Source of the DNA: an uncultured Pseudomonadota bacterium
Lineage (GTDB): Bacteria > Pseudomonadota > Alphaproteobacteria > Rs-D84
DNA length: 64,000 nucleotides
Direction of reading: 5' to 3'
NCBI GenBank assembly: GCA_900321105.1
Contig: OOHL01000004.1
Span: 10,995-74,994, forward strand
Shown here: piece after piece, positions 1 through 64,000 of the stretch
Position numbering within the stretch: the first letter of the stretch is position 1
Layout of the letters: every line of letters starts with the position of its first letter
The notes under the pieces: model-generated
The model's input: the letters and a program-made list of their open reading frames with translations, nothing else
Databases searched by the model: none
Told to the model about the DNA's origin: nothing
Position numbers and translations under genes: made by a program

Positions 1-1026
1 TAATCTTAAAATCAATGTCATCAATATAATCGCAACACCGTAATTTCCGACCAAAGCATATAACCAATTTATCATCCAAAGCATCGGTGCCGCAAAGAAC
101 CAAAACCAACCATAATCTATTGTTTTTGACAAACCTGGAATCGTTTTAGATGCATTATTTAAAACATCACTTTGGCGTGGTCCCGCAAAAACATATGTAT
201 TTATTTCTGTTTCTGACTTTGGTGCAATTTTAATTGATGCTGCCCCAGTTTGTGCCAAATAAAAATCACCATTTTTCTTTAAACTGATTGTTTGATCTTT
301 TGCATCAATTGATGTGATAACTTCCCAATATTGTTCTGCAAATCCGACGAAAGCATTCACAGATGAATATGCAAATGATTTTTTATTTAATTTATTCCAA
401 TTAATATAGTCTAAATCAGAATTTGCATATACTACCCCACCCGTTTCAACTGCCGCAGATGATTGATTTTTAGCGCTTTGCACAACCTGTACATATGGTG
501 CGATACCTATTTCACGATTCGTTTTATTTTTTATTGTATCGGTTATATTTACAACATAGCCTTCCACTGATATTTTACGCATAAAATGTACATTTGGATT
601 ATCCCAGTGCATTTCCCCGGATTTCATTTCCCAATGGGTGTTTATATTTGGTGTTTGAATGTCGGATGATGTATAACCTATTTCTGCAAAATTATTTTCA
701 TCACTTAAAAGTGATATATTTTCATCAGACTTTGCATTTTGTTTATGTTTGTTCAATGAAACCTTTGATATGCGCAATCCCTGAACATTAAAAGAAATAT
801 CTTCTGTATCTAATGTACGTGTTGCAACATCAGATTTTTCGATTGTTGTTTGTGTAATTGTATTTACTTCTGCTTGTTGAGGTTTAAACCATAACCCCAT
901 TATCCACCATGCAAACAAGAACAAAAATAACCACCACAAAAATCCAGAAAATTTTGATGGCTTCTTATTTGTATTAATTTGATTCCATTGATTAAACCCG
1001 GAATTATTATTCATATACTGTACCAT
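1..1026 (-). CDS. yidC: Membrane protein insertase YidC, N-terminal ~342 codons (3' end runs off the window start)
   Basis: The minus-strand frame is open from nt 1. ATG at 1026 is preceded by AAGGA. The protein has an N-terminal TM (FLWWLFLFLFAWWIMGLWF) and a long periplasmic domain. It then reads IDYGWFWFFAAPMLWMINWLYALVGNYGVAIILMTLILRL, typical of the start of the conserved YidC core. It is absent from the ORF track because it is truncated. Confidence 0.85.
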   Translation of the reverse strand, partial: MVQYMNNNSGFNQWNQINTNKKPSKFSGFLWWLFLFLFAWWIMGLWFKPQQAEVNTITQTTIEKSDVATRTLDTEDISFNVQGLRISKVSLNKHKQNAKSDENISLLSDENNFAEIGYTSSDIQTPNINTHWEMKSGEMHWDNPNVHFMRKISVEGYVVNITDTIKNKTNREIGIAPYVQVVQSAKNQSSAAVETGGVVYANSDLDYINWNKLNKKSFAYSSVNAFVGFAEQYWEVITSIDAKDQTISLKKNGDFYLAQTGAASIKIAPKSETEINTYVFAGPRQSDVLNNASKTIPGLSKTIDYGWFWFFAAPMLWMINWLYALVGNYGVAIILMTLILRL

Positions 1027-1036
1027 TTTTCATCCT

Positions 1037-1600
1037 TTATGAATTGCAAAGACATTTCTTTCTGTTTATAAACATATTTACTAAATAAATAATTACACCA
1101 AACGTAATAAATACATCCCCAATATTAAATATCGCCGGGAAAGTCCAAAGTCCACCAATATGCCATTGTATAAAATCAGCAACCGCACCGAAACGCACAC
1201 GATCAACCAGATTCCCAATTGCGCCACCAATTATAAATGCCAACGGCAAACGTTCATAACTTATTGCTTTTTTAAACAAATAATAAACCAACCATATAAT
1301 AATTAAAGCAGTTATAATACTTAAAATAACAGGCATCATAAAATTAAATGCAGAAAACGAAACGCCCTTGTTCCAAATAAAATGAATATTAAACAAATTA
1401 GACAATCCGTAATCGCCACCGATTATATCGCGCCACGATGCAATAACACCGTTTATGTGGCATTTGGCACAAATCATATTTGGATTATAAATAACATCGC
1501 CGTATTTATTTGCCAACAAATCCAACAAATATTGTTTTGAAAAGAAATCTGCGGCAAAAACCAACAAAATAATTGCTATATATTTTAAAAACTTTTTCAT
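1037..1600 (-). CDS. lspA: Lipoprotein signal peptidase II
   Basis: Shows the LspA motifs WNKGVSFSAF, IIGGAIGNLVDRVRFG and FNIGDVFITFG. It has about 25 extra residues, including CAKCH, in the first periplasmic loop compared with E. coli LspA as I recall it. Confidence 0.85.
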   Translation of the reverse strand: MKKFLKYIAIILLVFAADFFSKQYLLDLLANKYGDVIYNPNMICAKCHINGVIASWRDIIGGDYGLSNLFNIHFIWNKGVSFSAFNFMMPVILSIITALIIIWLVYYLFKKAISYERLPLAFIIGGAIGNLVDRVRFGAVADFIQWHIGGLWTFPAIFNIGDVFITFGVIIYLVNMFINRKKCLCNS

Positions 1601-1657
1601 TTTTTCCCCGTTTCAAGAAATATAGCAACTAGAGACCCTAAAATCAAATACAAAACA

Positions 1658-3361
1658 TTATTTTATATCGATTGGTTTTTTAACATTTTCATAGTCATTT
1701 TCGCGCAAATGATTCATCAATGCATTTATTCTTGGCTTTGATAATCCCAAACTTGTCATAACATCATACCCCAAAATAAATGAAGATTCGATAATTTCTG
1801 GCATTGCAGATGTCACACCCATTTTTAATAAATCACGTGAAGATTTCAAATTATGCGCACGTGCAAATATTTTTATAAGCGGTGATATTCCATGCACAGT
1901 TTGAACAATATCACGTGCAACAACTTCATCGTTCAAAGAAATTACAACCGCTTTTGTTTTGCGCGCTTTAAGTCCCGCTGCTAACAAAATTGATTTCTTT
2001 TTGGATTCACCGTAAATAACATTATATCCGGCCTCTCTTGCCATAACAACCTCGTCTACATTACCATCAATCGCAACATAAGATATTTTTTCAGCGGTTA
2101 ACATTTGTGCGACTATCTGACCCATACGGCCAAATCCACAAATTACAACTGTTGGTGTTTCCTCGTTTATTTTTTCAGATAATTTTTTATCTGAGCTTCC
2201 GTTGAATATTCTGCCAGCCTTTATCAATTGATCATAAATCATCAACAGTATCGGTGTCATCATAATGGAAACAATTATGATAGCCGTCAAAATTTCCTGA
2301 TGTTCTGCAGGTATTGCCGAAATCCCATTTGTTTTCATTGTTTGTAAAATCAACAAACCAAATTCACCACCTTGGGCTAAAATAAGCGCCATTAAAAATG
2401 CTTCATGTGCAGATACATGACGAACACGTGCCACAATATAAAGCGCAAAAAATTTAATTGCAATCAATCCTATAACACCCATCAATACCATAAACCAATG
2501 ATCCGCCAAGAAAGGTAAATTTATACCCATACCCAAAACAATAAAGAAAAACGCCAAGAACAACGTTGCATAGGGCTCTATTGCGGCATTAACCTGATGT
2601 CTGTAAACGGTTTCAGACATCAACATACCCGCCAAGAACGCGCCCAATGCAGGCGGCAATCCCATTAAACTTAAAATCACTGCCCACACCGCAATATTAA
2701 CCATTATCGCTAATACAAAAGCTTCGCCCGATTGAACGCGTGCAACAACACGCATCAATGGGTTGATAATAAACTTAGATACAATAATAACCCCCAGTAT
2801 TAATCCAAATGACATTACCAAAATATCTATTGCAGATGCGCCCAAATTAATCGATTTTCCCGCAAGAACCGGCAACATTGCCAATAATGGAATTGATAAC
2901 AAATCTTGGAACAATAAAATCGAAAACGTTTGGCGTCCCATATTTGTTTGTAATTGATTTCTGTCCATTAATATTTGTAAATCTTCTGATGTACTGGACA
3001 TCGCCAAAATCAAAGCAATCATCATTGCACCCAATAATGTCCATGTTGTCACCCCAACCAAAATAGGGAACAACATCGCGGCAACCATTAAAACCTGGGA
3101 CGCACCAAGACCGAATATAGTGCGACGCAATTGCCAAAGTCTTTGCATATTGATTTGCAAACCAATATTAAACCATAAAAACATAATACCTAAATCACCC
3201 AGAAATGTCCAAGTCCCGGATAATTCAAACAACCCAAAAACATGTTGTCCCGCCAATATACCTGTTAATAAAAACGCCAACAAAGTCCCCATTTTGAAAA
3301 GTCGCATAAAAAACACTGCGACAAAAGCTATTGCAAAAAATACAAGCGTTGCGGTTGACAT
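1658..3361 (-). CDS. CPA2-family K+/H+ antiporter (Kef-type) with C-terminal RCK/TrkA-N domain
   Basis: 567 aa. The N-terminal two thirds are polytopic. The C-terminal part has a Rossmann motif, VVICGFGRMGQIVAQML. Confidence 0.85.
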   Translation of the reverse strand: MSTATLVFFAIAFVAVFFMRLFKMGTLLAFLLTGILAGQHVFGLFELSGTWTFLGDLGIMFLWFNIGLQINMQRLWQLRRTIFGLGASQVLMVAAMLFPILVGVTTWTLLGAMMIALILAMSSTSEDLQILMDRNQLQTNMGRQTFSILLFQDLLSIPLLAMLPVLAGKSINLGASAIDILVMSFGLILGVIIVSKFIINPLMRVVARVQSGEAFVLAIMVNIAVWAVILSLMGLPPALGAFLAGMLMSETVYRHQVNAAIEPYATLFLAFFFIVLGMGINLPFLADHWFMVLMGVIGLIAIKFFALYIVARVRHVSAHEAFLMALILAQGGEFGLLILQTMKTNGISAIPAEHQEILTAIIIVSIMMTPILLMIYDQLIKAGRIFNGSSDKKLSEKINEETPTVVICGFGRMGQIVAQMLTAEKISYVAIDGNVDEVVMAREAGYNVIYGESKKKSILLAAGLKARKTKAVVISLNDEVVARDIVQTVHGISPLIKIFARAHNLKSSRDLLKMGVTSAMPEIIESSFILGYDVMTSLGLSKPRINALMNHLRENDYENVKKPIDIK

Positions 3362-3386
3362 GGTTTCTCTCTCCCTATTTATTACA

Positions 3387-4220
3387 TTATAACAAATTTA
3401 CATCAATATTGCGCGATATTTTTAAGAATAATTCTGGACTGATTTCTTCTGCGCGTTCCGTTCCTGTCAATCCAAATTTATTCCAATCTGTTTTTATAAT
3501 TCCGCGTATCATTTTACGACGCATCCCGAATAATTTAGCAGTCAGTTTTTCCAGTTTTGAAATATCATCAATTTGTTTAATTTTATTTTTATTTGGAATA
3601 ATTTGCACAACCGCAGATTGCACCTTTGGACGTGGAACAAATGCGGTATTTGGCACATCAAATAAAATTTTTGTATCGGCAATTAAATTACATAGCACAG
3701 ACAATCTGCCGTATTGCGAATCACCAACGTGCGCAACAATTCGTTGTGCAACCTCTTTCTGAAACATCAAAGTTAGCGATTTTATTTTTTCGCCATTTGC
3801 AATTTTTTGCATCCAGCCAATCAATAATTCGGTGCCAACATTATACGGCAAATTAGAACAAATTGCGAAACCATCTTTATCTATATTTGATAAATCAGTT
3901 TTCAATGCGTCACCATATATAACTTCAAAGCGACCATTTGCCACATCAACTATTTTTGATAATATCGGCTCTGTCGTTTTGTCTTTTTCAATCGCAATTA
4001 ATTTTTTTGCGCCCGCCATTAAAATTGCACGCGTTAAACCACCAGGTCCCGGTCCTACCTCTATAACCGTAGTATTTTCTATATCTGGAATATTGCGTGC
4101 GATACGCGATGTTAAATTTAAATCAAACAAAAAATTCTGACCGAATTGTTTCTTTGGTTCCAGACCGCTTTCGCGCATCATTTCTGATACTGGTGGCAAA
4201 GATGCAACTTTGTCTGTCAT
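3387..4220 (-). CDS. rsmA: 16S rRNA (adenine1518/1519-N6)-dimethyltransferase
   Basis: Contains GQNFLFDLNLTSRIA and the SAM motif VIEVGPGPGGLT. Overlaps recR by 4 nt. Confidence 0.9.
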   Translation of the reverse strand: MTDKVASLPPVSEMMRESGLEPKKQFGQNFLFDLNLTSRIARNIPDIENTTVIEVGPGPGGLTRAILMAGAKKLIAIEKDKTTEPILSKIVDVANGRFEVIYGDALKTDLSNIDKDGFAICSNLPYNVGTELLIGWMQKIANGEKIKSLTLMFQKEVAQRIVAHVGDSQYGRLSVLCNLIADTKILFDVPNTAFVPRPKVQSAVVQIIPNKNKIKQIDDISKLEKLTAKLFGMRRKMIRGIIKTDWNKFGLTGTERAEEISPELFLKISRNIDVNLL

Positions 4221-4807
4221 AACTTTTTGCGCCCCCCGAAAGCCAGTGTCAACGTTCCATCATCTATATAATCCAAATCACCCCCCAATGGTACACCAGA
4301 AGCCAATTCAGAAAATGACACATTTGTATTATTGATTGATGAAATAATATATTGTTGCGTTGTTTTCCCTTCGACAGTGTTAGGTAATGCAAATATAATT
4401 TCTTCGATATTTTCTTGCAATATACGATCTGCGATATTCGCGATATTTAAATCGTCTGGCGTAACACCATTTACCCCGGAAAGATTTCCGCCCAACACAT
4501 GATAACGACCATGAAAGACACCTGATTTTTCCAAAACCAAAACATCAGATAAATCACGAACAATACATAATTGTCCATTTTTGCGCGTTTCATCCAAACA
4601 ATATTCACATTTGTCAGTATCCGTTAACATACCGCAAACAGGACACGGATGAATTGATTCTGCAGCATCCATCAAGGCATTTGCCAACAATTGTGCACGT
4701 CCTGTTTTATCTTGCAACAAACCAATTACAATACGTGTTGCTGCACGTGTTCCAACACGTGGTAATTTTGCAAATTGTTTAATAAGCTTTTCTATCTTTA
4801 TATTCAT
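4217..4807 (-). CDS. recR: Recombination protein RecR
   Basis: Contains KLPRVGTRAATRI (HhH), the C4 zinc finger CPVCGMLTDTDKCEYC, and a Toprim region (GRYHVLGG, VEGKTT). Confidence 0.9.
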   Translation of the reverse strand: MNIKIEKLIKQFAKLPRVGTRAATRIVIGLLQDKTGRAQLLANALMDAAESIHPCPVCGMLTDTDKCEYCLDETRKNGQLCIVRDLSDVLVLEKSGVFHGRYHVLGGNLSGVNGVTPDDLNIANIADRILQENIEEIIFALPNTVEGKTTQQYIISSINNTNVSFSELASGVPLGGDLDYIDDGTLTLAFGGRKKL

Positions 4808-4819
4808 TGCTTTTTACTT

Positions 4820-5947
4820 TTAATGAAATATATAACAATCTATGCCGTTTGCAATCGCTGTATTTTTAGCATTCTGCGCCCCGCTTTCAGACAACCCATT
4901 TACACGAACACGATAAAGACCCGTATCATTTTGTTCGATATTCGCATTTAAACCAACAACAGACTTTACTTTTTCTGCCTGTTTTTTTGCTGCATCGTAT
5001 GTTGAATATGCACCAAACTGAATACCCGCATTACCAGAAGAATATGTTATATTATTTTTAGATGTTTCTTGTTTATCGACAGCATATTTAGCAATCGGAT
5101 TTGTATTGGTTGCAGCAACAGTATTTACAGGTTTGGGCGCAACATAATTTGAATTTCCAAATTTACTAAACCCAAGATTTAACATCTTGGTTGCAACATT
5201 TGCACGAACATCTTTATTTTCAGCCCCCAATACAACAGCAATCAAATGATGATTATTTTGTTTGGCAGTCGCAACCAATGAATATTTTGATTTGTTTGTA
5301 AATCCAGTTTTCATACCGTCAGCCCCTGGATAGTTTCCCAACAAACGGTTGCCATTTGTATAAGTCTTTCCATTATATGTCCATGTTTTTATTCCAAAAT
5401 ATTTCCAGTATTGCGGGAAATGCTTATATACCGCCATGGAAAGCAATGCAATATCACGTGCCGTTGACATATGATCATCATTTGGCAGACCAGACGAATT
5501 TTCAAAATTGGTATTTTTCAACCCTATTTCATTTGCGACACGTGTCATCAAATTTGCAAAGTTGCCTTCTTTGCCACCTTGTAAATTTTCGGCCAGAACG
5601 CGCGCAACATCGTTTGCAGAATGCACCGCCACCGCTTTAATCGCATCTTCGACTTTAATTTTACTGCCCGCTGCCAGTCCAAGTTTTACCGGATCTGCAT
5701 TTGCTGCATAATTTGAAACAATCAAGTAATCATCCAAATGTAAACGCCCATGTTCCAGCGCATCAAAAGTCAAGTATAAAGTCATAATTTTTGTTAAAGA
5801 TGCCGGATAATTTAATTCATTTGCATTTTCTTGATATAAAACACGGCCAGAATCTATGTCTGCAACCAATGCAGCCTTGTATTGCGCAGCACCCGCAACA
5901 CCACAAAACAAGAACAACGATAAAACTAACGATAAAACTCTCTTCAT
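4820..5947 (-). CDS. D-alanyl-D-alanine carboxypeptidase (PBP5/6 class) fused to a C-terminal SPOR domain
   Basis: Signal peptide, SxxK (ASLTKIM), SxN (HSAND) and KTG (KTGFT). The C-terminal ~70 aa (GIQFGAYSTYDAAKKQAEKV...LYRVRVNGL) look like SPOR. Confidence 0.8.
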   Translation of the reverse strand: MKRVLSLVLSLFLFCGVAGAAQYKAALVADIDSGRVLYQENANELNYPASLTKIMTLYLTFDALEHGRLHLDDYLIVSNYAANADPVKLGLAAGSKIKVEDAIKAVAVHSANDVARVLAENLQGGKEGNFANLMTRVANEIGLKNTNFENSSGLPNDDHMSTARDIALLSMAVYKHFPQYWKYFGIKTWTYNGKTYTNGNRLLGNYPGADGMKTGFTNKSKYSLVATAKQNNHHLIAVVLGAENKDVRANVATKMLNLGFSKFGNSNYVAPKPVNTVAATNTNPIAKYAVDKQETSKNNITYSSGNAGIQFGAYSTYDAAKKQAEKVKSVVGLNANIEQNDTGLYRVRVNGLSESGAQNAKNTAIANGIDCYIFH

Positions 5948-6066
5948 AACAAGGAAATGATAGTAAAAATACTATATTTGGGTCAACAATAAAAAAGAAC
6001 AAAAAAACATTTTGACTTTCTTTATGATATATAAAATAATGCCCCAGCAAAACAAAGGGATATATT

Positions 6067-6300
6067 ATGAAAAACAATAAAAATTTAATCGCATGGGAAC
6101 CAGCATTATGGGGCGCACTTTTCGGTTCATCAGCCGCTTCTACAGTTGGTACAATTACAGATTCAACACTTACACCAGATTGGTTCAAGGCACTTTTAAT
6201 TTTAACAACAGCATCTATTGCAGGTGCCAGCGCATATAAAACATATCAATCTGTTAATAATATTAACAAAAAAATAAATCAAAATAAAAAACAACGTTAA
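6067..6300 (+). CDS. Small hypothetical membrane protein (77 aa)
   Basis: AAAGGGA lies upstream of the ATG. There is one hydrophobic helix (FKALLILTTASIAGASAY) and a Lys/Asn-rich tail, followed directly by a hairpin terminator. Confidence 0.5.
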   Translation: MKNNKNLIAWEPALWGALFGSSAASTVGTITDSTLTPDWFKALLILTTASIAGASAYKTYQSVNNINKKINQNKKQR

Positions 6301-6328
6301 AAAAAACGGGTCAAACGACCCGTTTTTT
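6301..6328. terminator. Bidirectional rho-independent terminator
   Basis: AAAAAA-CGGGTC-AAAC-GACCCG-TTTTTT between the convergent small ORF and pyk. Confidence 0.75.
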
Positions 6329-7697
6329 AATCAAGTGTTCGCAGACTGATTTTATCATCATCCACAATAACCAATTTACCGATTCCAATTCCAAATTGAC
6401 GCACTGCCTCAAAAGCCAATCTTTGCCCATAAAGATATTCATCAGATATTGGGAACACCCCACGCAAAAGCACCAATTGATTTGCTGTTGCTTCATCCCC
6501 ACATACCGCAATAATTGGAATATCTGGTTTACGACATGAAATTTGAACCACCGCATCAGTGTCACGTGCAAAAACAACTATTGCAGCGGCTTTGTTTAAA
6601 TATGCCATTGAAGATACCGAACGCGACCAATCATTTTCAGGAACATTATCTATGCGCGACCAATCATACGGATTCGCGATTGCATCCGCATCTGAATAAG
6701 ATAAAATCTTGTTCATTGTTTCGATTACATTAACAGGATTATCACCAATTGTCGTTTCTTCGGATGTCATTGTAGAATCAGTACGCAAATAAGCCGCGTT
6801 TGCAACATCTGAAATTTCTGCACGTGTTGGGAATTCACTGTGCACCATGGACGACAACATTTGTGTTGCCATAATAACAGGTCGATTTAATTTTCTGCAT
6901 TCACGAATAATATGACGTGATATTGCCGGCACTTGTTCAAAAGGTAATTCAACCGCCAAATCGCCACGCGCAATCATGATTCCATCGGCCGCCGTTGCAA
7001 TATCAACAATTCGTTCTACTGCGTTTGGACGTTCTATTTTTGCAATAATTTTAACAGGCGATGATGTACGCGCATTTATAAAATCACGAACGAAAGCGAC
7101 ATCTTCCGCCCTTTGCACAAAAGACAGCGCGACATAATCAGGCTGTTTTGTTATTGCGTATTCAAGGTCGGCCTTGTCTTTCGCGGTTAAAATTTCTGTA
7201 TCAATATCGGTATCAGGCAAATTAAATCCGCGACGCGACCAGATTTCATCACCACGAACAACGGTCGTTTCGATTTTATCATCAAATACCGCATCAACTT
7301 TTAATTCAATCTTGCCATCATTTAATAAAACCCGATCCCCTATTTTCAGCGATTTCATAACATCGCCGTCTGGCAATTGAACACGTGTTTCATTTCCCGG
7401 TGTTGGGTCGTTATCCAAAATAAACTTTTGCCCTATTTTTAATGGATAATGATTTTCAGTTTCAAAATTACCAATTCTGTGTTTTGGTCCCTGAATATCA
7501 ATCATAACCGCCACTGGTTTATTTAGTTCGCGCGCAACATCACGGATTAAATCTATTTTAGCCCCCTGGATATCGCCGGTATCATGACTGAAATTAAGAC
7601 GGCACACATTAACGCCCGCCTTTATCATCTGGGTTAAAACTTCGCGGCTTTCACAATTTGGCCCGATAGATGCGGTAATTTTAGTAAATCGTGTCAT
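6327..7697 (-). CDS. pyk: Pyruvate kinase
   Basis: Contains MTRFTKITASIGP, NFSHD and MIARGDLAVE. I place the start at ATG 7697. The track ORF extends to 7811 through AT-rich promoter sequence. Confidence 0.9.
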   Translation of the reverse strand: MTRFTKITASIGPNCESREVLTQMIKAGVNVCRLNFSHDTGDIQGAKIDLIRDVARELNKPVAVMIDIQGPKHRIGNFETENHYPLKIGQKFILDNDPTPGNETRVQLPDGDVMKSLKIGDRVLLNDGKIELKVDAVFDDKIETTVVRGDEIWSRRGFNLPDTDIDTEILTAKDKADLEYAITKQPDYVALSFVQRAEDVAFVRDFINARTSSPVKIIAKIERPNAVERIVDIATAADGIMIARGDLAVELPFEQVPAISRHIIRECRKLNRPVIMATQMLSSMVHSEFPTRAEISDVANAAYLRTDSTMTSEETTIGDNPVNVIETMNKILSYSDADAIANPYDWSRIDNVPENDWSRSVSSMAYLNKAAAIVVFARDTDAVVQISCRKPDIPIIAVCGDEATANQLVLLRGVFPISDEYLYGQRLAFEAVRQFGIGIGKLVIVDDDKISLRTLD

Positions 7698-7786
7698 GTA
7701 TATTCTCTCTCGTGCTTTATAAAAATATTTGATTTTTATAATTGTTAATATATCATATATCTCATAGAAAAAACAAGAGGGATAAT

Positions 7787-8035
7787 ATGAAAAACGCAAA
7801 TCATGGCGCAATAGATAACGCCCAATTAATCAGCATTATCGAAAGAATTGAAAAATTAAATGAAGACACCGCTGCAATCGCCGCTGATATCAAAGAAGTG
7901 TATAGCGAAGCCAAATCTGCAGGTTATGATCCAAAATATATTCGCCAAATGATAAGATTACGCAAATTGGATCCAGATGAATTGGACGAAGCAGACGAAT
8001 TAACAAAAATGTATCGTGACGCATTGGGACTGTAA
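7787..8035 (+). CDS. gapR: GapR / DUF2312 (UPF0335) nucleoid-associated protein
   Basis: MKNANHGAIDNAQLISIIERIEKLNEDTAAIAADIKEVYSEAKSAGYDPKYIRQMIRLRKLD matches the alphaproteobacterial GapR family. AAGAGGG lies upstream of ATG 7787. Confidence 0.8.
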   Translation: MKNANHGAIDNAQLISIIERIEKLNEDTAAIAADIKEVYSEAKSAGYDPKYIRQMIRLRKLDPDELDEADELTKMYRDALGL

Positions 8036-8349
8036 TGAAAAGATTCACAAAACGTGTTGAAGATTTCACCTGCGCCCATTGTGGCGCAGATGTTTTAGGT
8101 AATGGATATACAAACCATTGCCCAAAATGTTTATGGTCTCGGCACGTTGATAATAATCCGGGTGACCGTGCTTCTGATTGTGGTGGAATGATGCGCCCAA
8201 TATCTGTAAAGCCTGATAAAGACGGATACATAATCACACACAAATGTGAAAAATGCGGTAAAACAATAAACCAACATTCCGCACCAAACGATGATATCGA
8301 TACAATTATATCAATATCATCAAACCCAGATTTCATTTTTGGGAAATAA
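8035..8349 (+). CDS. RNHCP domain protein (Cys-cluster zinc-ribbon-like)
   Basis: Contains FTCAHCGADV...GYTNHCPKCLWSRHVD...HKCEKCGK. Its start overlaps the gapR stop (TAATG). Confidence 0.7.
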   Translation: MKRFTKRVEDFTCAHCGADVLGNGYTNHCPKCLWSRHVDNNPGDRASDCGGMMRPISVKPDKDGYIITHKCEKCGKTINQHSAPNDDIDTIISISSNPDFIFGK

Positions 8350-8383
8350 TAACTGTTAAAAAAACTAACATAGGAATTACATT

Positions 8384-9175
8384 ATGGAAAACAAAGATAA
8401 ACAACCTGTGTATTTGCGTGATGTAGATATGATATTCAGACCTGGCAATATTCAAATTGAAAGCAAGGCTGATTTAGCAAAAATTGTTGAATTACCATGT
8501 TTAGCATTATGCGAAGCTTTGTATGATAAAAACATTTTGACTTGTTGGAGTTCGTCAAACAAAACAGCACCAAGAAAATCTTATGTACTTGTTCGATATG
8601 AAAGTCTTGATGATACAAATAAGAAAATCGCAGACGATTTAATCAGCAAAGGTATATTAAACGATAAAACCCAATTTGAATCTGGTAATTCTGCAAAAGA
8701 ATATGGTAAATCTTTATATATTGGATTTGATACAAATCCTGATATGTTGGTTTCAGATATATCTAAGAAATTATGTGAAATGGCATCTGCTTTTGTTTAT
8801 CAAGATATAAAATATAATGTTTATACACCACAATATTTATTATCAAATGATCCATTTTTTACAGGAACAAAACCTTTTGGTTTTCCAAGTTTAAAAACGA
8901 CTATTCGTGGGGACGAATATATATATGATTCATATTATCATGATGACAAAAGAAGGCTGTATGATGAAATTAGACTTTTAATGCATACAAAAAAAGATAC
9001 AGGTTTAACAGAACAAGACATGCGTGAAATAGCAGGAAAAATAGGATGGATATATAACGAAACAAACGGTCTTTTATACAAAGACAAAGAAACCCTGCAA
9101 CGTCATAATGAATATCTGAAAAAAATTAATCAAACATATAAAACCACAATATTTACATCTGGCAGAGATATGTAA
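8384..9175 (+). CDS. Hypothetical protein (263 aa)
   Basis: Long ORF with a GGAATTACATT-ATG context. I recognise no family. Ends at a hairpin terminator. Confidence 0.55.
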   Translation: MENKDKQPVYLRDVDMIFRPGNIQIESKADLAKIVELPCLALCEALYDKNILTCWSSSNKTAPRKSYVLVRYESLDDTNKKIADDLISKGILNDKTQFESGNSAKEYGKSLYIGFDTNPDMLVSDISKKLCEMASAFVYQDIKYNVYTPQYLLSNDPFFTGTKPFGFPSLKTTIRGDEYIYDSYYHDDKRRLYDEIRLLMHTKKDTGLTEQDMREIAGKIGWIYNETNGLLYKDKETLQRHNEYLKKINQTYKTTIFTSGRDM

Positions 9176-9193
9176 ACATTTGCCCATAATAAC

Positions 9194-9219
9194 AAAAAAG
9201 TCCCGTTTGGGACTTTTTT
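9194..9219. terminator. Bidirectional rho-independent terminator
   Basis: AAAAAGTCCC-GTTT-GGGACTTTTT between convergent genes. Confidence 0.75.
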
Positions 9220-9220
9220 A

Positions 9221-10789
9221 TTATTTTCTTTTTGCGGCGGCGATAAAGGCATTAAACATCGGGTGTCCGGTGTATGGGCTACTTTGGAATTCCGGATGAA
9301 ATTGCCCCGCGATAAAGAATGGATGCGACGGTATTTCAATTATTTCCGGCAATTTTCCGTCCGGGGAAATACCTGAAATTATCATACCTGCCTTTTCCAA
9401 TTCATCTTTGTATTTAATGTTGACTTCGTATCTGTGGCGATGACGTTCTGATATTTGCGATGCGCCCCAAATTTTTTCCGCCAATGTTCCTGGTTTTATT
9501 TCACATGGATATGCGCCCAAGCGCAGTGTTCCGCCCATATTTTCACTGTCGCATTCAGTCATAATGTCAATTACAGGCGTACAATTTTTTGCAAATTCTG
9601 TTGAATTCGCGTTTTTATCACCAACTACATTACGCATAAATTCAATAACCGCAACCTGCATACCCAAACATATTCCCATAAATGGAATATTGTTTTCACG
9701 CGCATATTGGGCGGCTGCTATTTTTCCATCAACACCACGCGTTCCAAAACCACCTGGTATTAAAATACCATCAACATCTGCGCAATCACTTGGGTCAAAA
9801 TGTTCGGCATCAATCTTTTTAATTTTTACATGCACATTGTTTTGAACAGACGCATGGAACAACGCTTCGTTCAATGATTTATATGCATCCGCGACATCAA
9901 AATATTTCCCAACCACACCAATTGTACATGTTGGCAAATCAGCGTTCAAATGATGTTCTATCTTTTTGAATTTTGACATATCACCATTTGCATTTGGTAA
10001 ACCAAAATGTTCTGCCATGATACCAAAGACATCTTGTTCATCATAAACAATTGGTATTTTATAAATGTTATCAACATTCATACTGGTTATAACATTCTTG
10101 GCCGGTAAATTACAGAACATACCTATTTTAGCGCGCTCTTCCGGTGTCAACATACGTGGTGAACGCACGAACAACATATCTGCCTGAATACCATTTTCCA
10201 ATAATCTGCGCACCGACATTTGCGTTGGCTTGGTTTTTAATTCGCCACTTTGTTCAAGATAAGGCGCCAATGCAAGATGTGCAAACAAAACATTTCGCCG
10301 TCCAACGTCATTAGCAAATTGACGGATCGATTCCAGGAATATTTTTTGTTCAATATCGCCAACAGTTCCGCCTATTTCACAAATTACAAAATCTGTGTCT
10401 GTTGGTATTGCGATATGTTCTTTGATTTTATTTGAAACATGGGGAATCATTTGCACTGTGCCACCCAGGTAATCCCCGCGGCGTTCAGCGTTTAAAACCT
10501 CCCAATAAATACGACCACCAGAACAAGAATCATTACGCGATAATTTTATTCCTAAAAATCTTTCGTAATATCCCAGATCCAAATCAGTTTCAAAACCATC
10601 ATTGGTCACATAAACTTCACCATGTTGCAGTGGTGACATTGTTCCCGGATCTATATTTAAATATGGGTCAAATTTACGAACATGAACACTGTATCCACGG
10701 GATTGAAGAAGGGCGCCCAGCGATGCCGCCGAGACGCCCTTTCCTAAACTTGATACAACCCCGCCAGTAACAAAAATATATCTTGGCAT
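9221..10789 (-). CDS. pyrG: CTP synthase
   Basis: Contains MPRYIFVTGGVVSSLGKG and the glutaminase domain GICLGMQ. Confidence 0.95.
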   Translation of the reverse strand: MPRYIFVTGGVVSSLGKGVSAASLGALLQSRGYSVHVRKFDPYLNIDPGTMSPLQHGEVYVTNDGFETDLDLGYYERFLGIKLSRNDSCSGGRIYWEVLNAERRGDYLGGTVQMIPHVSNKIKEHIAIPTDTDFVICEIGGTVGDIEQKIFLESIRQFANDVGRRNVLFAHLALAPYLEQSGELKTKPTQMSVRRLLENGIQADMLFVRSPRMLTPEERAKIGMFCNLPAKNVITSMNVDNIYKIPIVYDEQDVFGIMAEHFGLPNANGDMSKFKKIEHHLNADLPTCTIGVVGKYFDVADAYKSLNEALFHASVQNNVHVKIKKIDAEHFDPSDCADVDGILIPGGFGTRGVDGKIAAAQYARENNIPFMGICLGMQVAVIEFMRNVVGDKNANSTEFAKNCTPVIDIMTECDSENMGGTLRLGAYPCEIKPGTLAEKIWGASQISERHRHRYEVNIKYKDELEKAGMIISGISPDGKLPEIIEIPSHPFFIAGQFHPEFQSSPYTGHPMFNAFIAAAKRK

Positions 10790-10867
10790 AAGCTTTCTCC
10801 TTATGCTTAATCAGCATACAAAAATTATTAGTTGCAGGTCAAGCAAATAAAATCCTATAATCAAAAC

Positions 10868-12823
10868 ATGAAAGAATTCCTGGAAAACCAATACAAAAAT
10901 TTATTTTTATGGACGCCTTTTGTCTTGGCATTTGGGGCGGCATTTTATTTTTCACTTGGCAGTGAACCAGACTTTCGTTTTCCAATTCTTATCACCTTTT
11001 TAATTGGCGCGATTATTTACAAGTATAAAAATGTATTTGTACGTTCATTATTTTTGTTTTTATTTGGCTTCTTTTATGCGATGTCTTTTACACATATAAT
11101 AAACACACCACAAATAAATGATTCTTTCGGTTTTATTGATATAAACGCAACTGTTCGCGATGTTAATTTCACAAACGAATCAACACGCGTTTTATTAAGC
11201 GTGCCATCAAATCAAATTGATAAAGAATTGCCACAAAACAAAAATATAAATATTCGCGTATCTATAAAAGATACAGCCAACATACCAAATATTGGCAATA
11301 CGATTTCTGGAAAATTACATATATTTCATCCATCTGCACGATATGTTCCAAACGGATTTGATTTTGCACGTTGGGCATATTTCAAGGGAATTTCAGGCAC
11401 TGGATTTTTTCAAGATTATGAAATAATAAAATCTGAGAACAGAAATGTTCGCACATTTATCCATAATAAAGCGAAATCAGAATTAACAGATTCATTGGTA
11501 TTGGGATATAAAAACGTTATTCCTGAAATCGAAAGCAAAATTTGGAAATCTGTCGGTGTTGGACATGTCTGGTCAATCAGCGGTTTTCACATGACATTAC
11601 TTGGCGGATGGTTGTTTGCTTTGTTTTATTTATTATTTCGTGCAATTCCATATATAACAAAAAGAATACCTGCAAAATATCCTGCAATTCTCTGCGCATG
11701 GTTTGGATTAGTTTTTTATTTACTGATATCTGGGATAAGTGTTGCGACATTGCGTGCGTTCTTGATGGCAACATTAATATTTATTGCAACAATATTGGGA
11801 CGGGGCGTGTTATCTTTGCGCAACGCAGCATTAGCTTTCATCTTAATATTTTTGTTTAATCCGTATTCAGTTATGACCGCAGGCTTCCAATTATCGTTCG
11901 CTGCTATATTTGGATTGCTTTGGTTTTTTGATAACAAACAATATATCAAACATAATTTTATCGGCAAAATATTACATTATATCTATTTATCTTTTATGTC
12001 TGCCTTGGTTGCGACAATATTTACATTGCCATTTATAATTGCTCATTTTAGCTACATCCCGATTTACAGCTTGATTGGGAACATTATCCTTTTGCCGATA
12101 TTTTCTTTCGCGATTATGCCATTGGTTATGATTGGAACTTTGTTTGCAATATTTAGAAATTATTTTATATTAAACATAGCAAATAAAATATATGATTTCG
12201 CATTATCAATCGCAGAACATATATCAAATTTACCATATGCAAATATAAATATTCCTGATATTTCAAACACAGTTTTGATATTGATTATTATTGGATTGTT
12301 ATGTTTGATATTAATTGCAAAATCCGATGCCAAAAATTTATTTATAAAAAATATAAACTATGTTTTATGTATGACTAGTATATCTTTGGCAATCGTTATT
12401 TATGCAAATCAAGAACGTCCTTTGTTTTATGCAACAACCGATCACGAATTGGTCGCATTTAATGTTAATGGCAAACTGGAATTTAACAAAGCCCGTGCAT
12501 CAAAACATTATTTTGCATTTGATACATGGTATAAATTTAATAACGAAGAAAAACCATTTAAAAACAAAAGATATAAATGCGACCATGGTTTTTGTGTTTA
12601 TAAAACAAAAAATTGGAATTTAGTATATATGCAAAATTTCACATCAATATTAAATAATCTTGAAAACGTATGTAACGACAAAACAATTGATTATATTGTC
12701 ACAACTTTTGGAATTAAATCACCAAATTGTCATGGGAAAATATTGGATAATGGTTTGTTAATATATCCAAACGGAAAAATTACAAAAATCATCAATCAGC
12801 GTCCGTGGCATAATCCGCACTGA
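10868..12823 (+). CDS. comEC: ComEC/Rec2 family DNA internalisation channel
   Basis: Polytopic, with the competence-domain motif GVGHVWSISGFHMTLLGG. ATG 10868 is preferred over the upstream TTG 10832. I saw no HxHxDH metallo-beta-lactamase motif in the C-terminal part. Confidence 0.8.
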   Translation: MKEFLENQYKNLFLWTPFVLAFGAAFYFSLGSEPDFRFPILITFLIGAIIYKYKNVFVRSLFLFLFGFFYAMSFTHIINTPQINDSFGFIDINATVRDVNFTNESTRVLLSVPSNQIDKELPQNKNINIRVSIKDTANIPNIGNTISGKLHIFHPSARYVPNGFDFARWAYFKGISGTGFFQDYEIIKSENRNVRTFIHNKAKSELTDSLVLGYKNVIPEIESKIWKSVGVGHVWSISGFHMTLLGGWLFALFYLLFRAIPYITKRIPAKYPAILCAWFGLVFYLLISGISVATLRAFLMATLIFIATILGRGVLSLRNAALAFILIFLFNPYSVMTAGFQLSFAAIFGLLWFFDNKQYIKHNFIGKILHYIYLSFMSALVATIFTLPFIIAHFSYIPIYSLIGNIILLPIFSFAIMPLVMIGTLFAIFRNYFILNIANKIYDFALSIAEHISNLPYANINIPDISNTVLILIIIGLLCLILIAKSDAKNLFIKNINYVLCMTSISLAIVIYANQERPLFYATTDHELVAFNVNGKLEFNKARASKHYFAFDTWYKFNNEEKPFKNKRYKCDHGFCVYKTKNWNLVYMQNFTSILNNLENVCNDKTIDYIVTTFGIKSPNCHGKILDNGLLIYPNGKITKIINQRPWHNPH

Positions 12824-13538
12824 CAAAATATAATCCCGATGCAGGTGCGGTAATTCCGGCGGCGCCGCGATTTTTCGCATCAAAGATTTTATCAATATCT
12901 AAATCTTTACCCTGACCTATTTCAACCAATGTCCCAACCATATTTCGCACCTGATGATGCAGAAAAGAACGCGCAGAAAATTCAAAAACTATTTCATCAC
13001 CATTTTGAGTTATTGTCACAGAATCCAAAGTTTTAATTGGGGATTTAGCCTGACATTGTGCGGCACGAAATGATGTAAAATCATGTTTGCCGATTAATTT
13101 TTCTGCAGCTGATTTCATTGCGTTTATGTTTAATTTTTGTGGTACCCACCAAACCCTATTCTTTTCTAAAACAACAGGCGCGCCACGATTAAGGACTATA
13201 TATTTATAATGTCTTTTGGTACACGAAAAACGCGCATGAAAATTATCATCAACCTTTTCACAACTCAATACAGAAACCGGTTCATTTATTAAATAAAAAT
13301 TCAATGCACGCATAACTGTTTCAGGCGCTTGTTCTTTTTCTAAATCAAAATGCGCAATCATATTTAAAGCATGAACACCTGCATCAGTGCGCCCTGCAGA
13401 ATACACAACAACTTTTTCACCACAAAATTTATAAATTGCATCTTGTAAAAGCGATTGCACAGATGGACCATCTTGGTTTTCCTGCCAACCAATCAAATTT
13501 GTTCCATCGTATTCAAGATTTATTTTATAGCGTGCCAT
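12792..13538 (-). CDS. truA: tRNA pseudouridine(38-40) synthase
   Basis: Contains YDGTNLIGWQ and the catalytic motif GRTDAGVHA. Confidence 0.9.
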   Translation of the reverse strand: MARYKINLEYDGTNLIGWQENQDGPSVQSLLQDAIYKFCGEKVVVYSAGRTDAGVHALNMIAHFDLEKEQAPETVMRALNFYLINEPVSVLSCEKVDDNFHARFSCTKRHYKYIVLNRGAPVVLEKNRVWWVPQKLNINAMKSAAEKLIGKHDFTSFRAAQCQAKSPIKTLDSVTITQNGDEIVFEFSARSFLHHQVRNMVGTLVEIGQGKDLDIDKIFDAKNRGAAGITAPASGLYFVSADYATDAD

Positions 13539-13540
13539 TT

Positions 13541-13843
13541 TTATCTGTTTTTAAAAACGAAACCTGATCGTTCAAGCAACCATTTTTTTATCGGATTTAT
13601 TTGATTATACCATTTCCAATATGGTTTTCCTTTGTCACAAGACGCCAAACCTTTAACTTCTGCTATTTCTCTCATGCGTTCTGCACACAAACGTTCTTTT
13701 GACACATGTTCGTTTTCACCAACAAAAATACATCCGTGACAATCAGTTTTTTCATTTGATGTATCGCGTCCCACAACATCGGTATAATTATTGTGATGTT
13801 TTGATTTATATTTTGATTCTGTTGTATAATTTGGCGCTATCAT
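13541..13843 (-). CDS. Hypothetical protein (100 aa, four Cys)
   Basis: ORF packed between fmt and truA with 2-3 nt gaps. No family recognised. Confidence 0.45.
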   Translation of the reverse strand: MIAPNYTTESKYKSKHHNNYTDVVGRDTSNEKTDCHGCIFVGENEHVSKERLCAERMREIAEVKGLASCDKGKPYWKWYNQINPIKKWLLERSGFVFKNR

Positions 13844-13846
13844 TTT

Positions 13847-14659
13847 TTATTCCCCGTATTTTATATCTGCACCACGCAAACCATTTAAAAAACTTTTCCA
13901 ATCCATTGGATTTTTTCCAGATGGTTGAATTTTTACAATTCTCAACTCGTTATTTTCTATTTTTGTTTTCAAAATTTTTACATCGATACCATTTATCTTT
14001 GTACGGCCACACCCCAGCGCGCGAACTTGATTATGAATTTGTATTGGCAATTTGTTCCAATCTATAATCTCGTCAGCCCCTTCGAATTTGCGTGTAAATG
14101 TTGGTTCCCCAACCTGTGGAATAGCGGCAAAATCAGCTGGTTTCGACATATATTCATCAAGCATTTTGATTGCAACATCTGACACTTTCTTTTCGACAAT
14201 TTCATTTGTATCATTGTCTGCAATTTCAATATTTTTACGCATATAAATATCGCCGGCATCCATTTCAGCTGTCATTGCCATTAAACACACGTCCATATTT
14301 TTATCGCCGTTTAATATTGCCGTTCTGATTGGAGATGGTCCGCGATATTTTGGCAACGAACTTGGGTGAATATTAATACAAGGCGCGGCATTCAAAACAT
14401 TATCACGCAAAATAACACCGTATGAAAACACAACTATCATATCAGGTTTATCAGATACAGAATCAAATTCTTTGATTGAAGTGTAAACCTTTAAACCACG
14501 CCCATCTGCCCATTGGTGTACAGGCGACGGTGTTAAAATATGTTTACGCCCCATTGGTTTTGGCGCACGGGTAAAGACCGCGATTACATCGTGTTTATTG
14601 GCCAAGTCATCAAAAACAGGAACCACAAAATCATTAGTTCCCATTAATATCAGTTTCAT
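13847..14659 (-). CDS. fmt: Methionyl-tRNA formyltransferase (short, 270 aa)
   Basis: Contains MKLILMGTNDFVVPVF, NIHPSLLPKYRG-like (NIHPSSLPKYRGPSPI) and the characteristic DAGDI. Confidence 0.85.
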   Translation of the reverse strand: MKLILMGTNDFVVPVFDDLANKHDVIAVFTRAPKPMGRKHILTPSPVHQWADGRGLKVYTSIKEFDSVSDKPDMIVVFSYGVILRDNVLNAAPCINIHPSSLPKYRGPSPIRTAILNGDKNMDVCLMAMTAEMDAGDIYMRKNIEIADNDTNEIVEKKVSDVAIKMLDEYMSKPADFAAIPQVGEPTFTRKFEGADEIIDWNKLPIQIHNQVRALGCGRTKINGIDVKILKTKIENNELRIVKIQPSGKNPMDWKSFLNGLRGADIKYGE

Positions 14660-15168
14660 TATTTATGCCCCCGATTAACCTTGCGCATTAACATTTCGCG
14701 CTTAACACCTGATAAATAATCAATAAATAAAACGCCATCTAAATGGTCAGTTTCGTGTTGAACAATGCGTGCTGGAACACCAGACATTTGTGCACTAAGA
14801 TTTTCGCCATTTTCATTCATCCATTCAACAACAACAGATGCCGGACGGCGCACATTTGAATAAACAGGCAATCCATCAGCGCCAAGAACCGATAAGCAGC
14901 CCTCTTCCATAACGCAGGTATCATCACTTTTACTGGTAATTTTTGGATTTATCATTTTGTATATTGTTTCGCTTTCTGGATCCATCATAACCAGGAATCT
15001 TTGTGTAATACCAACCTGGGGTGCGGCCAGACCAACCCCATTTTGAGATTTCATCATTTGAACCATTTCATCCATGGTATCAAGTAATTCAGGCGTAATA
15101 TCCGCCACAGGCGCACATTTTTCACGCAAAACCAAATCACCACAAAGTTTCATTTGCAACATATACAA
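14659..15168 (-). CDS. def: Peptide deformylase
   Basis: Contains GVGLAAPQVG, EGCLS and HETDHL. The true start may be one of the internal Met codons at residues 3 or 6. Confidence 0.9.
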   Translation of the reverse strand: MYMLQMKLCGDLVLREKCAPVADITPELLDTMDEMVQMMKSQNGVGLAAPQVGITQRFLVMMDPESETIYKMINPKITSKSDDTCVMEEGCLSVLGADGLPVYSNVRRPASVVVEWMNENGENLSAQMSGVPARIVQHETDHLDGVLFIDYLSGVKREMLMRKVNRGHK

Positions 15169-15213
15169 AACCTTTTTATAATCACTATATAGATATTAGC
15201 AAAGGAATTTCAA

Positions 15214-16092
15214 ATGACAACCTATATTTTCGGACTTTTGATTGTTATAGTTGCATTGCTTTTGGTGCTGGTTTTTCGCAAACAGACTTTTGATTTATCT
15301 GCAATTCGCGAAGACAACGCAAGATTGCGCGAAAGATTGGCGGAAAGATTGGGGATGCTTTCTCAAAATGCGGTTGAATTAAAGAATATTTCATCGGATA
15401 TTGCGAATTTCAAAGATATTTTAATGGGCAACAAACAGGCACGCGGCACATTTGGCGAACGCCAATTGGCAGATATAGTGCGCGACATTATGCCACCAGA
15501 AACCTATGAATTTCAAAAGGTGCTTTCAACTGGTGTTCGCCCAGATTGTATAATACGCCTGCCATATCCACCTGGTGACATGATAATCGACAGCAAATTC
15601 CCACTGGAAAGTTATAATCGTATTTTACAAGATAAAACTGATATAGGTGCAAAAAAACAATTTGAAATTGATGTTCGCAAACACATTGATGCAATTGCTG
15701 AAAAATATATAATTCCAGGCACAACGGCAGAAAGCGCAATGATGTTTATTGCATCCGAATCTATATTTATGGAATTGCATACCGCGTTTCCAGATACAAT
15801 TGAATATGCCGCACATAAAAAAGTCTTTATCGTGTCACCTGCGACATTATGGGCGACATTGAACACTATCCGCGCCGTCCTTTCAGACATAAAAATTAAA
15901 CGCGTGGCGGGAAAAATAAAAAGGGAATTAGATTTATTATTAACAGACCTTTCACGTCTTGATGAACGCGCAGCCAAGGTTAACCAGCATTTCACATTGG
16001 CACAAAAAGATATGGCGGATTTGGAAACATCAATTTCAAAAATTACCCCACGCGCAGAAAAATTACGCGATATGGATTTCGGCGAAGATTAA
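15214..16092 (+). CDS. rmuC: DNA recombination protein RmuC (short form)
   Basis: N-terminal TM, then GTFGERQLADIV...PDCIIRLP...IIDSKFPLESY, typical of RmuC. Confidence 0.8.
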   Translation: MTTYIFGLLIVIVALLLVLVFRKQTFDLSAIREDNARLRERLAERLGMLSQNAVELKNISSDIANFKDILMGNKQARGTFGERQLADIVRDIMPPETYEFQKVLSTGVRPDCIIRLPYPPGDMIIDSKFPLESYNRILQDKTDIGAKKQFEIDVRKHIDAIAEKYIIPGTTAESAMMFIASESIFMELHTAFPDTIEYAAHKKVFIVSPATLWATLNTIRAVLSDIKIKRVAGKIKRELDLLLTDLSRLDERAAKVNQHFTLAQKDMADLETSISKITPRAEKLRDMDFGED

Positions 16093-16120
16093 AAACACCG
16101 GTAAATGCCGGTGTTTTTTT
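16091..16120. terminator. Bidirectional rho-independent terminator
   Basis: AAAAA-CACCGG-TAAATG-CCGGTG-TTTTTTT. Confidence 0.75.
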
Positions 16121-16715
16121 ATTTCCTTAAACCTGTTTTTCGGTTAATCCAAACTTGTTCTTTTGCGATTTCCATAATTGGCATATCATGTTTACTGTCT
16201 GAATATGCACGAACTACATTTGGAATATATTTATTTTCCGTTGCCCATCTATCCAATGCGATAACTTTGTTTTTCCCCCAACACAAAAATTTATATTTAT
16301 ACGGTTTTTCTTTGTCCATTTTGGAAGACATAACCGCATCAAATTTCATATCAGATACCAATTCTGGCACCAGGTAATCAGGCGACGCAGAAATCAATAC
16401 AACCTTGTTGCCGGCTTTTTTTTCTTTTGCTACCTGTGCCGCAGCCCAACCAAAGCGATTTTGTTTATGGGCTTTTATAACATCTGCCGAATAATCGCGC
16501 ACCATTTTTGGTGTAATAAAATTACGAATTATTTCGCGCCACCAAATGCCATTGTGATTCAATATTGCACCAATTGCACCAGCCAACACACACGGCAAAA
16601 ACAACCATGGACGGATTGAATGTTTAAAACAATATTTAAAGAATTCCCAATTTGAATCTGATGCCGAAAGTGTCCCATCAAAATCGAATACAACCACATT
16701 TACTTTTGTTAACAT
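16119..16715 (-). CDS. HAD-superfamily hydrolase (subfamily IB-like)
   Basis: Has the N-terminal motif VVVFDFDGTL and the late motif YSDSKHD. Confidence 0.65.
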   Translation of the reverse strand: MLTKVNVVVFDFDGTLSASDSNWEFFKYCFKHSIRPWLFLPCVLAGAIGAILNHNGIWWREIIRNFITPKMVRDYSADVIKAHKQNRFGWAAAQVAKEKKAGNKVVLISASPDYLVPELVSDMKFDAVMSSKMDKEKPYKYKFLCWGKNKVIALDRWATENKYIPNVVRAYSDSKHDMPIMEIAKEQVWINRKTGLRK

Positions 16716-16721
16716 AATATT

Positions 16722-17390
16722 TTATCTTTGTTTTGATTTTGCTTGTTCTTTGACCTGTTGATGCCAGACTTGTGTATATTTTGAAACCAATTCTGTATTA
16801 GAGCTTTTTTCTAATTGTTGATATCTTTGAATTTCTTGCAGATTTTTATTGAACGCGCTCAATGCATTTTTATCATTTATCAATTTGAAAAAATCCGTCT
16901 TCAAAAATTGCACATCGTTATATTGTCCGGCTAAATACATCATAACATCATTAAACCATCTGTAATCACGACGAATTCTTGATATATATTGCAAATTTGA
17001 CACATCGGTACTTTCAACATATTTCGAAGACCAATCTACGCCATCAAAACCAAATTCATAAGAAGAATTTTGCAATGTCCTTAACATAAAAATGCATAAT
17101 AATTTGTCAGTAATATTTTTGGTTATGTATTTTTTTGCACACTTTCGAACAATGCTTTTATTTGCATCACGATATTTATCTATCACACGTCTTGAACAAT
17201 CGTTTACATTCAAAGATAATCTATACATCGGATCTCTTTGTAAAATGCTGTCTGTTTTGTTGGATATTTCTGTATAATTTGAATTTTCAGATTGATTAAT
17301 ATTTCCATTACATGCAGACAATGTAAAAGACAATCCAGCAACAACACCCGCTGTTTTTAAATTGCTAACCATATTCTTAGAATTCTTCAT
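16722..17390 (-). CDS. Hypothetical lipoprotein (222 aa)
   Basis: Signal peptide with lipobox LSAC (GLSFTLSACNG). No family recognised. Confidence 0.55.
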   Translation of the reverse strand: MKNSKNMVSNLKTAGVVAGLSFTLSACNGNINQSENSNYTEISNKTDSILQRDPMYRLSLNVNDCSRRVIDKYRDANKSIVRKCAKKYITKNITDKLLCIFMLRTLQNSSYEFGFDGVDWSSKYVESTDVSNLQYISRIRRDYRWFNDVMMYLAGQYNDVQFLKTDFFKLINDKNALSAFNKNLQEIQRYQQLEKSSNTELVSKYTQVWHQQVKEQAKSKQR

Positions 17391-17446
17391 GTCTTGCCTT
17401 TATTTCACCGTAAAAACGATACCCCGAAGGCAAGACTTTGTCAATA

Positions 17447-20400
17447 TTATTTGTTTCTGTATATTCTTTTGCGCAATTTTTCCATCACAAAGAATAATGC
17501 CGGTGTTAATGTAAATGTCCAAACCAATGATGCAATCATACCACCAATCATAACCGCACCCATTGCAACCTTTAATCCATCATTAGACCAAAGTTGCGGA
17601 ATCATACCTGCGACAACTGCAATTGTAGTCATCCAAATCATACGTTTTTTATCCATCAATTCATCCCAAAGTGCTTTTTGTGCATTTTCGCCATTTTGAA
17701 CACGTTGTACGGTCGGTTCCAAAACCAAAATGTTATTATTAACCACCAAACCAACCAACATAATAAACGCCAACATTGCCCCAACATTAAGTGATGCCCC
17801 AGACAAAAACAAAGCAACAAATACACCCGCAAAACTGGTTATAATTGATGTAGCGATTGTAAATGGATGTATAAATGAATTCATAATTGCTGCCAACAAC
17901 ATAAATGTCAAAATCGTAGCCAACAAGAACGCCTGGGCAATTTCAGCCGTTGATTCTTCTTGAATTTCAGACATACCTGCGAATGATGCGCTGTATCCAG
18001 GTTCCCAATTTATCGCATCTAATTCTTTTTGAATTTGTGCCTGGACAGGACCAATTGTAGATTTACCAATATTGATATCAATTTCTGTCACACGGTTTTT
18101 ATCAAGACGATAAATATTTGATGTTGCCGGAACATTTTCTATCGTTCCTAATTCAGAAAGTGCAACCATACCTTTTTGTGAATTAACAAAAACACTGTCA
18201 AACATAGATTGCTTTTTGAATTGTTTTTCAAATTCTAAAATTATCGGATATTCATCACCATTTTCTTTATATTTATAGCTATCGTTTCCAAATAATGCAG
18301 TACGCAAAGTAGAACCAGCCCGGGCATTTTTTACCCCCCAGAAATTCATTTTTTCATCATTTGGAACAAAACGAATTTCATTGCTTGGTAATTGTTGTGC
18401 CAAAACAGCGCTTTGCACTGCATCAATATTATTAACAGCCTTCAAAATTTGATTGGCATAATCACTGCGTTTTGCATCATCTTCACCAAAGACATTCAAT
18501 ACCATATCCGAAGAAATCGCAGAACCACTGATAGCTTCACCTGCACGGATTTGGATTTCTGCATCAACAATATCGGATAATGCCGGCAACATTTTTTGTG
18601 CCAATTTTTTATCACTTATATTGCGTTCTTTAACATCAACCAAATTAACCTTTACATTGATATTTTGCAATCCACGATCGCCAATTTTAATTGTAGTGGA
18701 TTCAACCTCTGGAAATTGTTTTACACGTTTATCAATTTCGCGCGCAATGTCTTCTGATTTAGAATACACAGCCCCCATTGGTGCACGTGCGGTAATTGTA
18801 ATTTCATTTGCATCTGTTGATGGTGCAAATTCATTTCCAATATATCCAGTTAAACGTGAAGATAAAATTAAAACTGCAAGCGCACCAAGAATAACAATGA
18901 ACGGATGACGTGTTTGGTATTCATACCAAGTACGCATACGCGAATTATTATTATGTTCTGTGATTTCTTTGATATCACGTTTTGTTTGAACCTTGCGCGG
19001 TAATTTTAATAATTTTGCAATCATCATTGGTGTTAATGTGAACGAGAATAATAACGATAATAATGTTAAATACACGACGGTCATACCAAACTGCAACATG
19101 AATTGTCCAACAATTCCGCCCATAAATGCCAACGGCAAAAACACCACAACATTGGTTCCAACACCGGCTAATACAGGAATTGCCACTTTGCGTGTACCAT
19201 CTTCTGCGGCTTGTTCTGGTGTTTTTCCATTACGTAATTCACTTAATGCAGATTCAATTAAAATAATCGCATTTGATACCAATGTTCCAAGTGCTGTTGC
19301 ATATGCCAAAAGCGTCATCGCATTAATCGTAAATCCAGAATTATTCATCAAGAAAAATCCAGACAAAAGCGATGCAGGAATCACGACACCTGCAATAATT
19401 GTTGACCGCCAATTACGTGTAAATGCCAATAAAACAATAATTGTAAATATAACACCAAGGATAATACCATTGATGGTGCTGGATGTATCTTCGGAAACAT
19501 GGGTTGATGAATCAAATACGATTTCCATAGATGCGTTTGGAAAACGACTTTGTAAATCAGCTTGAAATTCAGGCATCTTTTTACGCAATGCCTGGGATAT
19601 TTTAATTGCATTACCGTCTGAAGCTTTTACCACAGACATAATAACAACATTTTCACCATTATAAAGTGCACCTTTTTCAATATCACGTGCACCATCTGTT
19701 ATGCTGGCTACATCCGATAATTTAAATGTTTCTCCTTCGACTGTTGTTATTTCCAGATTTGCGATTTCATTAACATCTTTGAATTCGCCGACAAAACGAA
19801 CGTTTTCAGAATTAATAGATGTTTCAATTTTTCCACCAGGGACATTTAAATTACGCATTGCGATTGCGCTTACAATATCATTTATCGTGACACCGCGTGC
19901 CGCCATTAAATCAGGATCCATCGCAATACGCACCGCACGTTGCAAACCACCAAATGTATTAACAGATGCGACACCTTTGACCGCGGTCACTTTGTTGGAA
20001 AGAGTATCTGAAACATATTTTTCAACATCCCTTGGATTGGCATCACGAATAACGATATCTAACACCGCTTGTTGTAATGGATTTAATTTTGCAATCACAG
20101 GTTGTTTCAAATCATCTGGAAAATCATTGGCCAAACCATCAATTTTTGCCTTTACTTCATTTGCCTTGTCGTCAACATTAACACCTAAATTAAATTCAGC
20201 AATTACAAATGCAGAATTTTCATAAACTTGGGATGTAATTTTTTTTACCCCCGCAACTTCTGACATTGCATTTTCAGCCTTTTTAACAACTTGACTTTCA
20301 ATTTCTGCACTGGTTGCACCAGGATAAATGAAAGTGGCAGTCACATACGGAAAATCAACAGATGGTGTTCGTTCAATATTCATTTTTGGGAAAGAAACCA

Positions 20401-20470
20401 ATCCCAATATTACAAAGAACAAAACGAACATAATTGTTGTGACAGGTTTACGAATAAAGAACTTTAACAT
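17447..20470 (-). CDS. RND efflux transporter, inner-membrane subunit (AcrB/HAE1-like)
   Basis: 1007 aa with a 12-TM plus two large periplasmic loop layout. N-terminus reads FFIRKPVTTIMFVLFFVILG. Confidence 0.9.
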   Translation of the reverse strand: MLKFFIRKPVTTIMFVLFFVILGLVSFPKMNIERTPSVDFPYVTATFIYPGATSAEIESQVVKKAENAMSEVAGVKKITSQVYENSAFVIAEFNLGVNVDDKANEVKAKIDGLANDFPDDLKQPVIAKLNPLQQAVLDIVIRDANPRDVEKYVSDTLSNKVTAVKGVASVNTFGGLQRAVRIAMDPDLMAARGVTINDIVSAIAMRNLNVPGGKIETSINSENVRFVGEFKDVNEIANLEITTVEGETFKLSDVASITDGARDIEKGALYNGENVVIMSVVKASDGNAIKISQALRKKMPEFQADLQSRFPNASMEIVFDSSTHVSEDTSSTINGIILGVIFTIIVLLAFTRNWRSTIIAGVVIPASLLSGFFLMNNSGFTINAMTLLAYATALGTLVSNAIILIESALSELRNGKTPEQAAEDGTRKVAIPVLAGVGTNVVVFLPLAFMGGIVGQFMLQFGMTVVYLTLLSLLFSFTLTPMMIAKLLKLPRKVQTKRDIKEITEHNNNSRMRTWYEYQTRHPFIVILGALAVLILSSRLTGYIGNEFAPSTDANEITITARAPMGAVYSKSEDIAREIDKRVKQFPEVESTTIKIGDRGLQNINVKVNLVDVKERNISDKKLAQKMLPALSDIVDAEIQIRAGEAISGSAISSDMVLNVFGEDDAKRSDYANQILKAVNNIDAVQSAVLAQQLPSNEIRFVPNDEKMNFWGVKNARAGSTLRTALFGNDSYKYKENGDEYPIILEFEKQFKKQSMFDSVFVNSQKGMVALSELGTIENVPATSNIYRLDKNRVTEIDINIGKSTIGPVQAQIQKELDAINWEPGYSASFAGMSEIQEESTAEIAQAFLLATILTFMLLAAIMNSFIHPFTIATSIITSFAGVFVALFLSGASLNVGAMLAFIMLVGLVVNNNILVLEPTVQRVQNGENAQKALWDELMDKKRMIWMTTIAVVAGMIPQLWSNDGLKVAMGAVMIGGMIASLVWTFTLTPALFFVMEKLRKRIYRNK

Positions 20471-20485
20471 CTGTAATTCCTTTTA

Positions 20486-21112
20486 TTATTTTTCTATTTT
20501 TACTTTTTCGCCATCGTGAATATTTGACAAAACGACAATATCGCCCGCATTTAATCCTGATTTTATCAACGCGTTTTGCGTATCACGATTTTCAATTATG
20601 ACTTCACGCAATACTGCAATCCCATCTTCAAGAACATAGACCGCATTTCCATGCAATGCAGATACAGGAACATAGAATCCGTTTTTCTTGATTTCTGCGT
20701 ATTGTAATCCGTTTTTACAACCAGATGTCTTCACAATATGCATACCTGTATCTAAATCAATATTGTGTGATACAGAAACAATTTTACAATCACCTATTTT
20801 TTGTCCGGATTTAAACAAAGGCAAACGCGCACCAGACACAAAACCACGATTGTTTTTAATTGTTATCGGTTCATATAAAATTCCATCTGTTTTTTGCATA
20901 TCTAAAACATAGGATGGAACACCATTTTGTTCGTTATTTCTGATGATATTGAATACATCAAAATTATTTTCCATGCTTACCGCCCAAAAACGATATGCAA
21001 ACGCAAACGCCACCAACACAAACAAAATCGTATAAATCACAGATTTTGATTTACGTGTTTTCAGTTTCTTGACTATGTTTTCTATTCTTTCGGTTTTTGT
21101 TAATTTTTCCAT
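20486..21112 (-). CDS. Minimal membrane-fusion (periplasmic adaptor)-like protein, 208 aa
   Basis: Lies between the tolC-like and RND genes. It has an N-terminal TM, and its C-terminal part (AVYVLEDGIAVLREVIIENRDTQNALIKSGLNAGDIVV) resembles the MFP beta-barrel end. There is no coiled-coil hairpin segment. Confidence 0.55.
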   Translation of the reverse strand: MEKLTKTERIENIVKKLKTRKSKSVIYTILFVLVAFAFAYRFWAVSMENNFDVFNIIRNNEQNGVPSYVLDMQKTDGILYEPITIKNNRGFVSGARLPLFKSGQKIGDCKIVSVSHNIDLDTGMHIVKTSGCKNGLQYAEIKKNGFYVPVSALHGNAVYVLEDGIAVLREVIIENRDTQNALIKSGLNAGDIVVLSNIHDGEKVKIEK

Positions 21113-21114
21113 TT

Positions 21115-22428
21115 TTATTCACCCAGTTTTTTTACAGATTCACCCGCCATCAAAATATTATATTTTGCGTTCAATACCGCCATATCCATTTGATAAAGCG
21201 CACCAGACACATCAGACAATTCAATTGCAGATGTTTGACCAGCGGCGAAACGATTTGCCGATACATCATATGCTTTTTGTGCCAAAGTGTGTGCTTCGTT
21301 TAATTTATCAAGATTATCACAAAGGTGTTTATATTTATTAACTGCGGTATTATATTCTTCGCGGATTAATTTTTTAGATTTATCTAAATCTTGACGTGCA
21401 TTTTCTGCATTCATCGCTTCGATTGTTGCATTTGCAGAATGAAGTCCGCCGCTGATTAAAGGAACCTTTAACGCCAATCCCCAATACGCAGATTGACTGC
21501 CTTCTTTATCAAACATACCAGAAGCATTATTACCCATTGCATAATAAGAATAAGAACCCACTGCCGCCAATGTTGGATAATTACCAGCGCGTTTTGATGA
21601 TGCATTGGATTCATACATTTTTATTTGCTTTTGATAAATATCCCATTGTGGATTTGATTTTAACTCGCCCGCATCCAAAGGTTCAAATTTATCAGGAAAA
21701 TTATCCGTTAAAACAATTTCTTCATCTGCATCAATTCCAGCCATAATTTTCAACATACGATATGCAGTATCACGATTAAATTCGGCATCAGACAAATTGA
21801 TTTCTTTTGATGCGATATCAGATTCAATTTTAATTAAATTGCTGCGATTTGCACGACCTGCCGCTGTTAATTTTTTGCGTGCCGCACGTGCGTTATTCAA
21901 ATTGCGTTCACTGGCTGCAACGATTTCATCTGTCATTTTTGCAGTCCAATAAAGATTAGCTGCCGCATATTTTACTTCGCGCATGGTTAATTCCTTGGCT
22001 GATTTAGACATATCAATTGCATCATGCACTGCATCAACCGCATTACCTATCTTTCCAAAAGTATAAATTGGTTGTGTTATTGAAACCCCAGCAGATAACA
22101 TATTATCTGGAATTTCGCCCAATGGAATCTGAAAACGACTTTCCAAAAGCGCGCCAATTTCAGATGGTATCTTTACCCCATTCCCGCTGCTTGGGTGTTT
22201 TGGATCAATCAAGTTCATATAAGACACGCTTCCTTCGACATTCATCCAGCGATTAGCATTAACTGCACTTAATTGCGCTTTGGCTTTTTTAATATTAGCA
22301 TCCGCTTTCTTAACATCGTTAGATTCTGCAACAATTTTATCTACGGCATCTGACAGCGATAAATCCAACGCAAACGCATTAGAAACAATCAAAATTCCAC
22401 ACAAAAAACCATATAATAATTTACGCAT
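21115..22428 (-). CDS. TolC-family outer-membrane efflux protein
   Basis: Signal peptide, then two repeated coiled-coil/beta halves typical of the OEP family. Confidence 0.8.
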   Translation of the reverse strand: MRKLLYGFLCGILIVSNAFALDLSLSDAVDKIVAESNDVKKADANIKKAKAQLSAVNANRWMNVEGSVSYMNLIDPKHPSSGNGVKIPSEIGALLESRFQIPLGEIPDNMLSAGVSITQPIYTFGKIGNAVDAVHDAIDMSKSAKELTMREVKYAAANLYWTAKMTDEIVAASERNLNNARAARKKLTAAGRANRSNLIKIESDIASKEINLSDAEFNRDTAYRMLKIMAGIDADEEIVLTDNFPDKFEPLDAGELKSNPQWDIYQKQIKMYESNASSKRAGNYPTLAAVGSYSYYAMGNNASGMFDKEGSQSAYWGLALKVPLISGGLHSANATIEAMNAENARQDLDKSKKLIREEYNTAVNKYKHLCDNLDKLNEAHTLAQKAYDVSANRFAAGQTSAIELSDVSGALYQMDMAVLNAKYNILMAGESVKKLGE

Positions 22429-22873
22429 TTAACATCTCCATCTTTTTTAATATTGTATTGGTTGTTTTAACTGTTTCGGCCAGTTTATCTTCGTCTTCTT
22501 CTGGCAAAACACGGCACAAAGATTCAAGTGCGCACATAAATTTATCCAATAATTTTTCCGCCATTACTTTGCCTGATTTTGTAACTTCATACCATGTATC
22601 GCGGTGATCATTTTCATCAATTGAACGAACAACCAATTTTTCTGCTTCTAATTTACGAAACACACTGCAAAGATTAGCCGTAGAAATAACTTCACGGGCG
22701 GCAAAATCTTTTAATTTAATTTTCCCAGCCAAATACAGACGAACCAATATTGACATCTGTTGACGCGTTGCACGCGATGTTTCTTCGAAAATTGGTTGCA
22801 AACGGCTGGACAAGCGACTTAAAATTCGCATATTTTCAGCCATTAATTCTGTTACTTCGTTATGAGTCATCAT
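22421..22873 (-). CDS. MarR-family transcriptional regulator
   Basis: 150 aa. The winged-helix region reads MSILVRLYLAGKIKLKDFAAREVISTANLCSVFRKLEAEKLVVR. It is the first gene of the efflux operon and overlaps tolC by 8 nt. Confidence 0.8.
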   Translation of the reverse strand: MMTHNEVTELMAENMRILSRLSSRLQPIFEETSRATRQQMSILVRLYLAGKIKLKDFAAREVISTANLCSVFRKLEAEKLVVRSIDENDHRDTWYEVTKSGKVMAEKLLDKFMCALESLCRVLPEEDEDKLAETVKTTNTILKKMEMLNA

Positions 22874-23014
22874 AACCCCCTGTTTAATTATTTAAGATTT
22901 AAATTATTAAAAACTTTAACGATTATATTCAAATTAAGAATAAAGTCAAGCCTTAATTATTAAAAAATTTAATAATTTTTAAACATCTGTAAACCCGACT
23001 ATTTTTATATAGCT

Positions 23015-23100
23015 GTGCGCCCACAATCGAATCGGGAAAACTTTCAAATTAAAAAACAAAAACCGGTCTTAAACCGGCATAAATCTTGGTTGGAGCGCAC
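23015..23100. repeat. Direct repeat copy 1 (86 bp): tRNA-Gln 3' end (14 nt) plus its downstream terminator region
   Basis: Identical to 23222-23308 except for one inserted T, by my hand alignment. Confidence 0.85.
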
Positions 23101-23221
23101 ACCCTTGATAAACGATAACCAACCCCATACAAAAACTCTATTAAAAATATCCGTTTTTGTGCGGTTGCTAATTGTTCATCTGCGTATACGCCATGCGCAA
23201 CTATGTTGCTCTGGCGGATCC

Positions 23222-23308
23222 GTGCGCCCACAATCGAATCGGGAAAACTTTCAAATTATAAAAACAAAAACCGGTCTTAAACCGGCATAAATCTTGGTTG
23301 GAGCGCAC
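23222..23308. repeat. Direct repeat copy 2 (87 bp), overlapping the real tRNA-Gln 3' end
   Basis: See copy 1. It contains the hairpin ACCGGTCTTAAACCGGC, which on the minus strand is the tRNA terminator. Confidence 0.85.
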
Positions 23309-23368
23309 GGATTCGAACCATGATAAAGAGAACCAAAATCTCTTGTCCTACCATTAGACGACGCTCCA
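23295..23368 (-). tRNA. tRNA-Gln (anticodon UUG), CCA encoded
   Basis: Reverse complement is TGGAGCG TC GTCT AATGGTA GGAC A AGAGA TTTTGGT TCTCT TTAT CATGG TTCGAAT CCGTG CGCTCCA A CCA. It folds as a cloverleaf by hand. Confidence 0.9.
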
Positions 23369-23458
23369 ATCTCTGCATCATTATATATTTATACTAAAAA
23401 TTTTCAATAAAATTTTAAAACGCTTTAATTGCGGTCTTTAATATTATATAATCAAAGC

Positions 23459-23725
23459 ATGAAAAAAGATTCCGAATTACATTTGGTATTAAAAGGTTGC
23501 TGGTTTGATAAAATCACATCTGGCGCAAAAACATCTGAATATCGCGAATGCAGTCCATATTGGAACAAACGTTTAACAAACAAACACTATGACACGGTTG
23601 TTTTTCATCGCGGATACACAAACACAATTGCCAAATACAAAATTAAATCAATCGCTACAACGAACCAGGAAAACGATTTGCACCTGTCTGAATGCTGGGA
23701 AATCAAGTTGGCATCAAGATTATAA
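23459..23725 (+). CDS. ASCH domain protein
   Basis: LHLVLKGCWFDKITSGAKTSEYRECSPYWNKRL...VVFHRGYT matches the ASCH pattern as I recall it. Start placed at ATG 23459. Confidence 0.6.
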   Translation: MKKDSELHLVLKGCWFDKITSGAKTSEYRECSPYWNKRLTNKHYDTVVFHRGYTNTIAKYKIKSIATTNQENDLHLSECWEIKLASRL

Positions 23726-23729
23726 ATAA

Positions 23730-24467
23730 TTAATATTGTTGCATTCTTTTTTTAATTTCATTCGAAATCAGACTGGCGCGCCCAGAACATACAGATCTTA
23801 TTTTTTGAATATTATTACGCAAACATGCCCATTCTTGCAGATTTCTGATGCTAGCATCCTCGAAAAGTTTATACCCATCAAATGTAAAATATGCCGATAG
23901 TGCCGCATAGAAACTATCAGAATAGGATTCTTCAAATATTTTCATACCATTATTTTGCAACATCGAATGCGTTGGTTTATCCGGATTAAAAAATATAATA
24001 TTTGAATATAAATATTTTTCATAATCTGCAAAATAAAACTCTGTACGGTTCAATAAATCTTCTGTCCCTTTGATTGCGGCACGCACAACACCAATTTTAT
24101 TTTTTGGCATAGAAATCATATTATTTGCCGTGTATGCAGACGCTTCATCCATACAACGCAATGCAAGATATTCATATATATTTTTAACCACATTCATATA
24201 ATTTCCAATCGCATCATTATTTTGTGCATGATGTTTTTCGTGTGCCAAAAATTCAGGTTCCGAATTACGCGATTTATTTATAACTGCTTTAATTCTGCCA
24301 ATATCACTCATAGGCAAAACTAAATCTTGACTGATCTCATATCTGTAAACAGTGATCACACGTTTACCATAACTGCAAACCCCACGAACACCAGGCAACA
24401 AACCAAAGCTTGTTGCGTTTTTGTTGTTGATAATCACTGTTTTATATTCAATTTTCCAATCGTTCAT
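23730..24467 (-). CDS. Hypothetical protein with HExxH motif (245 aa)
   Basis: Contains FLAHEKHHAQN. No signal peptide. No family recognised. Confidence 0.5.
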   Translation of the reverse strand: MNDWKIEYKTVIINNKNATSFGLLPGVRGVCSYGKRVITVYRYEISQDLVLPMSDIGRIKAVINKSRNSEPEFLAHEKHHAQNNDAIGNYMNVVKNIYEYLALRCMDEASAYTANNMISMPKNKIGVVRAAIKGTEDLLNRTEFYFADYEKYLYSNIIFFNPDKPTHSMLQNNGMKIFEESYSDSFYAALSAYFTFDGYKLFEDASIRNLQEWACLRNNIQKIRSVCSGRASLISNEIKKRMQQY

Positions 24468-24585
24468 TTTTTCACCACTTTACCGTATGTTAGACTATAT
24501 TTATATTTTGTCAACTTAAAACTTATATAAAACATATTATAAAAAACATGTTTTTATGGTACAATTTCAGCAAAAGGAAAAAGAT

Positions 24586-25158
24586 ATGAACTTAGCACAA
24601 GCAGCAAAAATATTAAATATAGACATAAATTCTTCGCCAGAACAAGTGCGCAAGGCTTTCAGGAACATGTCAAAAAAATATCATCCTGACAATCATCCCG
24701 ATGATGATTCTGCGAAAGAAATGATGCAAAAAATAAATGCCGCCAATATGACATTTCAAAAACATTTTACACAAAACAAAGAAAAAGAATCTGCGACTGC
24801 TTTTAATCCTGAAAATACAAATCCTGAATTCAATTCTATTTTAGAAGATTTATGGAATAAATATGTGAAAGCAAAAGAAAAAGCAGATAAATATGTAAAA
24901 GAAAATGTTGAACCCCAATATAAATCCGTTTCGGTTATAGAGAAAAAATTGGCCATTGCGAAATCAGAATATGAAAAAAATCCATCAATCGAAAAACAAA
25001 CCTTTATTCACAATCTTGAACAAAGATTGATAACCGCAAAATTTAACCACCAATCTGCTTTGATTCAGGCACGCATGCTAAGACAGCAAGAACAAGCCGC
25101 ACTTGATCTTTTTCAAAAAACAAAACAAATTATTAACAATCCACAAAAAGATTTATAA
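24586..25158 (+). CDS. Stand-alone J-domain protein (190 aa)
   Basis: The N-terminal J-domain reads AAKILNIDINSSPEQVRKAFRNMSKKYHPDNHPDD, with the HPD tripeptide. The rest is predicted helical and Lys/Glu/Gln-rich, with no G/F or zinc-finger region. Confidence 0.7.
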   Translation: MNLAQAAKILNIDINSSPEQVRKAFRNMSKKYHPDNHPDDDSAKEMMQKINAANMTFQKHFTQNKEKESATAFNPENTNPEFNSILEDLWNKYVKAKEKADKYVKENVEPQYKSVSVIEKKLAIAKSEYEKNPSIEKQTFIHNLEQRLITAKFNHQSALIQARMLRQQEQAALDLFQKTKQIINNPQKDL

Positions 25159-25180
25159 AAACAAAATGAACGGCTAAACC

Positions 25181-25714
25181 ATGAATATAAACATGAATGA
25201 TATTTTTGATTTCTATGAATTGCGCATAAAAAGCCATGTTGCTGCGGTTAATTATTTTGCTTCCCTTTTGGGTTATCATTTTCCAGAACACGACAGCGAT
25301 AAAGTCCGCGAACCAATTCGCACGGGATACGCATATATATTTTATAAAGCATATCATAAAAACTTTCATCCAACAGCCGAACATCTTGCCCTTTGTAAAG
25401 ACGCACAAGATACACACCACAAACACGCGGCGCATCACGTTGAATCTTATAAACACGCATTTGAAATACCATTGATACATATTTATGAAATGGTTGCAGA
25501 TTGGGCATCGGCTAATTTTGAACAAAAAAATATTTTAAAAGACCCTGAAAGTGTTGAATTGGAAACATGGTTCAACAATAATATGGGAAACCTTGATTGG
25601 ACGAACGAACAAATCGATATAATAAAAAAATCATTTAAAATCATAGAGATAAATACGGATGTTGAATATGTAAAATCAATTTGGGCACCATTACTTGAAA
25701 AGGCAGATTTATAA
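25181..25714 (+). CDS. Hypothetical His-rich protein (177 aa)
   Basis: Contains FPEHDSDKV and DTHHKHAAHHVESYKH. It may be a metal-binding helical fold. Family not identified with confidence. Confidence 0.5.
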   Translation: MNINMNDIFDFYELRIKSHVAAVNYFASLLGYHFPEHDSDKVREPIRTGYAYIFYKAYHKNFHPTAEHLALCKDAQDTHHKHAAHHVESYKHAFEIPLIHIYEMVADWASANFEQKNILKDPESVELETWFNNNMGNLDWTNEQIDIIKKSFKIIEINTDVEYVKSIWAPLLEKADL

Positions 25715-25732
25715 TATTAAAATACAAACATT

Positions 25733-25807
25733 GGTCCCATCGTCTAGCGGTTAGGACATCGGATTCTCATTCCGGTAACACGGGTTCGATTCCCGTTGGG
25801 ACTGCCA
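25733..25807 (+). tRNA. tRNA-Glu (anticodon CUC), CCA encoded
   Basis: GGTCCCA TC GTCT AGCGGTTA GGAC A TCGGA TTCTCAT TCCGG TAAC ACGGG TTCGATT CCCGT TGGGACT G CCA. Anticodon loop positions 34-36 are CTC. Confidence 0.9.
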
Positions 25808-25844
25808 AAATTTATATGTATCGTTTTTAACAAAAGGTTTTACT

Positions 25845-26336
25845 ATGGCAAAAGTAGCTGTTCACGATATAAACGGTAAAAATTTCAAAGTAGATTCTAA
25901 ATCATTAATATTTAATCCTGCTGTTTATGGAATAATAATCAAACGGAACAAGATATTATTATTGCCTGTCAAATATAAATACGCTTTGCCTGGTGGGTCT
26001 ATTGAAATTGGTGAAAATCATACGGAAGCATTGATAAGAGAAATCAAAGAAGAAACCGGTTTAATTGTTAAACCTACAAAAATTTTTAATATATATACTT
26101 CATTGTACAAAAGTTTTAAAACAGGAACAAATTATCATTGTATTCAACTGTTTTATATATGCAAAACAACAAACGCACAAGTAAAAATTCATTTTACAAA
26201 AGACGAAAAAAAGTATCTTAAACCTGCAGAATGGATTGATATTTCTAAATTAAAATCTTTAAAATACATTGGGACAGAACCCGTATTCGAAGATATAATT
26301 AAGAATTATAAAATTAAAACAAGACATAAAAATTAA
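25845..26336 (+). CDS. NUDIX hydrolase
   Basis: Nudix box GGSIEIGENHTEALIREIKEETGL. Confidence 0.8.
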   Translation: MAKVAVHDINGKNFKVDSKSLIFNPAVYGIIIKRNKILLLPVKYKYALPGGSIEIGENHTEALIREIKEETGLIVKPTKIFNIYTSLYKSFKTGTNYHCIQLFYICKTTNAQVKIHFTKDEKKYLKPAEWIDISKLKSLKYIGTEPVFEDIIKNYKIKTRHKN

Positions 26337-26340
26337 ACAA

Positions 26341-26369
26341 AAAATACCGGCATTTGCCGGTATTTTTTT
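26341..26369. terminator. Bidirectional rho-independent terminator
   Basis: AAAA-TACCGG-CATTTG-CCGGTA-TTTTTTT. Confidence 0.75.
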
Positions 26370-26381
26370 AATTTTTTGATA

Positions 26382-26759
26382 TTATTCCAACAACATTTTT
26401 GCCTGTTTTAATAATTGAATTGCAAAGTCAATTTCATCGGTATTTTTTGGTGTTGAAACAGGTGGTTTTTCCCCGGCATTTACCGGTGTTTTTTTAATTT
26501 TTGTTTCTGTATCAAATGTGCCATTATGCAAAATCTTTTTTACACCGGCAATTGTCATGCCCTTGTCATAAAGCAATGATTTTATCGCACGCAATTTTTC
26601 AATTGTTTCACGACGATAATAACGACGATTGCCTGCACCTGTCACCGGACGAATTGCGCCCGCAAATTGTTTTTCCCAATAGCGCAATGTATGCGCAGGC
26701 AACGAAAGTTCTTTTGCAACTTCGTTTATTGGAACAAAAAATTCATTTTTATTTTCCAT
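26382..26759 (-). CDS. MerR-family transcriptional regulator (small)
   Basis: The HTH reads VPINEVAKELSLPAHTLRYWEKQF. Confidence 0.8.
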   Translation of the reverse strand: MENKNEFFVPINEVAKELSLPAHTLRYWEKQFAGAIRPVTGAGNRRYYRRETIEKLRAIKSLLYDKGMTIAGVKKILHNGTFDTETKIKKTPVNAGEKPPVSTPKNTDEIDFAIQLLKQAKMLLE

Positions 26760-26776
26760 ACCTGCGCATCCAATTT

Positions 26777-29539
26777 TTATTCGCTGACCGTATTATCTGC
26801 CACATTTTCTGTCGTTGACACTGTTTCTTCGATTGTATCTTCCGCTTCTTCGTGATCAATCGCAATGGCTGAAACAACCTTTTCGCCTTCGGCGGTTCTG
26901 AATAGTGTGACACCCGCGGTTGAACGACCGGCAATGCGAACATCACGGACAGGTGTTCTGATAATTTTACCACCGTTCGTCACCATCATGATATCTTGGT
27001 CATCATGAACAGGGAACGAACCTGCAACGGCTGTGTTTTTACCACCCAATTTAATATTGGTAAATCCATTACCGCCACGATGTGTTAAACGATATTCATA
27101 TGACGATGTACGTTTTCCAAATCCATTTTCAGAAATTGTTAAAATGAATTCTTCGCTCAGCGCCATCTTTGCCATTTGTTCATCAGACAAAACAAGTGTT
27201 GTGTTTTCTTCTTCGGCATCCGCCTCTTCTTCTATACCGGTTTGTGCACGGCGCAATGCGCGGCTTTGCTTTACATAGGCTGCACGAACCACAGAATCAG
27301 ATTCGCCATGATTCAACATTGCCATACCGATGATATAATCACCTTTTTGTAATGACAATCCACGAACACCGGTTGAATTACGTCCTGCGAATATACGAAT
27401 TTCTGAAACCGGGAATCGTATGCAACGACCACGATATGTAGAAAGGAACACATCTTGGTTTTCATTACATGGCAATACAGAAATCAATGAATCGCCTTCG
27501 TCCAATTTCATCGCAATCTTTCCGTTTGCACGAATTGAATCAAAATCAGACATACGATTTCTGCGCACCGTTCCAGACGCAGTTGCAAACATAAGGAAGT
27601 GTTCAACCCCAGATTCTGCCACACGTTTAACTTCGTCTTCTGGGACCGGCAAAATTGCGGTGATTGTTTCACCTTCGGTAAGTGGCAACAAGTTAACCAA
27701 TGGACGTCCCTTGCCCGCGGCAGACGCTTCTGGTAATTTATATGTTTTTAATTTATAGCATAATCCCTTGGAAGAGAAGAACAACAATGGCGTATGAGTA
27801 TTCGCGACGAACACATTTACAACATAATCATCGTCTTTTGTTGTCATTGCGTTACGTCCCTTGCCACCACGTTTTTGTGCACGGTATGTATCCAGCGCAA
27901 CACGTTTGATATAACCAGTATTAGATACCGTTACAACCATATCTTCACGTGCAATCAAATCTTCGATATCAATATCAATTTCTGCATCAGATATCTCGGT
28001 GCGACGTGGTTGTGCCCAGTTATCACGAACCGCTGCTGTTTCATCACGAATAATTTGAACAATACGTTCATGACTGCCCAAAATCGCCAATAAATCTTTG
28101 ATTTGTGCGCCCAATTCAGTCAAATCGTTATGAATCTTGTCGCGTTCAAGACCTGTCAATCTGTGCAATTGCAATTCAAGAATTGCTTTTGCTTGGTCTT
28201 CGGACATATAAAACATGCCATCTTTGTATTCTGTATTTGGGTCATCAATCAAATTGATATAAGATTCAATATCAGATGCCGCCCAACCACGTGAAAGCAA
28301 TGCAGTCTTCGCATCGTCTGGATTTGCAGATTCTTTAATCAATTTAATAACTTCATCTAAATTACCACATGCAACAGACAAGCCCAACAATGTGTGTGCA
28401 CGATTGCGCGCTTTGTTCAAATCAAAGATGGTACGACGACGAATAACTTCTTCGCGGAATTCAATAAACGCATCCAACACAGTTCTTACCGTAAACAACA
28501 TTGGACGACCACGATTCAACGCCATCATGTTTACAGGGAAATTAGATTGCATTTCTGTATCTTGGAAAAGATGATTCAATACAACCTCTGGCATGGTGTC
28601 GCGCTTTAATTCGATAACAACGCGTAAACCTTCCTTGGATGATTCATCACGAATATCGGTAATGCCTTCGATTTTTTTATCTTTGACTAATTCAGCAATT
28701 TTAATAATCAATTGTGATTTATTAACCTGGTATGGTAATTCATCAACAATAATTGCCTGATGATCATGCACAGTTTCAAAATGAGTTTTTGAACGAACAA
28801 TAATCGAACCTCGCCCTGTTGTGTGTGCTTTGTATGCACCGGCATGTCCCATGATAATTCCACCAGTTGGGAAATCAGGTCCCGGTATAATACCAAACAA
28901 TTCATCGTCTGTGATATCTTTGTTATCCAACACAGCCAAAATACCATTACATACTTCGCCTAAATTATATGTTGGAACATTTGTTGCCATACCAACTGCA
29001 ATACCAGATCCACCATTTACCAAGAAATTTGGAAATTTAGTTGGTAAAACAATTGGTTCTTGTAATGTGCCATCAAAGTTCGGTTGCCAATCAACCGTAT
29101 CTTTGTCCAAATCTTCCATTAATGATGCACCCAATTTTGAAAGGCGCGCTTCTGTATAACGCATAGCCGCAGGTTTATCACCATCGCGCGAACCAAAGTT
29201 ACCTTGACCCTGGACCAACATTTCACCCATAGAAAAGTCTTGAGCCATACGTGCCATTGCTTCGTAAATAGATGAATCACCATGTGGGTGATAACGTCCC
29301 ATAACATCACCAACGATACGCGCAGATTTTACAGTTGCCTTGGTTGCAGGCGCAACTTCGTTCATAACATATAAAATACGACGATGCACCGGTTTACATC
29401 CGTCACGGACATCTGGCAAAGCACGATCTACAATAACAGACATCGCATAATCAAGGAACGATGTTCGCATTTCATGTTCAATTGGCGAAGTTGGAACTTT
29501 TACTTCATTAACTTCATTTGTTTCAATAATATCAGACAT
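26777..29539 (-). CDS. gyrA: DNA gyrase subunit A
   Basis: Contains [12 protein letters not shown] and [10 protein letters not shown], plus C-terminal beta-pinwheel repeats. Confidence 0.95.
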
Positions 29540-29643
29540 TACTTTTTCCCTTGTTTTTCACTGATAAAAACATAGCAAAATTTTACCATTTCGGTCAAGA
29601 AATAAAGCGTAAAAAACCTAAAAAAATTCATATTTTATAACAG

Positions 29644-29671
29644 TTGACAAAACAACAATATGTATTATAAT
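29644..29671 (+). promoter_or_regulatory. Near-consensus sigma70 promoter
   Basis: TTGACA (29644-29649), 16-nt spacer, TATAAT (29666-29671). It lies upstream of the small ORF and rpmH. Confidence 0.55.
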
Positions 29672-29699
29672 AAATATAAATGAACCAAAGGATTTTCAA

Positions 29700-29810
29700 A
29701 TGAAAACAAGTGGCGTATTTTTACCATTTTGGAATTTATTCGCGGCAATTTTCGTATATTATTTGTTTGTTGAAGGCTTAAAAAAGCTTGGTTTGGTAAA
29801 AAGTAAATAA
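29700..29810 (+). CDS. Candidate 36-aa small membrane protein
   Basis: AAAGGA lies 7 nt upstream of the ATG. Sequence MKTSGVFLPFWNLFAAIFVYYLFVEGLKKLGLVKSK has one TM helix and a basic tail. It is too short for the ORF track. Confidence 0.35.
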   Translation: MKTSGVFLPFWNLFAAIFVYYLFVEGLKKLGLVKSK

Positions 29811-29870
29811 AATAGTTGCGTTTTCAAAAAACTTGTGATTAAATAAGACCCAGTCAAAAAGGATTTAACA

Positions 29871-30023
29871 ATGGCAACAAAAAGAACATATCAACCATCT
29901 AAGACACGCCGTGTAAAAACACATGGGTTCCGTGAAAAAATGGCAACAAAATCTGGACGCGATGTTTTGAATCGTCGTCGCGCATGTGGCCGTAAACGTT
30001 TGGCCGTATCTGCCGTTAATTAA
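29871..30023 (+). CDS. rpmH: 50S ribosomal protein L34
   Basis: [50 protein letters not shown]. It is too short for the ORF track. Confidence 0.95.
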
Positions 30024-30044
30024 TACGATGGAAAAAACGAAATA

Positions 30045-30071
30045 AAAAACGCCCTATTGGGCGGTTTTTTT
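30045..30071 (+). terminator. Rho-independent terminator of rpmH
   Basis: AAAAA-CGCCC-TATT-GGGCG-GTTTTTTT. Confidence 0.8.
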
Positions 30072-30085
30072 ATTTATATTGTTTA

Positions 30086-30814
30086 TTACTGTTTTTCCCA
30101 GTGACAAACAATCTTTGCATGTTCGATTTCATCTGTCATAATTTTATGACGCGTTAAATCTCCATCAAATGCAACTTCTATACGAACATTCGGTGTATTT
30201 GGGTTTATTTCATGTTCAAAATAAACATCAATCCCACGCAGTTTATGAGCATTACGATATTCAAATCCGACACTTTCTGTGGCCCAAACTGTATAAACCG
30301 CATTGTTTATGTGTTGATTGACATCAATATCATCAAAACGACATGCCATAACATGCGATTTGGTTGGAACAAAATCAGGACATTTATCAAAATCACGATC
30401 CCAAACACGTTCATCAATTCCACCCCAATCTGGAATATAATCAGAAATCCGAACAGGACGACGCGTTTCAAGGTTTATTAAAACCCATTGTGATATTGCA
30501 CGAATTTTTAAATTACCTTTTTCATCCCTGATTTCAAAATCACGTTCAGAACGCACTGCACCTGGAACAGTTGGCCATGTTGAATAAACCAATTTGTCTT
30601 TTGCGCGTGGCATATCAATAATATCCACAAACATATGCGTTACAACCCATGCGATATTGCGCGCATGACAATATTCACGACCTGCCCCCAATAAATCAGC
30701 ATGCTTACCTGCCAAACCTTGTAATTCGTTCATTAACATGATTGGGCGCATAAGACCATATCTGTCGCATTGATATGATTTTAAAATGTGTTCTTCGACC
30801 AGTTTTGTTGCCAT
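30086..30814 (-). CDS. Acyl-ACP thioesterase family protein
   Basis: 242 aa with a double hot-dog layout. YQCDRYGLMRPIMLMNELQGLAGKHADLLG and ...DVNQHINNAVY resemble FatA/B-type thioesterases. Confidence 0.65.
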   Translation of the reverse strand: MATKLVEEHILKSYQCDRYGLMRPIMLMNELQGLAGKHADLLGAGREYCHARNIAWVVTHMFVDIIDMPRAKDKLVYSTWPTVPGAVRSERDFEIRDEKGNLKIRAISQWVLINLETRRPVRISDYIPDWGGIDERVWDRDFDKCPDFVPTKSHVMACRFDDIDVNQHINNAVYTVWATESVGFEYRNAHKLRGIDVYFEHEINPNTPNVRIEVAFDGDLTRHKIMTDEIEHAKIVCHWEKQ

Positions 30815-30839
30815 GATTTCTCTCCATTATCCTAGGTAA

Positions 30840-33239
30840 TTATTCATTATTTTGAACAACAACAAAATCAGTTTCTTTTCCCAAAACAATTTCATTTGCA
30901 CGTGCCGCAGATTTAATAAGACCATGCAAAATTTCTGGGGTATCATTTGGGATAGTCAAAGTTTCCAATTTTGCGCCATTACCAACCTTGCGTTCTGTAC
31001 GCAGGCCACGAACATTTTTCAAAATATCCAGCGCAATACCCATTTGTGAAACATCAGTATTGTATTCTTCTTTTACAATTGGATATTGTGTTAAATGCAA
31101 TGTATCTCCACCCTCATAATCTTTATAGATTTTTTGCCATAATTCTTCGGTAATAAATGGAATAAATGGTGCATATAAACCAATTATTGCACGCAATACT
31201 TCAAACAATGTCCATTGTGCAGATATTTTTGATTCATTGCTGTATTTTTCAGGCGCCCAGAATCTGTCTTTGATAAATTCCAGATATTGATCACAGAATA
31301 TATCCCAGAAGAATGTGTCAATCGCACTGCGCGCGTTAAAGTTATCGTATTTATCAAGATTACGACGCGTTTCTGCGATTGCTTTATTCAATTCGCTTAA
31401 CACCCATCTGTCTTCGATAAATCTTTCAGATACAGGTATTTGTTGTGCAGATTTTGGATCAAAATCAGTCAAATTCATCAAAACGTATTTTGAAGCATTC
31501 CACAATTTTGTTAACAATTTTGAACCGCGTTTAACTTCATCATCACTGTATCTTAAATCTGTACCGATTGGGGCAGTTGCAATCCAATAACGCAATGCAT
31601 CTGCACCAAATTTTGACACACTGTCCAATGGGTCGGTGCCATTACCCTTGGTCTTGGACATTTTTTGTCCCTTGGAATCGCGAACAAGGCCATGGAAATT
31701 AACCGTATGGAACGGAACATCACCCATTACATACATACCCATCATTATCATACGCGCAACCCAGAAAAAGATAATATCTGCCCCGGTGTACAACAAATCT
31801 GTTGGATAATATTTTTTCAATTCCAATGTTTCATCTGGCCAACCAAGTGTTGAAAATGGCCAAAGTCCCGATGAAAACCAAGTATCCAAAACATCTTTAT
31901 CACGGGTTAATGTTTTACCACCAGATTGTTTTATTGCTTCTTCTTCGGTTTCTGCGACATAAACATTGCCTTCATCATCATACCAAGCGGGTATATGATG
32001 TCCCCACCATAATTGACGTGAAATTGTCCATGGACGAATATTTTTCATCCACGCCATAAACAAATTATATCTGTGTTCTGGCAAGAATTTAATTTTTCCT
32101 TCTTCCACAGCTTTAATTGCAGGTTGTGCCAAAGTCGCAGCATCAACAAACCATTGGTCAGACAACATTGGTTCAACCGGCACACCACCGCGTTCTGAAT
32201 AAGGTGTTGGAATAATTTTATCTTCGATTTTAACCATCAAACCTGCGGCTTCCAAATCTTCGATGATTGCTTTACGTGCAACATATCTGTCCATACCACG
32301 ATATTTTTCTGGAACAACAGATTCATTATTTAATTTCGCATCCTTGGTTAAAATGCAAAGTGGTTCCAGATTATGACGCAAACCAACTTCATAGTCATCA
32401 AAGTCGTGCGCTGGTGTAATTTTTACCGCACCGGTACCCTTTTCAGGATCTGCGTGTTCATCCGCTATAATTGGTATTTCAATATCTGTTAACGGTATGA
32501 TTGCCATTTTCCCAATCAAATGTTTTAATTTTTCGTTTTCTGGGTGAATCGCAATTGCTTTATCCCCGAACAAAGTTTCAGGACGCGTTGTTGCAATTTC
32601 AACAAAACCGCCATCTTTTAATGGATAATTAAAATAATAGAATTTTCCGTTTTCTTCGCGGGTATCAATTTCCAAATCAGAAACCGAAGTTTGTTGTTTC
32701 GGGCACCAATTTACAAGACGTTTTTCACGATATATTAAACCTTCGTTATACATTTTCACAAACAGTTTTGTAACCGCACGCGATAAACCTTCGTCCATGG
32801 TAAATCTTTCACGTTTCCACACCGGTGTTACACCCAAAATATGTAATTGATTTATGATTTGACCGCCCTTGTCCGCTTTCCATGTCCAGGCGGCATTCAA
32901 TTTTTCTTCCAAAGACAAACTATGTGGGTTTATTCCGCGTTTTGACAAATCACGTTCAACCAATAATTGGGTTGCAATTGATGCATGGTCTGTTCCAGGT
33001 TGCCACAAAACATCAAAACCGTCCATTCTTTTATAACGGCAAACAATATCAGTCAACACGTTATCCAATGCGTGTCCCATATGCAAATTACCAGTCACAT
33101 TTGGTGGTGGCATCATAACACAGAAAGATTTTTTATCTGAATTAACATCATTATCCCAAAAATGATTATCATCCCAAAACTTTTGAATTTTGGTTTCTAA
33201 TTCACGTGTATCTATATTTTTACCCAATTCAATATTCAT
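30840..33239 (-). CDS. valS: Valine--tRNA ligase (short, 799 aa, no C-terminal coiled coil)
   Basis: Contains PPPNVTGNLHMGHA, WQPGTDHASIATQ and KMSKTKGN. Confidence 0.9.
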   Translation of the reverse strand: MNIELGKNIDTRELETKIQKFWDDNHFWDNDVNSDKKSFCVMMPPPNVTGNLHMGHALDNVLTDIVCRYKRMDGFDVLWQPGTDHASIATQLLVERDLSKRGINPHSLSLEEKLNAAWTWKADKGGQIINQLHILGVTPVWKRERFTMDEGLSRAVTKLFVKMYNEGLIYREKRLVNWCPKQQTSVSDLEIDTREENGKFYYFNYPLKDGGFVEIATTRPETLFGDKAIAIHPENEKLKHLIGKMAIIPLTDIEIPIIADEHADPEKGTGAVKITPAHDFDDYEVGLRHNLEPLCILTKDAKLNNESVVPEKYRGMDRYVARKAIIEDLEAAGLMVKIEDKIIPTPYSERGGVPVEPMLSDQWFVDAATLAQPAIKAVEEGKIKFLPEHRYNLFMAWMKNIRPWTISRQLWWGHHIPAWYDDEGNVYVAETEEEAIKQSGGKTLTRDKDVLDTWFSSGLWPFSTLGWPDETLELKKYYPTDLLYTGADIIFFWVARMIMMGMYVMGDVPFHTVNFHGLVRDSKGQKMSKTKGNGTDPLDSVSKFGADALRYWIATAPIGTDLRYSDDEVKRGSKLLTKLWNASKYVLMNLTDFDPKSAQQIPVSERFIEDRWVLSELNKAIAETRRNLDKYDNFNARSAIDTFFWDIFCDQYLEFIKDRFWAPEKYSNESKISAQWTLFEVLRAIIGLYAPFIPFITEELWQKIYKDYEGGDTLHLTQYPIVKEEYNTDVSQMGIALDILKNVRGLRTERKVGNGAKLETLTIPNDTPEILHGLIKSAARANEIVLGKETDFVVVQNNE

Positions 33240-33374
33240 TGTTTGCCTCTGTATTTTACTATGTCAAATTTTACACAATAAAAACACAAAATCAAGTAAA
33301 TGAACGGAAAAAGGTTCCTAGTGCAAAAGAGCCTTGGAAAGCGCATAATTCATATGAATTTTACGGGGGAAAAT

Positions 33375-33731
33375 ATGAACAAAATTATCAAAATGCTTAT
33401 CCAGGAAACAATCCATAACAATCGCCTGGTTCGAACGGCAGTCCCAATGGGTGAAAAATATATAGTTTTGGATAAAAATGGACACGAAATTTTATCGGTA
33501 ATAAATGGCTGGGCAAATGGTAATTATAATGTCTATGTTAATAAAAAATCTGTCCTTGCCGTCAGATGGGACGAAACAAACAGCAAACCATTAACAAGTG
33601 ATCAAAAAACAATGGTTGATATTATAAATACTTGCAAAGAAAAAATTGATTTACAAGAAACCGCACAAACAATGAAACCACACGAACTGGAATTGGCAAA
33701 TTTTTTACAAAAATCACTTTGCCGCGTTTAA
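33375..33731 (+). CDS. Hypothetical protein (118 aa)
   Basis: GGGGGAAAAT-ATG context. The track ORF begins further upstream at 33300. No family recognised. Confidence 0.45.
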   Translation: MNKIIKMLIQETIHNNRLVRTAVPMGEKYIVLDKNGHEILSVINGWANGNYNVYVNKKSVLAVRWDETNSKPLTSDQKTMVDIINTCKEKIDLQETAQTMKPHELELANFLQKSLCRV

Positions 33732-34454
33732 TTAAATTGCATGCACAACACGACAAAATGAAACCGCGTATACGGCAGATACCCCGGCTTTGCGCAAAAC
33801 ACGATTTAATTCATAAAATGTTGCGCCACTTGTCATAACATCATCAACTAATAAAATCTTTTTGCCAACAATATTATCTAATTTTTTAACTTCAAAAACA
33901 CCACGCACATTTTCGCGTCTTTGTTTTGCGCTTTTATGTCCCATATCATGTCTGTATTTTCGTGCGATTGAATCAACATCTAAAATTGCATTAAAATGTT
34001 TTGCAATTGGATGCGCCAATAAAGTGGCCTGATTATATCCACGTTTAAATAATCTTTTATATGCCAGCGGAACAGGTAACACAACGTCTACATCTATATC
34101 TAAATCCCGCAAACAATTTATCATCGCATTTGACATTAATGTTTGGTATTTAAGTTGGCTTGCATGTTTAAACGGCAACATTATATTTTTTGAAACATCA
34201 TCATAAACACATGCAGATCTTATAAAATCCAAATCACATTCTCCGGCCGCACAATGTGGACAAAGCGGCTTTGACCCCAAATCTAAATCTGCCGGAAAAG
34301 GATAGCCACATTTAAAACATTTGGGATTTGATATCCAGTTGAAACGCGACCAACATGCTGCACATAAATAACCATGCGAATCAACAAAATCGCCGCATAC
34401 GGGACAAATCGGGGGATATATAAAATTTATCAAAGATTTGAATAATTTTACCAC
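33732..34454 (-). CDS. comF: ComF-family phosphoribosyltransferase-like protein
   Basis: N-terminal Cys clusters (CPVCGD...CAACW, CFKCGYPF...CPHC) and the PRTase motif ILLVDDVMTSGAT. Confidence 0.8.
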   Translation of the reverse strand: MVKLFKSLINFIYPPICPVCGDFVDSHGYLCAACWSRFNWISNPKCFKCGYPFPADLDLGSKPLCPHCAAGECDLDFIRSACVYDDVSKNIMLPFKHASQLKYQTLMSNAMINCLRDLDIDVDVVLPVPLAYKRLFKRGYNQATLLAHPIAKHFNAILDVDSIARKYRHDMGHKSAKQRRENVRGVFEVKKLDNIVGKKILLVDDVMTSGATFYELNRVLRKAGVSAVYAVSFCRVVHAI

Positions 34455-35686
34455 GACATACTTTTGTATGTTTTTGTTGAAACACTGTCACCAAACATAT
34501 TGCGTTTTTGCTGTGTCAAAGAATCAAAAGTATCACCAGAAATCACACGCAAAACAAATTCATCACCATCGCGTTGTGATAACACGGGAACAATTCTTTG
34601 ATCGCTTATTCCGGTATCACGTAAAACCTGTTCAACAATAGCCAAACGACGTGCCGCTAATTTACGTGCATCCTTGGTATGTGTCGCAGATTCCGGTATT
34701 GCGATTTGAACCGCACGTTTTGGATTATTAACAACAATCGCCGCAGTTTCGGCCAATAAATTATAATTTTCACGCGACAAACCACTGTCTGAATTTAAGA
34801 AAGAAATCTTTATTTCCATCGGACGCACACCACCGTCAATTTCAGACAAATCACGTGCTGCTGAAAAACCCTCTATATTTGATGTCATATCGCTGACTGC
34901 ATCAAATCTGTCATCAATTTGATATGTTGATAAATGTTTATTTTCTGACAAATATGTTTTCTTAAACGCCTTTTTTAATTCATTTGGCGACATTTTTGTC
35001 ATATCATCATGCACAGATGTAAATTTTGGTTCCGCAACATTTGCCGCGTTGCGTTGTGCAATTTGTTTTGGCGTATCCATTGAAACAACACTGCGTTTCA
35101 AAGATGTTTCACTAATATTTTCATCTGATACTTTCTTTGGCACAACACGTGTTTCGCCTGCAATTGGTGTACGCACAGAAACAGGACGCGCATTTGCAAT
35201 TTGTTGTTCTTGTAATTTCGACAACCGTGCAATTTCCGCACGCAATTGTTTTATTTCGTCCAACGCTTCATCTTTTGAAACACGCGATGCGACACCTTTT
35301 GTTGTGCTTGCAATTTTCAAAGAATCTTCATCCAAAGATTCTTCTGGCAAAAGCGCATCTGATTTAATCACGGCTATTTCATCCATGCGCGGCATACGAA
35401 GTGGCGTATCTACATTACGCGCCCACAAATCAGAACTTGGGCGTTTCGGATTTAAAACATCTGTATTTGCAGCAAGCGTTCTTTTAGTTGCGGCACGCGC
35501 TACAACTTTTTTTTCTGTATTTGTACGACTTTGTGTTGCAACTGATTTTTGTGGAATAATTTCTTCGCCAAATGCACCACGTGCAGACACATTTCCGCGC
35601 GACACATCAACAACCGGCAAATACGCGGAAATTCCGGCACTTACAGATAACAAATACACGACAAAAAATGACGAAAAATATTTCAT
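34448..35686 (-). CDS. Secreted hypothetical protein, 412 aa
   Basis: It has a signal peptide, then a basic low-complexity region and a coiled coil (IKQLRAEIARLSKLQEQQ). The C-terminal ~110 aa have an OmpA/MotB-like flavour (RKLAARRLAIVEQVLRDTGISDQRI). That domain call is tentative. Confidence 0.55.
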   Translation of the reverse strand: MKYFSSFFVVYLLSVSAGISAYLPVVDVSRGNVSARGAFGEEIIPQKSVATQSRTNTEKKVVARAATKRTLAANTDVLNPKRPSSDLWARNVDTPLRMPRMDEIAVIKSDALLPEESLDEDSLKIASTTKGVASRVSKDEALDEIKQLRAEIARLSKLQEQQIANARPVSVRTPIAGETRVVPKKVSDENISETSLKRSVVSMDTPKQIAQRNAANVAEPKFTSVHDDMTKMSPNELKKAFKKTYLSENKHLSTYQIDDRFDAVSDMTSNIEGFSAARDLSEIDGGVRPMEIKISFLNSDSGLSRENYNLLAETAAIVVNNPKRAVQIAIPESATHTKDARKLAARRLAIVEQVLRDTGISDQRIVPVLSQRDGDEFVLRVISGDTFDSLTQQKRNMFGDSVSTKTYKSMSW

Positions 35687-35751
35687 TCCTTTCCTTCCTT
35701 GACTTAATCATAGAACAAATGGCGAATCGGGCGCAAGCAAAAAATTAGTCG

Positions 35752-35778
35752 TAAAAAATCCCCGAATAAATCGGGGCA
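35752..35778 (-). terminator. Rho-independent terminator after murG
   Basis: The minus strand reads CCCCGA-TTTAT-TCGGGG-ATTTTTT. Confidence 0.65.
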
Positions 35779-35796
35779 TTTAAAATTTGATAAAAA

Positions 35797-36843
35797 CTAT
35801 TTTTCAATTGTATCGGCTATTTTTTGCACCGCAGTATTTTTTACAAATGCTTTCTTTGCCATTTTGTCAAGGCGCACTGGATTTTCGAATAATTCGTCCA
35901 ATGTTGCCGTTAACCATTTATGTGTGAACTTGCTTTGTTCGATATCAAATCCGCCACCCAGTTTTGCAAAAGATGCTGCATTCGCCGCCTGGTCTGGATT
36001 GATATTCAATGGGACTAATATCGCAGGACGACCGATTGTTTCCAATTCTATGACCGTACTGGCACCGCTGCGTCCAACGACCAAATCTGCATCGACTATC
36101 GCACCAGCCATATCGCGCACAAAAGATAACACATTTGCATGTATTTTATGTGCCGCATAAAATCGCTGTAATTTTTCAACATTTTCAGGACGTGTTTGGT
36201 GTGTTATAAACAATTTCTTGTTTTTCATATTAGAAATTGCAACAGGTACAACATCATCCAAAATTTGCGCCCCCAACGAACCACCTGTTACCAAGATCTT
36301 ATTTTCGTGTTTTAATGGTGCATTTTCATTTTTCATAAAATCATCACGCACAGGAAGCCCAGTATAAACAATATTCGTTGTCGCATTATTTGGCATACCA
36401 TCTACCGTTTTAAAACTGGTCATTAAAGTCTTTACCCAACGCATTGCAAATTTATTTGCACGACCAATAGCCGCATTTTGTTCATGTAAATACGTAGGTA
36501 TTTTCCAAACATGTGCTGCAAATACAGCCGGCACCGATGCATATCCGCCAAACGCAACCAATCTGTCAGGTCTGACGAAAGCAAATCTTAATATCAGCGC
36601 GAATGCAGATACGGCAATCTTTGCCAATGCAAGCATTTGTTTTAATTTTGATTTTGCGCCAACGCCGGCCGCCCAAATAAATGCGACACGTGCCTTTTCA
36701 GGCTTTCCATCACGTACCATTTGCATAACACGACCATCGGTTGAAATAGTTATTTTATGACCACGTCGTGCTAATTCTTTGGCAACACTAAGTGCCGGAA
36801 AAACATGTCCACCTGTACCACCTGTCGCAATCCATATTTTCAT
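35797..36843 (-). CDS. murG: UDP-N-acetylglucosamine--N-acetylmuramyl-(pentapeptide) pyrophosphoryl-undecaprenol GlcNAc transferase
   Basis: Contains GGTGGHVFPAL and the C-terminal GASTVIEL motif. Confidence 0.9.
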   Translation of the reverse strand: MKIWIATGGTGGHVFPALSVAKELARRGHKITISTDGRVMQMVRDGKPEKARVAFIWAAGVGAKSKLKQMLALAKIAVSAFALILRFAFVRPDRLVAFGGYASVPAVFAAHVWKIPTYLHEQNAAIGRANKFAMRWVKTLMTSFKTVDGMPNNATTNIVYTGLPVRDDFMKNENAPLKHENKILVTGGSLGAQILDDVVPVAISNMKNKKLFITHQTRPENVEKLQRFYAAHKIHANVLSFVRDMAGAIVDADLVVGRSGASTVIELETIGRPAILVPLNINPDQAANAASFAKLGGGFDIEQSKFTHKWLTATLDELFENPVRLDKMAKKAFVKNTAVQKIADTIEK

Positions 36844-36858
36844 TTTTTACCCCCAATT

Positions 36859-38004
36859 TTAATTATGCCACGTATCTTCGCGAATAAGTGCTAAAACCAT
36901 TCCGAATAATATACAAAACGTTATAAATGAAACACCACCATACGATATAAATGGCAACGTCATTCCCTTGTCTATGACCAAATGAAGTGCTGTCATCAAA
37001 TTAAAACATACCTGACCTCCAAACAGCGCAGCTGTTCCGGCAACGGCATAAACAACAAAATCGTCACGCGCAGTGCTGGCATGTTTGATTAAATTACTTA
37101 ACACCAAGAATAATAAAACGACCAATGCACAGGCACCTATTGCCCCCCAATCTTCTGCAATTGACGCATAAACAAAATCGTTCGTAGATTCAGGCAACAC
37201 GTCTTTAACAAATGCTTCATCCCCGCTACCAAAAAGACCACCATGTTTAATTGAATTTATCGAATACCAAGCCTGTGTTCGCGGAACAATATCAAATATA
37301 TGTGCCGCACGCGAACGGATATGTGGCATAAACGTTATTGCGGCAACTGCCAAAGCCGCAACAGCACCTAACATTGCCGGCATAAATTTCCATGGAAATC
37401 CCGCAACAAAAAGCATTACAAATAACACACCAAAATACAATGCCGCCGTTCCTACGTCCGGATGTTTAAACATCAAGCCTGCAGAAATTAAAAACACAAC
37501 CAGATATGGCCACCATGTTTGCCATCTTGCCTTCCATGCATTTTTATTCAAGAAAATATCGGCCCCGTATATCTTGTGCATATATGATAAAAACCACGCG
37601 GTAATCATTATAAAGAAAGGCTTTAATATATCCGCAGGCATAAAACGTAATCCACCAATATTAACCCATCGCAATGAACCATTTATACGGATTGGATGAA
37701 CGAAAGTAAAAAACAAAGCGGCAACACCAACAATCACACCAACAATTGAGATTTTTATAATCTGTTGTTTATTAAACATACTAAATCCGAACAAACATAA
37801 CAGTCCTATTGTATATGGCAAGAATGCTTTTTTGATAAAATAGAACCATGGATATCCCATACGTGCAGCCTCGGCAGATCCCGCGGTTACCATGGTGATT
37901 GCGCCGACAACAACCATCAACAGAATCATCCCTAATAATTTTCTGTCTATTTCAAAATACCAGCCAGTTAATTTGCTTTCTTCGCCACGTGTAATTCTGA
38001 ACAT
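36859..38004 (-). CDS. ftsW: Peptidoglycan glycosyltransferase FtsW (SEDS family)
   Basis: Polytopic SEDS pattern, ending ...KGMTLPFISYGGVS. Confidence 0.85.
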   Translation of the reverse strand: MFRITRGEESKLTGWYFEIDRKLLGMILLMVVVGAITMVTAGSAEAARMGYPWFYFIKKAFLPYTIGLLCLFGFSMFNKQQIIKISIVGVIVGVAALFFTFVHPIRINGSLRWVNIGGLRFMPADILKPFFIMITAWFLSYMHKIYGADIFLNKNAWKARWQTWWPYLVVFLISAGLMFKHPDVGTAALYFGVLFVMLFVAGFPWKFMPAMLGAVAALAVAAITFMPHIRSRAAHIFDIVPRTQAWYSINSIKHGGLFGSGDEAFVKDVLPESTNDFVYASIAEDWGAIGACALVVLLFLVLSNLIKHASTARDDFVVYAVAGTAALFGGQVCFNLMTALHLVIDKGMTLPFISYGGVSFITFCILFGMVLALIREDTWHN

Positions 38005-38018
38005 TTTTTAATTCCAAA

Positions 38019-39122
38019 TTATGCAAATTTTAACAATATCAATGCGATTCCTGCGAACAAAATTGATATTATAAAAAATCTGTCCACTATTTTTGTTTCT
38101 GCCCAACCCAATTCTTCAAAATGATGATGGATAGGCGCGCGTAAGAATATGCGTTTACCAGTACCGGTTATTTTGCGCGTGATTTTGAAAAACATTGTTT
38201 GCATAAATGATGACAATAATATTAAAACCATCATACCAGCCGCAACACCCATGATAATTTCAGATTTAAGTAACATTGCAACCGTTCCCATAAAACCACC
38301 CAGAGCAAGCGATCCGACATCGCCCATAAATATACTGGCTGGCTTTGTATTGAACCAAAGGAATCCCAGCACTCCACCAAACATTGCCCCCAACACCGCA
38401 TAAAGCGCACTGGTTTGTGGCAAGAATATAACCGCATCCATAAATCCTGTACGTGTTGCACCATAAAGCGCAACAACCAAAACAACCAACACAGGCAAAT
38501 ATAATTTTGAAAGCATTCCATCTAAACCATCTGTGATATTAGTTGCATTTGCAGATCCACAAATAACAAAATATGCAAACACATAATACAAAAATCCAAC
38601 ACCCCATGCATAAAGCGGCAATTCAATTGACGAACCTAAAACTATTGATAAATTTGGGACATAACCAGGCATTGTTTTGTTTATTAAATATGCAAGAATA
38701 CCAACACAAATCGCTTCCAATCCCAAACGCATTGATGGTGACAAACCATTAGACGCTTTCTTTGATTGGCTGCTTATTTTTTTATAATCATCTGCAAAAC
38801 CGATAACACCAAACATTAATAACGAAGACAATGCAATCCAACCGGTTACATTATGCATTGGCATAAATAACAAAGACGAAACAAATACAGCAATTAAAAT
38901 TAAAAGACCACCCATTGATGGGGTTCCTGCTTTTTTTCTGTGTTCCAATGGTACATTTTCACTTATTGGTTGACCCTTGCCCTGAATTTTATGCATCAAT
39001 CTGATAAAACCACGACCAAAAACAATCATTATGATAAACGCCATTCCAAATGCAGCGGCAAATTGTGTCCAACCACTGGCAAAAAATTGAAAACCACGGC
39101 TTATTAAAAAATCAGTCAGCAT
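38019..39122 (-). CDS. mraY: Phospho-N-acetylmuramoyl-pentapeptide transferase
   Basis: Contains GTPSMGG, NATNITDGLDG and HHHFE. Confidence 0.95.
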   Translation of the reverse strand: MLTDFLISRGFQFFASGWTQFAAAFGMAFIIMIVFGRGFIRLMHKIQGKGQPISENVPLEHRKKAGTPSMGGLLILIAVFVSSLLFMPMHNVTGWIALSSLLMFGVIGFADDYKKISSQSKKASNGLSPSMRLGLEAICVGILAYLINKTMPGYVPNLSIVLGSSIELPLYAWGVGFLYYVFAYFVICGSANATNITDGLDGMLSKLYLPVLVVLVVALYGATRTGFMDAVIFLPQTSALYAVLGAMFGGVLGFLWFNTKPASIFMGDVGSLALGGFMGTVAMLLKSEIIMGVAAGMMVLILLSSFMQTMFFKITRKITGTGKRIFLRAPIHHHFEELGWAETKIVDRFFIISILFAGIALILLKFA

Positions 39123-39192
39123 AAAAAACTCCTTTTCATACCGACTATTTTACCATAAAAAAAACACTAAATAAATGAATATAAAAATATTT

Positions 39193-41241
39193 TTAAAATA
39201 TTCCACCAACGACCGCTTGTTCGGTTTGTATTTCAACATTGTGCGGTTTATTTGGTGATTGTCCAACCTTGAACACTTCGTTAATAATTATACCATTTGG
39301 ATCCTGGGATGCCGCAACACCATTACTGCGATTAACACGCACAATATTTAATCCATCAGGCACAGAAAAAGGTTGATTACTTTCGTCTTTCAATGCCACA
39401 TTCATAAAATCAGCAAACACACGCGCCGCCATATGCGAACCTGCGCCCTTGCCCAATGGTTTTGGTGTATCGTATCCAAGATAAACACCTGCAATCAAGT
39501 TCTTGGAAAAACCGATAAACCAAACATCTTTGACCATATTTGTTGTTCCAGTTTTTCCAGCAATTGTATGCCCTGCAACGCGCGCCTGTTTTCCGGTTCC
39601 ACGTTCAACAGCCCCCTGTAATATAGAAACGATTTGATACAAACTTTGTGGGTCCGACAAGGGTTCTGATTTTGCATCATCCACAGGCGGCAAAAGTGAT
39701 TCGTCCCATTCAATTTGTTGATGTTTCGCACCACCAATTAAATTTCCATATCTGTCTTCAACATAATCAACCATTTTTGGTTCAATTGCGCGTCCACCAT
39801 TTATAAACGCAGAATATCCCAGCACCAATTTTTGTAATGTTGTTTCACCACTGCCCAAAGCCATCGATTCATTGATTTGCGGCAAATCTTTTGGATATAC
39901 CCCAAATCTTTGCGCGGCATCAATTGCATTTTTAACACCAATTTGTTCAACAAGGCGAACCGTTGGAACATTACGTGATGTTTCCAAAGAAAAACGAAGC
40001 GGGATATTACCCAAGAATTTTCTGTCATAATTTTCAGGCTTCCATTCCTTGTTATTTTCACGCCATCCAACAATTGGCGCATCTAATATCAAACTTTCTG
40101 GGCTGTATCCTTTTTCCAGCGCAGCCAGATAGACAAAAGGTTTAATCGTTGAACCAATCTGACGATATGCCTGGGTTGCACGATTAAATGAAGAATCTTT
40201 GAACGAACGGCCACCTGTCATCGCTAAAATTCGACCAGTATGTGGATTCATCGCGATAATGGCACCTTGTAATTTTGGCTCAGATTCAGATTTATTTTGA
40301 TTAAAAGCATCCAATTCTTTGTTTAATGCTGCAGCCGCAGCCCTTTGAAATTCTGGGTTAATAGTTGTTTTGATGTAAAGTCCGTCATTATACAGTTTTT
40401 CACGACCGATATTTTCCAGCAATTTACGGCGAACATCTTCTGCAAAATATTGAAAATCCATTTCCATTTGGGCGGTAAATCCAGAATTTATATTCAAAGG
40501 CTGTGCCATCGCTTCATCCGCCATTTCTTGCGTAATATATCCATCATCAACCATACGTTTTAAAACATAATTGCGGCGTTCAACGGCGCGATTTCTATCG
40601 TTTGGTGCCTTTGGCAACGATGCCAAAAATGCACATTCGGATAAACTTAAATCTTTTACAGGCTTATTAAAATACATCAATGCCGCAGACCCAACACCGT
40701 ATGCACGCGCACCCAAAAATATTTCATTTAAATAAAGTGTCATTATGTGCTTTTTAGAAAAGCTGCGTTCCAGGCGCAATGCCAAAATAGCCTCTTTGAT
40801 TTTTCTGGAAATCGTTCGGTCTGATGTTAAAAAGAAATTCTTTGCGACCTGTTGTGTGATTGTTGACGCGCCCGTAAATTTAGTATTAAAACCAAGAAGT
40901 CGCATACCATTATTAAGGCTGGCACGAATAATACCCTGAACATCAATACCAGGATGGGTCCAGAAATTTTGATCTTCGGCGGCAATAAAAGCATTAACCA
41001 GTTGTGGTGGCATATCTTCAAAATCTATGAATACGCGTCTTTCTTCGGCATATTCAATAAGCAATGAACCGTCCCCAGCATACAAACGTGTTGCAACCGG
41101 TGGTGTATAGGTCGCTAAATTCTTATAATCTGGTAAATTATGCCCATGAATCAAAACCAAAACAGCCAATACAGCAATCGCGGCAACAAAGCACCAGAAA
41201 ATAAAATTAATAAAAATACGAAAATATTTTTTGAATTTCAT
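39193..41241 (-). CDS. mrcA: Class A penicillin-binding protein (PBP1A-type glycosyltransferase/transpeptidase)
   Basis: GT51 motifs EDQNFWTHPGID and RKIKEA. Transpeptidase motifs STIKP, SRN and KTGTT. Confidence 0.9.
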   Translation of the reverse strand: MKFKKYFRIFINFIFWCFVAAIAVLAVLVLIHGHNLPDYKNLATYTPPVATRLYAGDGSLLIEYAEERRVFIDFEDMPPQLVNAFIAAEDQNFWTHPGIDVQGIIRASLNNGMRLLGFNTKFTGASTITQQVAKNFFLTSDRTISRKIKEAILALRLERSFSKKHIMTLYLNEIFLGARAYGVGSAALMYFNKPVKDLSLSECAFLASLPKAPNDRNRAVERRNYVLKRMVDDGYITQEMADEAMAQPLNINSGFTAQMEMDFQYFAEDVRRKLLENIGREKLYNDGLYIKTTINPEFQRAAAAALNKELDAFNQNKSESEPKLQGAIIAMNPHTGRILAMTGGRSFKDSSFNRATQAYRQIGSTIKPFVYLAALEKGYSPESLILDAPIVGWRENNKEWKPENYDRKFLGNIPLRFSLETSRNVPTVRLVEQIGVKNAIDAAQRFGVYPKDLPQINESMALGSGETTLQKLVLGYSAFINGGRAIEPKMVDYVEDRYGNLIGGAKHQQIEWDESLLPPVDDAKSEPLSDPQSLYQIVSILQGAVERGTGKQARVAGHTIAGKTGTTNMVKDVWFIGFSKNLIAGVYLGYDTPKPLGKGAGSHMAARVFADFMNVALKDESNQPFSVPDGLNIVRVNRSNGVAASQDPNGIIINEVFKVGQSPNKPHNVEIQTEQAVVGGIF

Positions 41242-41285
41242 AAGATTTATTTTATCTTAATATTTAATTATTGCAAGTTTGAGTA

Positions 41286-41310
41286 TTAAAAAAACCGGCA
41301 ACGCCGGTTT
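41286..41310 (-). terminator. Rho-independent terminator after the SuhB-like gene
   Basis: The minus strand reads AACCGGC-GTT-GCCGGTT-TTTTT. Confidence 0.65.
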
Positions 41311-41313
41311 GAT

Positions 41314-42024
41314 TTATAATTCTACTTTGCCATTTGTGGCGATTATGTCGCCTGTATCCATTAAAAACTTTCCACCAGCCTCGCGCACCAATAATTCGCC
41401 GGCTGCAATTTCTGCATAATCAATTGGGTCCGATATAAATGCATCCAATTTACCAGCTGCGACCCACGCCAAATCCAATGCAGGACAGCCTGTTTCCAAT
41501 GCGTTTCCAGAAATAATCGGACGAATTCCATTTGTATTATAACCAATTGTTAAATCAACAGGCTCTTTTAAATTCGATACGCGGATTTTTTCGGAATGAT
41601 ATGCGCTGAACACGTATGCGCCATTATCCGCTTCGGCATAATATAATCTTTCATCAATTGGTGAATAAACCAAAGCGATTTTTGTTTCACCTTTTGTTCG
41701 TAATGCCAAAGATATTGCAAAATGCGCATTACCACGAACAAAATTTGCCGCACCAGATAATGCCAGCACAAATTCATCGCGACCATCACCAGATTTTGAA
41801 ACATCAGGTGTCAAAAGACCCGCACTTGGACGAACCAATTGCAAATCGTTCAAAATACTTTCTTCGATTCGTGCTGATGCCTTGGCTACAAAATCGCGCG
41901 CACTTTTCAAAGATTGCTGTAAATTTTCAACTTCGCCAAAATCGTGACGCAAGCCCATTGCAGTATTTTGCAAGGCCGCGAACATTTTGTTTAATTCCGT
42001 TGAACCTTTTATCAGCAAATCCAT
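41314..42024 (-). CDS. Inositol monophosphatase/SuhB-family protein with degenerate active site
   Basis: Clear family similarity (HFAISLAL, TGCPALDLAWVAAGKLDAF, AAGELLVREAGG). However, the DPxDGT metal motif reads LALSGA. Confidence 0.7.
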   Translation of the reverse strand: MDLLIKGSTELNKMFAALQNTAMGLRHDFGEVENLQQSLKSARDFVAKASARIEESILNDLQLVRPSAGLLTPDVSKSGDGRDEFVLALSGAANFVRGNAHFAISLALRTKGETKIALVYSPIDERLYYAEADNGAYVFSAYHSEKIRVSNLKEPVDLTIGYNTNGIRPIISGNALETGCPALDLAWVAAGKLDAFISDPIDYAEIAAGELLVREAGGKFLMDTGDIIATNGKVEL

Positions 42025-42045
42025 GCCAAAGTCCCTTGGTTTTTA

Positions 42046-42258
42046 TTAAAATTTAAATCCAGCAAATTTGCTTTTGAATTCTTCTGCGCGTTTACCTTTG
42101 GCGCCTTCGTTATTACGTTGACCGGTCCATGCAGGATGATTCAAATTGTCAGTAGACAAAACCAAGTCTTTTTTAACAGAAGAATACATTTTTACTGTCT
42201 TTCCGTCAGTTGTAGTGACGTTAATTTCATGATATTCTGGATGAATTCCTTTTTTCAT
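42046..42258 (-). CDS. rpmE: 50S ribosomal protein L31
   Basis: MKKGIHPEYHEINVTTTDGKTV... I saw no CxxC pair, so it is the non-zinc form. Confidence 0.9.
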   Translation of the reverse strand: MKKGIHPEYHEINVTTTDGKTVKMYSSVKKDLVLSTDNLNHPAWTGQRNNEGAKGKRAEEFKSKFAGFKF

Positions 42259-42347
42259 CGTGTTGTCCTTTGTTTAAAATTACCTAAATAGCCCGAAGAT
42301 TATACCTGCTTTTTTATTAAAATCAAGATAAAGTTAGTAAATATGGC

Positions 42348-42860
42348 TTAATATTGCCCGATACATCCCAAATAAGAATTACCAGTGCTTTCAATAACAT
42401 TTATAAACTGGTTTTGATTTTTCCCAGAAAACAAAGCCAAAATTGTTCCTGCATCTGTTGCCAACATATCAGAAACTGTCGCAATTGAAGAATTCATTTT
42501 CTTGAAAAAACCGCTGGAAGGTCTTATTTCCGCGGCTAATAATTGATTTTTACCCTGTAAATTTGCGCTTTCTTCTGGCACAATCACCATCAATTGACAT
42601 TCTGGTGAAACAATTATTTTTTCAACGATAATGCCATCACCACCCAGCAATTCACCCCACCATCCTGTTGATTCACAAAACACAGGATAATATATAACCG
42701 CATCCTTTTTTTCATTAAATATGGCGCCAATATTCAGGTCATCAACAATAACCTCTGGCATAAGACCGGTCATGTTATTTATAACCTTGCGCGACAACTG
42801 GTAATCGTTATTACCTTTTGTTGCATGTGGCCAATAAAGAATCGGAATTTTACTCATCAC
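42348..42860 (-). CDS. Hypothetical cytoplasmic protein (170 aa)
   Basis: Lies 65 nt downstream of membrane paralog P1 on the same strand. No TM and no recognised family. Confidence 0.5.
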   Translation of the reverse strand: MMSKIPILYWPHATKGNNDYQLSRKVINNMTGLMPEVIVDDLNIGAIFNEKKDAVIYYPVFCESTGWWGELLGGDGIIVEKIIVSPECQLMVIVPEESANLQGKNQLLAAEIRPSSGFFKKMNSSIATVSDMLATDAGTILALFSGKNQNQFINVIESTGNSYLGCIGQY

Positions 42861-42925
42861 AAACGATTATACCAGATTCGGAACAAATAAAAAAGAGCAC
42901 TTTGTTAAATAAACCACTTGATTTT

Positions 42926-44218
42926 TTATTTTTTTATTGCTGATGCCCATTTTTTAAGGTTTTCCCACATCAAATTTAAATCATTTTTAGCTGTTTGATA
43001 ATATTTGTCTGATATTTGTATCTCGAAAAGCATTTTTGTTAATTGCGGAATCATAGTCATAAACATCGCAATAAATATACCCATCAAAACGACTGTGACA
43101 ATACTGTCATTTGCTAAAACCAAGCCATCCATCAATATTTTCGAATCGTTATTGGCAATTGCATTTTGCAAAACATTTGCGCCATCCCACGAACCAAAGG
43201 CTGCATTTAAAAACATTATTGAAAAAGTCAAAAAAACAACAGTCAATGCAATTCCAACAACAGCCTGTATCACATCTTCTATCATTTTGCGAATCGTTCG
43301 TTCACCCTTTGGGAATAATGCGAAATTTTCATCATCAAACATCCAAGCCATTAACATCAATGGCAACATAATTAAATCCATTGATAATTTCACAAATATT
43401 TCCAAGAAATAAAGAGGTATTGGCAAAAGCGCATAAAAATATAATGCCAATATCAAAAGTCCAGCAAAGAAAATTGGAACATTCGGAAATATTGGGATTT
43501 CCGCCAATATCTTATGCATATAATCACTGTTAAAAGCCATATTCATTATGGTCCATCCAACTGTCATTCCCAATCCGGTTATTTGATGAACATTTGCAAT
43601 TTCACATGTCAATTGATGTCGTAATTTTGGTGAAAAAGCCCCATATGCAGATGCATCGGCAGAAACAGATACCGGGTCCGCAATTGCAGTAGCAACCATA
43701 CATTCTGAAAAATTATTATTATCTGATACCACATAATCAAACGATGTTCCAACAACCAATGCTGGTTCTATAAAAATATTTGTTATCAATCGTGGCAATG
43801 GCAAGGCTAGCAATATAACCAAAACTGCCAATCTGAATATATACGTTCCAAAATTTCCCATGATTTTAGATGCGCTGTCCATCTTGTTATTCAAAAAACC
43901 AGACATTAAATTCCACGCAACAAAAATCGCCAGCAATGTCCCTGCCATTGGTATTATTACACGCGATAACGCCGAATAAACCTTTGGTAATAAATCAGAC
44001 ATCGAAATCATAACATCTGAAAAAATCTGGCAAGTCCAACACGATGTAAAGAAATCCAATGCATCTTTTATGTCTACTGGCGATGCACTGCGCCATATAG
44101 AAACACCAATTATACCAACACCTATCGCGGCACCACCTAAAACAAATGGCGTGACCCCCCATGCCGACATCGGCAGCAAAGCAAAAAGCCCCATAAAGAA
44201 TTTTTTTAATGCTTTCAT
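42926..44218 (-). CDS. Polytopic membrane protein, paralog P1 (VirB6/TrbL-like, tentative), CxxC subtype
   Basis: 430 aa from ATG 44218; the track ORF uses an upstream GTG at 44296. It has an N-terminal signal/TM and CWTC at 44030-44041. It also has a loop Cys pair, the Pro-helix LIMLPLMLMAWMFDDENF and a Lys-rich tail. Confidence 0.75.
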   Translation of the reverse strand: MKALKKFFMGLFALLPMSAWGVTPFVLGGAAIGVGIIGVSIWRSASPVDIKDALDFFTSCWTCQIFSDVMISMSDLLPKVYSALSRVIIPMAGTLLAIFVAWNLMSGFLNNKMDSASKIMGNFGTYIFRLAVLVILLALPLPRLITNIFIEPALVVGTSFDYVVSDNNNFSECMVATAIADPVSVSADASAYGAFSPKLRHQLTCEIANVHQITGLGMTVGWTIMNMAFNSDYMHKILAEIPIFPNVPIFFAGLLILALYFYALLPIPLYFLEIFVKLSMDLIMLPLMLMAWMFDDENFALFPKGERTIRKMIEDVIQAVVGIALTVVFLTFSIMFLNAAFGSWDGANVLQNAIANNDSKILMDGLVLANDSIVTVVLMGIFIAMFMTMIPQLTKMLFEIQISDKYYQTAKNDLNLMWENLKKWASAIKK

Positions 44219-44225
44219 AATTTTA

Positions 44226-44234
44226 ATTATACCA
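44226..44234 (-). promoter_or_regulatory. Candidate extended -10 (TGgTATAAT) for P1
   Basis: The minus strand reads TGGTATAAT, ending 7 nt before ATG 44218, with no Shine-Dalgarno between them. Confidence 0.3.
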
Positions 44235-44250
44235 CAAATTAAGTTAAATG

Positions 44251-44259
44251 TGATATAAT
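44251..44259 (+). promoter_or_regulatory. Candidate extended -10 (TGaTATAAT) for the P2-P5 operon
   Basis: TGATATAAT lies 28 nt upstream of ATG 44287. AAAGAGAG acts as the RBS. Confidence 0.4.
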
Positions 44260-44286
44260 TCAATATATAAAAAACAAAAAGAGAGA

Positions 44287-45588
44287 ATGCATACACAAAA
44301 ATCTGTGATATCGCGACTGTTTACGCGTGCCCAAATTTTGTTTGGGGTGTTTGTTTTTTGTGCTTTTTTTACTGGTTCTGCCTATGCTGATATACTTGAT
44401 GCTTACAATCTGGCACCATTTGTTCCTTTGGTATTGGAAACAATGATGAACATCGCTACATCGCTTTATAATTTCTTTGTCGGCAAAGGCGACGGGATAA
44501 TATACATATTGATTTATGCATTTCTTGCATTTTACATCGGGTTATATCTGGTAAAAATGCATTTCCCGAAAAATTGGCTTTCATTCTTGGGCTTTTCGGA
44601 CGGTGGCGAAATGTGGGATGGCAAAGCAGACGTATGGAAGATTACAGATAATATTTTAAAACCTTGTTTGCGTGCAATTATTGCTGCTTTGTTCTTATTA
44701 CAAATAAAACCAGTATACGTGACAGAATGGTTGGTCAATCCGTTTTTAGAATTCGGATCAATTTATACTCAACAGATTTTAACAAACATAAATAATACCA
44801 GCATTGAAACAGCCGATGCCCCGGCGTGTCCTGCATCAATCGAAGAAGCTGGTTGGATTTCAAAACGCAGTTGCGATTTCTTGGTTAGACCGGTTTATAT
44901 AATTTCAAAAGAAAATAACAAGGTTATCAAATATGGATTTGATTTCCTTAAAACGGGTATTCGCGGCATGATGAATTTAATACCACACGGTGGCGAAGAT
45001 TTAATGAATATTATTACTGGAATATTACTATTGTTTGCATTCATATCTGCGAATGTGTTTATGGCACTGCTTATAATTCAAGGTATATTTGATTTCTGTT
45101 TATCGCTTATCATGTATCCATTTAACGTGCTGGCATGGGTCGCAAAAAAATCAGATAAATGGTTTGATATATTGCCTCCGTTCTCACAAATAATCGATGC
45201 ATTAAAAAATCTGATTATAACTATGATTGCATGTGCATTCATATTGTGTGTAAATATTGCGGTTGTTTGTGCATTATTTAATTGGTCGTCATCTGTATTT
45301 GTTGTTGCAGCCGGTGGGGTTTCAACATCCAACGTACCGTCTATTGCTAACACTGCTTCAAATTTTGGACAACATTCGATATTGTGGATATCTTCTTTGC
45401 TAACATTTTTCCTGATGCAAAATATATTCAAAATGACCCGCGAAAGACTAGATACATATACAAAAGGCACACCACGTAAAATATACAACAATGTGACAGG
45501 GGATGCAAAAACACTTTGGGGCAAAGTTAAATCAACACCAGATACAATAAAAACTATTTTGGATACGGCAAAAAAACTAAAGAAATAA
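44287..45588 (+). CDS. Polytopic membrane protein, paralog P2 (VirB6/TrbL-like, tentative)
   Basis: 433 aa with a signal peptide ending SAYA-D. It has a loop Cys pair (CPASIEEAGWISKRSC) and the Pro-helix LIMYPFNVLAWVAKKSDKWF. The tail reads GDAKTLWGKVK...KKLKK. Confidence 0.75.
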   Translation: MHTQKSVISRLFTRAQILFGVFVFCAFFTGSAYADILDAYNLAPFVPLVLETMMNIATSLYNFFVGKGDGIIYILIYAFLAFYIGLYLVKMHFPKNWLSFLGFSDGGEMWDGKADVWKITDNILKPCLRAIIAALFLLQIKPVYVTEWLVNPFLEFGSIYTQQILTNINNTSIETADAPACPASIEEAGWISKRSCDFLVRPVYIISKENNKVIKYGFDFLKTGIRGMMNLIPHGGEDLMNIITGILLLFAFISANVFMALLIIQGIFDFCLSLIMYPFNVLAWVAKKSDKWFDILPPFSQIIDALKNLIITMIACAFILCVNIAVVCALFNWSSSVFVVAAGGVSTSNVPSIANTASNFGQHSILWISSLLTFFLMQNIFKMTRERLDTYTKGTPRKIYNNVTGDAKTLWGKVKSTPDTIKTILDTAKKLKK

Positions 45589-45591
45589 ACA

Positions 45592-46794
45592 ATGCAAGAA
45601 TTGGCAAACTCTTTAATAGATTCAGGCACACAATGTTGGACATGTCCAGTGTTTGATAATCTGTTCGCCATTGTTTCAAACACCGCCGCAGCGGCATATC
45701 AAAGATTATGTTTTTTCAGTATTGTTATATTCTGTGTTTTATTCGCATTTTATGTTTTAAATGCCGTATGGCAAAATATTAAAAATGGCGCCAAAGATTC
45801 TTTGTTCGAAAAAACATTAAGGCCTGTACTGATTAAATCTTTGGTTGCTATCTCTATTTTAGGAATGGGGCTGATTATTCCGCGATTTATTTCAACGATT
45901 ACTTTTGAACCTGTTGCAATTATGACATTACAATATTCGCGTGCACTGCTGCCACCAGATTATGTAATCCCGGCATATCAAAATGCGATAAATCTTGGAG
46001 ATGGAGGATTTTTTAATCCGGCATTGCGCGATACAATTATACAAATTCTTGAAACCTCTGTTGCAAATTTCCAAGTATATATAAAAATTGGAATTGCCAT
46101 TATTGACAAGGCCTTTTCTATAGAAGCCCTTTTTGGTATTGGTTCTTTGATAAAACATATCATCATATGTTATATTGGAATCTTTTTAACATACAATTTT
46201 GTAAAATTATTTATAAAATATTCATTCTGTTTTATGGATATAATTGTCGCAATGGCAATGTTTGCGTTTTTCTTTCCATTGTCTGTAATATTATTTATAT
46301 TCCGTGGTGCAACCGATGCGCCAGGCTGGATGAAAGATTTGGGTAAAAATCTTGGTGGCGGACAAATCAAAAAACTGATAAATGCGATAGTCTCGGTTGC
46401 ATCAACAATTTTAACTTATACTATAATTATGCTGATTATCAAAGGATTCTTGGACGCCAATGGTGTTGACACAAATTCCGTACAAAATACATCCGAATCT
46501 ATATTTGATTTTAATTTGGAAAATTCCAGTGCAATGCAAATCACATTTGCTGGCGCTATCGTTCTGGTTTATGTAATAAATTATATTGCAGATCAAATTC
46601 CAAAAATCACTGAAAAAATATTGACCGTATTTAATGTGAAACAAGAAGATGCTATATCCAAAGAAATGGGCGAAAATACATTTCAATTAACAAAAAACAT
46701 AGCCAACACAGCCAAAGATTTAGCAAAAACAGTTATTAATCCGGATAAAAAAACTGATGAAAAATCAAAAGAAGAAAGCAAAGATAAAAAATGA
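45592..46794 (+). CDS. Polytopic membrane protein, paralog P3 (VirB6/TrbL-like, tentative), CxxC subtype
   Basis: 400 aa. CWTC at 45634-45645 lies near the N-terminus, with no signal peptide. It has the Pro-helix AFFFPLSVILFIFRG and the tail KKTDEKSKEESKDKK. Confidence 0.75.
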   Translation: MQELANSLIDSGTQCWTCPVFDNLFAIVSNTAAAAYQRLCFFSIVIFCVLFAFYVLNAVWQNIKNGAKDSLFEKTLRPVLIKSLVAISILGMGLIIPRFISTITFEPVAIMTLQYSRALLPPDYVIPAYQNAINLGDGGFFNPALRDTIIQILETSVANFQVYIKIGIAIIDKAFSIEALFGIGSLIKHIIICYIGIFLTYNFVKLFIKYSFCFMDIIVAMAMFAFFFPLSVILFIFRGATDAPGWMKDLGKNLGGGQIKKLINAIVSVASTILTYTIIMLIIKGFLDANGVDTNSVQNTSESIFDFNLENSSAMQITFAGAIVLVYVINYIADQIPKITEKILTVFNVKQEDAISKEMGENTFQLTKNIANTAKDLAKTVINPDKKTDEKSKEESKDKK

Positions 46795-48251
46795 TAAAAA
46801 AATGGCTTATTGAAAAAGGATTAAAATTTTTGATGGGCGCAATTGCGTTGGGTATCGGTATTTGGTATCTAAGTCATTCACTTGGTAGTGCATCTCTTTC
46901 TTACACCAGCGTAGATGCATTTATGAAGCAAATAGGTGCGACCGATGGGAACGCCACATCTGTTAATGGATGTTTCCTTTGTAAATACATGGGTGACTTA
47001 TTTGCGGTCTTGGGACGCGCAACAGAAATGTTTTGGAACGGCATCGTTCATAATTTATGGATATTGATGGCAATCGGTTTTGGGATATTTATCATATTCC
47101 ACACATTACAATTTTTCCGTGAACAATCATCATCAAAGGATATAAAAGATTTAACCGACAACGAAATCAAACTTGATTTCAAAAAATGGTTTGACAAGGT
47201 TTGGAAAACAGCCGCACGTATTATGGTTGCTGGCGCATTTATTGGGGTTCTAAATTGGACTGGAACAGCCTCGCTGAAAACAGTCACAAATCTTACTGTC
47301 ACACCAGTTTTGTACATCGGAACAAATCTATCAATGTTGGCAACTGGTGTAATAAGTGGTGCAAAATGTGAAATCCCAGACCAAACCGACAAAGCAGAAG
47401 ATATATTAACCCCTGTCTTGCATCCTTTTATGTGCGAAATGGGGAATTTAAATACAGTTATGTTAGCTGGTGCAGGTGGCGGATTTGCACTGATGAATTA
47501 TGCGTGGCTTGATTTAAATGATAATGTTGGCGGTGCATTTACCTGGCTGGCAGGACTGATGCTGGTAATAATGTTTTTAGTCATAGGATTTGATTTATTG
47601 TTCCAGATATTAAGCGTATTTTTTAAATTGATATTTATCATAATATTTATGCCGATTCTTATAGCAGCCGCTGCATTTGAACAAGTGTGGAAACTTGCTA
47701 AAAATTTATTAAATTCAGCCATAGACAAATTGGTAAATTCCGCGGTAGATATCATAAAAATCAGTCTTAAAATTATTATAACCTATGCCATTGTTTATTT
47801 TGCTGCCGATCAGTATTTTCCTGGACCGGCTGATGGATTTACCAACATATTGCCCCCATTGGTTTCTAAAATAAGCCCATCAAACATGGACGCAAAAACA
47901 ATGTCTGTTATGAATGCATTTTCAAATTGTGAAAAAGTTGCACTGATTGACGGCAAAATGGACAAAGAAAAATTCACACAATGTTTCAAGACTCAGAAAA
48001 ACATAGTTGAACAAAGATATCCTGGTGCATTTGATTTTATGGACGATGGATTTGAATTCTTGATGTTTATGATTGGTGTATTCTTCCTATATTTTTGGGT
48101 TATATCACCAAAGATTGAAAAACTGCTTGGCAAAGAAAGCACCGAAACATTTGATTATGGTCAATGGCTTAAAGATGCTGGAAAGAAAGCATATAATGCC
48201 CCAACAGATATTTATATGAAAGTTCGCGAAAAAATGAAAGAAGGAAAATAA
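46791..48251 (+). CDS. Polytopic membrane protein, paralog P4 (VirB6/TrbL-like, tentative), CxxC subtype
   Basis: 486 aa, overlapping P3 by ATGA. CFLC lies at 46971-46982. It has a loop Cys pair (CEIPDQ...FMC) and the Pro-helix IIFMPILIAAAAF. Confidence 0.75.
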   Translation: MIKKWLIEKGLKFLMGAIALGIGIWYLSHSLGSASLSYTSVDAFMKQIGATDGNATSVNGCFLCKYMGDLFAVLGRATEMFWNGIVHNLWILMAIGFGIFIIFHTLQFFREQSSSKDIKDLTDNEIKLDFKKWFDKVWKTAARIMVAGAFIGVLNWTGTASLKTVTNLTVTPVLYIGTNLSMLATGVISGAKCEIPDQTDKAEDILTPVLHPFMCEMGNLNTVMLAGAGGGFALMNYAWLDLNDNVGGAFTWLAGLMLVIMFLVIGFDLLFQILSVFFKLIFIIIFMPILIAAAAFEQVWKLAKNLLNSAIDKLVNSAVDIIKISLKIIITYAIVYFAADQYFPGPADGFTNILPPLVSKISPSNMDAKTMSVMNAFSNCEKVALIDGKMDKEKFTQCFKTQKNIVEQRYPGAFDFMDDGFEFLMFMIGVFFLYFWVISPKIEKLLGKESTETFDYGQWLKDAGKKAYNAPTDIYMKVREKMKEGK

Positions 48252-48252
48252 A

Positions 48253-49542
48253 ATGCAGATTCGTAAATTTTTAAAATTATTTTTGATTTGCATTTGTTGC
48301 GCAACTGCTTTCATTGGTTATTCATATGCAGCAGGAAACATTCCACATGGTGATATCGGTGAATATGGCAATTGGATAACATCTGATAACATGGAAAAAT
48401 ATAACGAAATTTTGTCTAGTGATGCAAAAAATTTCCAACAAGATTTCCAAACAAATCTGCATTCAACAAATTTTGTTCCAATTGAAGTAAAAATCGGATT
48501 GGTGTTTATGAAAGCGTTATCATCAATTGATTATGTTCTACAAACATCTCTGGTTCGATTTGTTATATGGTTTTTATTTATAATGTATGCATTTTGGGTT
48601 GGATTGACTGCATATAAACTAATTCGTGAATCATCTGATTATAAAACCGTTTTATATAATGTTTTTATCAAAGGGATCACCATTGTCGCATGGATAATAA
48701 TTTTAAATTATGGTCCCGCAAAAATATTTACTATGATAATAACGCCTATTATCTCACTGGGTGTTTATTTGTCTGATTTTATATTAGATGCTGTTGCCCA
48801 AACATATAATGTGAATATTCCAGACACATGTGCAACAATACATCAATATGTTAATTCAAATGTACCAGATAAATTGTTAATAAACCCGGATGCCGCGGCT
48901 AATATAATGTGTTTACCGGCAAGGATTTCTGTATATTTTTATCATGCAACCGCATCTGCATTTGAATGGATGGTTAACGGATTTGGTAACAGTGCAACAA
49001 TGGTGGTAGTTGGTGCTGTATGTGTTATTATGTTTATTGGATGCATATTCAAATATGCTTTCATGACATTGGGTGTTGTTGCAGATTTGTTCTTAACTTT
49101 GTTGATGTTACCATTTACCGCTCTTGCAGAATCAATGCCTGAAATAAAAGAAGACAATTATGCCGGACAAATATTTTCTGGATTATTAAAAGTATTTAAT
49201 GCACAAGATTATAAATTATCGGGCATAATATCTAAATTTATAAACGCAACAATATATTTTGTATCTTTAGCAATTATAATTGCAATATGTGCGGCATTAC
49301 TAACAAATATTGTATCGATAAATAACAATGACGAATATCATGTTGGTTCTGCAATGACAATGATATTATGTGGCGCATTGGTATTCTATTTGGCTGGTCA
49401 GGCTGAAAAACTGGCTGAAGACCTTGGTGGAAAAATTGATAATTCATTTGGGAAACAATTACAAGGTGATACAAAAACACTTTGGGGCGATGTAAAAAAG
49501 CTTGGTTCTATGGCATATAAAGATTGGTTAAAGAAAAAATAA
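48253..49542 (+). CDS. Polytopic membrane protein, paralog P5 (VirB6/TrbL-like, tentative)
   Basis: 429 aa with a signal peptide ending SYAA-G. It has a loop Cys pair (CATIHQ...IMC) and the Pro-helix LLMLPFTALAES. The tail reads GDTKTLWGDVKK...KKK, like P2. Confidence 0.75.
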   Translation: MQIRKFLKLFLICICCATAFIGYSYAAGNIPHGDIGEYGNWITSDNMEKYNEILSSDAKNFQQDFQTNLHSTNFVPIEVKIGLVFMKALSSIDYVLQTSLVRFVIWFLFIMYAFWVGLTAYKLIRESSDYKTVLYNVFIKGITIVAWIIILNYGPAKIFTMIITPIISLGVYLSDFILDAVAQTYNVNIPDTCATIHQYVNSNVPDKLLINPDAAANIMCLPARISVYFYHATASAFEWMVNGFGNSATMVVVGAVCVIMFIGCIFKYAFMTLGVVADLFLTLLMLPFTALAESMPEIKEDNYAGQIFSGLLKVFNAQDYKLSGIISKFINATIYFVSLAIIIAICAALLTNIVSINNNDEYHVGSAMTMILCGALVFYLAGQAEKLAEDLGGKIDNSFGKQLQGDTKTLWGDVKKLGSMAYKDWLKKK

Positions 49543-49544
49543 GA

Positions 49545-51614
49545 TTAAATAAATTTCACAAAATCACGCGCTACATTTTTTATACCACGTGTTTTAAAAG
49601 CAATTGTTAGTGTCTTGTCATTTTCAGCAATAACAACACCAGTACCCATTTCTGCATGCATAACCATTTTACCAACAACAGATTCTGATTTAAATTTTGG
49701 TTTTGATGGCACTGCTTTAGGTTCACTGTATGTTCGTCCACCATTAAGACTGACGAAACGTTTATCAATTTCATTTATAAAACGCGATGGTAATTGATAA
49801 AGCCGCTGACCAAATACAGTTCGCACCATAGCATTAGTAATTATTGCACGTGTTTTTGCGCGTGTAATTGCAACATATGCTAAACGACGTTCTTCTTCTA
49901 TATCGCTGTCTGATTTATTTTCATTTGGAAATATACCCTCTTCCCAGGCCGGCAAGAACACTGTATCAAATTCCAATCCTTTGGCGGCATGTATTGTCAT
50001 TATTGAAACCAGATTTTTATCGTCTGTTTCATTATCATTATCATCAGTCATCATCAATGCCGCGTGTTCCAAAAATTCAGGAAGTGTATTATATTTTGCA
50101 ACAACACTGTTTATCAATTCACGAATATGCTCTAATCTTTCACCGGCATCAACATCTTTAGATTCGCGCCACATTTTTAAATATCCAGATTTTTCCAATA
50201 AATTTTGCACTGCATCTTTTGGTGGCAATGCCTGCCAATCAAAATCAAATGCAGATAAAAATTCATCCGCGGCCGTTTGTTGTTTCGATGATAATTTGAT
50301 TAGTTTTAATGCATCCATTAAACTTTTACCAGTTTCACGCAATTTAGCAATTGCACCTTCGCCAAATCCACGACGCGGTTTTGAAATAATACGCTCAAAG
50401 GAAACATCATCAAATTGGTAAACCAACAAACGCGTATAAGCGATTGCATCACGAATTTCGGCCCTGTCATAGAATTTTGTTGCACCAATCAAACGATATG
50501 GAATTTTACGCGAAGTAAATTCTTCTTCAAAAGTTCTGGATAGAGATCCCATACGAATCAGTATTGCAAACGATGAATAATTATTATTTGCATTTCGTGA
50601 TATTGTATCGGAAACAAATCGCGCCTCATCCCAATCAGATGGCAATGTTAAAACATAAACAGGTTCACCGTTTGATTCAACATCTGATGCGCGCAAATCT
50701 TTACCCAGACGTCCCATATTATTTTTAATTAATGAATTAGCCGCGCCCAGAATATTCGGCGTGCTGCGATAATTTATTTCCAAACGAATTATCTTTGCCC
50801 CAGGATAAGTTTTTTCGAATTCCAAAATATTTCTTATTTCCGCACCGCGCCACGAATAAATAGACTGATCATCATCGCCGACACAGCAAATATTTGGTTT
50901 TTCCTTATCAGCAGTTAATATTTTTAATAAATTCATTTGTGCCACGTTAGTATCTTGAAATTCATCGACCAATATATATTTAAATTGGTTTTGATATTTA
51001 CGTAAAATTTCTGAATTTTGTTCGAACAACCGCAAAACAAATAAAATAATATCACCAAAATCAATCGCACCCAGTTTCTGCAGTTCCGCATTATATGCAT
51101 TTAATATTTTTAACGCGATTGGTGAAAGGGACATTTTTTCAAAATCACTGCAACCTTTGTCTTTGATATTTGAAATTCTTTCCACCCAATCAGACGGATT
51201 AAATTCCTTGGCATCCAATGCCATATTTGTTATTACACGTTTAAGGACAGCCTTTTGGTCATCTTCGCCATAAATCAGGAAATCATGACGCAATCCAGCC
51301 GCCGCATAATTGCTGCGCAGAATGCGCAAACACATTGAATGAAAAGTCCCCATCCACAAATCACCACAAAGATGTGCTATTTCTTGATATTGTGCAACAC
51401 GAAAACGCATTTCATTCGCGGCTTTGTTAGTAAAAGTCAAAGCCAATATTTGCCATGGATATGCCGCACCCGTATATAAAATATGTGCAACACGCGATGT
51501 TAAAACGCGCGTTTTACCGGTCCCAGCCCCGGACAACACTAAAAGAGGTCCGTCCAGTGTTGTGACAGCCTGTTTTTGTGCATCGTTCAAATCAGACATG
51601 TAATCCATAGGCAT
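49545..51614 (-). CDS. uvrD: UvrD/PcrA/Rep-family ATP-dependent DNA helicase
   Basis: Walker A reads VLSGAGTGKT. Also has DEFQDTN and C-terminal helicase motifs (VSIMTIHAAKGLEF, RRLAYVAITRA). Confidence 0.9.
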   Translation of the reverse strand: MPMDYMSDLNDAQKQAVTTLDGPLLVLSGAGTGKTRVLTSRVAHILYTGAAYPWQILALTFTNKAANEMRFRVAQYQEIAHLCGDLWMGTFHSMCLRILRSNYAAAGLRHDFLIYGEDDQKAVLKRVITNMALDAKEFNPSDWVERISNIKDKGCSDFEKMSLSPIALKILNAYNAELQKLGAIDFGDIILFVLRLFEQNSEILRKYQNQFKYILVDEFQDTNVAQMNLLKILTADKEKPNICCVGDDDQSIYSWRGAEIRNILEFEKTYPGAKIIRLEINYRSTPNILGAANSLIKNNMGRLGKDLRASDVESNGEPVYVLTLPSDWDEARFVSDTISRNANNNYSSFAILIRMGSLSRTFEEEFTSRKIPYRLIGATKFYDRAEIRDAIAYTRLLVYQFDDVSFERIISKPRRGFGEGAIAKLRETGKSLMDALKLIKLSSKQQTAADEFLSAFDFDWQALPPKDAVQNLLEKSGYLKMWRESKDVDAGERLEHIRELINSVVAKYNTLPEFLEHAALMMTDDNDNETDDKNLVSIMTIHAAKGLEFDTVFLPAWEEGIFPNENKSDSDIEEERRLAYVAITRAKTRAIITNAMVRTVFGQRLYQLPSRFINEIDKRFVSLNGGRTYSEPKAVPSKPKFKSESVVGKMVMHAEMGTGVVIAENDKTLTIAFKTRGIKNVARDFVKFI

Positions 51615-51690
51615 TTTTTTAATTTTCCATATTGTAATTTATAAAAGAATTCTATACAATCATTTTGTTTAAAAAGCCAAGGGATTATTT

Positions 51691-52377
51691 ATGTCACGTA
51701 TAATTTGCTTTGACATTGAAACAACCGGATTCGAATACATGCGCGGCGACCGCTGTATTGAAATCGGTGCGGTTGAATTAATTGACGGCAAATTAACAGA
51801 AAACACTTTTCATGAATATATCAATCCCGAAGGTAAAATTATTCCACCAGAAACATATATGGTTCATAAAATATCTAATGCATTTTTGGAAGACAAACCA
51901 AAAATGTCAGTTGTTGCACCAAAGTTTCTGGAATTTATCGGTGATTCACAAATCGTCGCACATAATGGGCTGGACTTTGACTTTCCATTTATAAATTTTG
52001 AATTGGAAAAATTACATTTAAAACCAATTCCGCGATCACAAATGTTGGATTCAATTGTTATTGCACGTAATCGTGTTTATGGGCCTAAATCTTACACGCT
52101 GGACGCGTTGGCAAAATGGTTTGGTGTTTCCCTTACCGCACGTGCAGATGCGCATGGTGCGTTAATTGACGCAGAAATTTTGGCACATGTTTATACCGAA
52201 TTGGAAAACACAGCCCCAGCAATAGATATAAATGAATTGATTGAAAAGCAACACGAACAATTTTTAAAGACACCTAAGATTGGAAACGATTTTCCAAAAC
52301 GCACGTTTGATGTACCAAACGACGAACTGGAAATTCACAATAAATTCATGGATAAATTATTAAATCCAGAAAAATAA
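51691..52377 (+). CDS. dnaQ: DNA polymerase III epsilon subunit / DEDDh 3'-5' exonuclease
   Basis: Exo I is CFDIETTG, Exo II is AHNGLDFDFPF and Exo III is HGALIDAEIL. Confidence 0.85.
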   Translation: MSRIICFDIETTGFEYMRGDRCIEIGAVELIDGKLTENTFHEYINPEGKIIPPETYMVHKISNAFLEDKPKMSVVAPKFLEFIGDSQIVAHNGLDFDFPFINFELEKLHLKPIPRSQMLDSIVIARNRVYGPKSYTLDALAKWFGVSLTARADAHGALIDAEILAHVYTELENTAPAIDINELIEKQHEQFLKTPKIGNDFPKRTFDVPNDELEIHNKFMDKLLNPEK

Positions 52378-52383
52378 TCAGCC

Positions 52384-54669
52384 CTAACTGTCACTTGCTA
52401 TACAAACATTACTGCTGTTTGCAGTATATCCAGATGGGCACGATGTCAAGCATGAAGAATTATATAAATAATAGCCAGTTGGACACGATGAAACACATGT
52501 AGAACCACTGACTAAATAACCTTCTTTGCAAACACATCTGTCGTTGACATAACGATCTTGGTCATCCCCCGCATCTGCCCGATCTGTCAAAGTAAAATAG
52601 GAATTATCAGGACAAAGCAATGATTGATAAAAGATTTCCGAAATACCACTTATCAATTCTGGTGCTTGCAATCTTGATAATGCATCGACCTGTGCCGGAG
52701 ACAATATTGCAGAATACGCTTCTTCATCACTATCGGTCTGCAAATATTCCTTCTTTATTTCCAACATCTTGTCGCCCATATCTTTATCATATGCAAACAC
52801 AGCATAACCACATGTCAGGGCTACATTATAACACGCACCTGTCATAACTTTATATATATTGTTCACAGATGCTGATGTTGTCCATGATGTTATTTGACTA
52901 TTTTGTTGGTTATAACAATCCTGAATATCGGCCATACAGGTTGATGCATAATCAGAAATGATTCTTGATTGTGCGGCCTTGATATTTACCATTGCGCGTT
53001 GAATATAATTTATAACAACTTCGTTGTATGGGTTATAGTTAGAATTTTTACCAGATTGTATATAAGTATAATCTTGACATTTGTCCAAAACGGCACGACA
53101 AAGCCCACCATCTTTGACACTGTTACCTGTTCCAATTTTTTGCATTAAATAATTAACGATACACGCACCATCGTGTTCTGGACACGTTGTATTGCCAGAC
53201 GATGCTTTTATAAAATCAGCTGTAATGGATGTATTATTATAACCGGTCATAAAATCAGTTATATTTGCAATATTTTTACCCAACACAACTTCGCCGTTTT
53301 CGTCAATATATCTTTTGGTTGGGTCCAAACATTTTACATAATTATCGCCACAAACCATATCATCCAGCATACACTTTTCAAGCGCACCAACACAGCCTTT
53401 GATATCATATTCATTTTTATTTTGCAGAACCGCCAAACGCGCCTTTTGCAACATTAAATTTGCACTGCGCACATTGTTTTTCAACGTATCATTTAATTTA
53501 ACCAGACCCTGTTCATACGCTACACAGTCTTTATCAATTGCCAAATCATAGTTTCCAGAAATTTGATCTTCGGTTCCACCTGCATCCTTGCAACGATTAA
53601 GAACTGTTTTACAACGTTTTTTAGCCTCTGTATAAAGTGCCTTGCCACGTTTAGATGAAATATCATTGCCGCCTGAATTGAACATATCAAGCGAGAACAA
53701 ATCCGAAGAATCAGATGAAAAATCAAAATCCATATCCAACAAAGAATCTGTCGATGAAGACGCTGTCAATGTTGTAGAAGAAGTCGGATCTTTTATCATA
53801 TCGGCAATATCATCCAACAAAGAACGTGTTTGCGTATTATCTTTGGTTTTACCCATTTCAACTTCTGCTTCGGTTGCAGACATAATCGCACGAATTTCAT
53901 CCGCAGACAAACCAACATAACGGATACGTTGTGCAACATCATTTAATTCAACATTTGCATCTTCGACTGCTTTTTGAGCCTTGGCATATTTAGCCAAATT
54001 CGCAGAACAAGAACATCTTTTTTGATTTGTATCCACAACCGCACAGAATTGATCCATACATTCATTGTATTGTTGCTGACATGTACTGTTTAAATCGGAT
54101 GTTTTTTCCAGAATATCTTTTGCCTCTGCCAAAGATTCTGCCGTTATTGTCTTTTGTTGTTTCTGAGAACCAAATATAGATGCACGCGATTGAATACCAC
54201 GAACCTGTTCATCAATATTAGAACCTGTTTGAATGCCTGTGTTTCCGATTGTTGCACGACCACCAACTTCCGCAGTAGATGCACGCAAAGTTATACCTGC
54301 ACGACGAACAGCCGCAGTATTGTTAATGCTGGCTGCTTCGGTACGTGCACTGCGCCCGACAGTATTTACAGCATCACTTAAAGTTTGACGTGTTCCGGTT
54401 TTGCGATTATTTACAGACCGTGAAACAACATTTGTTGATGGTTTGGTATTTGTTGTTGAAACAGGTGCCGTACGCGATACCGTGCGTGAAATCGTCGTTG
54501 CACGTTCATCGGTGCGCGCACTGCGATTTTTAACAGTTGTTTCCACCTTTTGTTCGACATCTTCAACTGAATTTTTTGTTGGAATTGCGCGGGATATAGA
54601 ACCATCCGCCGCAAAAGCATTTGCGACACACAACAGCCCGGCGAAAAGATATAACGAAATCTTTCTCAT
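52384..54669 (-). CDS. Large cysteine-rich secreted protein, paralog A (761 aa)
   Basis: It has a signal peptide (LLCVANAFA-A) and a ~150-aa basic R/S/T/N-rich low-complexity region. A Cys-rich body follows, opening with CQQQYNECMDQFC...KRCSC. I count 29 Cys, with nine C-x6-C units. The C-terminus CVCKEGYLVSGSTCVSSCPTGYYLYNSSCLTSCPSGYTANSSNVC is furin/EGF-like. Confidence 0.8.
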   Translation of the reverse strand: MRKISLYLFAGLLCVANAFAADGSISRAIPTKNSVEDVEQKVETTVKNRSARTDERATTISRTVSRTAPVSTTNTKPSTNVVSRSVNNRKTGTRQTLSDAVNTVGRSARTEAASINNTAAVRRAGITLRASTAEVGGRATIGNTGIQTGSNIDEQVRGIQSRASIFGSQKQQKTITAESLAEAKDILEKTSDLNSTCQQQYNECMDQFCAVVDTNQKRCSCSANLAKYAKAQKAVEDANVELNDVAQRIRYVGLSADEIRAIMSATEAEVEMGKTKDNTQTRSLLDDIADMIKDPTSSTTLTASSSTDSLLDMDFDFSSDSSDLFSLDMFNSGGNDISSKRGKALYTEAKKRCKTVLNRCKDAGGTEDQISGNYDLAIDKDCVAYEQGLVKLNDTLKNNVRSANLMLQKARLAVLQNKNEYDIKGCVGALEKCMLDDMVCGDNYVKCLDPTKRYIDENGEVVLGKNIANITDFMTGYNNTSITADFIKASSGNTTCPEHDGACIVNYLMQKIGTGNSVKDGGLCRAVLDKCQDYTYIQSGKNSNYNPYNEVVINYIQRAMVNIKAAQSRIISDYASTCMADIQDCYNQQNSQITSWTTSASVNNIYKVMTGACYNVALTCGYAVFAYDKDMGDKMLEIKKEYLQTDSDEEAYSAILSPAQVDALSRLQAPELISGISEIFYQSLLCPDNSYFTLTDRADAGDDQDRYVNDRCVCKEGYLVSGSTCVSSCPTGYYLYNSSCLTSCPSGYTANSSNVCIASDS

Positions 54670-54784
54670 TTCCTTAAGGATAATTATACCATAAAACCCC
54701 AGATAAAAAAAGAGAAATTCAGATAAAAAGGATTAATTGTTCGGAATTTAAAATTCTTGGAATAAGATTCGTCAAAAGTTCAAT

Positions 54785-54868
54785 GTCATGCTGAGCGAAG
54801 CATGAGCATCCATAACAAACCTGTCGCCATGATGGATTCCCGCGCTTGCACTGCTCGCTCGGAATGAC
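54785..54868. repeat. GC-rich palindromic (REP/MITE-like) element
   Basis: GTCATGCTGAGCGAAGCA ... TGCTCGCTCGGAATGAC are imperfect terminal inverted repeats. A nested ATCCAT/ATGGAT hairpin sits inside. It lies between the paralog A start and the rpmA terminator. Confidence 0.6.
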
Positions 54869-54881
54869 ATAGAGTATTTAC

Positions 54882-54909
54882 AAAAAAAACACCGCCAGAT
54901 TTGGCGGTG
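54882..54909 (-). terminator. Rho-independent terminator of rplU-rpmA
   Basis: The minus strand reads CACCGCC-AAATCT-GGCGGTG-TTTTTTTT. Confidence 0.8.
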
Positions 54910-54930
54910 CAGATAACAAAATAAATTTTA

Positions 54931-55176
54931 TTATTTTGATTCGGTTTCTGGAACAACAGAAACAGTTTTTCTGTCGCCATTGCCACGTTTAAATGTGACA
55001 ATACCTGCGATTTTAGCAAACAAAGTATGATCTTTGCCCATACCAACGTTTGCGCCTGGATGAACAGATGTTCCACGTTGACGAATGATGATGTTTCCTG
55101 GGATAACGTGAGATCCACCACTTTTCTTCACACCCAATCTGCGTCCGGCTGAATCGCCCGCTTTCTTATGTGCCAT
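54931..55176 (-). CDS. rpmA: 50S ribosomal protein L27 (81 aa, shortened N-terminal segment)
   Basis: [21 protein letters not shown]...[26 protein letters not shown]. Confidence 0.9.
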
Positions 55177-55207
55177 AATTTAACTCCTTAGGTTTTGGGT
55201 CTGTCCA

Positions 55208-55507
55208 TTAGGCCTTGATTGATTTGATTTTCAAAACAGTGATAAACTGACGATGACCGGCAGTTCTGCGATAGTTTTGACGACGTTTTTTCTTGAACAC
55301 TAAAACTTTGTCTGTGCGTTTTTGTTCGACAACTTCTGCAACAACAGATGCGCCATCGACAAAAGGTGTTCCAACTTTGTCACCAACCATTAAAACCTGG
55401 TCGAAAGTGACAGAACCTGTGGCGTCCAGTTTTTCAACTTTGATAATATCGCCCTCAGATACACGATATTGTTTTCCACCGGTTTGAAAGATTGCAATGT
55501 TAGCCAT
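55208..55507 (-). CDS. rplU: 50S ribosomal protein L21
   Basis: [27 protein letters not shown]... Confidence 0.9.
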
Positions 55508-55629
55508 TATACTTTCTCTTTTGTTAATTTGTTAAACTGAAATTTATGCTTTCGCACAAAATTTTATGCAAATTATACACACAAAACACCAAAAGTCAAC
55601 AATTTTGTCGAAACTTTTATGCATTTTAA

Positions 55630-55735
55630 GTTCCCCTCCGGTGGATGGGTGGCACGAAGTGACGGGGTGGTCTTTAGTATTTGATTTTTTAAAGACCACC
55701 TCCCCCTTGCGGGTACTCCTCCAACGGAGGAGAAC
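55630..55735. repeat. GC-rich palindromic (REP/MITE-like) element in the rplU upstream region
   Basis: The outer inverted repeat is GTTCCCCTCCGGTGG / CCAACGGAGGAGAAC, matching 13 of 15. The inner long stem is GGGGTGGTCTTTA (55664-55676) / TAAAGACCACCTCCCC (55690-55705). There is also a local hairpin, CTCCTCC-AAC-GGAGGAG. Confidence 0.6.
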
Positions 55736-55758
55736 TTTAATCTCTGGAATAAAACCAT

Positions 55759-55779
55759 AAAAAAACCGCCGAAGCGGTT
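55759..55779 (-). terminator. Rho-independent terminator after Cys-rich paralog B
   Basis: The minus strand reads AACCGC-TTCG-GCGGTT-TTTTTT. Confidence 0.75.
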
Positions 55780-55803
55780 ATGAATAATACATTTTTATTG
55801 CTA

Positions 55804-58254
55804 TTAATATCTTCTGTTACGTGCAGCCTCGTCATCCTTTATCTGTCGGCGTAAATTATTTATACCTGCAGTATAATGATTCAAACAATCGTCACAATTA
55901 GTATTGTCTACTGTATCACATAACTTTTTATCTTTTTCTTTTGCAACCTGTCTTGTATCAGACAACAAAGCATTCATTATTTTAATATCTTTCTCTATTT
56001 GCGATTTATCATCTTTATTATTGCATTTTTTACCTTCTTTTGTCCTGTCCCATAAAACACTATAATTTTCGCTAAAACATTCTACAGCACTTGCATCATC
56101 TTTACCGGCACAATTACGATATTGGGATGATTTTGAACTGCTGCTGCCAAGTAAACCAGATGAAGAAGACGAATCATCATCTTTTGCGCCGGCGGCTTGC
56201 AATTGCGCAGTCAACGTAGCCTTTTCAAGTTGGGTCTTTAAACGACGCAGCGTCGCAGATAAATATTCATATTGTTTATACATCTGTTGTGAAATAACCG
56301 TTGTCTTCAGCGCCAGCATTTCTTTGATTTCACCCAGTTTTGTATTCATATGCTCATTATATTCTTTAAGTCCTTGATCATACGCAACAACACCGATCTT
56401 CCAGCTTGCTTTACCATCATCTGATATTAATTGGCTACAAACTCTTCCGTTTGATTTATAACCTTCCTTACACCATTTCACTATTGTACAGTTACCTTGA
56501 CTATCCTTTTCTGCCCAAAGCACATTTGGATCTGTTTTTTGTAATTCGTCCGTGCAATCATTTGGGAATCTTTTCTTAATTTCATCCGATGCACCAGATT
56601 TTCCAACATTATATGGATGTATATCGCAAATCGCATAGGTTGGATTTATATACCCACAATCAGAATCTTCTTTTGTATAATCACGTTTTCCTGCTTCTAT
56701 CTTTTCAACACATAACGCGGAACCTTTTACAGGGACAACCTTGCTTAACATAGCCTTTTCCAAAATATCTTTGTTATCATCTGCATCGCAATAATCCAAC
56801 GGTTTTACACCAGAACGCAATTCCTTGCTTGGTTCTTTTTGGTGCAACCATGTATCCAGTTTATCAATATCAACCAACCCGGCACCGTTTTTATTCTTGG
56901 TTCTGCGTCTGAACAAAGCAGATGCATCCAGCGCACCCGATGCGCACGCAACAACTGTTGTGTTACCATTTGATGTGTCACCTTCCGCATCAATCCAACC
57001 TTCATAAACTTCGTTATCATTTGATAAAATTTTCAATAGCGTACAAGGACGACAATTTGTCCCGCTTTTTTTGTAACTACACTTATTTATACAAGAATTA
57101 TATGCACTAGTATTACCGTCAACGCACCCATCTTGATTACAACTGTTCTTTTCCCAACACATATCCACACATTCAGAATCAGGTTTAAAACCACCTGTAC
57201 ACACCTGTGGTATACCTTTATAACTGCTGTCTATATCGGTATATTCTATTTTACCGCCGCTGACACGAGGGCACATATATTGTCCCCAACGATTACATGA
57301 ATTATTTAACATCATATAAATATCAGACAAATTAACACCAACCAATATTGCCAATTCCAATGCATCATATGTTTTGTTAATTACTTCATCGTATGGGTCC
57401 AGGAATTCAGTTGCCAATTCACGCCATTTTTTCACACGTTTTGGACCGGTGCAATTGTTCCCGCGTGCATCACAACCCGCGTATTCAAATGCAGTATTCA
57501 TTACCGTTTTCAAAGTTTTCATTTGAACTTCTGCATTTTCAAGTTCGGTCATAACCTGGCCAGTAATTTTCTGACGTTCCAAAACATCAGTTGAAATACC
57601 ACGATTTATCGCATCTTGTTGATATGCGGATATGCCAGCCTCGTTTTCCTTGGCCGCATCAGTTGCCGCAGATTTTACACTTTCCAATGCCGCCGCATTT
57701 TGCGCGGCCTGTTGTGCCAATGCGTTTTGTAATTGTGCCGCAGATTCAGCCTGTTGCTGGGCCATTTGTTGTTGCATCTGCTGCATTTGATATTGCATTT
57801 CCTGCATTTGTTGTTGCGATTGTTGTGCCGCTGCGGCCGCCGCAGCCTGTTGTGCCGCCGCGTTTTGTTCATTTATTTTTGCCGTGGACGATGCAACCAA
57901 TTGCGCAGACATATATTGCACCAAATCATTGCCATATTGTTTACATGTATCATTAGATTGAACACATCCAGCCACAATCGCCGACGCAATCGACATATCC
58001 GAACATCCACCATTTGCACATTTTGGTTGTGCACAGCGCAAAACAACCGCATTACAGTTTCCAAAATCAACCTTGGCCGCAGTATTTGTATCATAACGAC
58101 CATTTGTCATTGATGCCCACTGATTATTATTCGCATTTGACGGATTAAAAGCGGTTAAATTAGACCCAGATGTTGTCGCAACAGTCCCCGCCGCATTTGC
58201 ACAAAGCGGCGCAAAACAAAGCATCATTGTTAAAATGCGCGATAAATTTTTCAT
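55804..58254 (-). CDS. Large cysteine-rich secreted protein, paralog B (816 aa from ATG 58254)
   Basis: It has a signal peptide (MMLCFAPLCANA-A). The Cys-rich body opens with CNAVVLRCAQPKCANGGC. A Gln/Ala-rich coiled-coil-like tract follows, then many Cys knots, including CKEGYKSNGRVC. I count 36 Cys. Confidence 0.8.
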   Translation of the reverse strand: MKNLSRILTMMLCFAPLCANAAGTVATTSGSNLTAFNPSNANNNQWASMTNGRYDTNTAAKVDFGNCNAVVLRCAQPKCANGGCSDMSIASAIVAGCVQSNDTCKQYGNDLVQYMSAQLVASSTAKINEQNAAAQQAAAAAAAQQSQQQMQEMQYQMQQMQQQMAQQQAESAAQLQNALAQQAAQNAAALESVKSAATDAAKENEAGISAYQQDAINRGISTDVLERQKITGQVMTELENAEVQMKTLKTVMNTAFEYAGCDARGNNCTGPKRVKKWRELATEFLDPYDEVINKTYDALELAILVGVNLSDIYMMLNNSCNRWGQYMCPRVSGGKIEYTDIDSSYKGIPQVCTGGFKPDSECVDMCWEKNSCNQDGCVDGNTSAYNSCINKCSYKKSGTNCRPCTLLKILSNDNEVYEGWIDAEGDTSNGNTTVVACASGALDASALFRRRTKNKNGAGLVDIDKLDTWLHQKEPSKELRSGVKPLDYCDADDNKDILEKAMLSKVVPVKGSALCVEKIEAGKRDYTKEDSDCGYINPTYAICDIHPYNVGKSGASDEIKKRFPNDCTDELQKTDPNVLWAEKDSQGNCTIVKWCKEGYKSNGRVCSQLISDDGKASWKIGVVAYDQGLKEYNEHMNTKLGEIKEMLALKTTVISQQMYKQYEYLSATLRRLKTQLEKATLTAQLQAAGAKDDDSSSSSGLLGSSSSKSSQYRNCAGKDDASAVECFSENYSVLWDRTKEGKKCNNKDDKSQIEKDIKIMNALLSDTRQVAKEKDKKLCDTVDNTNCDDCLNHYTAGINNLRRQIKDDEAARNRRY

Positions 58255-58319
58255 CTCTCTTATGCACAATTTTATCATAAAAAAAGATTGGTGTAAAGGG
58301 TGAAGATATATTTGTTTGC

Positions 58320-58347
58320 AAAAAAAACACCGCCCAAATGGGCGGTT
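58320..58347 (-). terminator. Rho-independent terminator after Cys-rich paralog C
   Basis: The minus strand reads CCGCCC-ATTT-GGGCGG-TGTTTTTTT. Confidence 0.75.
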
Positions 58348-58353
58348 GTTTTC

Positions 58354-60996
58354 TTATTCTTCTGTTTCTTCTGTTGTTGATAATTTTACGCATAAACCAT
58401 CAGATAATCCATAACCAGATTTACAGCTTACTATTTCACAAGCACCGTTATTAGCATAACCAGCTGCGGCATTCAACGAATCTAACATAGCAGAAGAACA
58501 TCTGTTTCTTACGCACTGATTATCAACCAGGCTGTAATCTGATTTACATTGTGTTATATCACAAGAACCGTTGTTAGCATAACCGGCTGTGGCGTTCAAT
58601 GAATTCAACAAAGAACTTGAACAATTGTTTCTTACACAACGATTATTTGCTAAACTGTAATCGGCAATACAACTTGTTATTATACAATCATTTCCTTGTA
58701 TATAACCGGTCGCTGCATTTAATGTAGTCAACAAATCATCACTGCAAGATGTTGTACCAGAACTTGTACCATTGCCAATAGTCCCTGTTCCAGAATCTGT
58801 ACTATTTGTATCCCCTTTCTTCCAGGTTCTTAAACAATATGTCGTTTCTGTATCCGTACTATTTTCTGCACAACCTAATGCACGTTCAAGACATTGTTCG
58901 CGCACCGCAGCAGATTTAACACTTAACTTGCCTACAGAATTCCAGTTGTCTAAACTATCGTCAGCTGTTTGACCTGTACCATACAAAATTTCACTAATTG
59001 TCACAACATTACGACAAGTGTTTTCAGAATAATCATTTGAATATATACAAGAATTACTGTCCGCTTTATCTACGACCGCCACCAATTGAGTTTGTAATGG
59101 TGAACAAATCATTGTTTCATAACAATGCGGAACCTGGGAAACCTGGCTGCAATATGCCTTGATACGTGCAGTTGTCCATTTGTCTTCGTCTTCATATTCA
59201 TCATAACAATCCCAGATTTCAGATATACATTCATTGAAATTATCAATTGCAGCCGTTGCATCAGCCAAAATTGTTGCTTCTTCTTCCTGTTTGAATTCAA
59301 GACGTTTTTGTTGCAATGCCTGTTCTGCCGCAATCTTTTGATAATTGATGTTTTGTGCAGTCTGCTTTAATGCAGTACCATATGTATCACACGCGGCATT
59401 TGCATCCAATAAATATTTTTGCATAATGGACCGACGGGCATCTGCAACCGGACCACGCAATGATGCATATGGGTCTGTCGATGTCGTTGTTGTTCCTAAG
59501 CGGCTTGTTGTGGTTGTGGTTGTGGTTGTAGTATAACCGAAACAAGATGCTGTTGATTTCACAGAAGAGCTTGAATTACGTTCATTCAATTTTACATCAC
59601 CTTGGTTATCGCCACTGGTCACAACCGAAATATAACTGTTATAATTAAACGGACATTCTGATGTTGCACCATTCCCACATCTTGAATGTGTCTTGCCTTC
59701 GGAATCCGTCACATTAACAGGTGTTCCACATGCTTCATAGATTCCATTAAAGCACGAATCAAGTACGCGTCCGCAAACATTGTTGTGTGCATATTCAAAC
59801 AATTTGTATCCCCATTTGTTTGCCAAAGAATCCAACGATGAAGTATCGCTATCCGACAAACTGGAAACACCGTTCATATTGTTAACAACATTTGCAATAT
59901 TTGTGTACTTTGTTATCAGATTACCATCATCTGTTTCATATTGTTTTGCCAAGTCTTTTGCATCAGCCCATGCCTTTAATTGCGCCAAAATATCAGATGA
60001 TGAACCATCAATATTTTTAATATCAAAACCAAAATCGTTATCCGAACAATAACTTGGCATACCAGATGTTTGTAATGCATTATCACTGAAAGATAAATGT
60101 TGTTCATACCATTGTGCATCTGTCATTTTTTTACCAATAACATTTTCTTTGTATGATACACAATTCATAACTTTTTCAGCATCAGTCAAAGAAAATGCAG
60201 ATGCCAAATCATTCCCCCTGCCCTTGGTTGCAATCAAAAGCGATAATTGACCGGACAATTTAATCAATTCTTCGTTTGCAGCCTCTAAAGCTTCTTCTGC
60301 ATCCAAGAAATTGGTTGCACGCCCAGCGCAAGAACAACGCCCTTTGGTATCGCTTCTTGCTGTACAGATTTCATCCATACATGTATAATAAGACGCCATA
60401 CAATTTGAATATGCATCCGCAGATATCAAACCAGTTGTTGAATCAATAATGTTTGAATACGAACCAGTATATAAACTGCTGGCCAGATAAGAATAAGATG
60501 TTGATGTAGACGCACGTGATCCCGCCATTATTGAACCGGTTGCACTGACACGTGATGGTGTTGCGCTTGTCGCGGTTCTTGCACGAACCGCACGGTTTGA
60601 ACGTGTCGCGCTTTGTCCACGTGATGTCACACCACGCGTTGTTGTCGTTTTTGCGACATTAACGTTACGATTTGTTGTTCCACGTTGCGAAACCGTTCTG
60701 GACGATGCATTACCGCGAGCAACTGTCGCACGGGATACAGCATTTGTAGGTCTTACAGTTGCACGCGAAACCGTCGAACGCGCAACCGTCGAACGCGCAA
60801 CACTTGCGTTATTATTTGCGGTTGCACGCGGACTGGCACGCCCTGTTCTCTGTGGCAAAGTATTTGCCGGCGCAATTGGGTCCGCAAACACCGAACGCAT
60901 TGATATAAATGTAGAACAAACAAAAAATGCCGCAGCAAGCAGGAACACCGTTCCCATCGCATTTTTGAACGAATTTGCATTTATACGAAAATTCAT
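58354..60996 (-). CDS. Large cysteine-rich secreted protein, paralog C (880 aa from ATG 60996)
   Basis: AGGAGA is the RBS, followed by a signal peptide (...SMRSVFA-D). A ~130-aa basic R/S/T/A/N repeat region follows. The Cys-rich body opens with CMASYYTCMDEIC...GRCSC. The protein also has a poly-Thr tract and three C-terminal 41-aa four-Cys repeats. I count 37 Cys. The track ORF's upstream extension to 61143 is probably not translated. Confidence 0.8.
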   Translation of the reverse strand: MNFRINANSFKNAMGTVFLLAAAFFVCSTFISMRSVFADPIAPANTLPQRTGRASPRATANNNASVARSTVARSTVSRATVRPTNAVSRATVARGNASSRTVSQRGTTNRNVNVAKTTTTRGVTSRGQSATRSNRAVRARTATSATPSRVSATGSIMAGSRASTSTSYSYLASSLYTGSYSNIIDSTTGLISADAYSNCMASYYTCMDEICTARSDTKGRCSCAGRATNFLDAEEALEAANEELIKLSGQLSLLIATKGRGNDLASAFSLTDAEKVMNCVSYKENVIGKKMTDAQWYEQHLSFSDNALQTSGMPSYCSDNDFGFDIKNIDGSSSDILAQLKAWADAKDLAKQYETDDGNLITKYTNIANVVNNMNGVSSLSDSDTSSLDSLANKWGYKLFEYAHNNVCGRVLDSCFNGIYEACGTPVNVTDSEGKTHSRCGNGATSECPFNYNSYISVVTSGDNQGDVKLNERNSSSSVKSTASCFGYTTTTTTTTTSRLGTTTTSTDPYASLRGPVADARRSIMQKYLLDANAACDTYGTALKQTAQNINYQKIAAEQALQQKRLEFKQEEEATILADATAAIDNFNECISEIWDCYDEYEDEDKWTTARIKAYCSQVSQVPHCYETMICSPLQTQLVAVVDKADSNSCIYSNDYSENTCRNVVTISEILYGTGQTADDSLDNWNSVGKLSVKSAAVREQCLERALGCAENSTDTETTYCLRTWKKGDTNSTDSGTGTIGNGTSSGTTSCSDDLLTTLNAATGYIQGNDCIITSCIADYSLANNRCVRNNCSSSLLNSLNATAGYANNGSCDITQCKSDYSLVDNQCVRNRCSSAMLDSLNAAAGYANNGACEIVSCKSGYGLSDGLCVKLSTTEETEE
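58381..58746 (-). repeat. Three tandem ~123-bp coding repeats (41-aa four-Cys modules) at the 3' end of paralog C
   Basis: The modules are CSDDLLTTLNAATGYIQGNDCIITSCIADYSLANNRCVRNN, CSSSLLNSLNATAGYANNGSCDITQCKSDYSLVDNQCVRNR and CSSAMLDSLNAAAGYANNGACEIVSCKSGYGLSDGLCVKL. Confidence 0.85.
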
Positions 60997-61196
60997 AATT
61001 TTCTCCTGTATATTCACAATACGCAAAAACACCCTGATTTCAGGCAATTTTGCGCAAAATCTTCCTTCACTTATTGAAATTATAACATTTTTAGTTAATT
61101 CTGTAAACAATAAAAATAAAGCATGCGGTATAAAATCCGCCATATTTTATTGGACATAAAAATGTAAAATACTATAATCGCAAAAAAGAGAAAAAA

Positions 61197-61751
61197 ATGA
61201 AAAAAATTTCAATCTTTTTATTATCACTGATATTAACTTTGCCAACATTTGCAAAAAACAATGTTATGTTTGGCGAAAAAATTAATTCAATCACACTTTA
61301 TGGCGCACAATCAACCGGTTCGGGCAGCCTGTTAAAACTAATTTATCCGGGCGTTTGGGATTTTCACCCACAAACATTCGCAATGTTTCAATACAGCCAG
61401 CCCGTGCAATTTTTTCGCCTGGATTCGCGTTTAAATTTTAATGTCGCACAAAATTTTGCTTATAATTCCAGCCAAGGTTTATCGTTCTTTGCAATGTCTA
61501 TATCGCTGGACAGTGCACTTTTGCAATACAAAGATTGGTATATGGGAATTGGTATTGGTCCGTATATGCGCGACAATATGGATTATTGGGTTGAAAGCCG
61601 TTTGGTATTTGGTGAAAAGGTTTTTGTTGGCAAAAGCATAAACGAAAATTGGAATATCGAATTGTTTACAATACATTTTTCAAATGGAAACTTTACAAAT
61701 AAAAACGAAGGCTTTAATTTCGTCGGATTCGGCGTTGGGTATAAATTCTAG
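61197..61751 (+). CDS. Outer-membrane beta-barrel, PagL-like lipid A deacylase / acyloxyacyl hydrolase family (tentative)
   Basis: It has a signal peptide and alternating beta-strand pattern. The HFSNG motif (TIHFSNGNF) resembles the PagL His/Ser site as I recall it. The C-terminus is GFGVGYKF. Confidence 0.55.
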   Translation: MKKISIFLLSLILTLPTFAKNNVMFGEKINSITLYGAQSTGSGSLLKLIYPGVWDFHPQTFAMFQYSQPVQFFRLDSRLNFNVAQNFAYNSSQGLSFFAMSISLDSALLQYKDWYMGIGIGPYMRDNMDYWVESRLVFGEKVFVGKSINENWNIELFTIHFSNGNFTNKNEGFNFVGFGVGYKF

Positions 61752-61990
61752 GCGTTTAAGAATACGTACCTGTAGCAATCAAAATAAAAATAATACATAA
61801 TGATATTGTTCAGAACACAGCAAGCCCAAAGATTTTACATCGACGGTGACTTGAGGTAACTGGACCCAGCAATACCCCACATAACTGTGGAACAGGGTGT
61901 TGCAAAAAACCGCCCTTGCTTCTACCTCAGTTTCGTAATTACGCGAAAAAGGGGACAAACGGGCGGTTTTATTTTTTAATTTTTTTAAAA

Positions 61991-62365
61991 TTAACAACCG
62001 TGATTACATGCTGGTTTTACACGTGTATATGTACCTGCTGGAACATATTGAACAACCGGTTTGTAAGTTTGAACTGTTTCGCGAACAAAATATTCACGTT
62101 TAACAACTTCTTGTTTTTCTTCGCAACCACAACCGCATGTGTTATATGCTTTGACTGGTTTTGGTGCAGGTTGTTTAACAGTGCGAACAACACCGTTATC
62201 GCATTCAACAATTGTTATAACAGCACGTTTATCAGCCGATGCACGATCCAGCGCAGCGCGCATTTCGCCTTCATCACAAGAAATAACATCTTCACGATAA
62301 ACATCTGCAACTGCAATTGTGGAAAACATTGACACAATCAAAGACAAAAGAACAAATTTTTTCAT
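61991..62365 (-). CDS. Small secreted cysteine-containing protein (124 aa)
   Basis: Signal peptide (SMFSTIAVA-D) and seven Cys, including CGCGC and a C-terminal CNHGC. Confidence 0.6.
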   Translation of the reverse strand: MKKFVLLSLIVSMFSTIAVADVYREDVISCDEGEMRAALDRASADKRAVITIVECDNGVVRTVKQPAPKPVKAYNTCGCGCEEKQEVVKREYFVRETVQTYKPVVQYVPAGTYTRVKPACNHGC

Positions 62366-62488
62366 TTTGGTATACCTTTATTTTGTTCTCTCTCAGCATT
62401 CATCATAGACTATATTTTCTTGTTTGCAAGATTTTTCGGTATTTATACCAATTGTTTTTGCTTGTTGCACAATAGTAAAATATTATTT

Positions 62489-62959
62489 ATGGAAAAACAT
62501 AATTACAAAAGCGCAATTATATTGGGCATGCATGACGCAATCGTATCTTTGACCGGATTGATTGCCGGACTTTTCTTTGCGTTCACAGATGCAAATATAA
62601 TCATTATAACATGTATTATTTCATCAATCACTGCGTCACTTTCCATGGGGGCGGCAAATTATTTGGCGGTAAAATCCAACGGTGACAAACAGGCAATCAT
62701 TGCGGCATTGTGGACATTTTTTGCATATATGATGACTTGTATTTTATTAATATCGCCCTTTTTTATATTTTCTGATTCTGACATTGCTCTGACATTTGTA
62801 TTTATAATGGCGATATTTATAATATTGTTATTCAATCTGATTTTTTATCATAAAAAATCGTTTTTTAAAAACTTTTTTGAAATGTTATCTGTTTGCACAA
62901 TTGTTTCAATTGCTGCATTTACAATTGGTGAAATTGCAAACAAAATTTTTGGAATATAA
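62489..62959 (+). CDS. VIT1/CCC1-family (iron/manganese) transporter-like membrane protein
   Basis: ILGMHDAIVSLTGLIAGL and SMGAANYLAVKS resemble the VIT family. Start placed at ATG 62489. Confidence 0.5.
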   Translation: MEKHNYKSAIILGMHDAIVSLTGLIAGLFFAFTDANIIIITCIISSITASLSMGAANYLAVKSNGDKQAIIAALWTFFAYMMTCILLISPFFIFSDSDIALTFVFIMAIFIILLFNLIFYHKKSFFKNFFEMLSVCTIVSIAAFTIGEIANKIFGI

Positions 62960-62988
62960 AAACACCGCCATATCGGCGGTTTTGTTTT
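62958..62988. terminator. Rho-independent terminator
   Basis: ACCGCC-ATATC-GGCGGT-TTTGTTTT. Confidence 0.65.
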
Positions 62989-63274
62989 ATCTTGTCTGCA
63001 CAGCTTTTTCTATCATTGCTGTAATTTCTGGAAATTTACTTTTATCAAAAACAAAGCATTCTTTTACCTGTTTTATACGTGGTCCTTTTTTAGAATCAAA
63101 TACCACAGGTATTTTTAATTCTTTCATAATTTTACAAAGATTTTCTCTTTTACCTGTTTGTGGAAAAATCGCAATATTCCATATTATGCCCCCATTTTCA
63201 AAAACAGGAAAAAAGCCATAATCTTCTATAATTTTACAAAGACTTACTTTTAAATCACTATCACTCATGACCAA
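62987..63274 (-). CDS. Hypothetical protein (95 aa)
   Basis: ORF lying 8 nt downstream of the preceding gene. No family recognised. Confidence 0.4.
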   Translation of the reverse strand: MVMSDSDLKVSLCKIIEDYGFFPVFENGGIIWNIAIFPQTGKRENLCKIMKELKIPVVFDSKKGPRIKQVKECFVFDKSKFPEITAMIEKAVQTR

Positions 63275-63281
63275 CCTTTTA

Positions 63282-64000
63282 TTATCTAACTTTTACAGAA
63301 TCATTATAATTTATTGTTTTTTGTTGTTCTTTGCGCAAAGAATCAAGTGCTTCTTTGATAACTTCTTGCTTAAACTGTTCTTTTGATTTTTTTTCACTTT
63401 TATCAGCAGCCCAAACCAAGCCACCAACAGCCCCAAAAAGCCCAATTATCAAAACAGTTATTTCTAAAATATCTTTATTATCTTGCCACCAATTTTTAGC
63501 TTTCGTTTTCAACGGTAAACTGTGCATTTTGCAAAAATGGGTTAATTCTATTAATTCTTTGCCTATCGAATTTTCGCGACAATATGTTTTATTATTTATT
63601 GTGAAACAGGTTTTATCTCTGCCATCTACTTTTTTAGTTTTGCGGCATATTAAAATATTATCTATTTTTACATTATCAGCATCTACCGTTATATTGTATT
63701 TTTTATAATTTTTTTGTAAATATTGTATATTTTCTAATACTCGGTCATCCGATAATTCTGACCAATCATCTGGAAAGGCAATTTTTCTTGGGGCACGAAC
63801 ATATACAGCGCCACACAATTCACGCATTCTTAAATATTTTTTCCATAATTCCGCATTGATAAAGATTTCGTTTCCATCGATTATGAATCTATCTTTATTC
63901 AAATAAATACTGTGTTCACTCCAGTCACCAGTCCAAGTAATTTTGCCGTTTTTAACAACAACACCTTCATCAATACCGTATTTATACTGTTTTATAAAAC
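63282..64000 (-). CDS. Hypothetical protein with C-terminal TM helix (5' end beyond the window)
   Basis: The frame stays open upstream of the track's TTG start (…FIKQYKYGIDEGVVVKNGKITWTGDWSEHSIYLNKDRF…). The TM helix is ILEITVLIIGLFGAVGGLVWA, followed by a Lys/Glu tail. Confidence 0.5.
   Translation of the reverse strand, partial: FIKQYKYGIDEGVVVKNGKITWTGDWSEHSIYLNKDRFIIDGNEIFINAELWKKYLRMRELCGAVYVRAPRKIAFPDDWSELSDDRVLENIQYLQKNYKKYNITVDADNVKIDNILICRKTKKVDGRDKTCFTINNKTYCRENSIGKELIELTHFCKMHSLPLKTKAKNWWQDNKDILEITVLIIGLFGAVGGLVWAADKSEKKSKEQFKQEVIKEALDSLRKEQQKTINYNDSVKVR

Follow-up and report, generated by a model that had tools for sequence, protein, structure and literature searches.

At the centre of a T4SS sits a pentameric platform (stalk base or protochannel) formed by VirB6, a polytopic inner-membrane protein; the rvh T4SS is marked by duplicated B4, B8 and B9 and by the lack of B5. 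Canonical VirB6 is a single-copy protein of ~295 aa encoded inside a virB1-11 operon; VirB6, including TrwI/VirB6 in the solved machine, and DotA are pentamers (PMC12857230). Rickettsia encodes five RvhB6 paralogs that are ~80% divergent and whose VirB6/TrbL domain averages 413 aa, with its T4SS genes scattered in islets among housekeeping genes (PMC2653234). Members of order Rs-D84 have genomes of <1 Mb without standard transporters, and dependence on partner cells is predicted for them (PMC12306168). Candidatus Enterousia, a gut alphaproteobacterium of this order with a tiny genome, carries five very divergent VirB6-like copies, P1-P5.

Like RvhB6a-e of the Rickettsiales rvh T4SS, P1-P5 are five chromosomal copies in a tandem array, in a reduced-genome, partner-dependent alphaproteobacterium. 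Divergence is extreme in both (~80% in Rickettsia, PMC2653234; ~21% identity by blastp among P1-P5), and the RvhB6 domain average of 413 aa is close to the whole length of P1-P5 (400-486 aa). Unlike RvhB6a-e, however, one copy (P1) is divergently transcribed, the array has an N-proximal CWxC motif, and PF04610, which together with COG3704 recognises RvhB6 (PMC2653234), has no match to P1-P5. The sequence-only reading had offered an rvh-like VirB6 array as one of two options. The rvh-like label was not established, since the organism belongs to Rs-D84 and not to Rickettsiales, P1-P5 lack the N- or C-terminal extensions of the 674-1154 aa RvhB6 proteins, and the rvhB3-rvhB4 genes that precede the RvhB6 array are absent ahead of P1-P5.

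The array spans positions 42926-49542 of the window (the whole 64-kb stretch of DNA that was analysed) and encodes five polytopic proteins; P1 is read from the minus strand and the tightly coupled P2-P5 from the plus strand (Table 1). The ORF listing agrees with the five ORFs and spacings first described: P2 and P3 are separated by 3 nt (45588/45592), P3 and P4 overlap by 4 nt, ATGA (46794/46791), and P4 and P5 are 1 nt apart (48251/48253). P2-P5 are translationally coupled. The start of P1, previously placed at GTG 44296, had to be moved to ATG 44218 (MKALKK..., 430 aa), which is common to 12 of 12 aligned orthologs; database protein P0001, also 430 aa, has 100% identity and coverage to P1. 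With this start P1 and P2 diverge across a 68-bp spacer and do not overlap. The spacer presumably holds both promoters, and a -10/-35-like site lies at 44254-44226(-). Since shuffled sequence yields promoter-like sites at least as often, this placement is an inference only.

Table 1. Features of the array and its neighbours (window positions).
Feature	Position	Strand	Basis
suhB-like gene	41314-42024	-	
rpmE	42046-42258	-	
orf170, soluble 169/170-aa protein	42348..42860	-	Synteny directly downstream of P1
P1, VirB6-like paralog, 430 aa	42926..44218	-	ORF; start from orthologs and P0001
P1/P2 divergent intergenic spacer, 68 bp, AT-rich	44219..44286	.	Read from sequence
P2, VirB6-like paralog, 433 aa	44287..45588	+	ORF; hhalign; AF2 model
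P3, VirB6-like paralog, 400 aa	45592..46794	+	ORF; blastp; hhalign; P1 profile search
P4, VirB6-like paralog, 486 aa	46791..48251	+	ORF with ATGA overlap to P3; hhalign; tblastn
P5, VirB6-like paralog, 429 aa	48253..49542	+	ORF; hhalign; ortholog identities

The five proteins had been proposed to be paralogs, and blastp, hhalign with negative controls and a P1 profile search all carry this proposal beyond chance. P1 and P3 align by blastp at 8e-11 over ~400 aa. When ortholog-family alignments were compared by hhalign, 8 of the 10 pairs gave probabilities of 88.6-98.1% in near full-length, colinear alignments (P1-P3 98.1%, P2-P5 96.5%, P1-P4 93.2%, P5-P1 89.8%, P2-P1 89.7%). P2 and P3 reached 36% and P2 and P4 gave no match, so that P2 joins the family via P1 and P5. 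As negative controls, the paralog profiles were compared with FtsW, MraY, ComEC, a Na/H exchanger and AcrB, none of which exceeded 4.2%. In a library of 1.84 billion proteins, the P1 profile also picked up representatives of the P3 family (1e-16 to 1e-6). These comparisons demonstrate homology among the five, which we regard as real, distant paralogs of ancient divergence.

In a hydrophobicity scan each protein has at least five hydrophobic helices, a central hydrophilic loop and a Lys-rich tail; the loop is 66-105 aa long, and ~160 aa in P4 by this crude scan. Every motif quoted in the sequence-only reading was found in the translations, and both of its motif blocks are in register across P1-P5 in profile-profile alignments. 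Pro152 (xEP block) and Pro286 (Pro helix) of P1 are matched by Pro in the other four paralogs, Gly253 by Gly in all four, and Gly157 by Gly of P2, P4 and P5. The loop Cys pair of P1 (C173/C205) aligns with those of P4 (C193/C215) and P5 (C193/C220); P2 has its own, separate pair, and P3 has none. An N-proximal C-W/F-x-C motif, absent from the earlier list, is common to P1 (SCWTC, C60/C63), P4 (CFLC, C61/C64) and P3 (CWTC, C15/C18), where it stands almost directly at the start of a protein that lacks an N-terminal signal-like segment. P1, the most conserved of the five, also carries PLPR (140-143), IPIFPN (242-246) and the Pro helix MLPLMLMAW (284-292). Signal-peptide-like N-termini are found in P2, which lacks CWxC and has the Pro helix MYPFNVLAW and the C-terminal GDAKTLWGKVK, and in P5, the fastest evolving copy (ortholog identity 34-78%), which has the C-terminal GDTKTLWGDVKK. 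P4 has an extra hydrophilic insert ahead of its last hydrophobic helix. The Pro-helix Trp occurs only in P1 and P2 in the paralog alignment, and the Trp reported to be essential in VirB6 shows no clear conservation in P1-P5, which counts against a VirB6 reading.

As described before, the array is flanked by rpmE and the suhB-like gene on one side and by uvrD and dnaQ on the other, and the window outside the array consists of housekeeping genes. Three large secreted Cys-rich proteins are encoded 3-12 kb from the array. P1-P5, orf170, rpmE and suhB form one block, retained on every contig of sufficient length. It is present, down to 46% identity, in two further contigs and at 15 of the 17 loci from related species, these 15 being the loci whose contig is long enough to show all six genes (orf170 and P1-P5). 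In L113 all six are intact despite a rearranged flank beyond P5. The only constant neighbours are orf170, rpmE and suhB, and co-retention and gene order are strict; the array is a fixed chromosomal core module across Rs-D84. This conservation pattern effectively refutes the idea that P1-P5 are decaying leftovers of the mating-pair-formation genes of an integrated conjugative element. Such decay, which we consider extremely improbable, would fit an array isolated from other T4SS genes with paralogs highly divergent from each other, but each long-enough locus has the five ORFs intact and in synteny, with many invariant residues; no integrase, relaxase or repeat boundaries were found around the array, and in GC content the array differs little from the window around it.

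The orf170 gene lies directly downstream of P1 in 17 of 17 loci (46-91% identity), as well as in L112 and L113, and may be co-transcribed with P1. Its product has no hydrophobic segment and no match in Pfam, NCBIfam or PDB sequences, and was ruled out as a paralog of P1-P5 (hhalign 1.2% or less).

The sequence-only reading had also likened the five proteins to VirB6/TrbL. P1-P5 gave no direct match to the Pfam TrbL or NCBIfam VirB6 models even at E<=10, and hhalign against five Agrobacterium-type VirB6 sequences gave non-significant probabilities of 9% or less. In this non-significant direct alignment it is exactly the Pro helix that pairs with the IGPLIL..IFD core of Agrobacterium VirB6. The P1 profile, however, retrieved 285 relatives at E<=1e-3 from the 1.84 billion proteins. 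Of 71 distant ones, 28 match PF04610 (best 1.2e-8), and the TrbL match of P0287 (residues 401-517) falls inside its P1-aligned stretch (234-526). Array proteins from RF32 gut Alphaproteobacteria exceed the Pfam TrbL cut-off (38.4, 36.6 and 28.1 bits vs 25.9) and match the P1, P3, P4 and P5 families at hhalign probabilities of 89-98%. Specifically, P3 and P5 match RF32 array gene g4 (96.4% and 96.7%) and P4 matches g2 (89.3%), whose product is the 38.4-bit TrbL protein and has 34% identity to P4 orthologs over 80 aa by tblastn. The VirB6/TrbL call is upheld by this transitive link, though not by PF04610 directly.

Structure prediction also supports the VirB6/TrbL call. We modelled P1 and P2, which represent the least similar sub-groups of the five, independently with AF2 (pLDDT 72 and 64). 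TrwI/VirB6 of the R388 T4SS was retrieved by P1 at Foldseek probabilities of 0.98-1.00 and was the top match of P2 at 0.99-1.00 (TMt 0.41-0.56). For both models these chains were the sole matches with a probability >=0.89, every other being <=0.30. The models are of medium confidence, the Foldseek E-values are only 0.009-0.1, and the TM scores, normalised to target, are 0.37-0.56. TrwI (R388)/VirB6 (A. tumefaciens) and P1-P5 alike are polytopic, with a large central loop followed by a Pro-containing helix; they differ in that TrwI/VirB6 lacks the CWxC motif and loop Cys pair and shows no significant similarity to P1-P5 in direct sequence or profile comparison. We take remote homology to VirB6, and a matching fold, as shown.

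Three indirect lines place P1-P5 in the TrbL/VirB6 superfamily, namely transitive profile homology, the tandem arrays of relatives near VirB11/VirB10 and the AlphaFold/Foldseek matches, and we hold this placement with high confidence. The earlier option of a new family of envelope-spanning proteins is largely set aside; P1-P5 are a divergent clade within a known superfamily, currently outside every curated model. That they are instead an unrelated transporter or permease family, resembling VirB6 merely by being helical and hydrophobic, is very unlikely. The absence of direct Pfam or NCBIfam matches, Foldseek E-values above 0.001 and the non-significant hhalign to canonical VirB6 speak for such a family. 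Against it, the transitive link runs through proteins above the curated TrbL cut-off with the match within the aligned region, two independent models retrieve the same PDB family alone at high probability, unrelated polytopic proteins stay at <=4.2% in the same hhalign test, and no transporter family appeared in any search result.

P1-profile relatives form tandem arrays. Those of L018-L023 (RF32 and related uncultured lineages) belong to the same CWxC-type clade and are likewise tandem, translationally coupled and chromosomal among housekeeping genes. Their members are longer proteins (418-1318 aa) that carry large periplasmic domains at the N-terminus or a fusion to Peptidase_M23, a domain of VirB1-type cell-wall hydrolase function; P1-P5 have neither, and Pfam TrbL recognises some L018-L023 members but none of P1-P5. 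RF32 arrays also lie near VirB9, VirB10 and VirB11 (L021 and L022 have VirB11 and a giant VirB10 ~6 kb away, and L099 carries VirB9-VirB10-VirB11), whereas P1-P5 have no such neighbours in the window. No VirB or VirD4 Pfam domain was detected in the whole window or 7 kb beyond its right end, in line with the earlier remark that no other T4SS gene lies nearby, and no VirB4, VirD4 or VirB8-11 was found there or in any of 17 related loci.

P1-P5 may be VirB6 descendants working as a stand-alone envelope complex without VirB4, VirD4 or an outer-membrane core, e.g. an inner-membrane/periplasmic conduit or adhesion platform through which a partner cell's metabolites or macromolecules are taken, perhaps with the help of orf170 or of the secreted Cys-rich proteins nearby. 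The lack of T4SS genes at every examined Rs-D84 locus, the housekeeping setting with its few constant neighbours and the proximity of the Cys-rich proteins agree with this, as does a published Rs-D84 genome survey, which notes a lack of transporters and numerous membrane proteins without explanation and leaves secretion systems unmentioned (PMC12306168). Our inspection, however, covered only ~8% of a genome of roughly 0.9 Mb. In Rickettsia the T4SS genes are dispersed (PMC2653234), in RF32 they lie among housekeeping genes, and the related RF32 arrays do have VirB9-11 close by. We consider a stand-alone complex unlikely; VirB6 homologs are not known to work without VirB4.

We favour, with moderate confidence, a multicopy VirB6 platform of rvh-like type that may be a heteropentamer. 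That P1-P5 work within a T4SS has slightly better than even chances. The platform would serve a chromosomal T4SS of rvh-like type, with the ATPases and outer parts encoded elsewhere in the <1 Mb genome, and the obligately partner-dependent host, which lacks standard transporters, could use it for macromolecule exchange with, or attachment to, another cell. P1-P5 would assemble together, near-equimolar, into one hetero-oligomeric platform, with the CWxC segment near the N-terminus and the central loop with its Cys pair predicted to be periplasmic and the Lys-rich tails cytoplasmic. As both VirB6 (TrwI) and DotA form pentamers, the most economical arrangement would be a heteropentamer with one copy of each protein (1:1:1:1:1), though we regard this stoichiometry as rather doubtful. 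RF32 arrays comprise four copies and not five, which weakens the argument from copy number to pentamer. Exactly five tandem copies occur in L019, where, as in L018 but not in Rs-D84, an 86-aa membrane protein is encoded upstream.

All five open reading frames that the sequence-only reading had proposed for the VirB6-like membrane proteins P1-P5 were recovered from the sequence, as was their spacing, with a 3-nt gap between P2 and P3, an ATGA overlap of P3 and P4, and a 1-nt gap between P4 and P5. The P1 start had to be moved: the GTG at 44296 that was originally chosen makes the protein 26 codons too long, and the correct start is the ATG at 44218 (MKALKK), which is common to all orthologs and to P0001, a database protein of 430 aa that matches P1 with 100% identity and coverage. 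Given this start, P1 and P2 diverge from a 68-bp AT-rich spacer. The spacing of P2-P5 suggests that they form a single operon, and it is spacing that sets the operon boundaries because a promoter and terminator consensus scan returned site counts equal to the shuffled expectation. GC skew in the window was positive only over the P2-P5 block (44001-50000) and negative across the rest, which fits a region where most genes lie on the minus strand and P2-P5 belong to the few on the plus strand.

Coordinates of the five VirB6-like genes
Gene	Position	Strand	Basis
P1	42926-44218	-	ORF and ortholog-fixed start
P2	44287-45588	+	ORF
P3	45592-46794	+	ORF
P4	46791-48251	+	ORF
P5	48253-49542	+	ORF

The five proteins are paralogs, as had been claimed, and by blastp, hhalign and profile search their relationship is very distant. 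P1 and P3 aligned by blastp over ~400 aa with 21% identity (8e-11), with weaker links to the remaining paralogs. When per-gene family alignments built from orthologs of 17 GTDB species loci were compared with hhalign, 8 of the 10 paralog pairs reached 88.6–98.1% probability in near full-length, colinear alignments, as compared with ≤4.2% for the same profiles against five unrelated polytopic proteins of the window. P2 gave 36% with P3 and nothing with P4, and it thus joins the family through P1 and P5. Searching 1.84 billion proteins, the P1 profile also matched P3-family representatives at 1e-16 to 1e-6. All five proteins are polytopic, with at least five hydrophobic helices and a large central hydrophilic loop in a hydropathy scan, and with a conserved Pro helix after the loop. 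The two motif blocks that the sequence-only reading had picked out fall in register across all five in profile-profile alignments, and P1 Pro152 and P1 Pro286 each lie opposite a Pro in every one of the other four. The Pro of the post-loop helix is aligned in five of five; only P1 and P2 have the Trp that follows it, so that a Trp reportedly essential in VirB6 is conserved only in part. An N-proximal C-W/F-x-C motif (CWxC) is common to P1, P3 and P4, and P1, P4 and P5 have loop Cys pairs at aligned positions.

The sequence-only reading had likened the Pro helix to the core of the TrbL/VirB6 family (PF04610). P1-P5 themselves had no match to PF04610 (gathering score 25.9 bits) or to the NCBIfam VirB6 models even at E≤10, and a PDB sequence search with the P1 profile returned no match. 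Their HMMs did not match pTi VirB6, and when the P1-P5 families, one by one, and a superfamily profile of 98 sequences were compared by hhalign with five Agrobacterium-type VirB6 proteins (the VirB6 query being 100% identical to the pTi gene), the probability was ≤9%, which is not significant, with the best local alignment placing the Pro helix opposite IGPLIL..IFD of the Agrobacterium-type proteins. The family link is instead made through relatives. The P1 profile recovered 285 proteins at E≤1e-3 from the 1.84 billion-protein library, and 28 of 71 distant full-length relatives match PF04610 (best 1.2e-8). In one of these database proteins, P0287, the TrbL match (401–517) falls inside the stretch that aligns with P1 (234–526), and therefore the TrbL core maps to roughly residues 225–345 of P1. 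Among relatives from gut Alphaproteobacteria of the order RF32, whose arrays hold four genes (g1-g4), the g2 proteins exceed the Pfam TrbL cut-off (38.4, 36.6 and 28.1 bits vs 25.9). In hhalign, P4 reached 89.3% and P3 79.2% against the g2 family, and P1, P3, P4 and P5 reached 95.9–98.1% against g4 of the same arrays. Overall, families built around the RF32 arrays matched P1, P3, P4 and P5 at 89–98%. P1 was the best match to most of the g genes, so that these scores do not pair g1-g4 one to one with P1-P5.

In order to compare folds, we used AlphaFold models of P1 (pLDDT 72) and P2 (pLDDT 64), each made from its own alignment. In PDB structure searches, chains of TrwI, the VirB6 of R388, occupied ranks 2–5 for P1 (probability 0.98–1.00, TMt 0.42–0.49, ~330 aligned columns) and ranks 1–5, 7 and 8 for P2 (probability 0.99–1.00, TMt 0.41–0.56). 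Across both models only TrwI/VirB6 chains of the R388 T4SS reached probabilities of 0.89–1.00 (target-normalised TM 0.37–0.56, at most ~360 columns), and every non-VirB6 match had a probability ≤0.30. The E-values are modest (0.009–0.1), and thus the fold match is supporting evidence and not proof by itself. Taken together, transitive homology, predicted fold and the genomic company of the relatives agree with a VirB6-like assignment and support the view that P1-P5 are a divergent "CWxC" clade of the VirB6/TrbL superfamily that lacks a curated model. The clade comprises >800 sequence clusters that are invisible to Pfam and NCBIfam. A transporter identity was considered and rejected, as none of the searches brought up a transporter family.

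Distant relatives also occur in tandem, with two genes in locus L018, five in L019, three in L020 and four each in L021-L023. The RF32 arrays lie ~6 kb from genes for VirB11 and a giant VirB10, another RF32 genome carries VirB9-VirB10-VirB11, and some array members contain a Peptidase_M23 domain. Cell-wall hydrolase function is typical of T4SS VirB1-type proteins. The last RF32 array gene fuses this LytM-type hydrolase to a VirB6-like core (999–1318 aa; L021:10001-13000, L023:10291-14247), a domain make-up that would couple VirB1-like activity to VirB6. In RF32 bacteria (“Azospirillum sp. 51_20”, Candidatus Scatocola and others) we observed a chromosomal T4SS island (L099:335-10963; L021:19309-23000; L022:14868-18746; L028-L107) that encodes, in order, VirB9 (CagX), a 1205-aa Bflower/RHS-repeat protein, a 1481-aa VirB10 with Bflower repeats and TrbI, and a VirB11 that is 80–87% identical across 80 species, the best 80 of 198 relatives. 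In the AT-rich lineage of L019 (6361-17362), exactly five VirB6-like genes stand in tandem (770, 781, 857, 474 and 650 aa), between suf genes and gidA and behind a gene for an 86-aa membrane protein with two helices; in the first four copies a large N-terminal periplasmic domain precedes CWxC. The same 86-aa gene precedes the two copies in L018, and it has no counterpart in Rs-D84, the order to which the host of P1-P5 belongs.

We Pfam-scanned or looked up every sizeable ORF of the window. The genes around P1-P5 are of a housekeeping kind (mraY, ftsW, murG, a class A PBP, suhB, rpmE, uvrD, dnaQ, gyrA, leuS, pyk, pyrG, def, fmt, comEC and a TolC-MFP-AcrB pump), besides a few uncharacterised ones that include those for three large Cys-rich proteins, predicted to be secreted. 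The window corresponds to bases 10009-74008 of a 351-kb ENA scaffold. The remark that no other T4SS gene lies nearby was borne out, with no VirB or VirD4 domain in the 64-kb window and 7 kb beyond, that is ~71 kb of the 351-kb contig. Likewise, tblastn with pTi VirB1-11 and RF32 VirB10 and VirB11 found nothing in the window or in 17 related Rs-D84 loci. VirB4 and other mating-pair-formation genes are thus not co-encoded with P1-P5 within these regions. When GTDB was scanned with RF32 VirB11 as the seed, 198 relatives came up, the best 80 of which are all of RF32 type and have no bearing on Rs-D84. Our literature search found no paper linking RF32 or Rs-D84 with type IV secretion.

The proteins closest to P1-P5 come from Candidatus Enterousia and unnamed Alphaproteobacteria MAGs of animal guts. 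GTDB assigns Enterousia to Rs-D84 (PMC12306168), and NCBI places the genus as Alphaproteobacteria incertae sedis. Rs-D84 genomes are <1 Mb, lack the TCA cycle, respiration and standard transporters, and are predicted to belong to bacteria that live on other cells as obligate symbionts or parasites (PMC12306168). Across the 17 species loci, P1-P5 and the small gene orf170 keep the same order and orientation in every long-enough contig, with ortholog identities of 46–89% (P1), 51–90% (P2), 36–83% (P3), 45–81% (P4), 34–78% (P5) and 46–91% (orf170). The P5-P4-P3-P2/P1-orf170-rpmE-suhB block is intact in two further lineages, even where the flank past P5 has switched from uvrD to mraY-ftsW-murG. 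The P1-P5/orf170 block is a core, selected module; we rejected a mobile element or its remnant, given that the six genes are kept in order across loci and changes of flank are tolerated. The orf170 product (42348-42860, minus strand) is soluble, strongly conserved and always encoded directly downstream of P1, with the invariant motifs GWWGELLG and DMLAT..GT.LALF. It is unrelated to P1-P5 by hhalign, had no relevant Pfam or NCBIfam match at E≤10 and no match in a PDB profile search, and no homolog was found outside these lineages.

The T4SS that the sequence-only reading had in mind is the Rickettsiales vir homolog (rvh), in which the VirB6 array lies downstream of rvhB3-rvhB4 and which is also marked by duplicated VirB4, VirB8 and VirB9 and by the lack of VirB5; the immediate neighbors of P1-P5 are instead orf170, rpmE and uvrD. 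Multicopy, tandem and divergent VirB6 is listed as a hallmark of rvh (PMC11077975), and P1-P5, with five tandem copies at ~21% identity, share it. RvhB6 proteins are extended (674–1154 aa; PMC2653234) whereas P1-P5 have only 400–486 aa, which is the size of the VirB6/TrbL domain alone in the five ~80% divergent RvhB6 paralogs of Rickettsia (413 aa on average; PMC2653234). Rickettsia T4SS genes are scattered in islets (PMC2653234). Finally, rvh is described as an order-level signature of Rickettsiales, and the host of P1-P5 belongs to Rs-D84. The multicopy, divergent VirB6 part of the proposal therefore stands, P1-P5 do not belong to rvh proper by taxon, protein size or gene context, and an rvh-like T4SS is plausible but unproven. 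Multicopy VirB6 arrays had been regarded as a signature of Rickettsiales, and their range now extends to the gut-associated Rs-D84 and RF32 bacteria, which are common in humans and livestock.

A VirB6 pentamer sits at the center of the R388 machine, and DotA does likewise in Dot/Icm (PMC12857230). Homology, predicted fold, co-retention and coupling are what the data show for P1-P5. The most economical model that we infer is that the five proteins form a single hetero-oligomeric VirB6 platform, perhaps a heteropentamer, in which translational coupling would fix the P2-P5 ratio and P1 would be supplied from the divergent promoter. The Lys-rich tails would be cytoplasmic, and the CWxC segment and Cys-paired loop would be periplasmic; for CWxC this placement is suggested by P4 and the L019 proteins, where the motif follows a signal peptide with no membrane helix between. 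A specific version, that P1-P5 are five different protomers of one obligate, asymmetric heteropentamer in a VirB6/DotA-type platform, we consider rather unlikely, and a strict rule that five copies make a pentamer is weakened by the four copies of the RF32 arrays. If true, this heteropentamer would explain why about five wildly divergent VirB6 copies are found in reduced-genome Alphaproteobacteria (Rickettsia, Rs-D84 and the L019 lineage), and would speak to a puzzle open since 2009, the presence in Rickettsiales of four or five VirB6 copies that have diverged beyond recognition. In its boldest form, the Enterousia platform would operate without a canonical VirB4-driven T4SS, as a minimal envelope conduit by which a <1 Mb epibiont would tap its partner cell. 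In a gut bacterium with so reduced a genome, P1-P5 are a concrete candidate for the cell-cell interaction machinery postulated for Rs-D84, and they are of interest as a minimal model of multicopy VirB6. By reducing the “extended” protein to the bare VirB6 domain in five copies, four of them translationally coupled, they offer a clean test system for the heteropentamer.

Elsewhere in the window we observed three large minus-strand genes (52384-54669, 55804-58278 and 58354-61143) for proteins of 761, 824 and 929 aa with 29–38 cysteines and no Pfam domain, interspersed with rplU and rpmA. N-termini resembling signal peptides occur in at least the 761- and 824-aa proteins. By blastp the 761- and 929-aa products are paralogous (1e-10), and the 824-aa protein is not detectably related. 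A complete rRNA operon (16S, tRNA, 23S, 5S) lies just past window base 64000 (L026:1573-6502). This <1 Mb genome has kept a gene for the ComEC competence channel (10832-12823, plus strand; Competence and DUF4131 domains), and comEC is also found near the array in L113, one of the two further block-bearing contigs.

Follow-up and report, generated by a model that had tools for sequence, protein, structure and literature searches.

We favour, with a probability of roughly 0.4, an interpretation of the proteins encoded by three neighbouring genes, A, B and C, as disulfide-stabilised envelope or surface proteins with variable binding modules, for which we infer a place at the outer membrane or outside it, together with an adhesive role. 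In favour of this reading we count the export signals of these proteins, their conservation and synteny, the even number of their cysteines, the fold predicted for A, a build in three parts, the basic leaders set against acidic bodies, the predicted likeness of one tail to extracellular EGFR/ErbB ladders, the apparent Flg_new repeats of long relatives, and the reduced genome and proposed dependence of the bacterium on other cells. Against it we count the absence of any localisation signal beyond Sec and of any identified secretion system in the window, i.e. the whole stretch of 64,000 nucleotides that was analysed.

The window derives from an uncultured, Candidatus Enterousia-like gut alphaproteobacterium of the order Rs-D84, a group whose genomes are mostly under 1 Mb. 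For this organism, with a genome under 1 Mb and without standard transporters, a dependence on other cells has been suggested (PMC12306168). Searches with A, B and C returned no match in Pfam, NCBIfam or PDB sequences. More than 1,020 homologs of A were found at 60-78% identity, together with 1,283 of B and over 1,000 of C, all intact; no fewer than 217 species genomes contain A-type genes, always at full length, and further A-like paralogs, some in tandem, are present within the same genomes. As hundreds of species keep them intact, the genes are not pseudogenes. The three families are uncharacterised and lineage-wide and, as far as seen, occur only in Enterousia / Rs-D84-type gut alphaproteobacterial MAGs, in agreement with the lineage-specific family put forward in a preliminary description of this DNA.

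Table 1. Positions in the window of the genes, protein segments and putative regulatory sites discussed in the text.
Feature	Positions	Strand	Description	Basis
Gene A	52384..54669	-	761 aa; signal peptide 1-20, leader 21-190, core 191-620, tail 621-761 (residues)	ORF, Cys map
A leader, residues 21-190	54100..54609	-		composition, pLDDT, invariant columns
A core, residues 191-620	52810..54099	-		105-sequence alignment
Shared N-terminal domain, A copy, residues 191-281	53827..54099	-		BLASTP, hhalign
A tail Cys ladder, residues 686-756	52402..52614	-		AF2 strands, Foldseek, Cys occupancy
Gene B	55804..58254	-	816 aa, 34 mature Cys, separate family; signal peptide, conserved 6-Cys N-domain, Gln/Ala-rich helical stretch (~110-250), central Cys-rich region, C-terminal helical region	ORF, Cys map
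Gene C	58354..60996	-	880 aa, 36 mature Cys; signal peptide or anchor, very basic leader, A-shared domain, C-specific Cys-rich body	
Shared N-terminal domain, C copy, residues 193-288	60133..60420	-		hhalign
C-terminal repeats of C	58378..58746	-	three tandem repeats of 41 aa, four Cys each	
Promoter-like site of C	61079..61107	-	TTTACA, 17 nt, TG-TATAAT	
Promoter-like site of B	58269..58297	-	overlaps upstream ATG 58278	
Terminator-like hairpin and T-run	58329..58346	-	immediately 3' of C stop codon	
Terminator-like hairpin and T-run	55764..55779	-	immediately 3' of B stop codon	
Gene S	61991..62365	-	124-aa secreted protein, 7 Cys	
P1-P5	42926..49542	P1 -, P2-P5 +	five paralogous polytopic membrane proteins, candidate partner system	

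The four ORFs A, B, C and S lie on the minus strand where the preliminary description had placed them, and the proteins of 761-880 aa that it termed giant are better called large. The shorter starts that it had chosen for B and C (58254 and 60996) receive support from promoter-like boxes and ribosome-binding sites: an AGGAG box stands 7 nt 5' of the C start, and the promoter-like site of B overlaps the upstream ATG, which favours 58254. All three genes are flanked by strong promoter-like, RBS and terminator elements. Read directly, the N-termini of A, B and C resemble Sec signal peptides, as had been claimed, and no localisation signal other than Sec was detected in the three proteins, be it a beta-barrel, an autotransporter, a lipobox or a known sorting motif. 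In diderm cells, Sec export ends by default in the periplasm, which also counts against our reading. An unlikely alternative would make A, B and C a periplasmic lattice, not displayed at the surface, that stiffens the envelope beneath the outer membrane through inter- and intramolecular disulfides, as has been suggested for OmcB of chlamydiae. Sec signals without an outer-membrane targeting feature would accord with such a lattice, as would long helices and coiled-coil-like stretches, a very highly conserved core, and basic leaders with a possible affinity for peptidoglycan or the phosphates of lipid A. However, genes for a normal peptidoglycan machinery (PBP1, MraY, FtsW, MurG and a DacA-like protein) are present in the window, which makes a substitute wall unnecessary, the even Cys parity suggests that each Cys is satisfied within its own chain, and a buried lattice would hardly account for hypervariable tails that reach 1,696 aa and bear Flg_new repeats.

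Recounting gave totals of 29, 36, 37 and 7 Cys in A, B, C and S, of which one, two, one and none, respectively, fall inside the signal peptide, so that the mature proteins hold exactly the 28, 34, 36 (all even) and 7 Cys reported before. Their density is 3.8-4.3% in the large proteins, against 1.02% in the 44 other ORFs of the window, and the opening signatures (CQQQYNECMDQFC...KRCSC in A, CMASYYTCMDEIC...GRCSC in C and CNAVVLRCAQPKCANGGC in B) and the nine C-x6-C copies of A are exact in the sequence. The recurrence of C-x6-C throughout the three proteins held for A, with nine copies observed and 0.8-1.0 expected (none of 5,000 shuffles reached nine), but is marginal in C (four against ~1.2, p 0.02-0.04) and not significant in B (three against 1.1, p ~0.1); despite this weak enrichment, the pairs of B and C are conserved among homologs. 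Nor are the proteins built of repeated C-x6-C units, as had been supposed; the profile self-comparison of A gave no significant internal repeat.

Mature Cys counts range from 22 to 66 among homologs, yet 96-99% of them are even (109 of 114 for A, 116 of 118 for B and 116 of 117 for C), and even parity over such a range argues for complete disulfide pairing. In the 105-sequence alignment of A, C496 and C503 come and go jointly (phi 0.95) and appear to pair with each other; they are present in only ~25% of relatives, whereas C524/C531 are invariant and therefore cannot be their partners. Parity and this joint gain and loss give strong but indirect support to the disulfide chemistry itself, as proposed in the preliminary description, and A, B and C are almost certainly held by many disulfide bonds. 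Neither the window nor 3.09 Mb of related loci yielded a Dsb-type oxidase and the lineage is devoid of respiratory chains, so that the need for a source of oxidising power counts against our interpretation. It is highly improbable that the Cys instead bind metals or form a thiol redox buffer, even though conditions in the habitat are anoxic and reducing, a Dsb system was not detected, and S combines a CGCGC cluster with a position next to a VIT1 metal transporter. By standard geometry, ~10 Å separate two Cys placed at i and i+7 of a continuous helix, so that they cannot chelate one ion; furthermore, the lists of invariant residues contain no accompanying conserved His clusters, the parity is even and not a multiple of three or four, and the A tail resembles classical disulfide ladders.

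The leader of A, rich in Arg, Thr, Ser and Ala, is predicted to be disordered (pLDDT below 50) yet keeps the invariant motifs RRAGITLRASTAEVGGRA and QTGSNIDE. Both this leader and the very basic one of C (residues 39-190) contrast in net charge (+10 and +19, respectively) with acidic bodies (-24 and -36). The A core has 18 invariant or near-invariant Cys across the 105 aligned sequences, among them seven conserved C-x6-C pairs (197/204, 353/360, 426/433, 440/447, 524/531, 578/585 and 613/620). Its length is constant, 426 +/- 24 aa across 225 relatives, as is that of the leader in the A family; tails span 27-1,696 aa with 0-102 Cys, and long relatives carry Flg_new (Listeria-Bacteroides) surface-protein repeats. 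An AlphaFold2 model of residues 170-761, built on a deep alignment (pLDDT 84.8, pTM 0.67), confidently predicts an all-alpha fold for the core, which has no solved relative and no match by Foldseek. At least one Cys lies in a helix of the model for five of the seven conserved pairs, and both for three, while C524 and C531 flank a short helix. The Cys ladder of the tail is beta-rich in the same model, with a Cys occupancy of 19-80% per column among relatives; its Foldseek matches are the Cys-rich repeats of EGFR, ErbB and R-spondin (E 0.7-3, probability up to 0.99), and only this C-terminal tail weakly recalls furin-like repeats.

In the arrangement that we propose, A, B and C would be exported and fully disulfide-bonded in a partner-dependent gut alphaproteobacterium. 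An A or C chain would reach the periplasm through its Sec signal peptide, and its basic, Arg-rich, disordered leader would tether it to an anionic envelope component or a partner protein. The constant ~426-aa bundle of long alpha-helices in the A family may form a protease-resistant stalk or scaffold, locked by conserved Cys seven residues apart on one helix face, and the variable Cys-laddered or repeat-bearing tail would give binding specificity for host mucus or cells, or for other microbes. The proposal would extend to the whole A family and, in the C family, to the N-terminus only; B is not related to them: it is a Cys-rich protein of the coiled-coil type whose gene shares the locus in the closer relatives, and it probably belongs to the same envelope layer. 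A constant N-terminal and a variable C-terminal part in a multi-copy family would also fit secreted polymorphic toxins or effectors, in which a conserved delivery part precedes variable toxic domains. This is very unlikely, given tails made of Cys ladders and adhesin-type repeats with no recognisable toxin domain, flanking genes (dnaQ, rpmA/rplU and pagL) that include no Pfam-recognisable immunity-type gene beside A, B and C, and no secretion-system marker or rearrangement-hotspot features seen.

The three genes had been described as paralogous, which applies in part to A and C. These two share a ~90-aa domain composed of C-x6-C-x4-C-x9-C-x-C and the following helix (BLASTP E 2e-7; hhalign probability 98%, E 1.6e-13, and 99%, E 2e-18), whereas B has no homology to A or C detectable in the comparisons made, hhalign included. 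The terminal repeats of C, with a unit spacing of C-x19-C-x4-C-x10-C, are missing in most orthologs, whose query coverage is only ~83%.

The suggested tie to the P1-P5 membrane-protein array is one of synteny only, but of a synteny that survives four different gene orders. In 53 of 80 loci the distance from the array to A does not exceed 10 kb, and in the alternative orders the array adjoins A or sits within ~8 kb of it; in loci L061, L071 and L072, P2-P5 point the same way as A across a gap of ~100 bp, and loci L104, L110 and L116 have A-like paralogs at a distance of ~3 kb from it. P1, P3 and P4 have invariant CxxC motifs, which should face the periplasm according to the positive-inside rule, and P1, P2, P4 and P5 have conserved loop Cys pairs. 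P1-P5 belong to no known family, the VirB6/TrbL, TraG_N, DsbB and VKOR models of Pfam and NCBIfam all being unmatched. The kept proximity, these Cys motifs and the want of standard transporters in the lineage would suit a new trans-envelope machine built by P1-P5, with A, B and C as its dedicated substrates or as subunits outside the cytoplasm; its task might be contact-dependent uptake, secretion or oxidative folding. We consider this improbable, and it overlaps with our preferred explanation, not excluding it: synteny persists by inertia in small genomes, dnaQ and uvrD intervene between A and the array in the window, a second paralog clade is near P genes in only 5 of 80 loci, and no mechanism can be assigned to proteins that match nothing known.

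The comparison with chlamydial OmcB/OmcA made in the preliminary description is an analogy only. Both cases involve large, exported, Cys-dense envelope proteins in a host-dependent, reduced-genome bacterium, a basic N-terminal segment ahead of the Cys-rich body (that of OmcB binds glycosaminoglycans) and a small Cys-rich secreted protein encoded nearby. However, OmcB is beta-rich and the A core is predicted to be all-alpha; OmcA is a small lipoprotein, unlike S, which has neither a lipobox Cys nor a tie to A, B or C; even parity points to pairing within the chain, not to an intermolecular net; and peptidoglycan synthesis genes are present here. There is no sequence relation, and Pfam gave no match to Chlam_OMP6, DUF11 or Chlam_OMP3.

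The idea that every C-x6-C pair staples a helical hairpin, as in the twin CX9C/CX3C (CHCH) proteins of the mitochondrial intermembrane space, fits the data only in part. Cys pairs of fixed spacing lie on one helix face in both, and the layout of 426/433 with 440/447 and of 578/585 with 613/620 may allow two parallel disulfides between antiparallel helices. In contrast, the spacing is six and not three or nine, at least one pair, 496/503, seems self-paired and cannot be joined by 524/531, the twin-motif proteins are eukaryotic and of ~10 kDa whereas the present proteins are bacterial, extracytoplasmic and of 760-2,300 aa, and no CHCH domain was matched by Pfam. Similarly, the Helicobacter Hcp proteins (Sel1-like repeats) are secreted alpha-helical proteins of a gut-associated organism with regularly spaced Cys pairs (C-x7-C) that cross-link helices, but A is not organised in repeats, the proteins are unlike in size and domain build, and Sel1 (PF08238) is unmatched. 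The furin-like or EGF-receptor likeness concerns the predicted beta disulfide ladder in the last ~50-80 residues of A, a short stretch of the variable tail and not the conserved core; A and B also share recurring motifs of the type CKEGY..G..C. Giardia variant surface proteins are likewise Cys-rich proteins of a gut-lumen organism; Furin-like, GF_recep_IV and VSP (Pfam) had no match, and a CPL1-like hit in C (E 0.023) fell below the Pfam cut-off. As a conceptual lead only, F-plasmid TraN, a Cys-rich outer-membrane adhesin of mating-pair stabilisation with polytopic TraG_N/VirB6-type partners, recalls a large, Cys-rich, exported contact protein near polytopic inner-membrane proteins. TraN, TraG_N and TrbL/VirB6 gave no Pfam or NCBIfam match, a tblastn search of 72,556 plasmids with A and P4 gave no hit, and no other type IV secretion genes lie within the window.

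The small protein S had been included in the cluster, but its link to A, B and C is doubtful and its membership unsupported: it contains no C-x6-C, its Cys count is odd, and it is conserved beside a VIT1-family gene. C30, C55, C120 and C124 are conserved in 18 orthologs and the CGCGC cluster is variable; the adjacent, divergent VIT1 gene is conserved.

The four minus-strand open reading frames (ORFs) of the preliminary description, encoding the three large exported Cys-rich proteins A, B and C and the small Cys-rich secreted protein S, were recovered exactly as described, as were the Cys counts of the mature proteins (28, 34, 36 and 7, respectively) and every Cys motif quoted for them. Total counts are 29, 36, 37 and 7, with 1, 2, 1 and 0 Cys in the N-terminal hydrophobic segment, and the Cys fraction of the mature proteins is 3.8-4.3% versus 1.02% in the 44 other ORFs of the window. 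The translations of A, B and C carry export signals. For B and C, longer ORFs exist and have been adopted in the public gene calls (824 and 929 aa). We prefer the shorter versions, since the longer-ORF extensions themselves contain promoter-like boxes and an AGGAG ribosome-binding site; the true starts are thus probably at 58254 and 60996. A TGGTATAAT box lies upstream of A. With these boxes, and with hairpins and T-runs after C, B and rpmA, the genes A, B and C look like separate, well-signalled transcription units.

Features of the Cys-rich locus and its neighbourhood (positions in the window)
Feature	Position	Strand	Remarks
A	52384-54669	minus	761-aa ORF
B	55804-58254	minus	816-aa ORF; longer version extends to 58278
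C	58354-60996	minus	880-aa ORF; longer version extends to 61143
S	61991-62365	minus	124-aa ORF
rplU	55208-55507	same as B and A	between B and A; named from translation
rpmA	54931-55176	same as B and A	between B and A; named from translation; own terminator
C promoter-like box, TTTACA-17-TG-TATAAT	61107-61079		inside longer C ORF
C AGGAG box	7 nt upstream of ATG 60996		inside longer C ORF
B promoter-like box	58297-58269		overlaps upstream B ATG
G+C-rich hairpin + T-run	58346-58329		after C
G+C-rich hairpin + T-run	55779-55764		after B
G+C-rich hairpin + T-run	54910-54889		after rpmA
PagL-type lipid A 3-O-deacylase gene	61197-61751	opposite to C and S	between C and S
P1-P5	42926-49542		array of five tandem membrane-protein genes

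The C-x6-C spacing occurs nine times in A, against 0.8-1.0 expected, and none of 5,000 shuffles reached nine; the corresponding figures are four against ~1.2 in C (shuffling, p 0.02-0.04) and three against 1.1 in B (p ~0.1). Conservation, judged from alignments, gives the same picture more strongly. In a 105-sequence alignment covering the whole family of A-type proteins, Cys 197, 204, 209, 219, 221, 353, 360, 382, 426, 433, 440, 447, 524 and 531 of A are invariant, Cys 578, 585, 613 and 620 are 98-99% conserved, and seven of the C-x6-C pairs are conserved. In 30 sampled homologs each, three of three pairs in B and three of four in C are invariant. Alignment of the A profile with itself gave no significant off-diagonal match, and hence no internal repeat. 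The original observation was therefore largely correct, and for A well above chance, but it overstated both the paralogy of the three proteins and their construction: the self-alignment reveals no repeated unit from which A could be said to be built.

A and C have in common a single domain of ~90 residues, comprising C-x6-C-x4-C-x9-C-x-C and the next helix (BLASTP E 2e-7; hhalign 98%, E 1.6e-13; deeper profile 99%, E 2e-18). Their basic leaders are also similar, and the remainder of C differs from A. Comparisons of B with A or C by hhalign were negative with whole profiles and with the N-terminal domains alone, giving no support for B as a distant paralog, so that the locus combines a related pair of genes with a Cys-rich gene that shows no relation to them. 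Of the three supposed paralogs, A and C are thus related, through one domain, but B is unrelated as far as can be detected. We defined the A-type family by the signature C-x6-C-M-D-x-[FY]-C-x9-C-x-C followed by a core of ~426 aa. A displays the full set of features, namely the signature at the N-terminus, the 18 conserved Cys of the core and a three-part build; C has the N-terminal signature domain only, and B has none of them. In more distant relatives, B is missing between C and rplU, and C stands directly before rplU.

Homologs clustered at 90% identity number more than 1,000 for A, for B and for C, and every cluster is either unnamed or annotated as hypothetical. Their sources are gut and rumen metagenome-assembled genomes (MAGs) labelled Alphaproteobacteria bacterium, Candidatus Enterousia spp. 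or 'uncultured Rickettsiales', and as far as the sequences retrieved indicate the families are restricted to this lineage, in agreement with the lineage specificity originally proposed. A-type genes aligned essentially end to end were found in at least 217 species-representative genomes. An exhaustive profile search yielded 719 A-type representatives (clustered at 50%), of which 246 scored E <= 1e-30, and every representative whose N-terminus is intact has the signature. Full-length A-like paralogs of a second clade, some in tandem, occur elsewhere in the same genomes (loci L081-L160, e.g. L099, L101 and L109; N-terminus MKR..LPAFAEVAP; signature CKAQY..CMDNFC) and share contigs with A loci (L037/L091, L075/L106 and L054/L143). 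The genes of the relatives are intact, and the second clade and the tandem copies indicate that the A-type family is multi-copy and not pseudogenised in sub-1-Mb genomes. Genomes of this lineage, the order Rs-D84, are mostly below 1 Mb and lack the TCA cycle, respiratory chain, flagella and standard transporters, and an obligate symbiotic or parasitic lifestyle has been proposed for the group (PMC12306168).

Scanned against Pfam and NCBIfam, the proteins A, B, C and S gave no family, only low-complexity noise (TFIIA; CPL1-like below the cut-off), and PDB sequences gave no match to the family profiles A1-A3 or to the P1-P5 profile A4; the match to a characterised family that could have displaced the preliminary description was thus not found in these searches. 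Nor did we find an account of the A-type family in the literature on Enterousia, Rs-D84 and Cys-rich surface proteins. A mobile-element origin is unsupported, as collections of plasmids and phages gave no match to A by tblastn. PF27023 (PF27023.1) is precomputed on the A homologs P0006 and P0044, and was excluded as the core domain of A, as only these two of the 120 listed homologs carry it.

Protein A consists of a signal peptide (1-20), a basic leader (21-190), a Cys core (191-620) and a variable tail (621-761). A first AlphaFold2 (AF2) run on a shallow ortholog alignment (34 sequences, 60-80% identity) reached a pLDDT of 56.8; with the 105-sequence alignment, residues 170-761 were modelled at pLDDT 84.8 and pTM 0.67. 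The modelled core is made of long helices, two of which span 45-50 residues, and the model further contains a low-confidence acidic linker (~298-323), a short beta hairpin and a C-terminal beta ladder. Foldseek searches of PDB and BFVD with this model gave no match at E <= 1e-3, the sole consistent matches being weak ones of the tail, over 44-80 columns, to furin-like repeats of EGFR/ErbB and R-spondin (E 0.7-3, best 0.71; probability up to 0.99). In the prediction, A is accordingly a confidently modelled helical core with no solved analogue in the libraries searched. The leader is predicted to be disordered, yet it holds invariant motifs, including STAEVGGRA/QTGSNIDE. Leaders of A and C are basic (+10 and +19) and the bodies acidic (-24 and -36).

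Among 225 A-type relatives, the leader (median 193 aa, sd 40) and core (426 aa, sd 24) vary little, while tails are anywhere between 27 and 1,696 aa long and hold 0 to 102 Cys. The longest relatives attain 1,700-2,338 aa and up to 121 Cys, all the additional length lying in the C-terminal tail, and Listeria-Bacteroides (Flg_new) repeats occur in tails of long relatives and are precomputed on two C homologs as well. The long A-type proteins are P0410, P0412, P0419 and P0368-P0372, some of them with Flg_new tails. C itself ends in three 41-aa four-Cys repeats that are absent from most orthologs. An unchanging scaffold whose distal end is hypervariable and bears repeats is what is usually seen in displayed binding proteins. 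We favour, with a probability of about 0.4, the reading that A, B and C serve a partner-dependent bacterium in the protease-rich gut as a scaffold in the envelope or at the surface, stabilised by disulfides and ending in variable tips for binding. The proteins presumably sit in or on the envelope, where the basic leader would anchor them and the tails would bind something. Variable C-terminal tails might also bring polymorphic toxins to mind, a very unlikely identity here, given tails in which Flg_new repeats and furin-like resemblances were what emerged. A route across the outer membrane was not identified, which counts against the scaffold explanation and leaves room for a strictly periplasmic lattice; such a lattice, which would have to accommodate the hypervariable distal ends, we regard as unlikely.

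Several observations argue that the Cys of A, B and C form intramolecular disulfides. Mature full-length homologs have 22-66 Cys, an even number in 109 of 114 cases for A, 116 of 118 for B and 116 of 117 for C, counts that come from related sequences and do not amount to a clean binomial test. Parity kept while Cys counts change is what obligatory pairing predicts, and it would fit pairing that is wholly intramolecular. Only ~25% of A relatives have C496 and C503, which are gained and lost together (phi 0.95), suggesting that they pair with each other; C524 and C531, invariant despite the rarity of C496/C503, cannot depend on them. Given the apparent self-pairing of C496/C503, not every C-x6-C pair would be a cross-helix staple. 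By standard helix geometry, Cys at a spacing of seven residues in an uninterrupted helix lie too far from each other to bond, and such Cys must therefore bond other segments. Three C-x6-C pairs (197/204, 426/433 and 578/585) lie wholly within helices of the AF2 model, in which helices contain 426/433, 447, 578/585 and 620, with 440 and 613 just before helices; for 426/433 with 440/447 and 578/585 with 613/620, this is the layout expected of doubly stapled antiparallel helices. The disulfide bonding proposed at the outset is thereby supported, strongly though indirectly, by the even parity across homologs and the joint gain and loss of C496/C503. A high Cys content could also belong to metal or redox proteins, an identity that, beside this pattern of paired Cys, appears the most improbable of those considered.

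The source of the disulfides raises a difficulty for the scaffold explanation. No oxidase was identified in the window or the related loci: phmmer with the E. coli proteins DsbA and DsbB as queries gave no match among ORFs from the window and from 160 loci. The Enterousia paper does not mention Dsb. The lineage, moreover, has no respiratory chain to drive a DsbB-type system (PMC12306168). How 14-60 disulfides per protein would be made in an anaerobe with neither a respiratory chain nor an obvious Dsb system is a question that these families raise.

A possible partner lies nearby. P1-P5 are five tandem polytopic membrane paralogs of 400-486 aa, ~20% identical, with no match in Pfam, NCBIfam, PDB sequences or plasmids. 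The order C-(B)-rplU-rpmA-A-dnaQ-uvrD-P5..P1 is kept in most of 80 loci, and in rearranged loci the P array is still close to an A-type gene: P2-P5 lead directly into A (L061, L071, L072), the array adjoins A in opposite orientation (L035) or lies ~8 kb from it (L043, L053), or an A-like paralog is found ~3 kb from the array (L104, L110, L116). In 53-56 orthologs, P1, P3 and P4 have an invariant CxxC (C-[WF]-x-C) just before a transmembrane segment, predicted to be periplasmic by the positive-inside rule, and a Cys pair in a large loop is conserved in P1, P2, P4 and P5. Taken together, the gene order and the Cys hint at a functional connection, which may be a redox one, between the P array and the A-type genes. 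They fall short of proof: of 80 loci of the second A-like clade, only five lie near P genes, and gene order is kept in small genomes anyway. The same evidence bears on whether A, B and C are subunits or substrates of a P1-P5 machine, an explanation that overlaps that of a scaffold; conserved order and CxxC motifs speak for it, the second clade and small-genome synteny against, and we deem it rather improbable. By analogy with the five tandem rvhB6 genes of Rickettsiales, P1-P5 were considered as VirB6/TrbL/TraG_N-like proteins; this is unsupported, no Pfam or NCBIfam match being obtained at E up to 10 and tblastn of P4 against plasmids being empty.

The most fitting description of A/B/C is as disulfide-rich extracytoplasmic proteins of bacteria that belong to uncharacterised families. 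Such proteins are of a known kind; new are the fold of the A-type core, the pattern of C-x6-C pairs and the candidate partner in the genome. They resemble chlamydial OmcB in having a basic N-terminus on a Cys-rich envelope protein, and may work alike, but Chlam_OMP6 (PF03504), DUF11 and Chlam_OMP3 are absent from A, B, C and S (Pfam-A hmmscan, E up to 1; NCBIfam). The small partner of the OmcA type is a lipoprotein with a lipobox Cys, unlike S, whose N-terminus MKKFVLLSLIVSMFSTIAVA-DV lacks any Cys ahead of residue 30. Intermolecular disulfides cross-link the chlamydial proteins into an envelope complex, whereas the even Cys parity of A, B and C would also fit bonds made solely within each chain. 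Fixed-spacing Cys on helices are likewise found in CHCH proteins and Helicobacter Hcp, to which A/B/C may be functionally analogous. CHCH helices, however, bear C-x9-C or C-x3-C (twin CX9C/CX3C), whereas the spacing here is six and no Pfam CHCH match was obtained; Hcp consists of tandem Sel1-like repeats, in each of which a disulfide bridges a pair of helices, whereas here there is neither a Sel1 match (PF08238) nor an internal repeat in the A profile. Likeness to furin-repeat or VSP-type surface proteins, which might operate similarly, is confined to the tail, and furin-like or EGF-type repeats had no Pfam match above the cut-off. TraN, TrbL/VirB6 and TraG_N of F-type T4SS had no Pfam or NCBIfam match at E up to 10, the other genes of the window are housekeeping genes, and neither A nor P4 matched plasmids by tblastn.

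The preliminary interpretation as a disulfide-stabilised surface or adhesin family was reasonable: its disulfide bonding and lineage specificity are supported, and the rest of it stays putative. A more speculative proposal, unlikely as it stands, is that A, B and C together with the CxxC-bearing P1-P5 are one previously undescribed Rs-D84 envelope apparatus for partner attachment or feeding. The P1-P5 platform would fold or oxidise, anchor and display disulfide-stapled helical stalks with exchangeable binding tips, through which a sub-1-Mb non-respiring gut bacterium would attach to partner cells and draw metabolites. Were this so, the 'twin C-x6-C' helical core would stand for a fold class new among bacterial extracytoplasmic proteins, and P1-P5 for a novel disulfide or assembly machinery working without a respiratory chain. 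Should the P1-P5 link hold, the locus would define a new envelope system and offer antigens and FISH-plus-antibody targets with which the partner of this uncultured lineage could be tracked down. Rs-D84/Enterousia are widespread in guts of ruminants, horse, chicken, mouse and human, and ~7.4 kb here, plus paralogs elsewhere, is devoted to conserved exported disulfide-rich proteins. Such gene investment, with A having no structural relative in the libraries searched, makes these proteins prime candidates for the interface with a partner or host; the A-type family, conserved, costly and structurally novel, offers in an enigmatic gut lineage a testable link to the P array.

Apart from the Cys-rich genes and the P array, the window is ordinary chromosome with housekeeping genes for replication, repair and DNA uptake (UvrD, DnaQ, GyrA, ComEC), translation and nucleotide synthesis (a ValRS-type tRNA synthetase, CTP synthase), peptidoglycan synthesis and cell division (MurG, FtsW, MraY, PBP1), and efflux and lipid A (AcrB, an OEP-family outer-membrane efflux protein, PagL). 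Seven further ORFs (170-412 aa) have no Pfam family (8384-9175, 16722-17390, 20486-21112, 23730-24467, 34448-35686, 42348-42860 and 63282-63902), that at 34448-35686 having only a weak OmpA-like C-terminus (E 0.03). The PagL gene adjoins C in 32 of 80 loci, and its presence indicates that the organism makes and remodels LPS. S, initially placed at the edge of the cluster, was left out of the A/B/C set: it lacks the C-x6-C spacing, and its number of Cys is odd. Among its orthologs the CGCGC cluster holds anywhere between 0 and 5 Cys, and the Cys conserved among them are C30, C55, C120 and C124. Its conserved neighbour is a divergently transcribed VIT1-family (Fe/Mn transporter-like) gene (61991-62959 for the pair in the window), and S may be metal-related instead.
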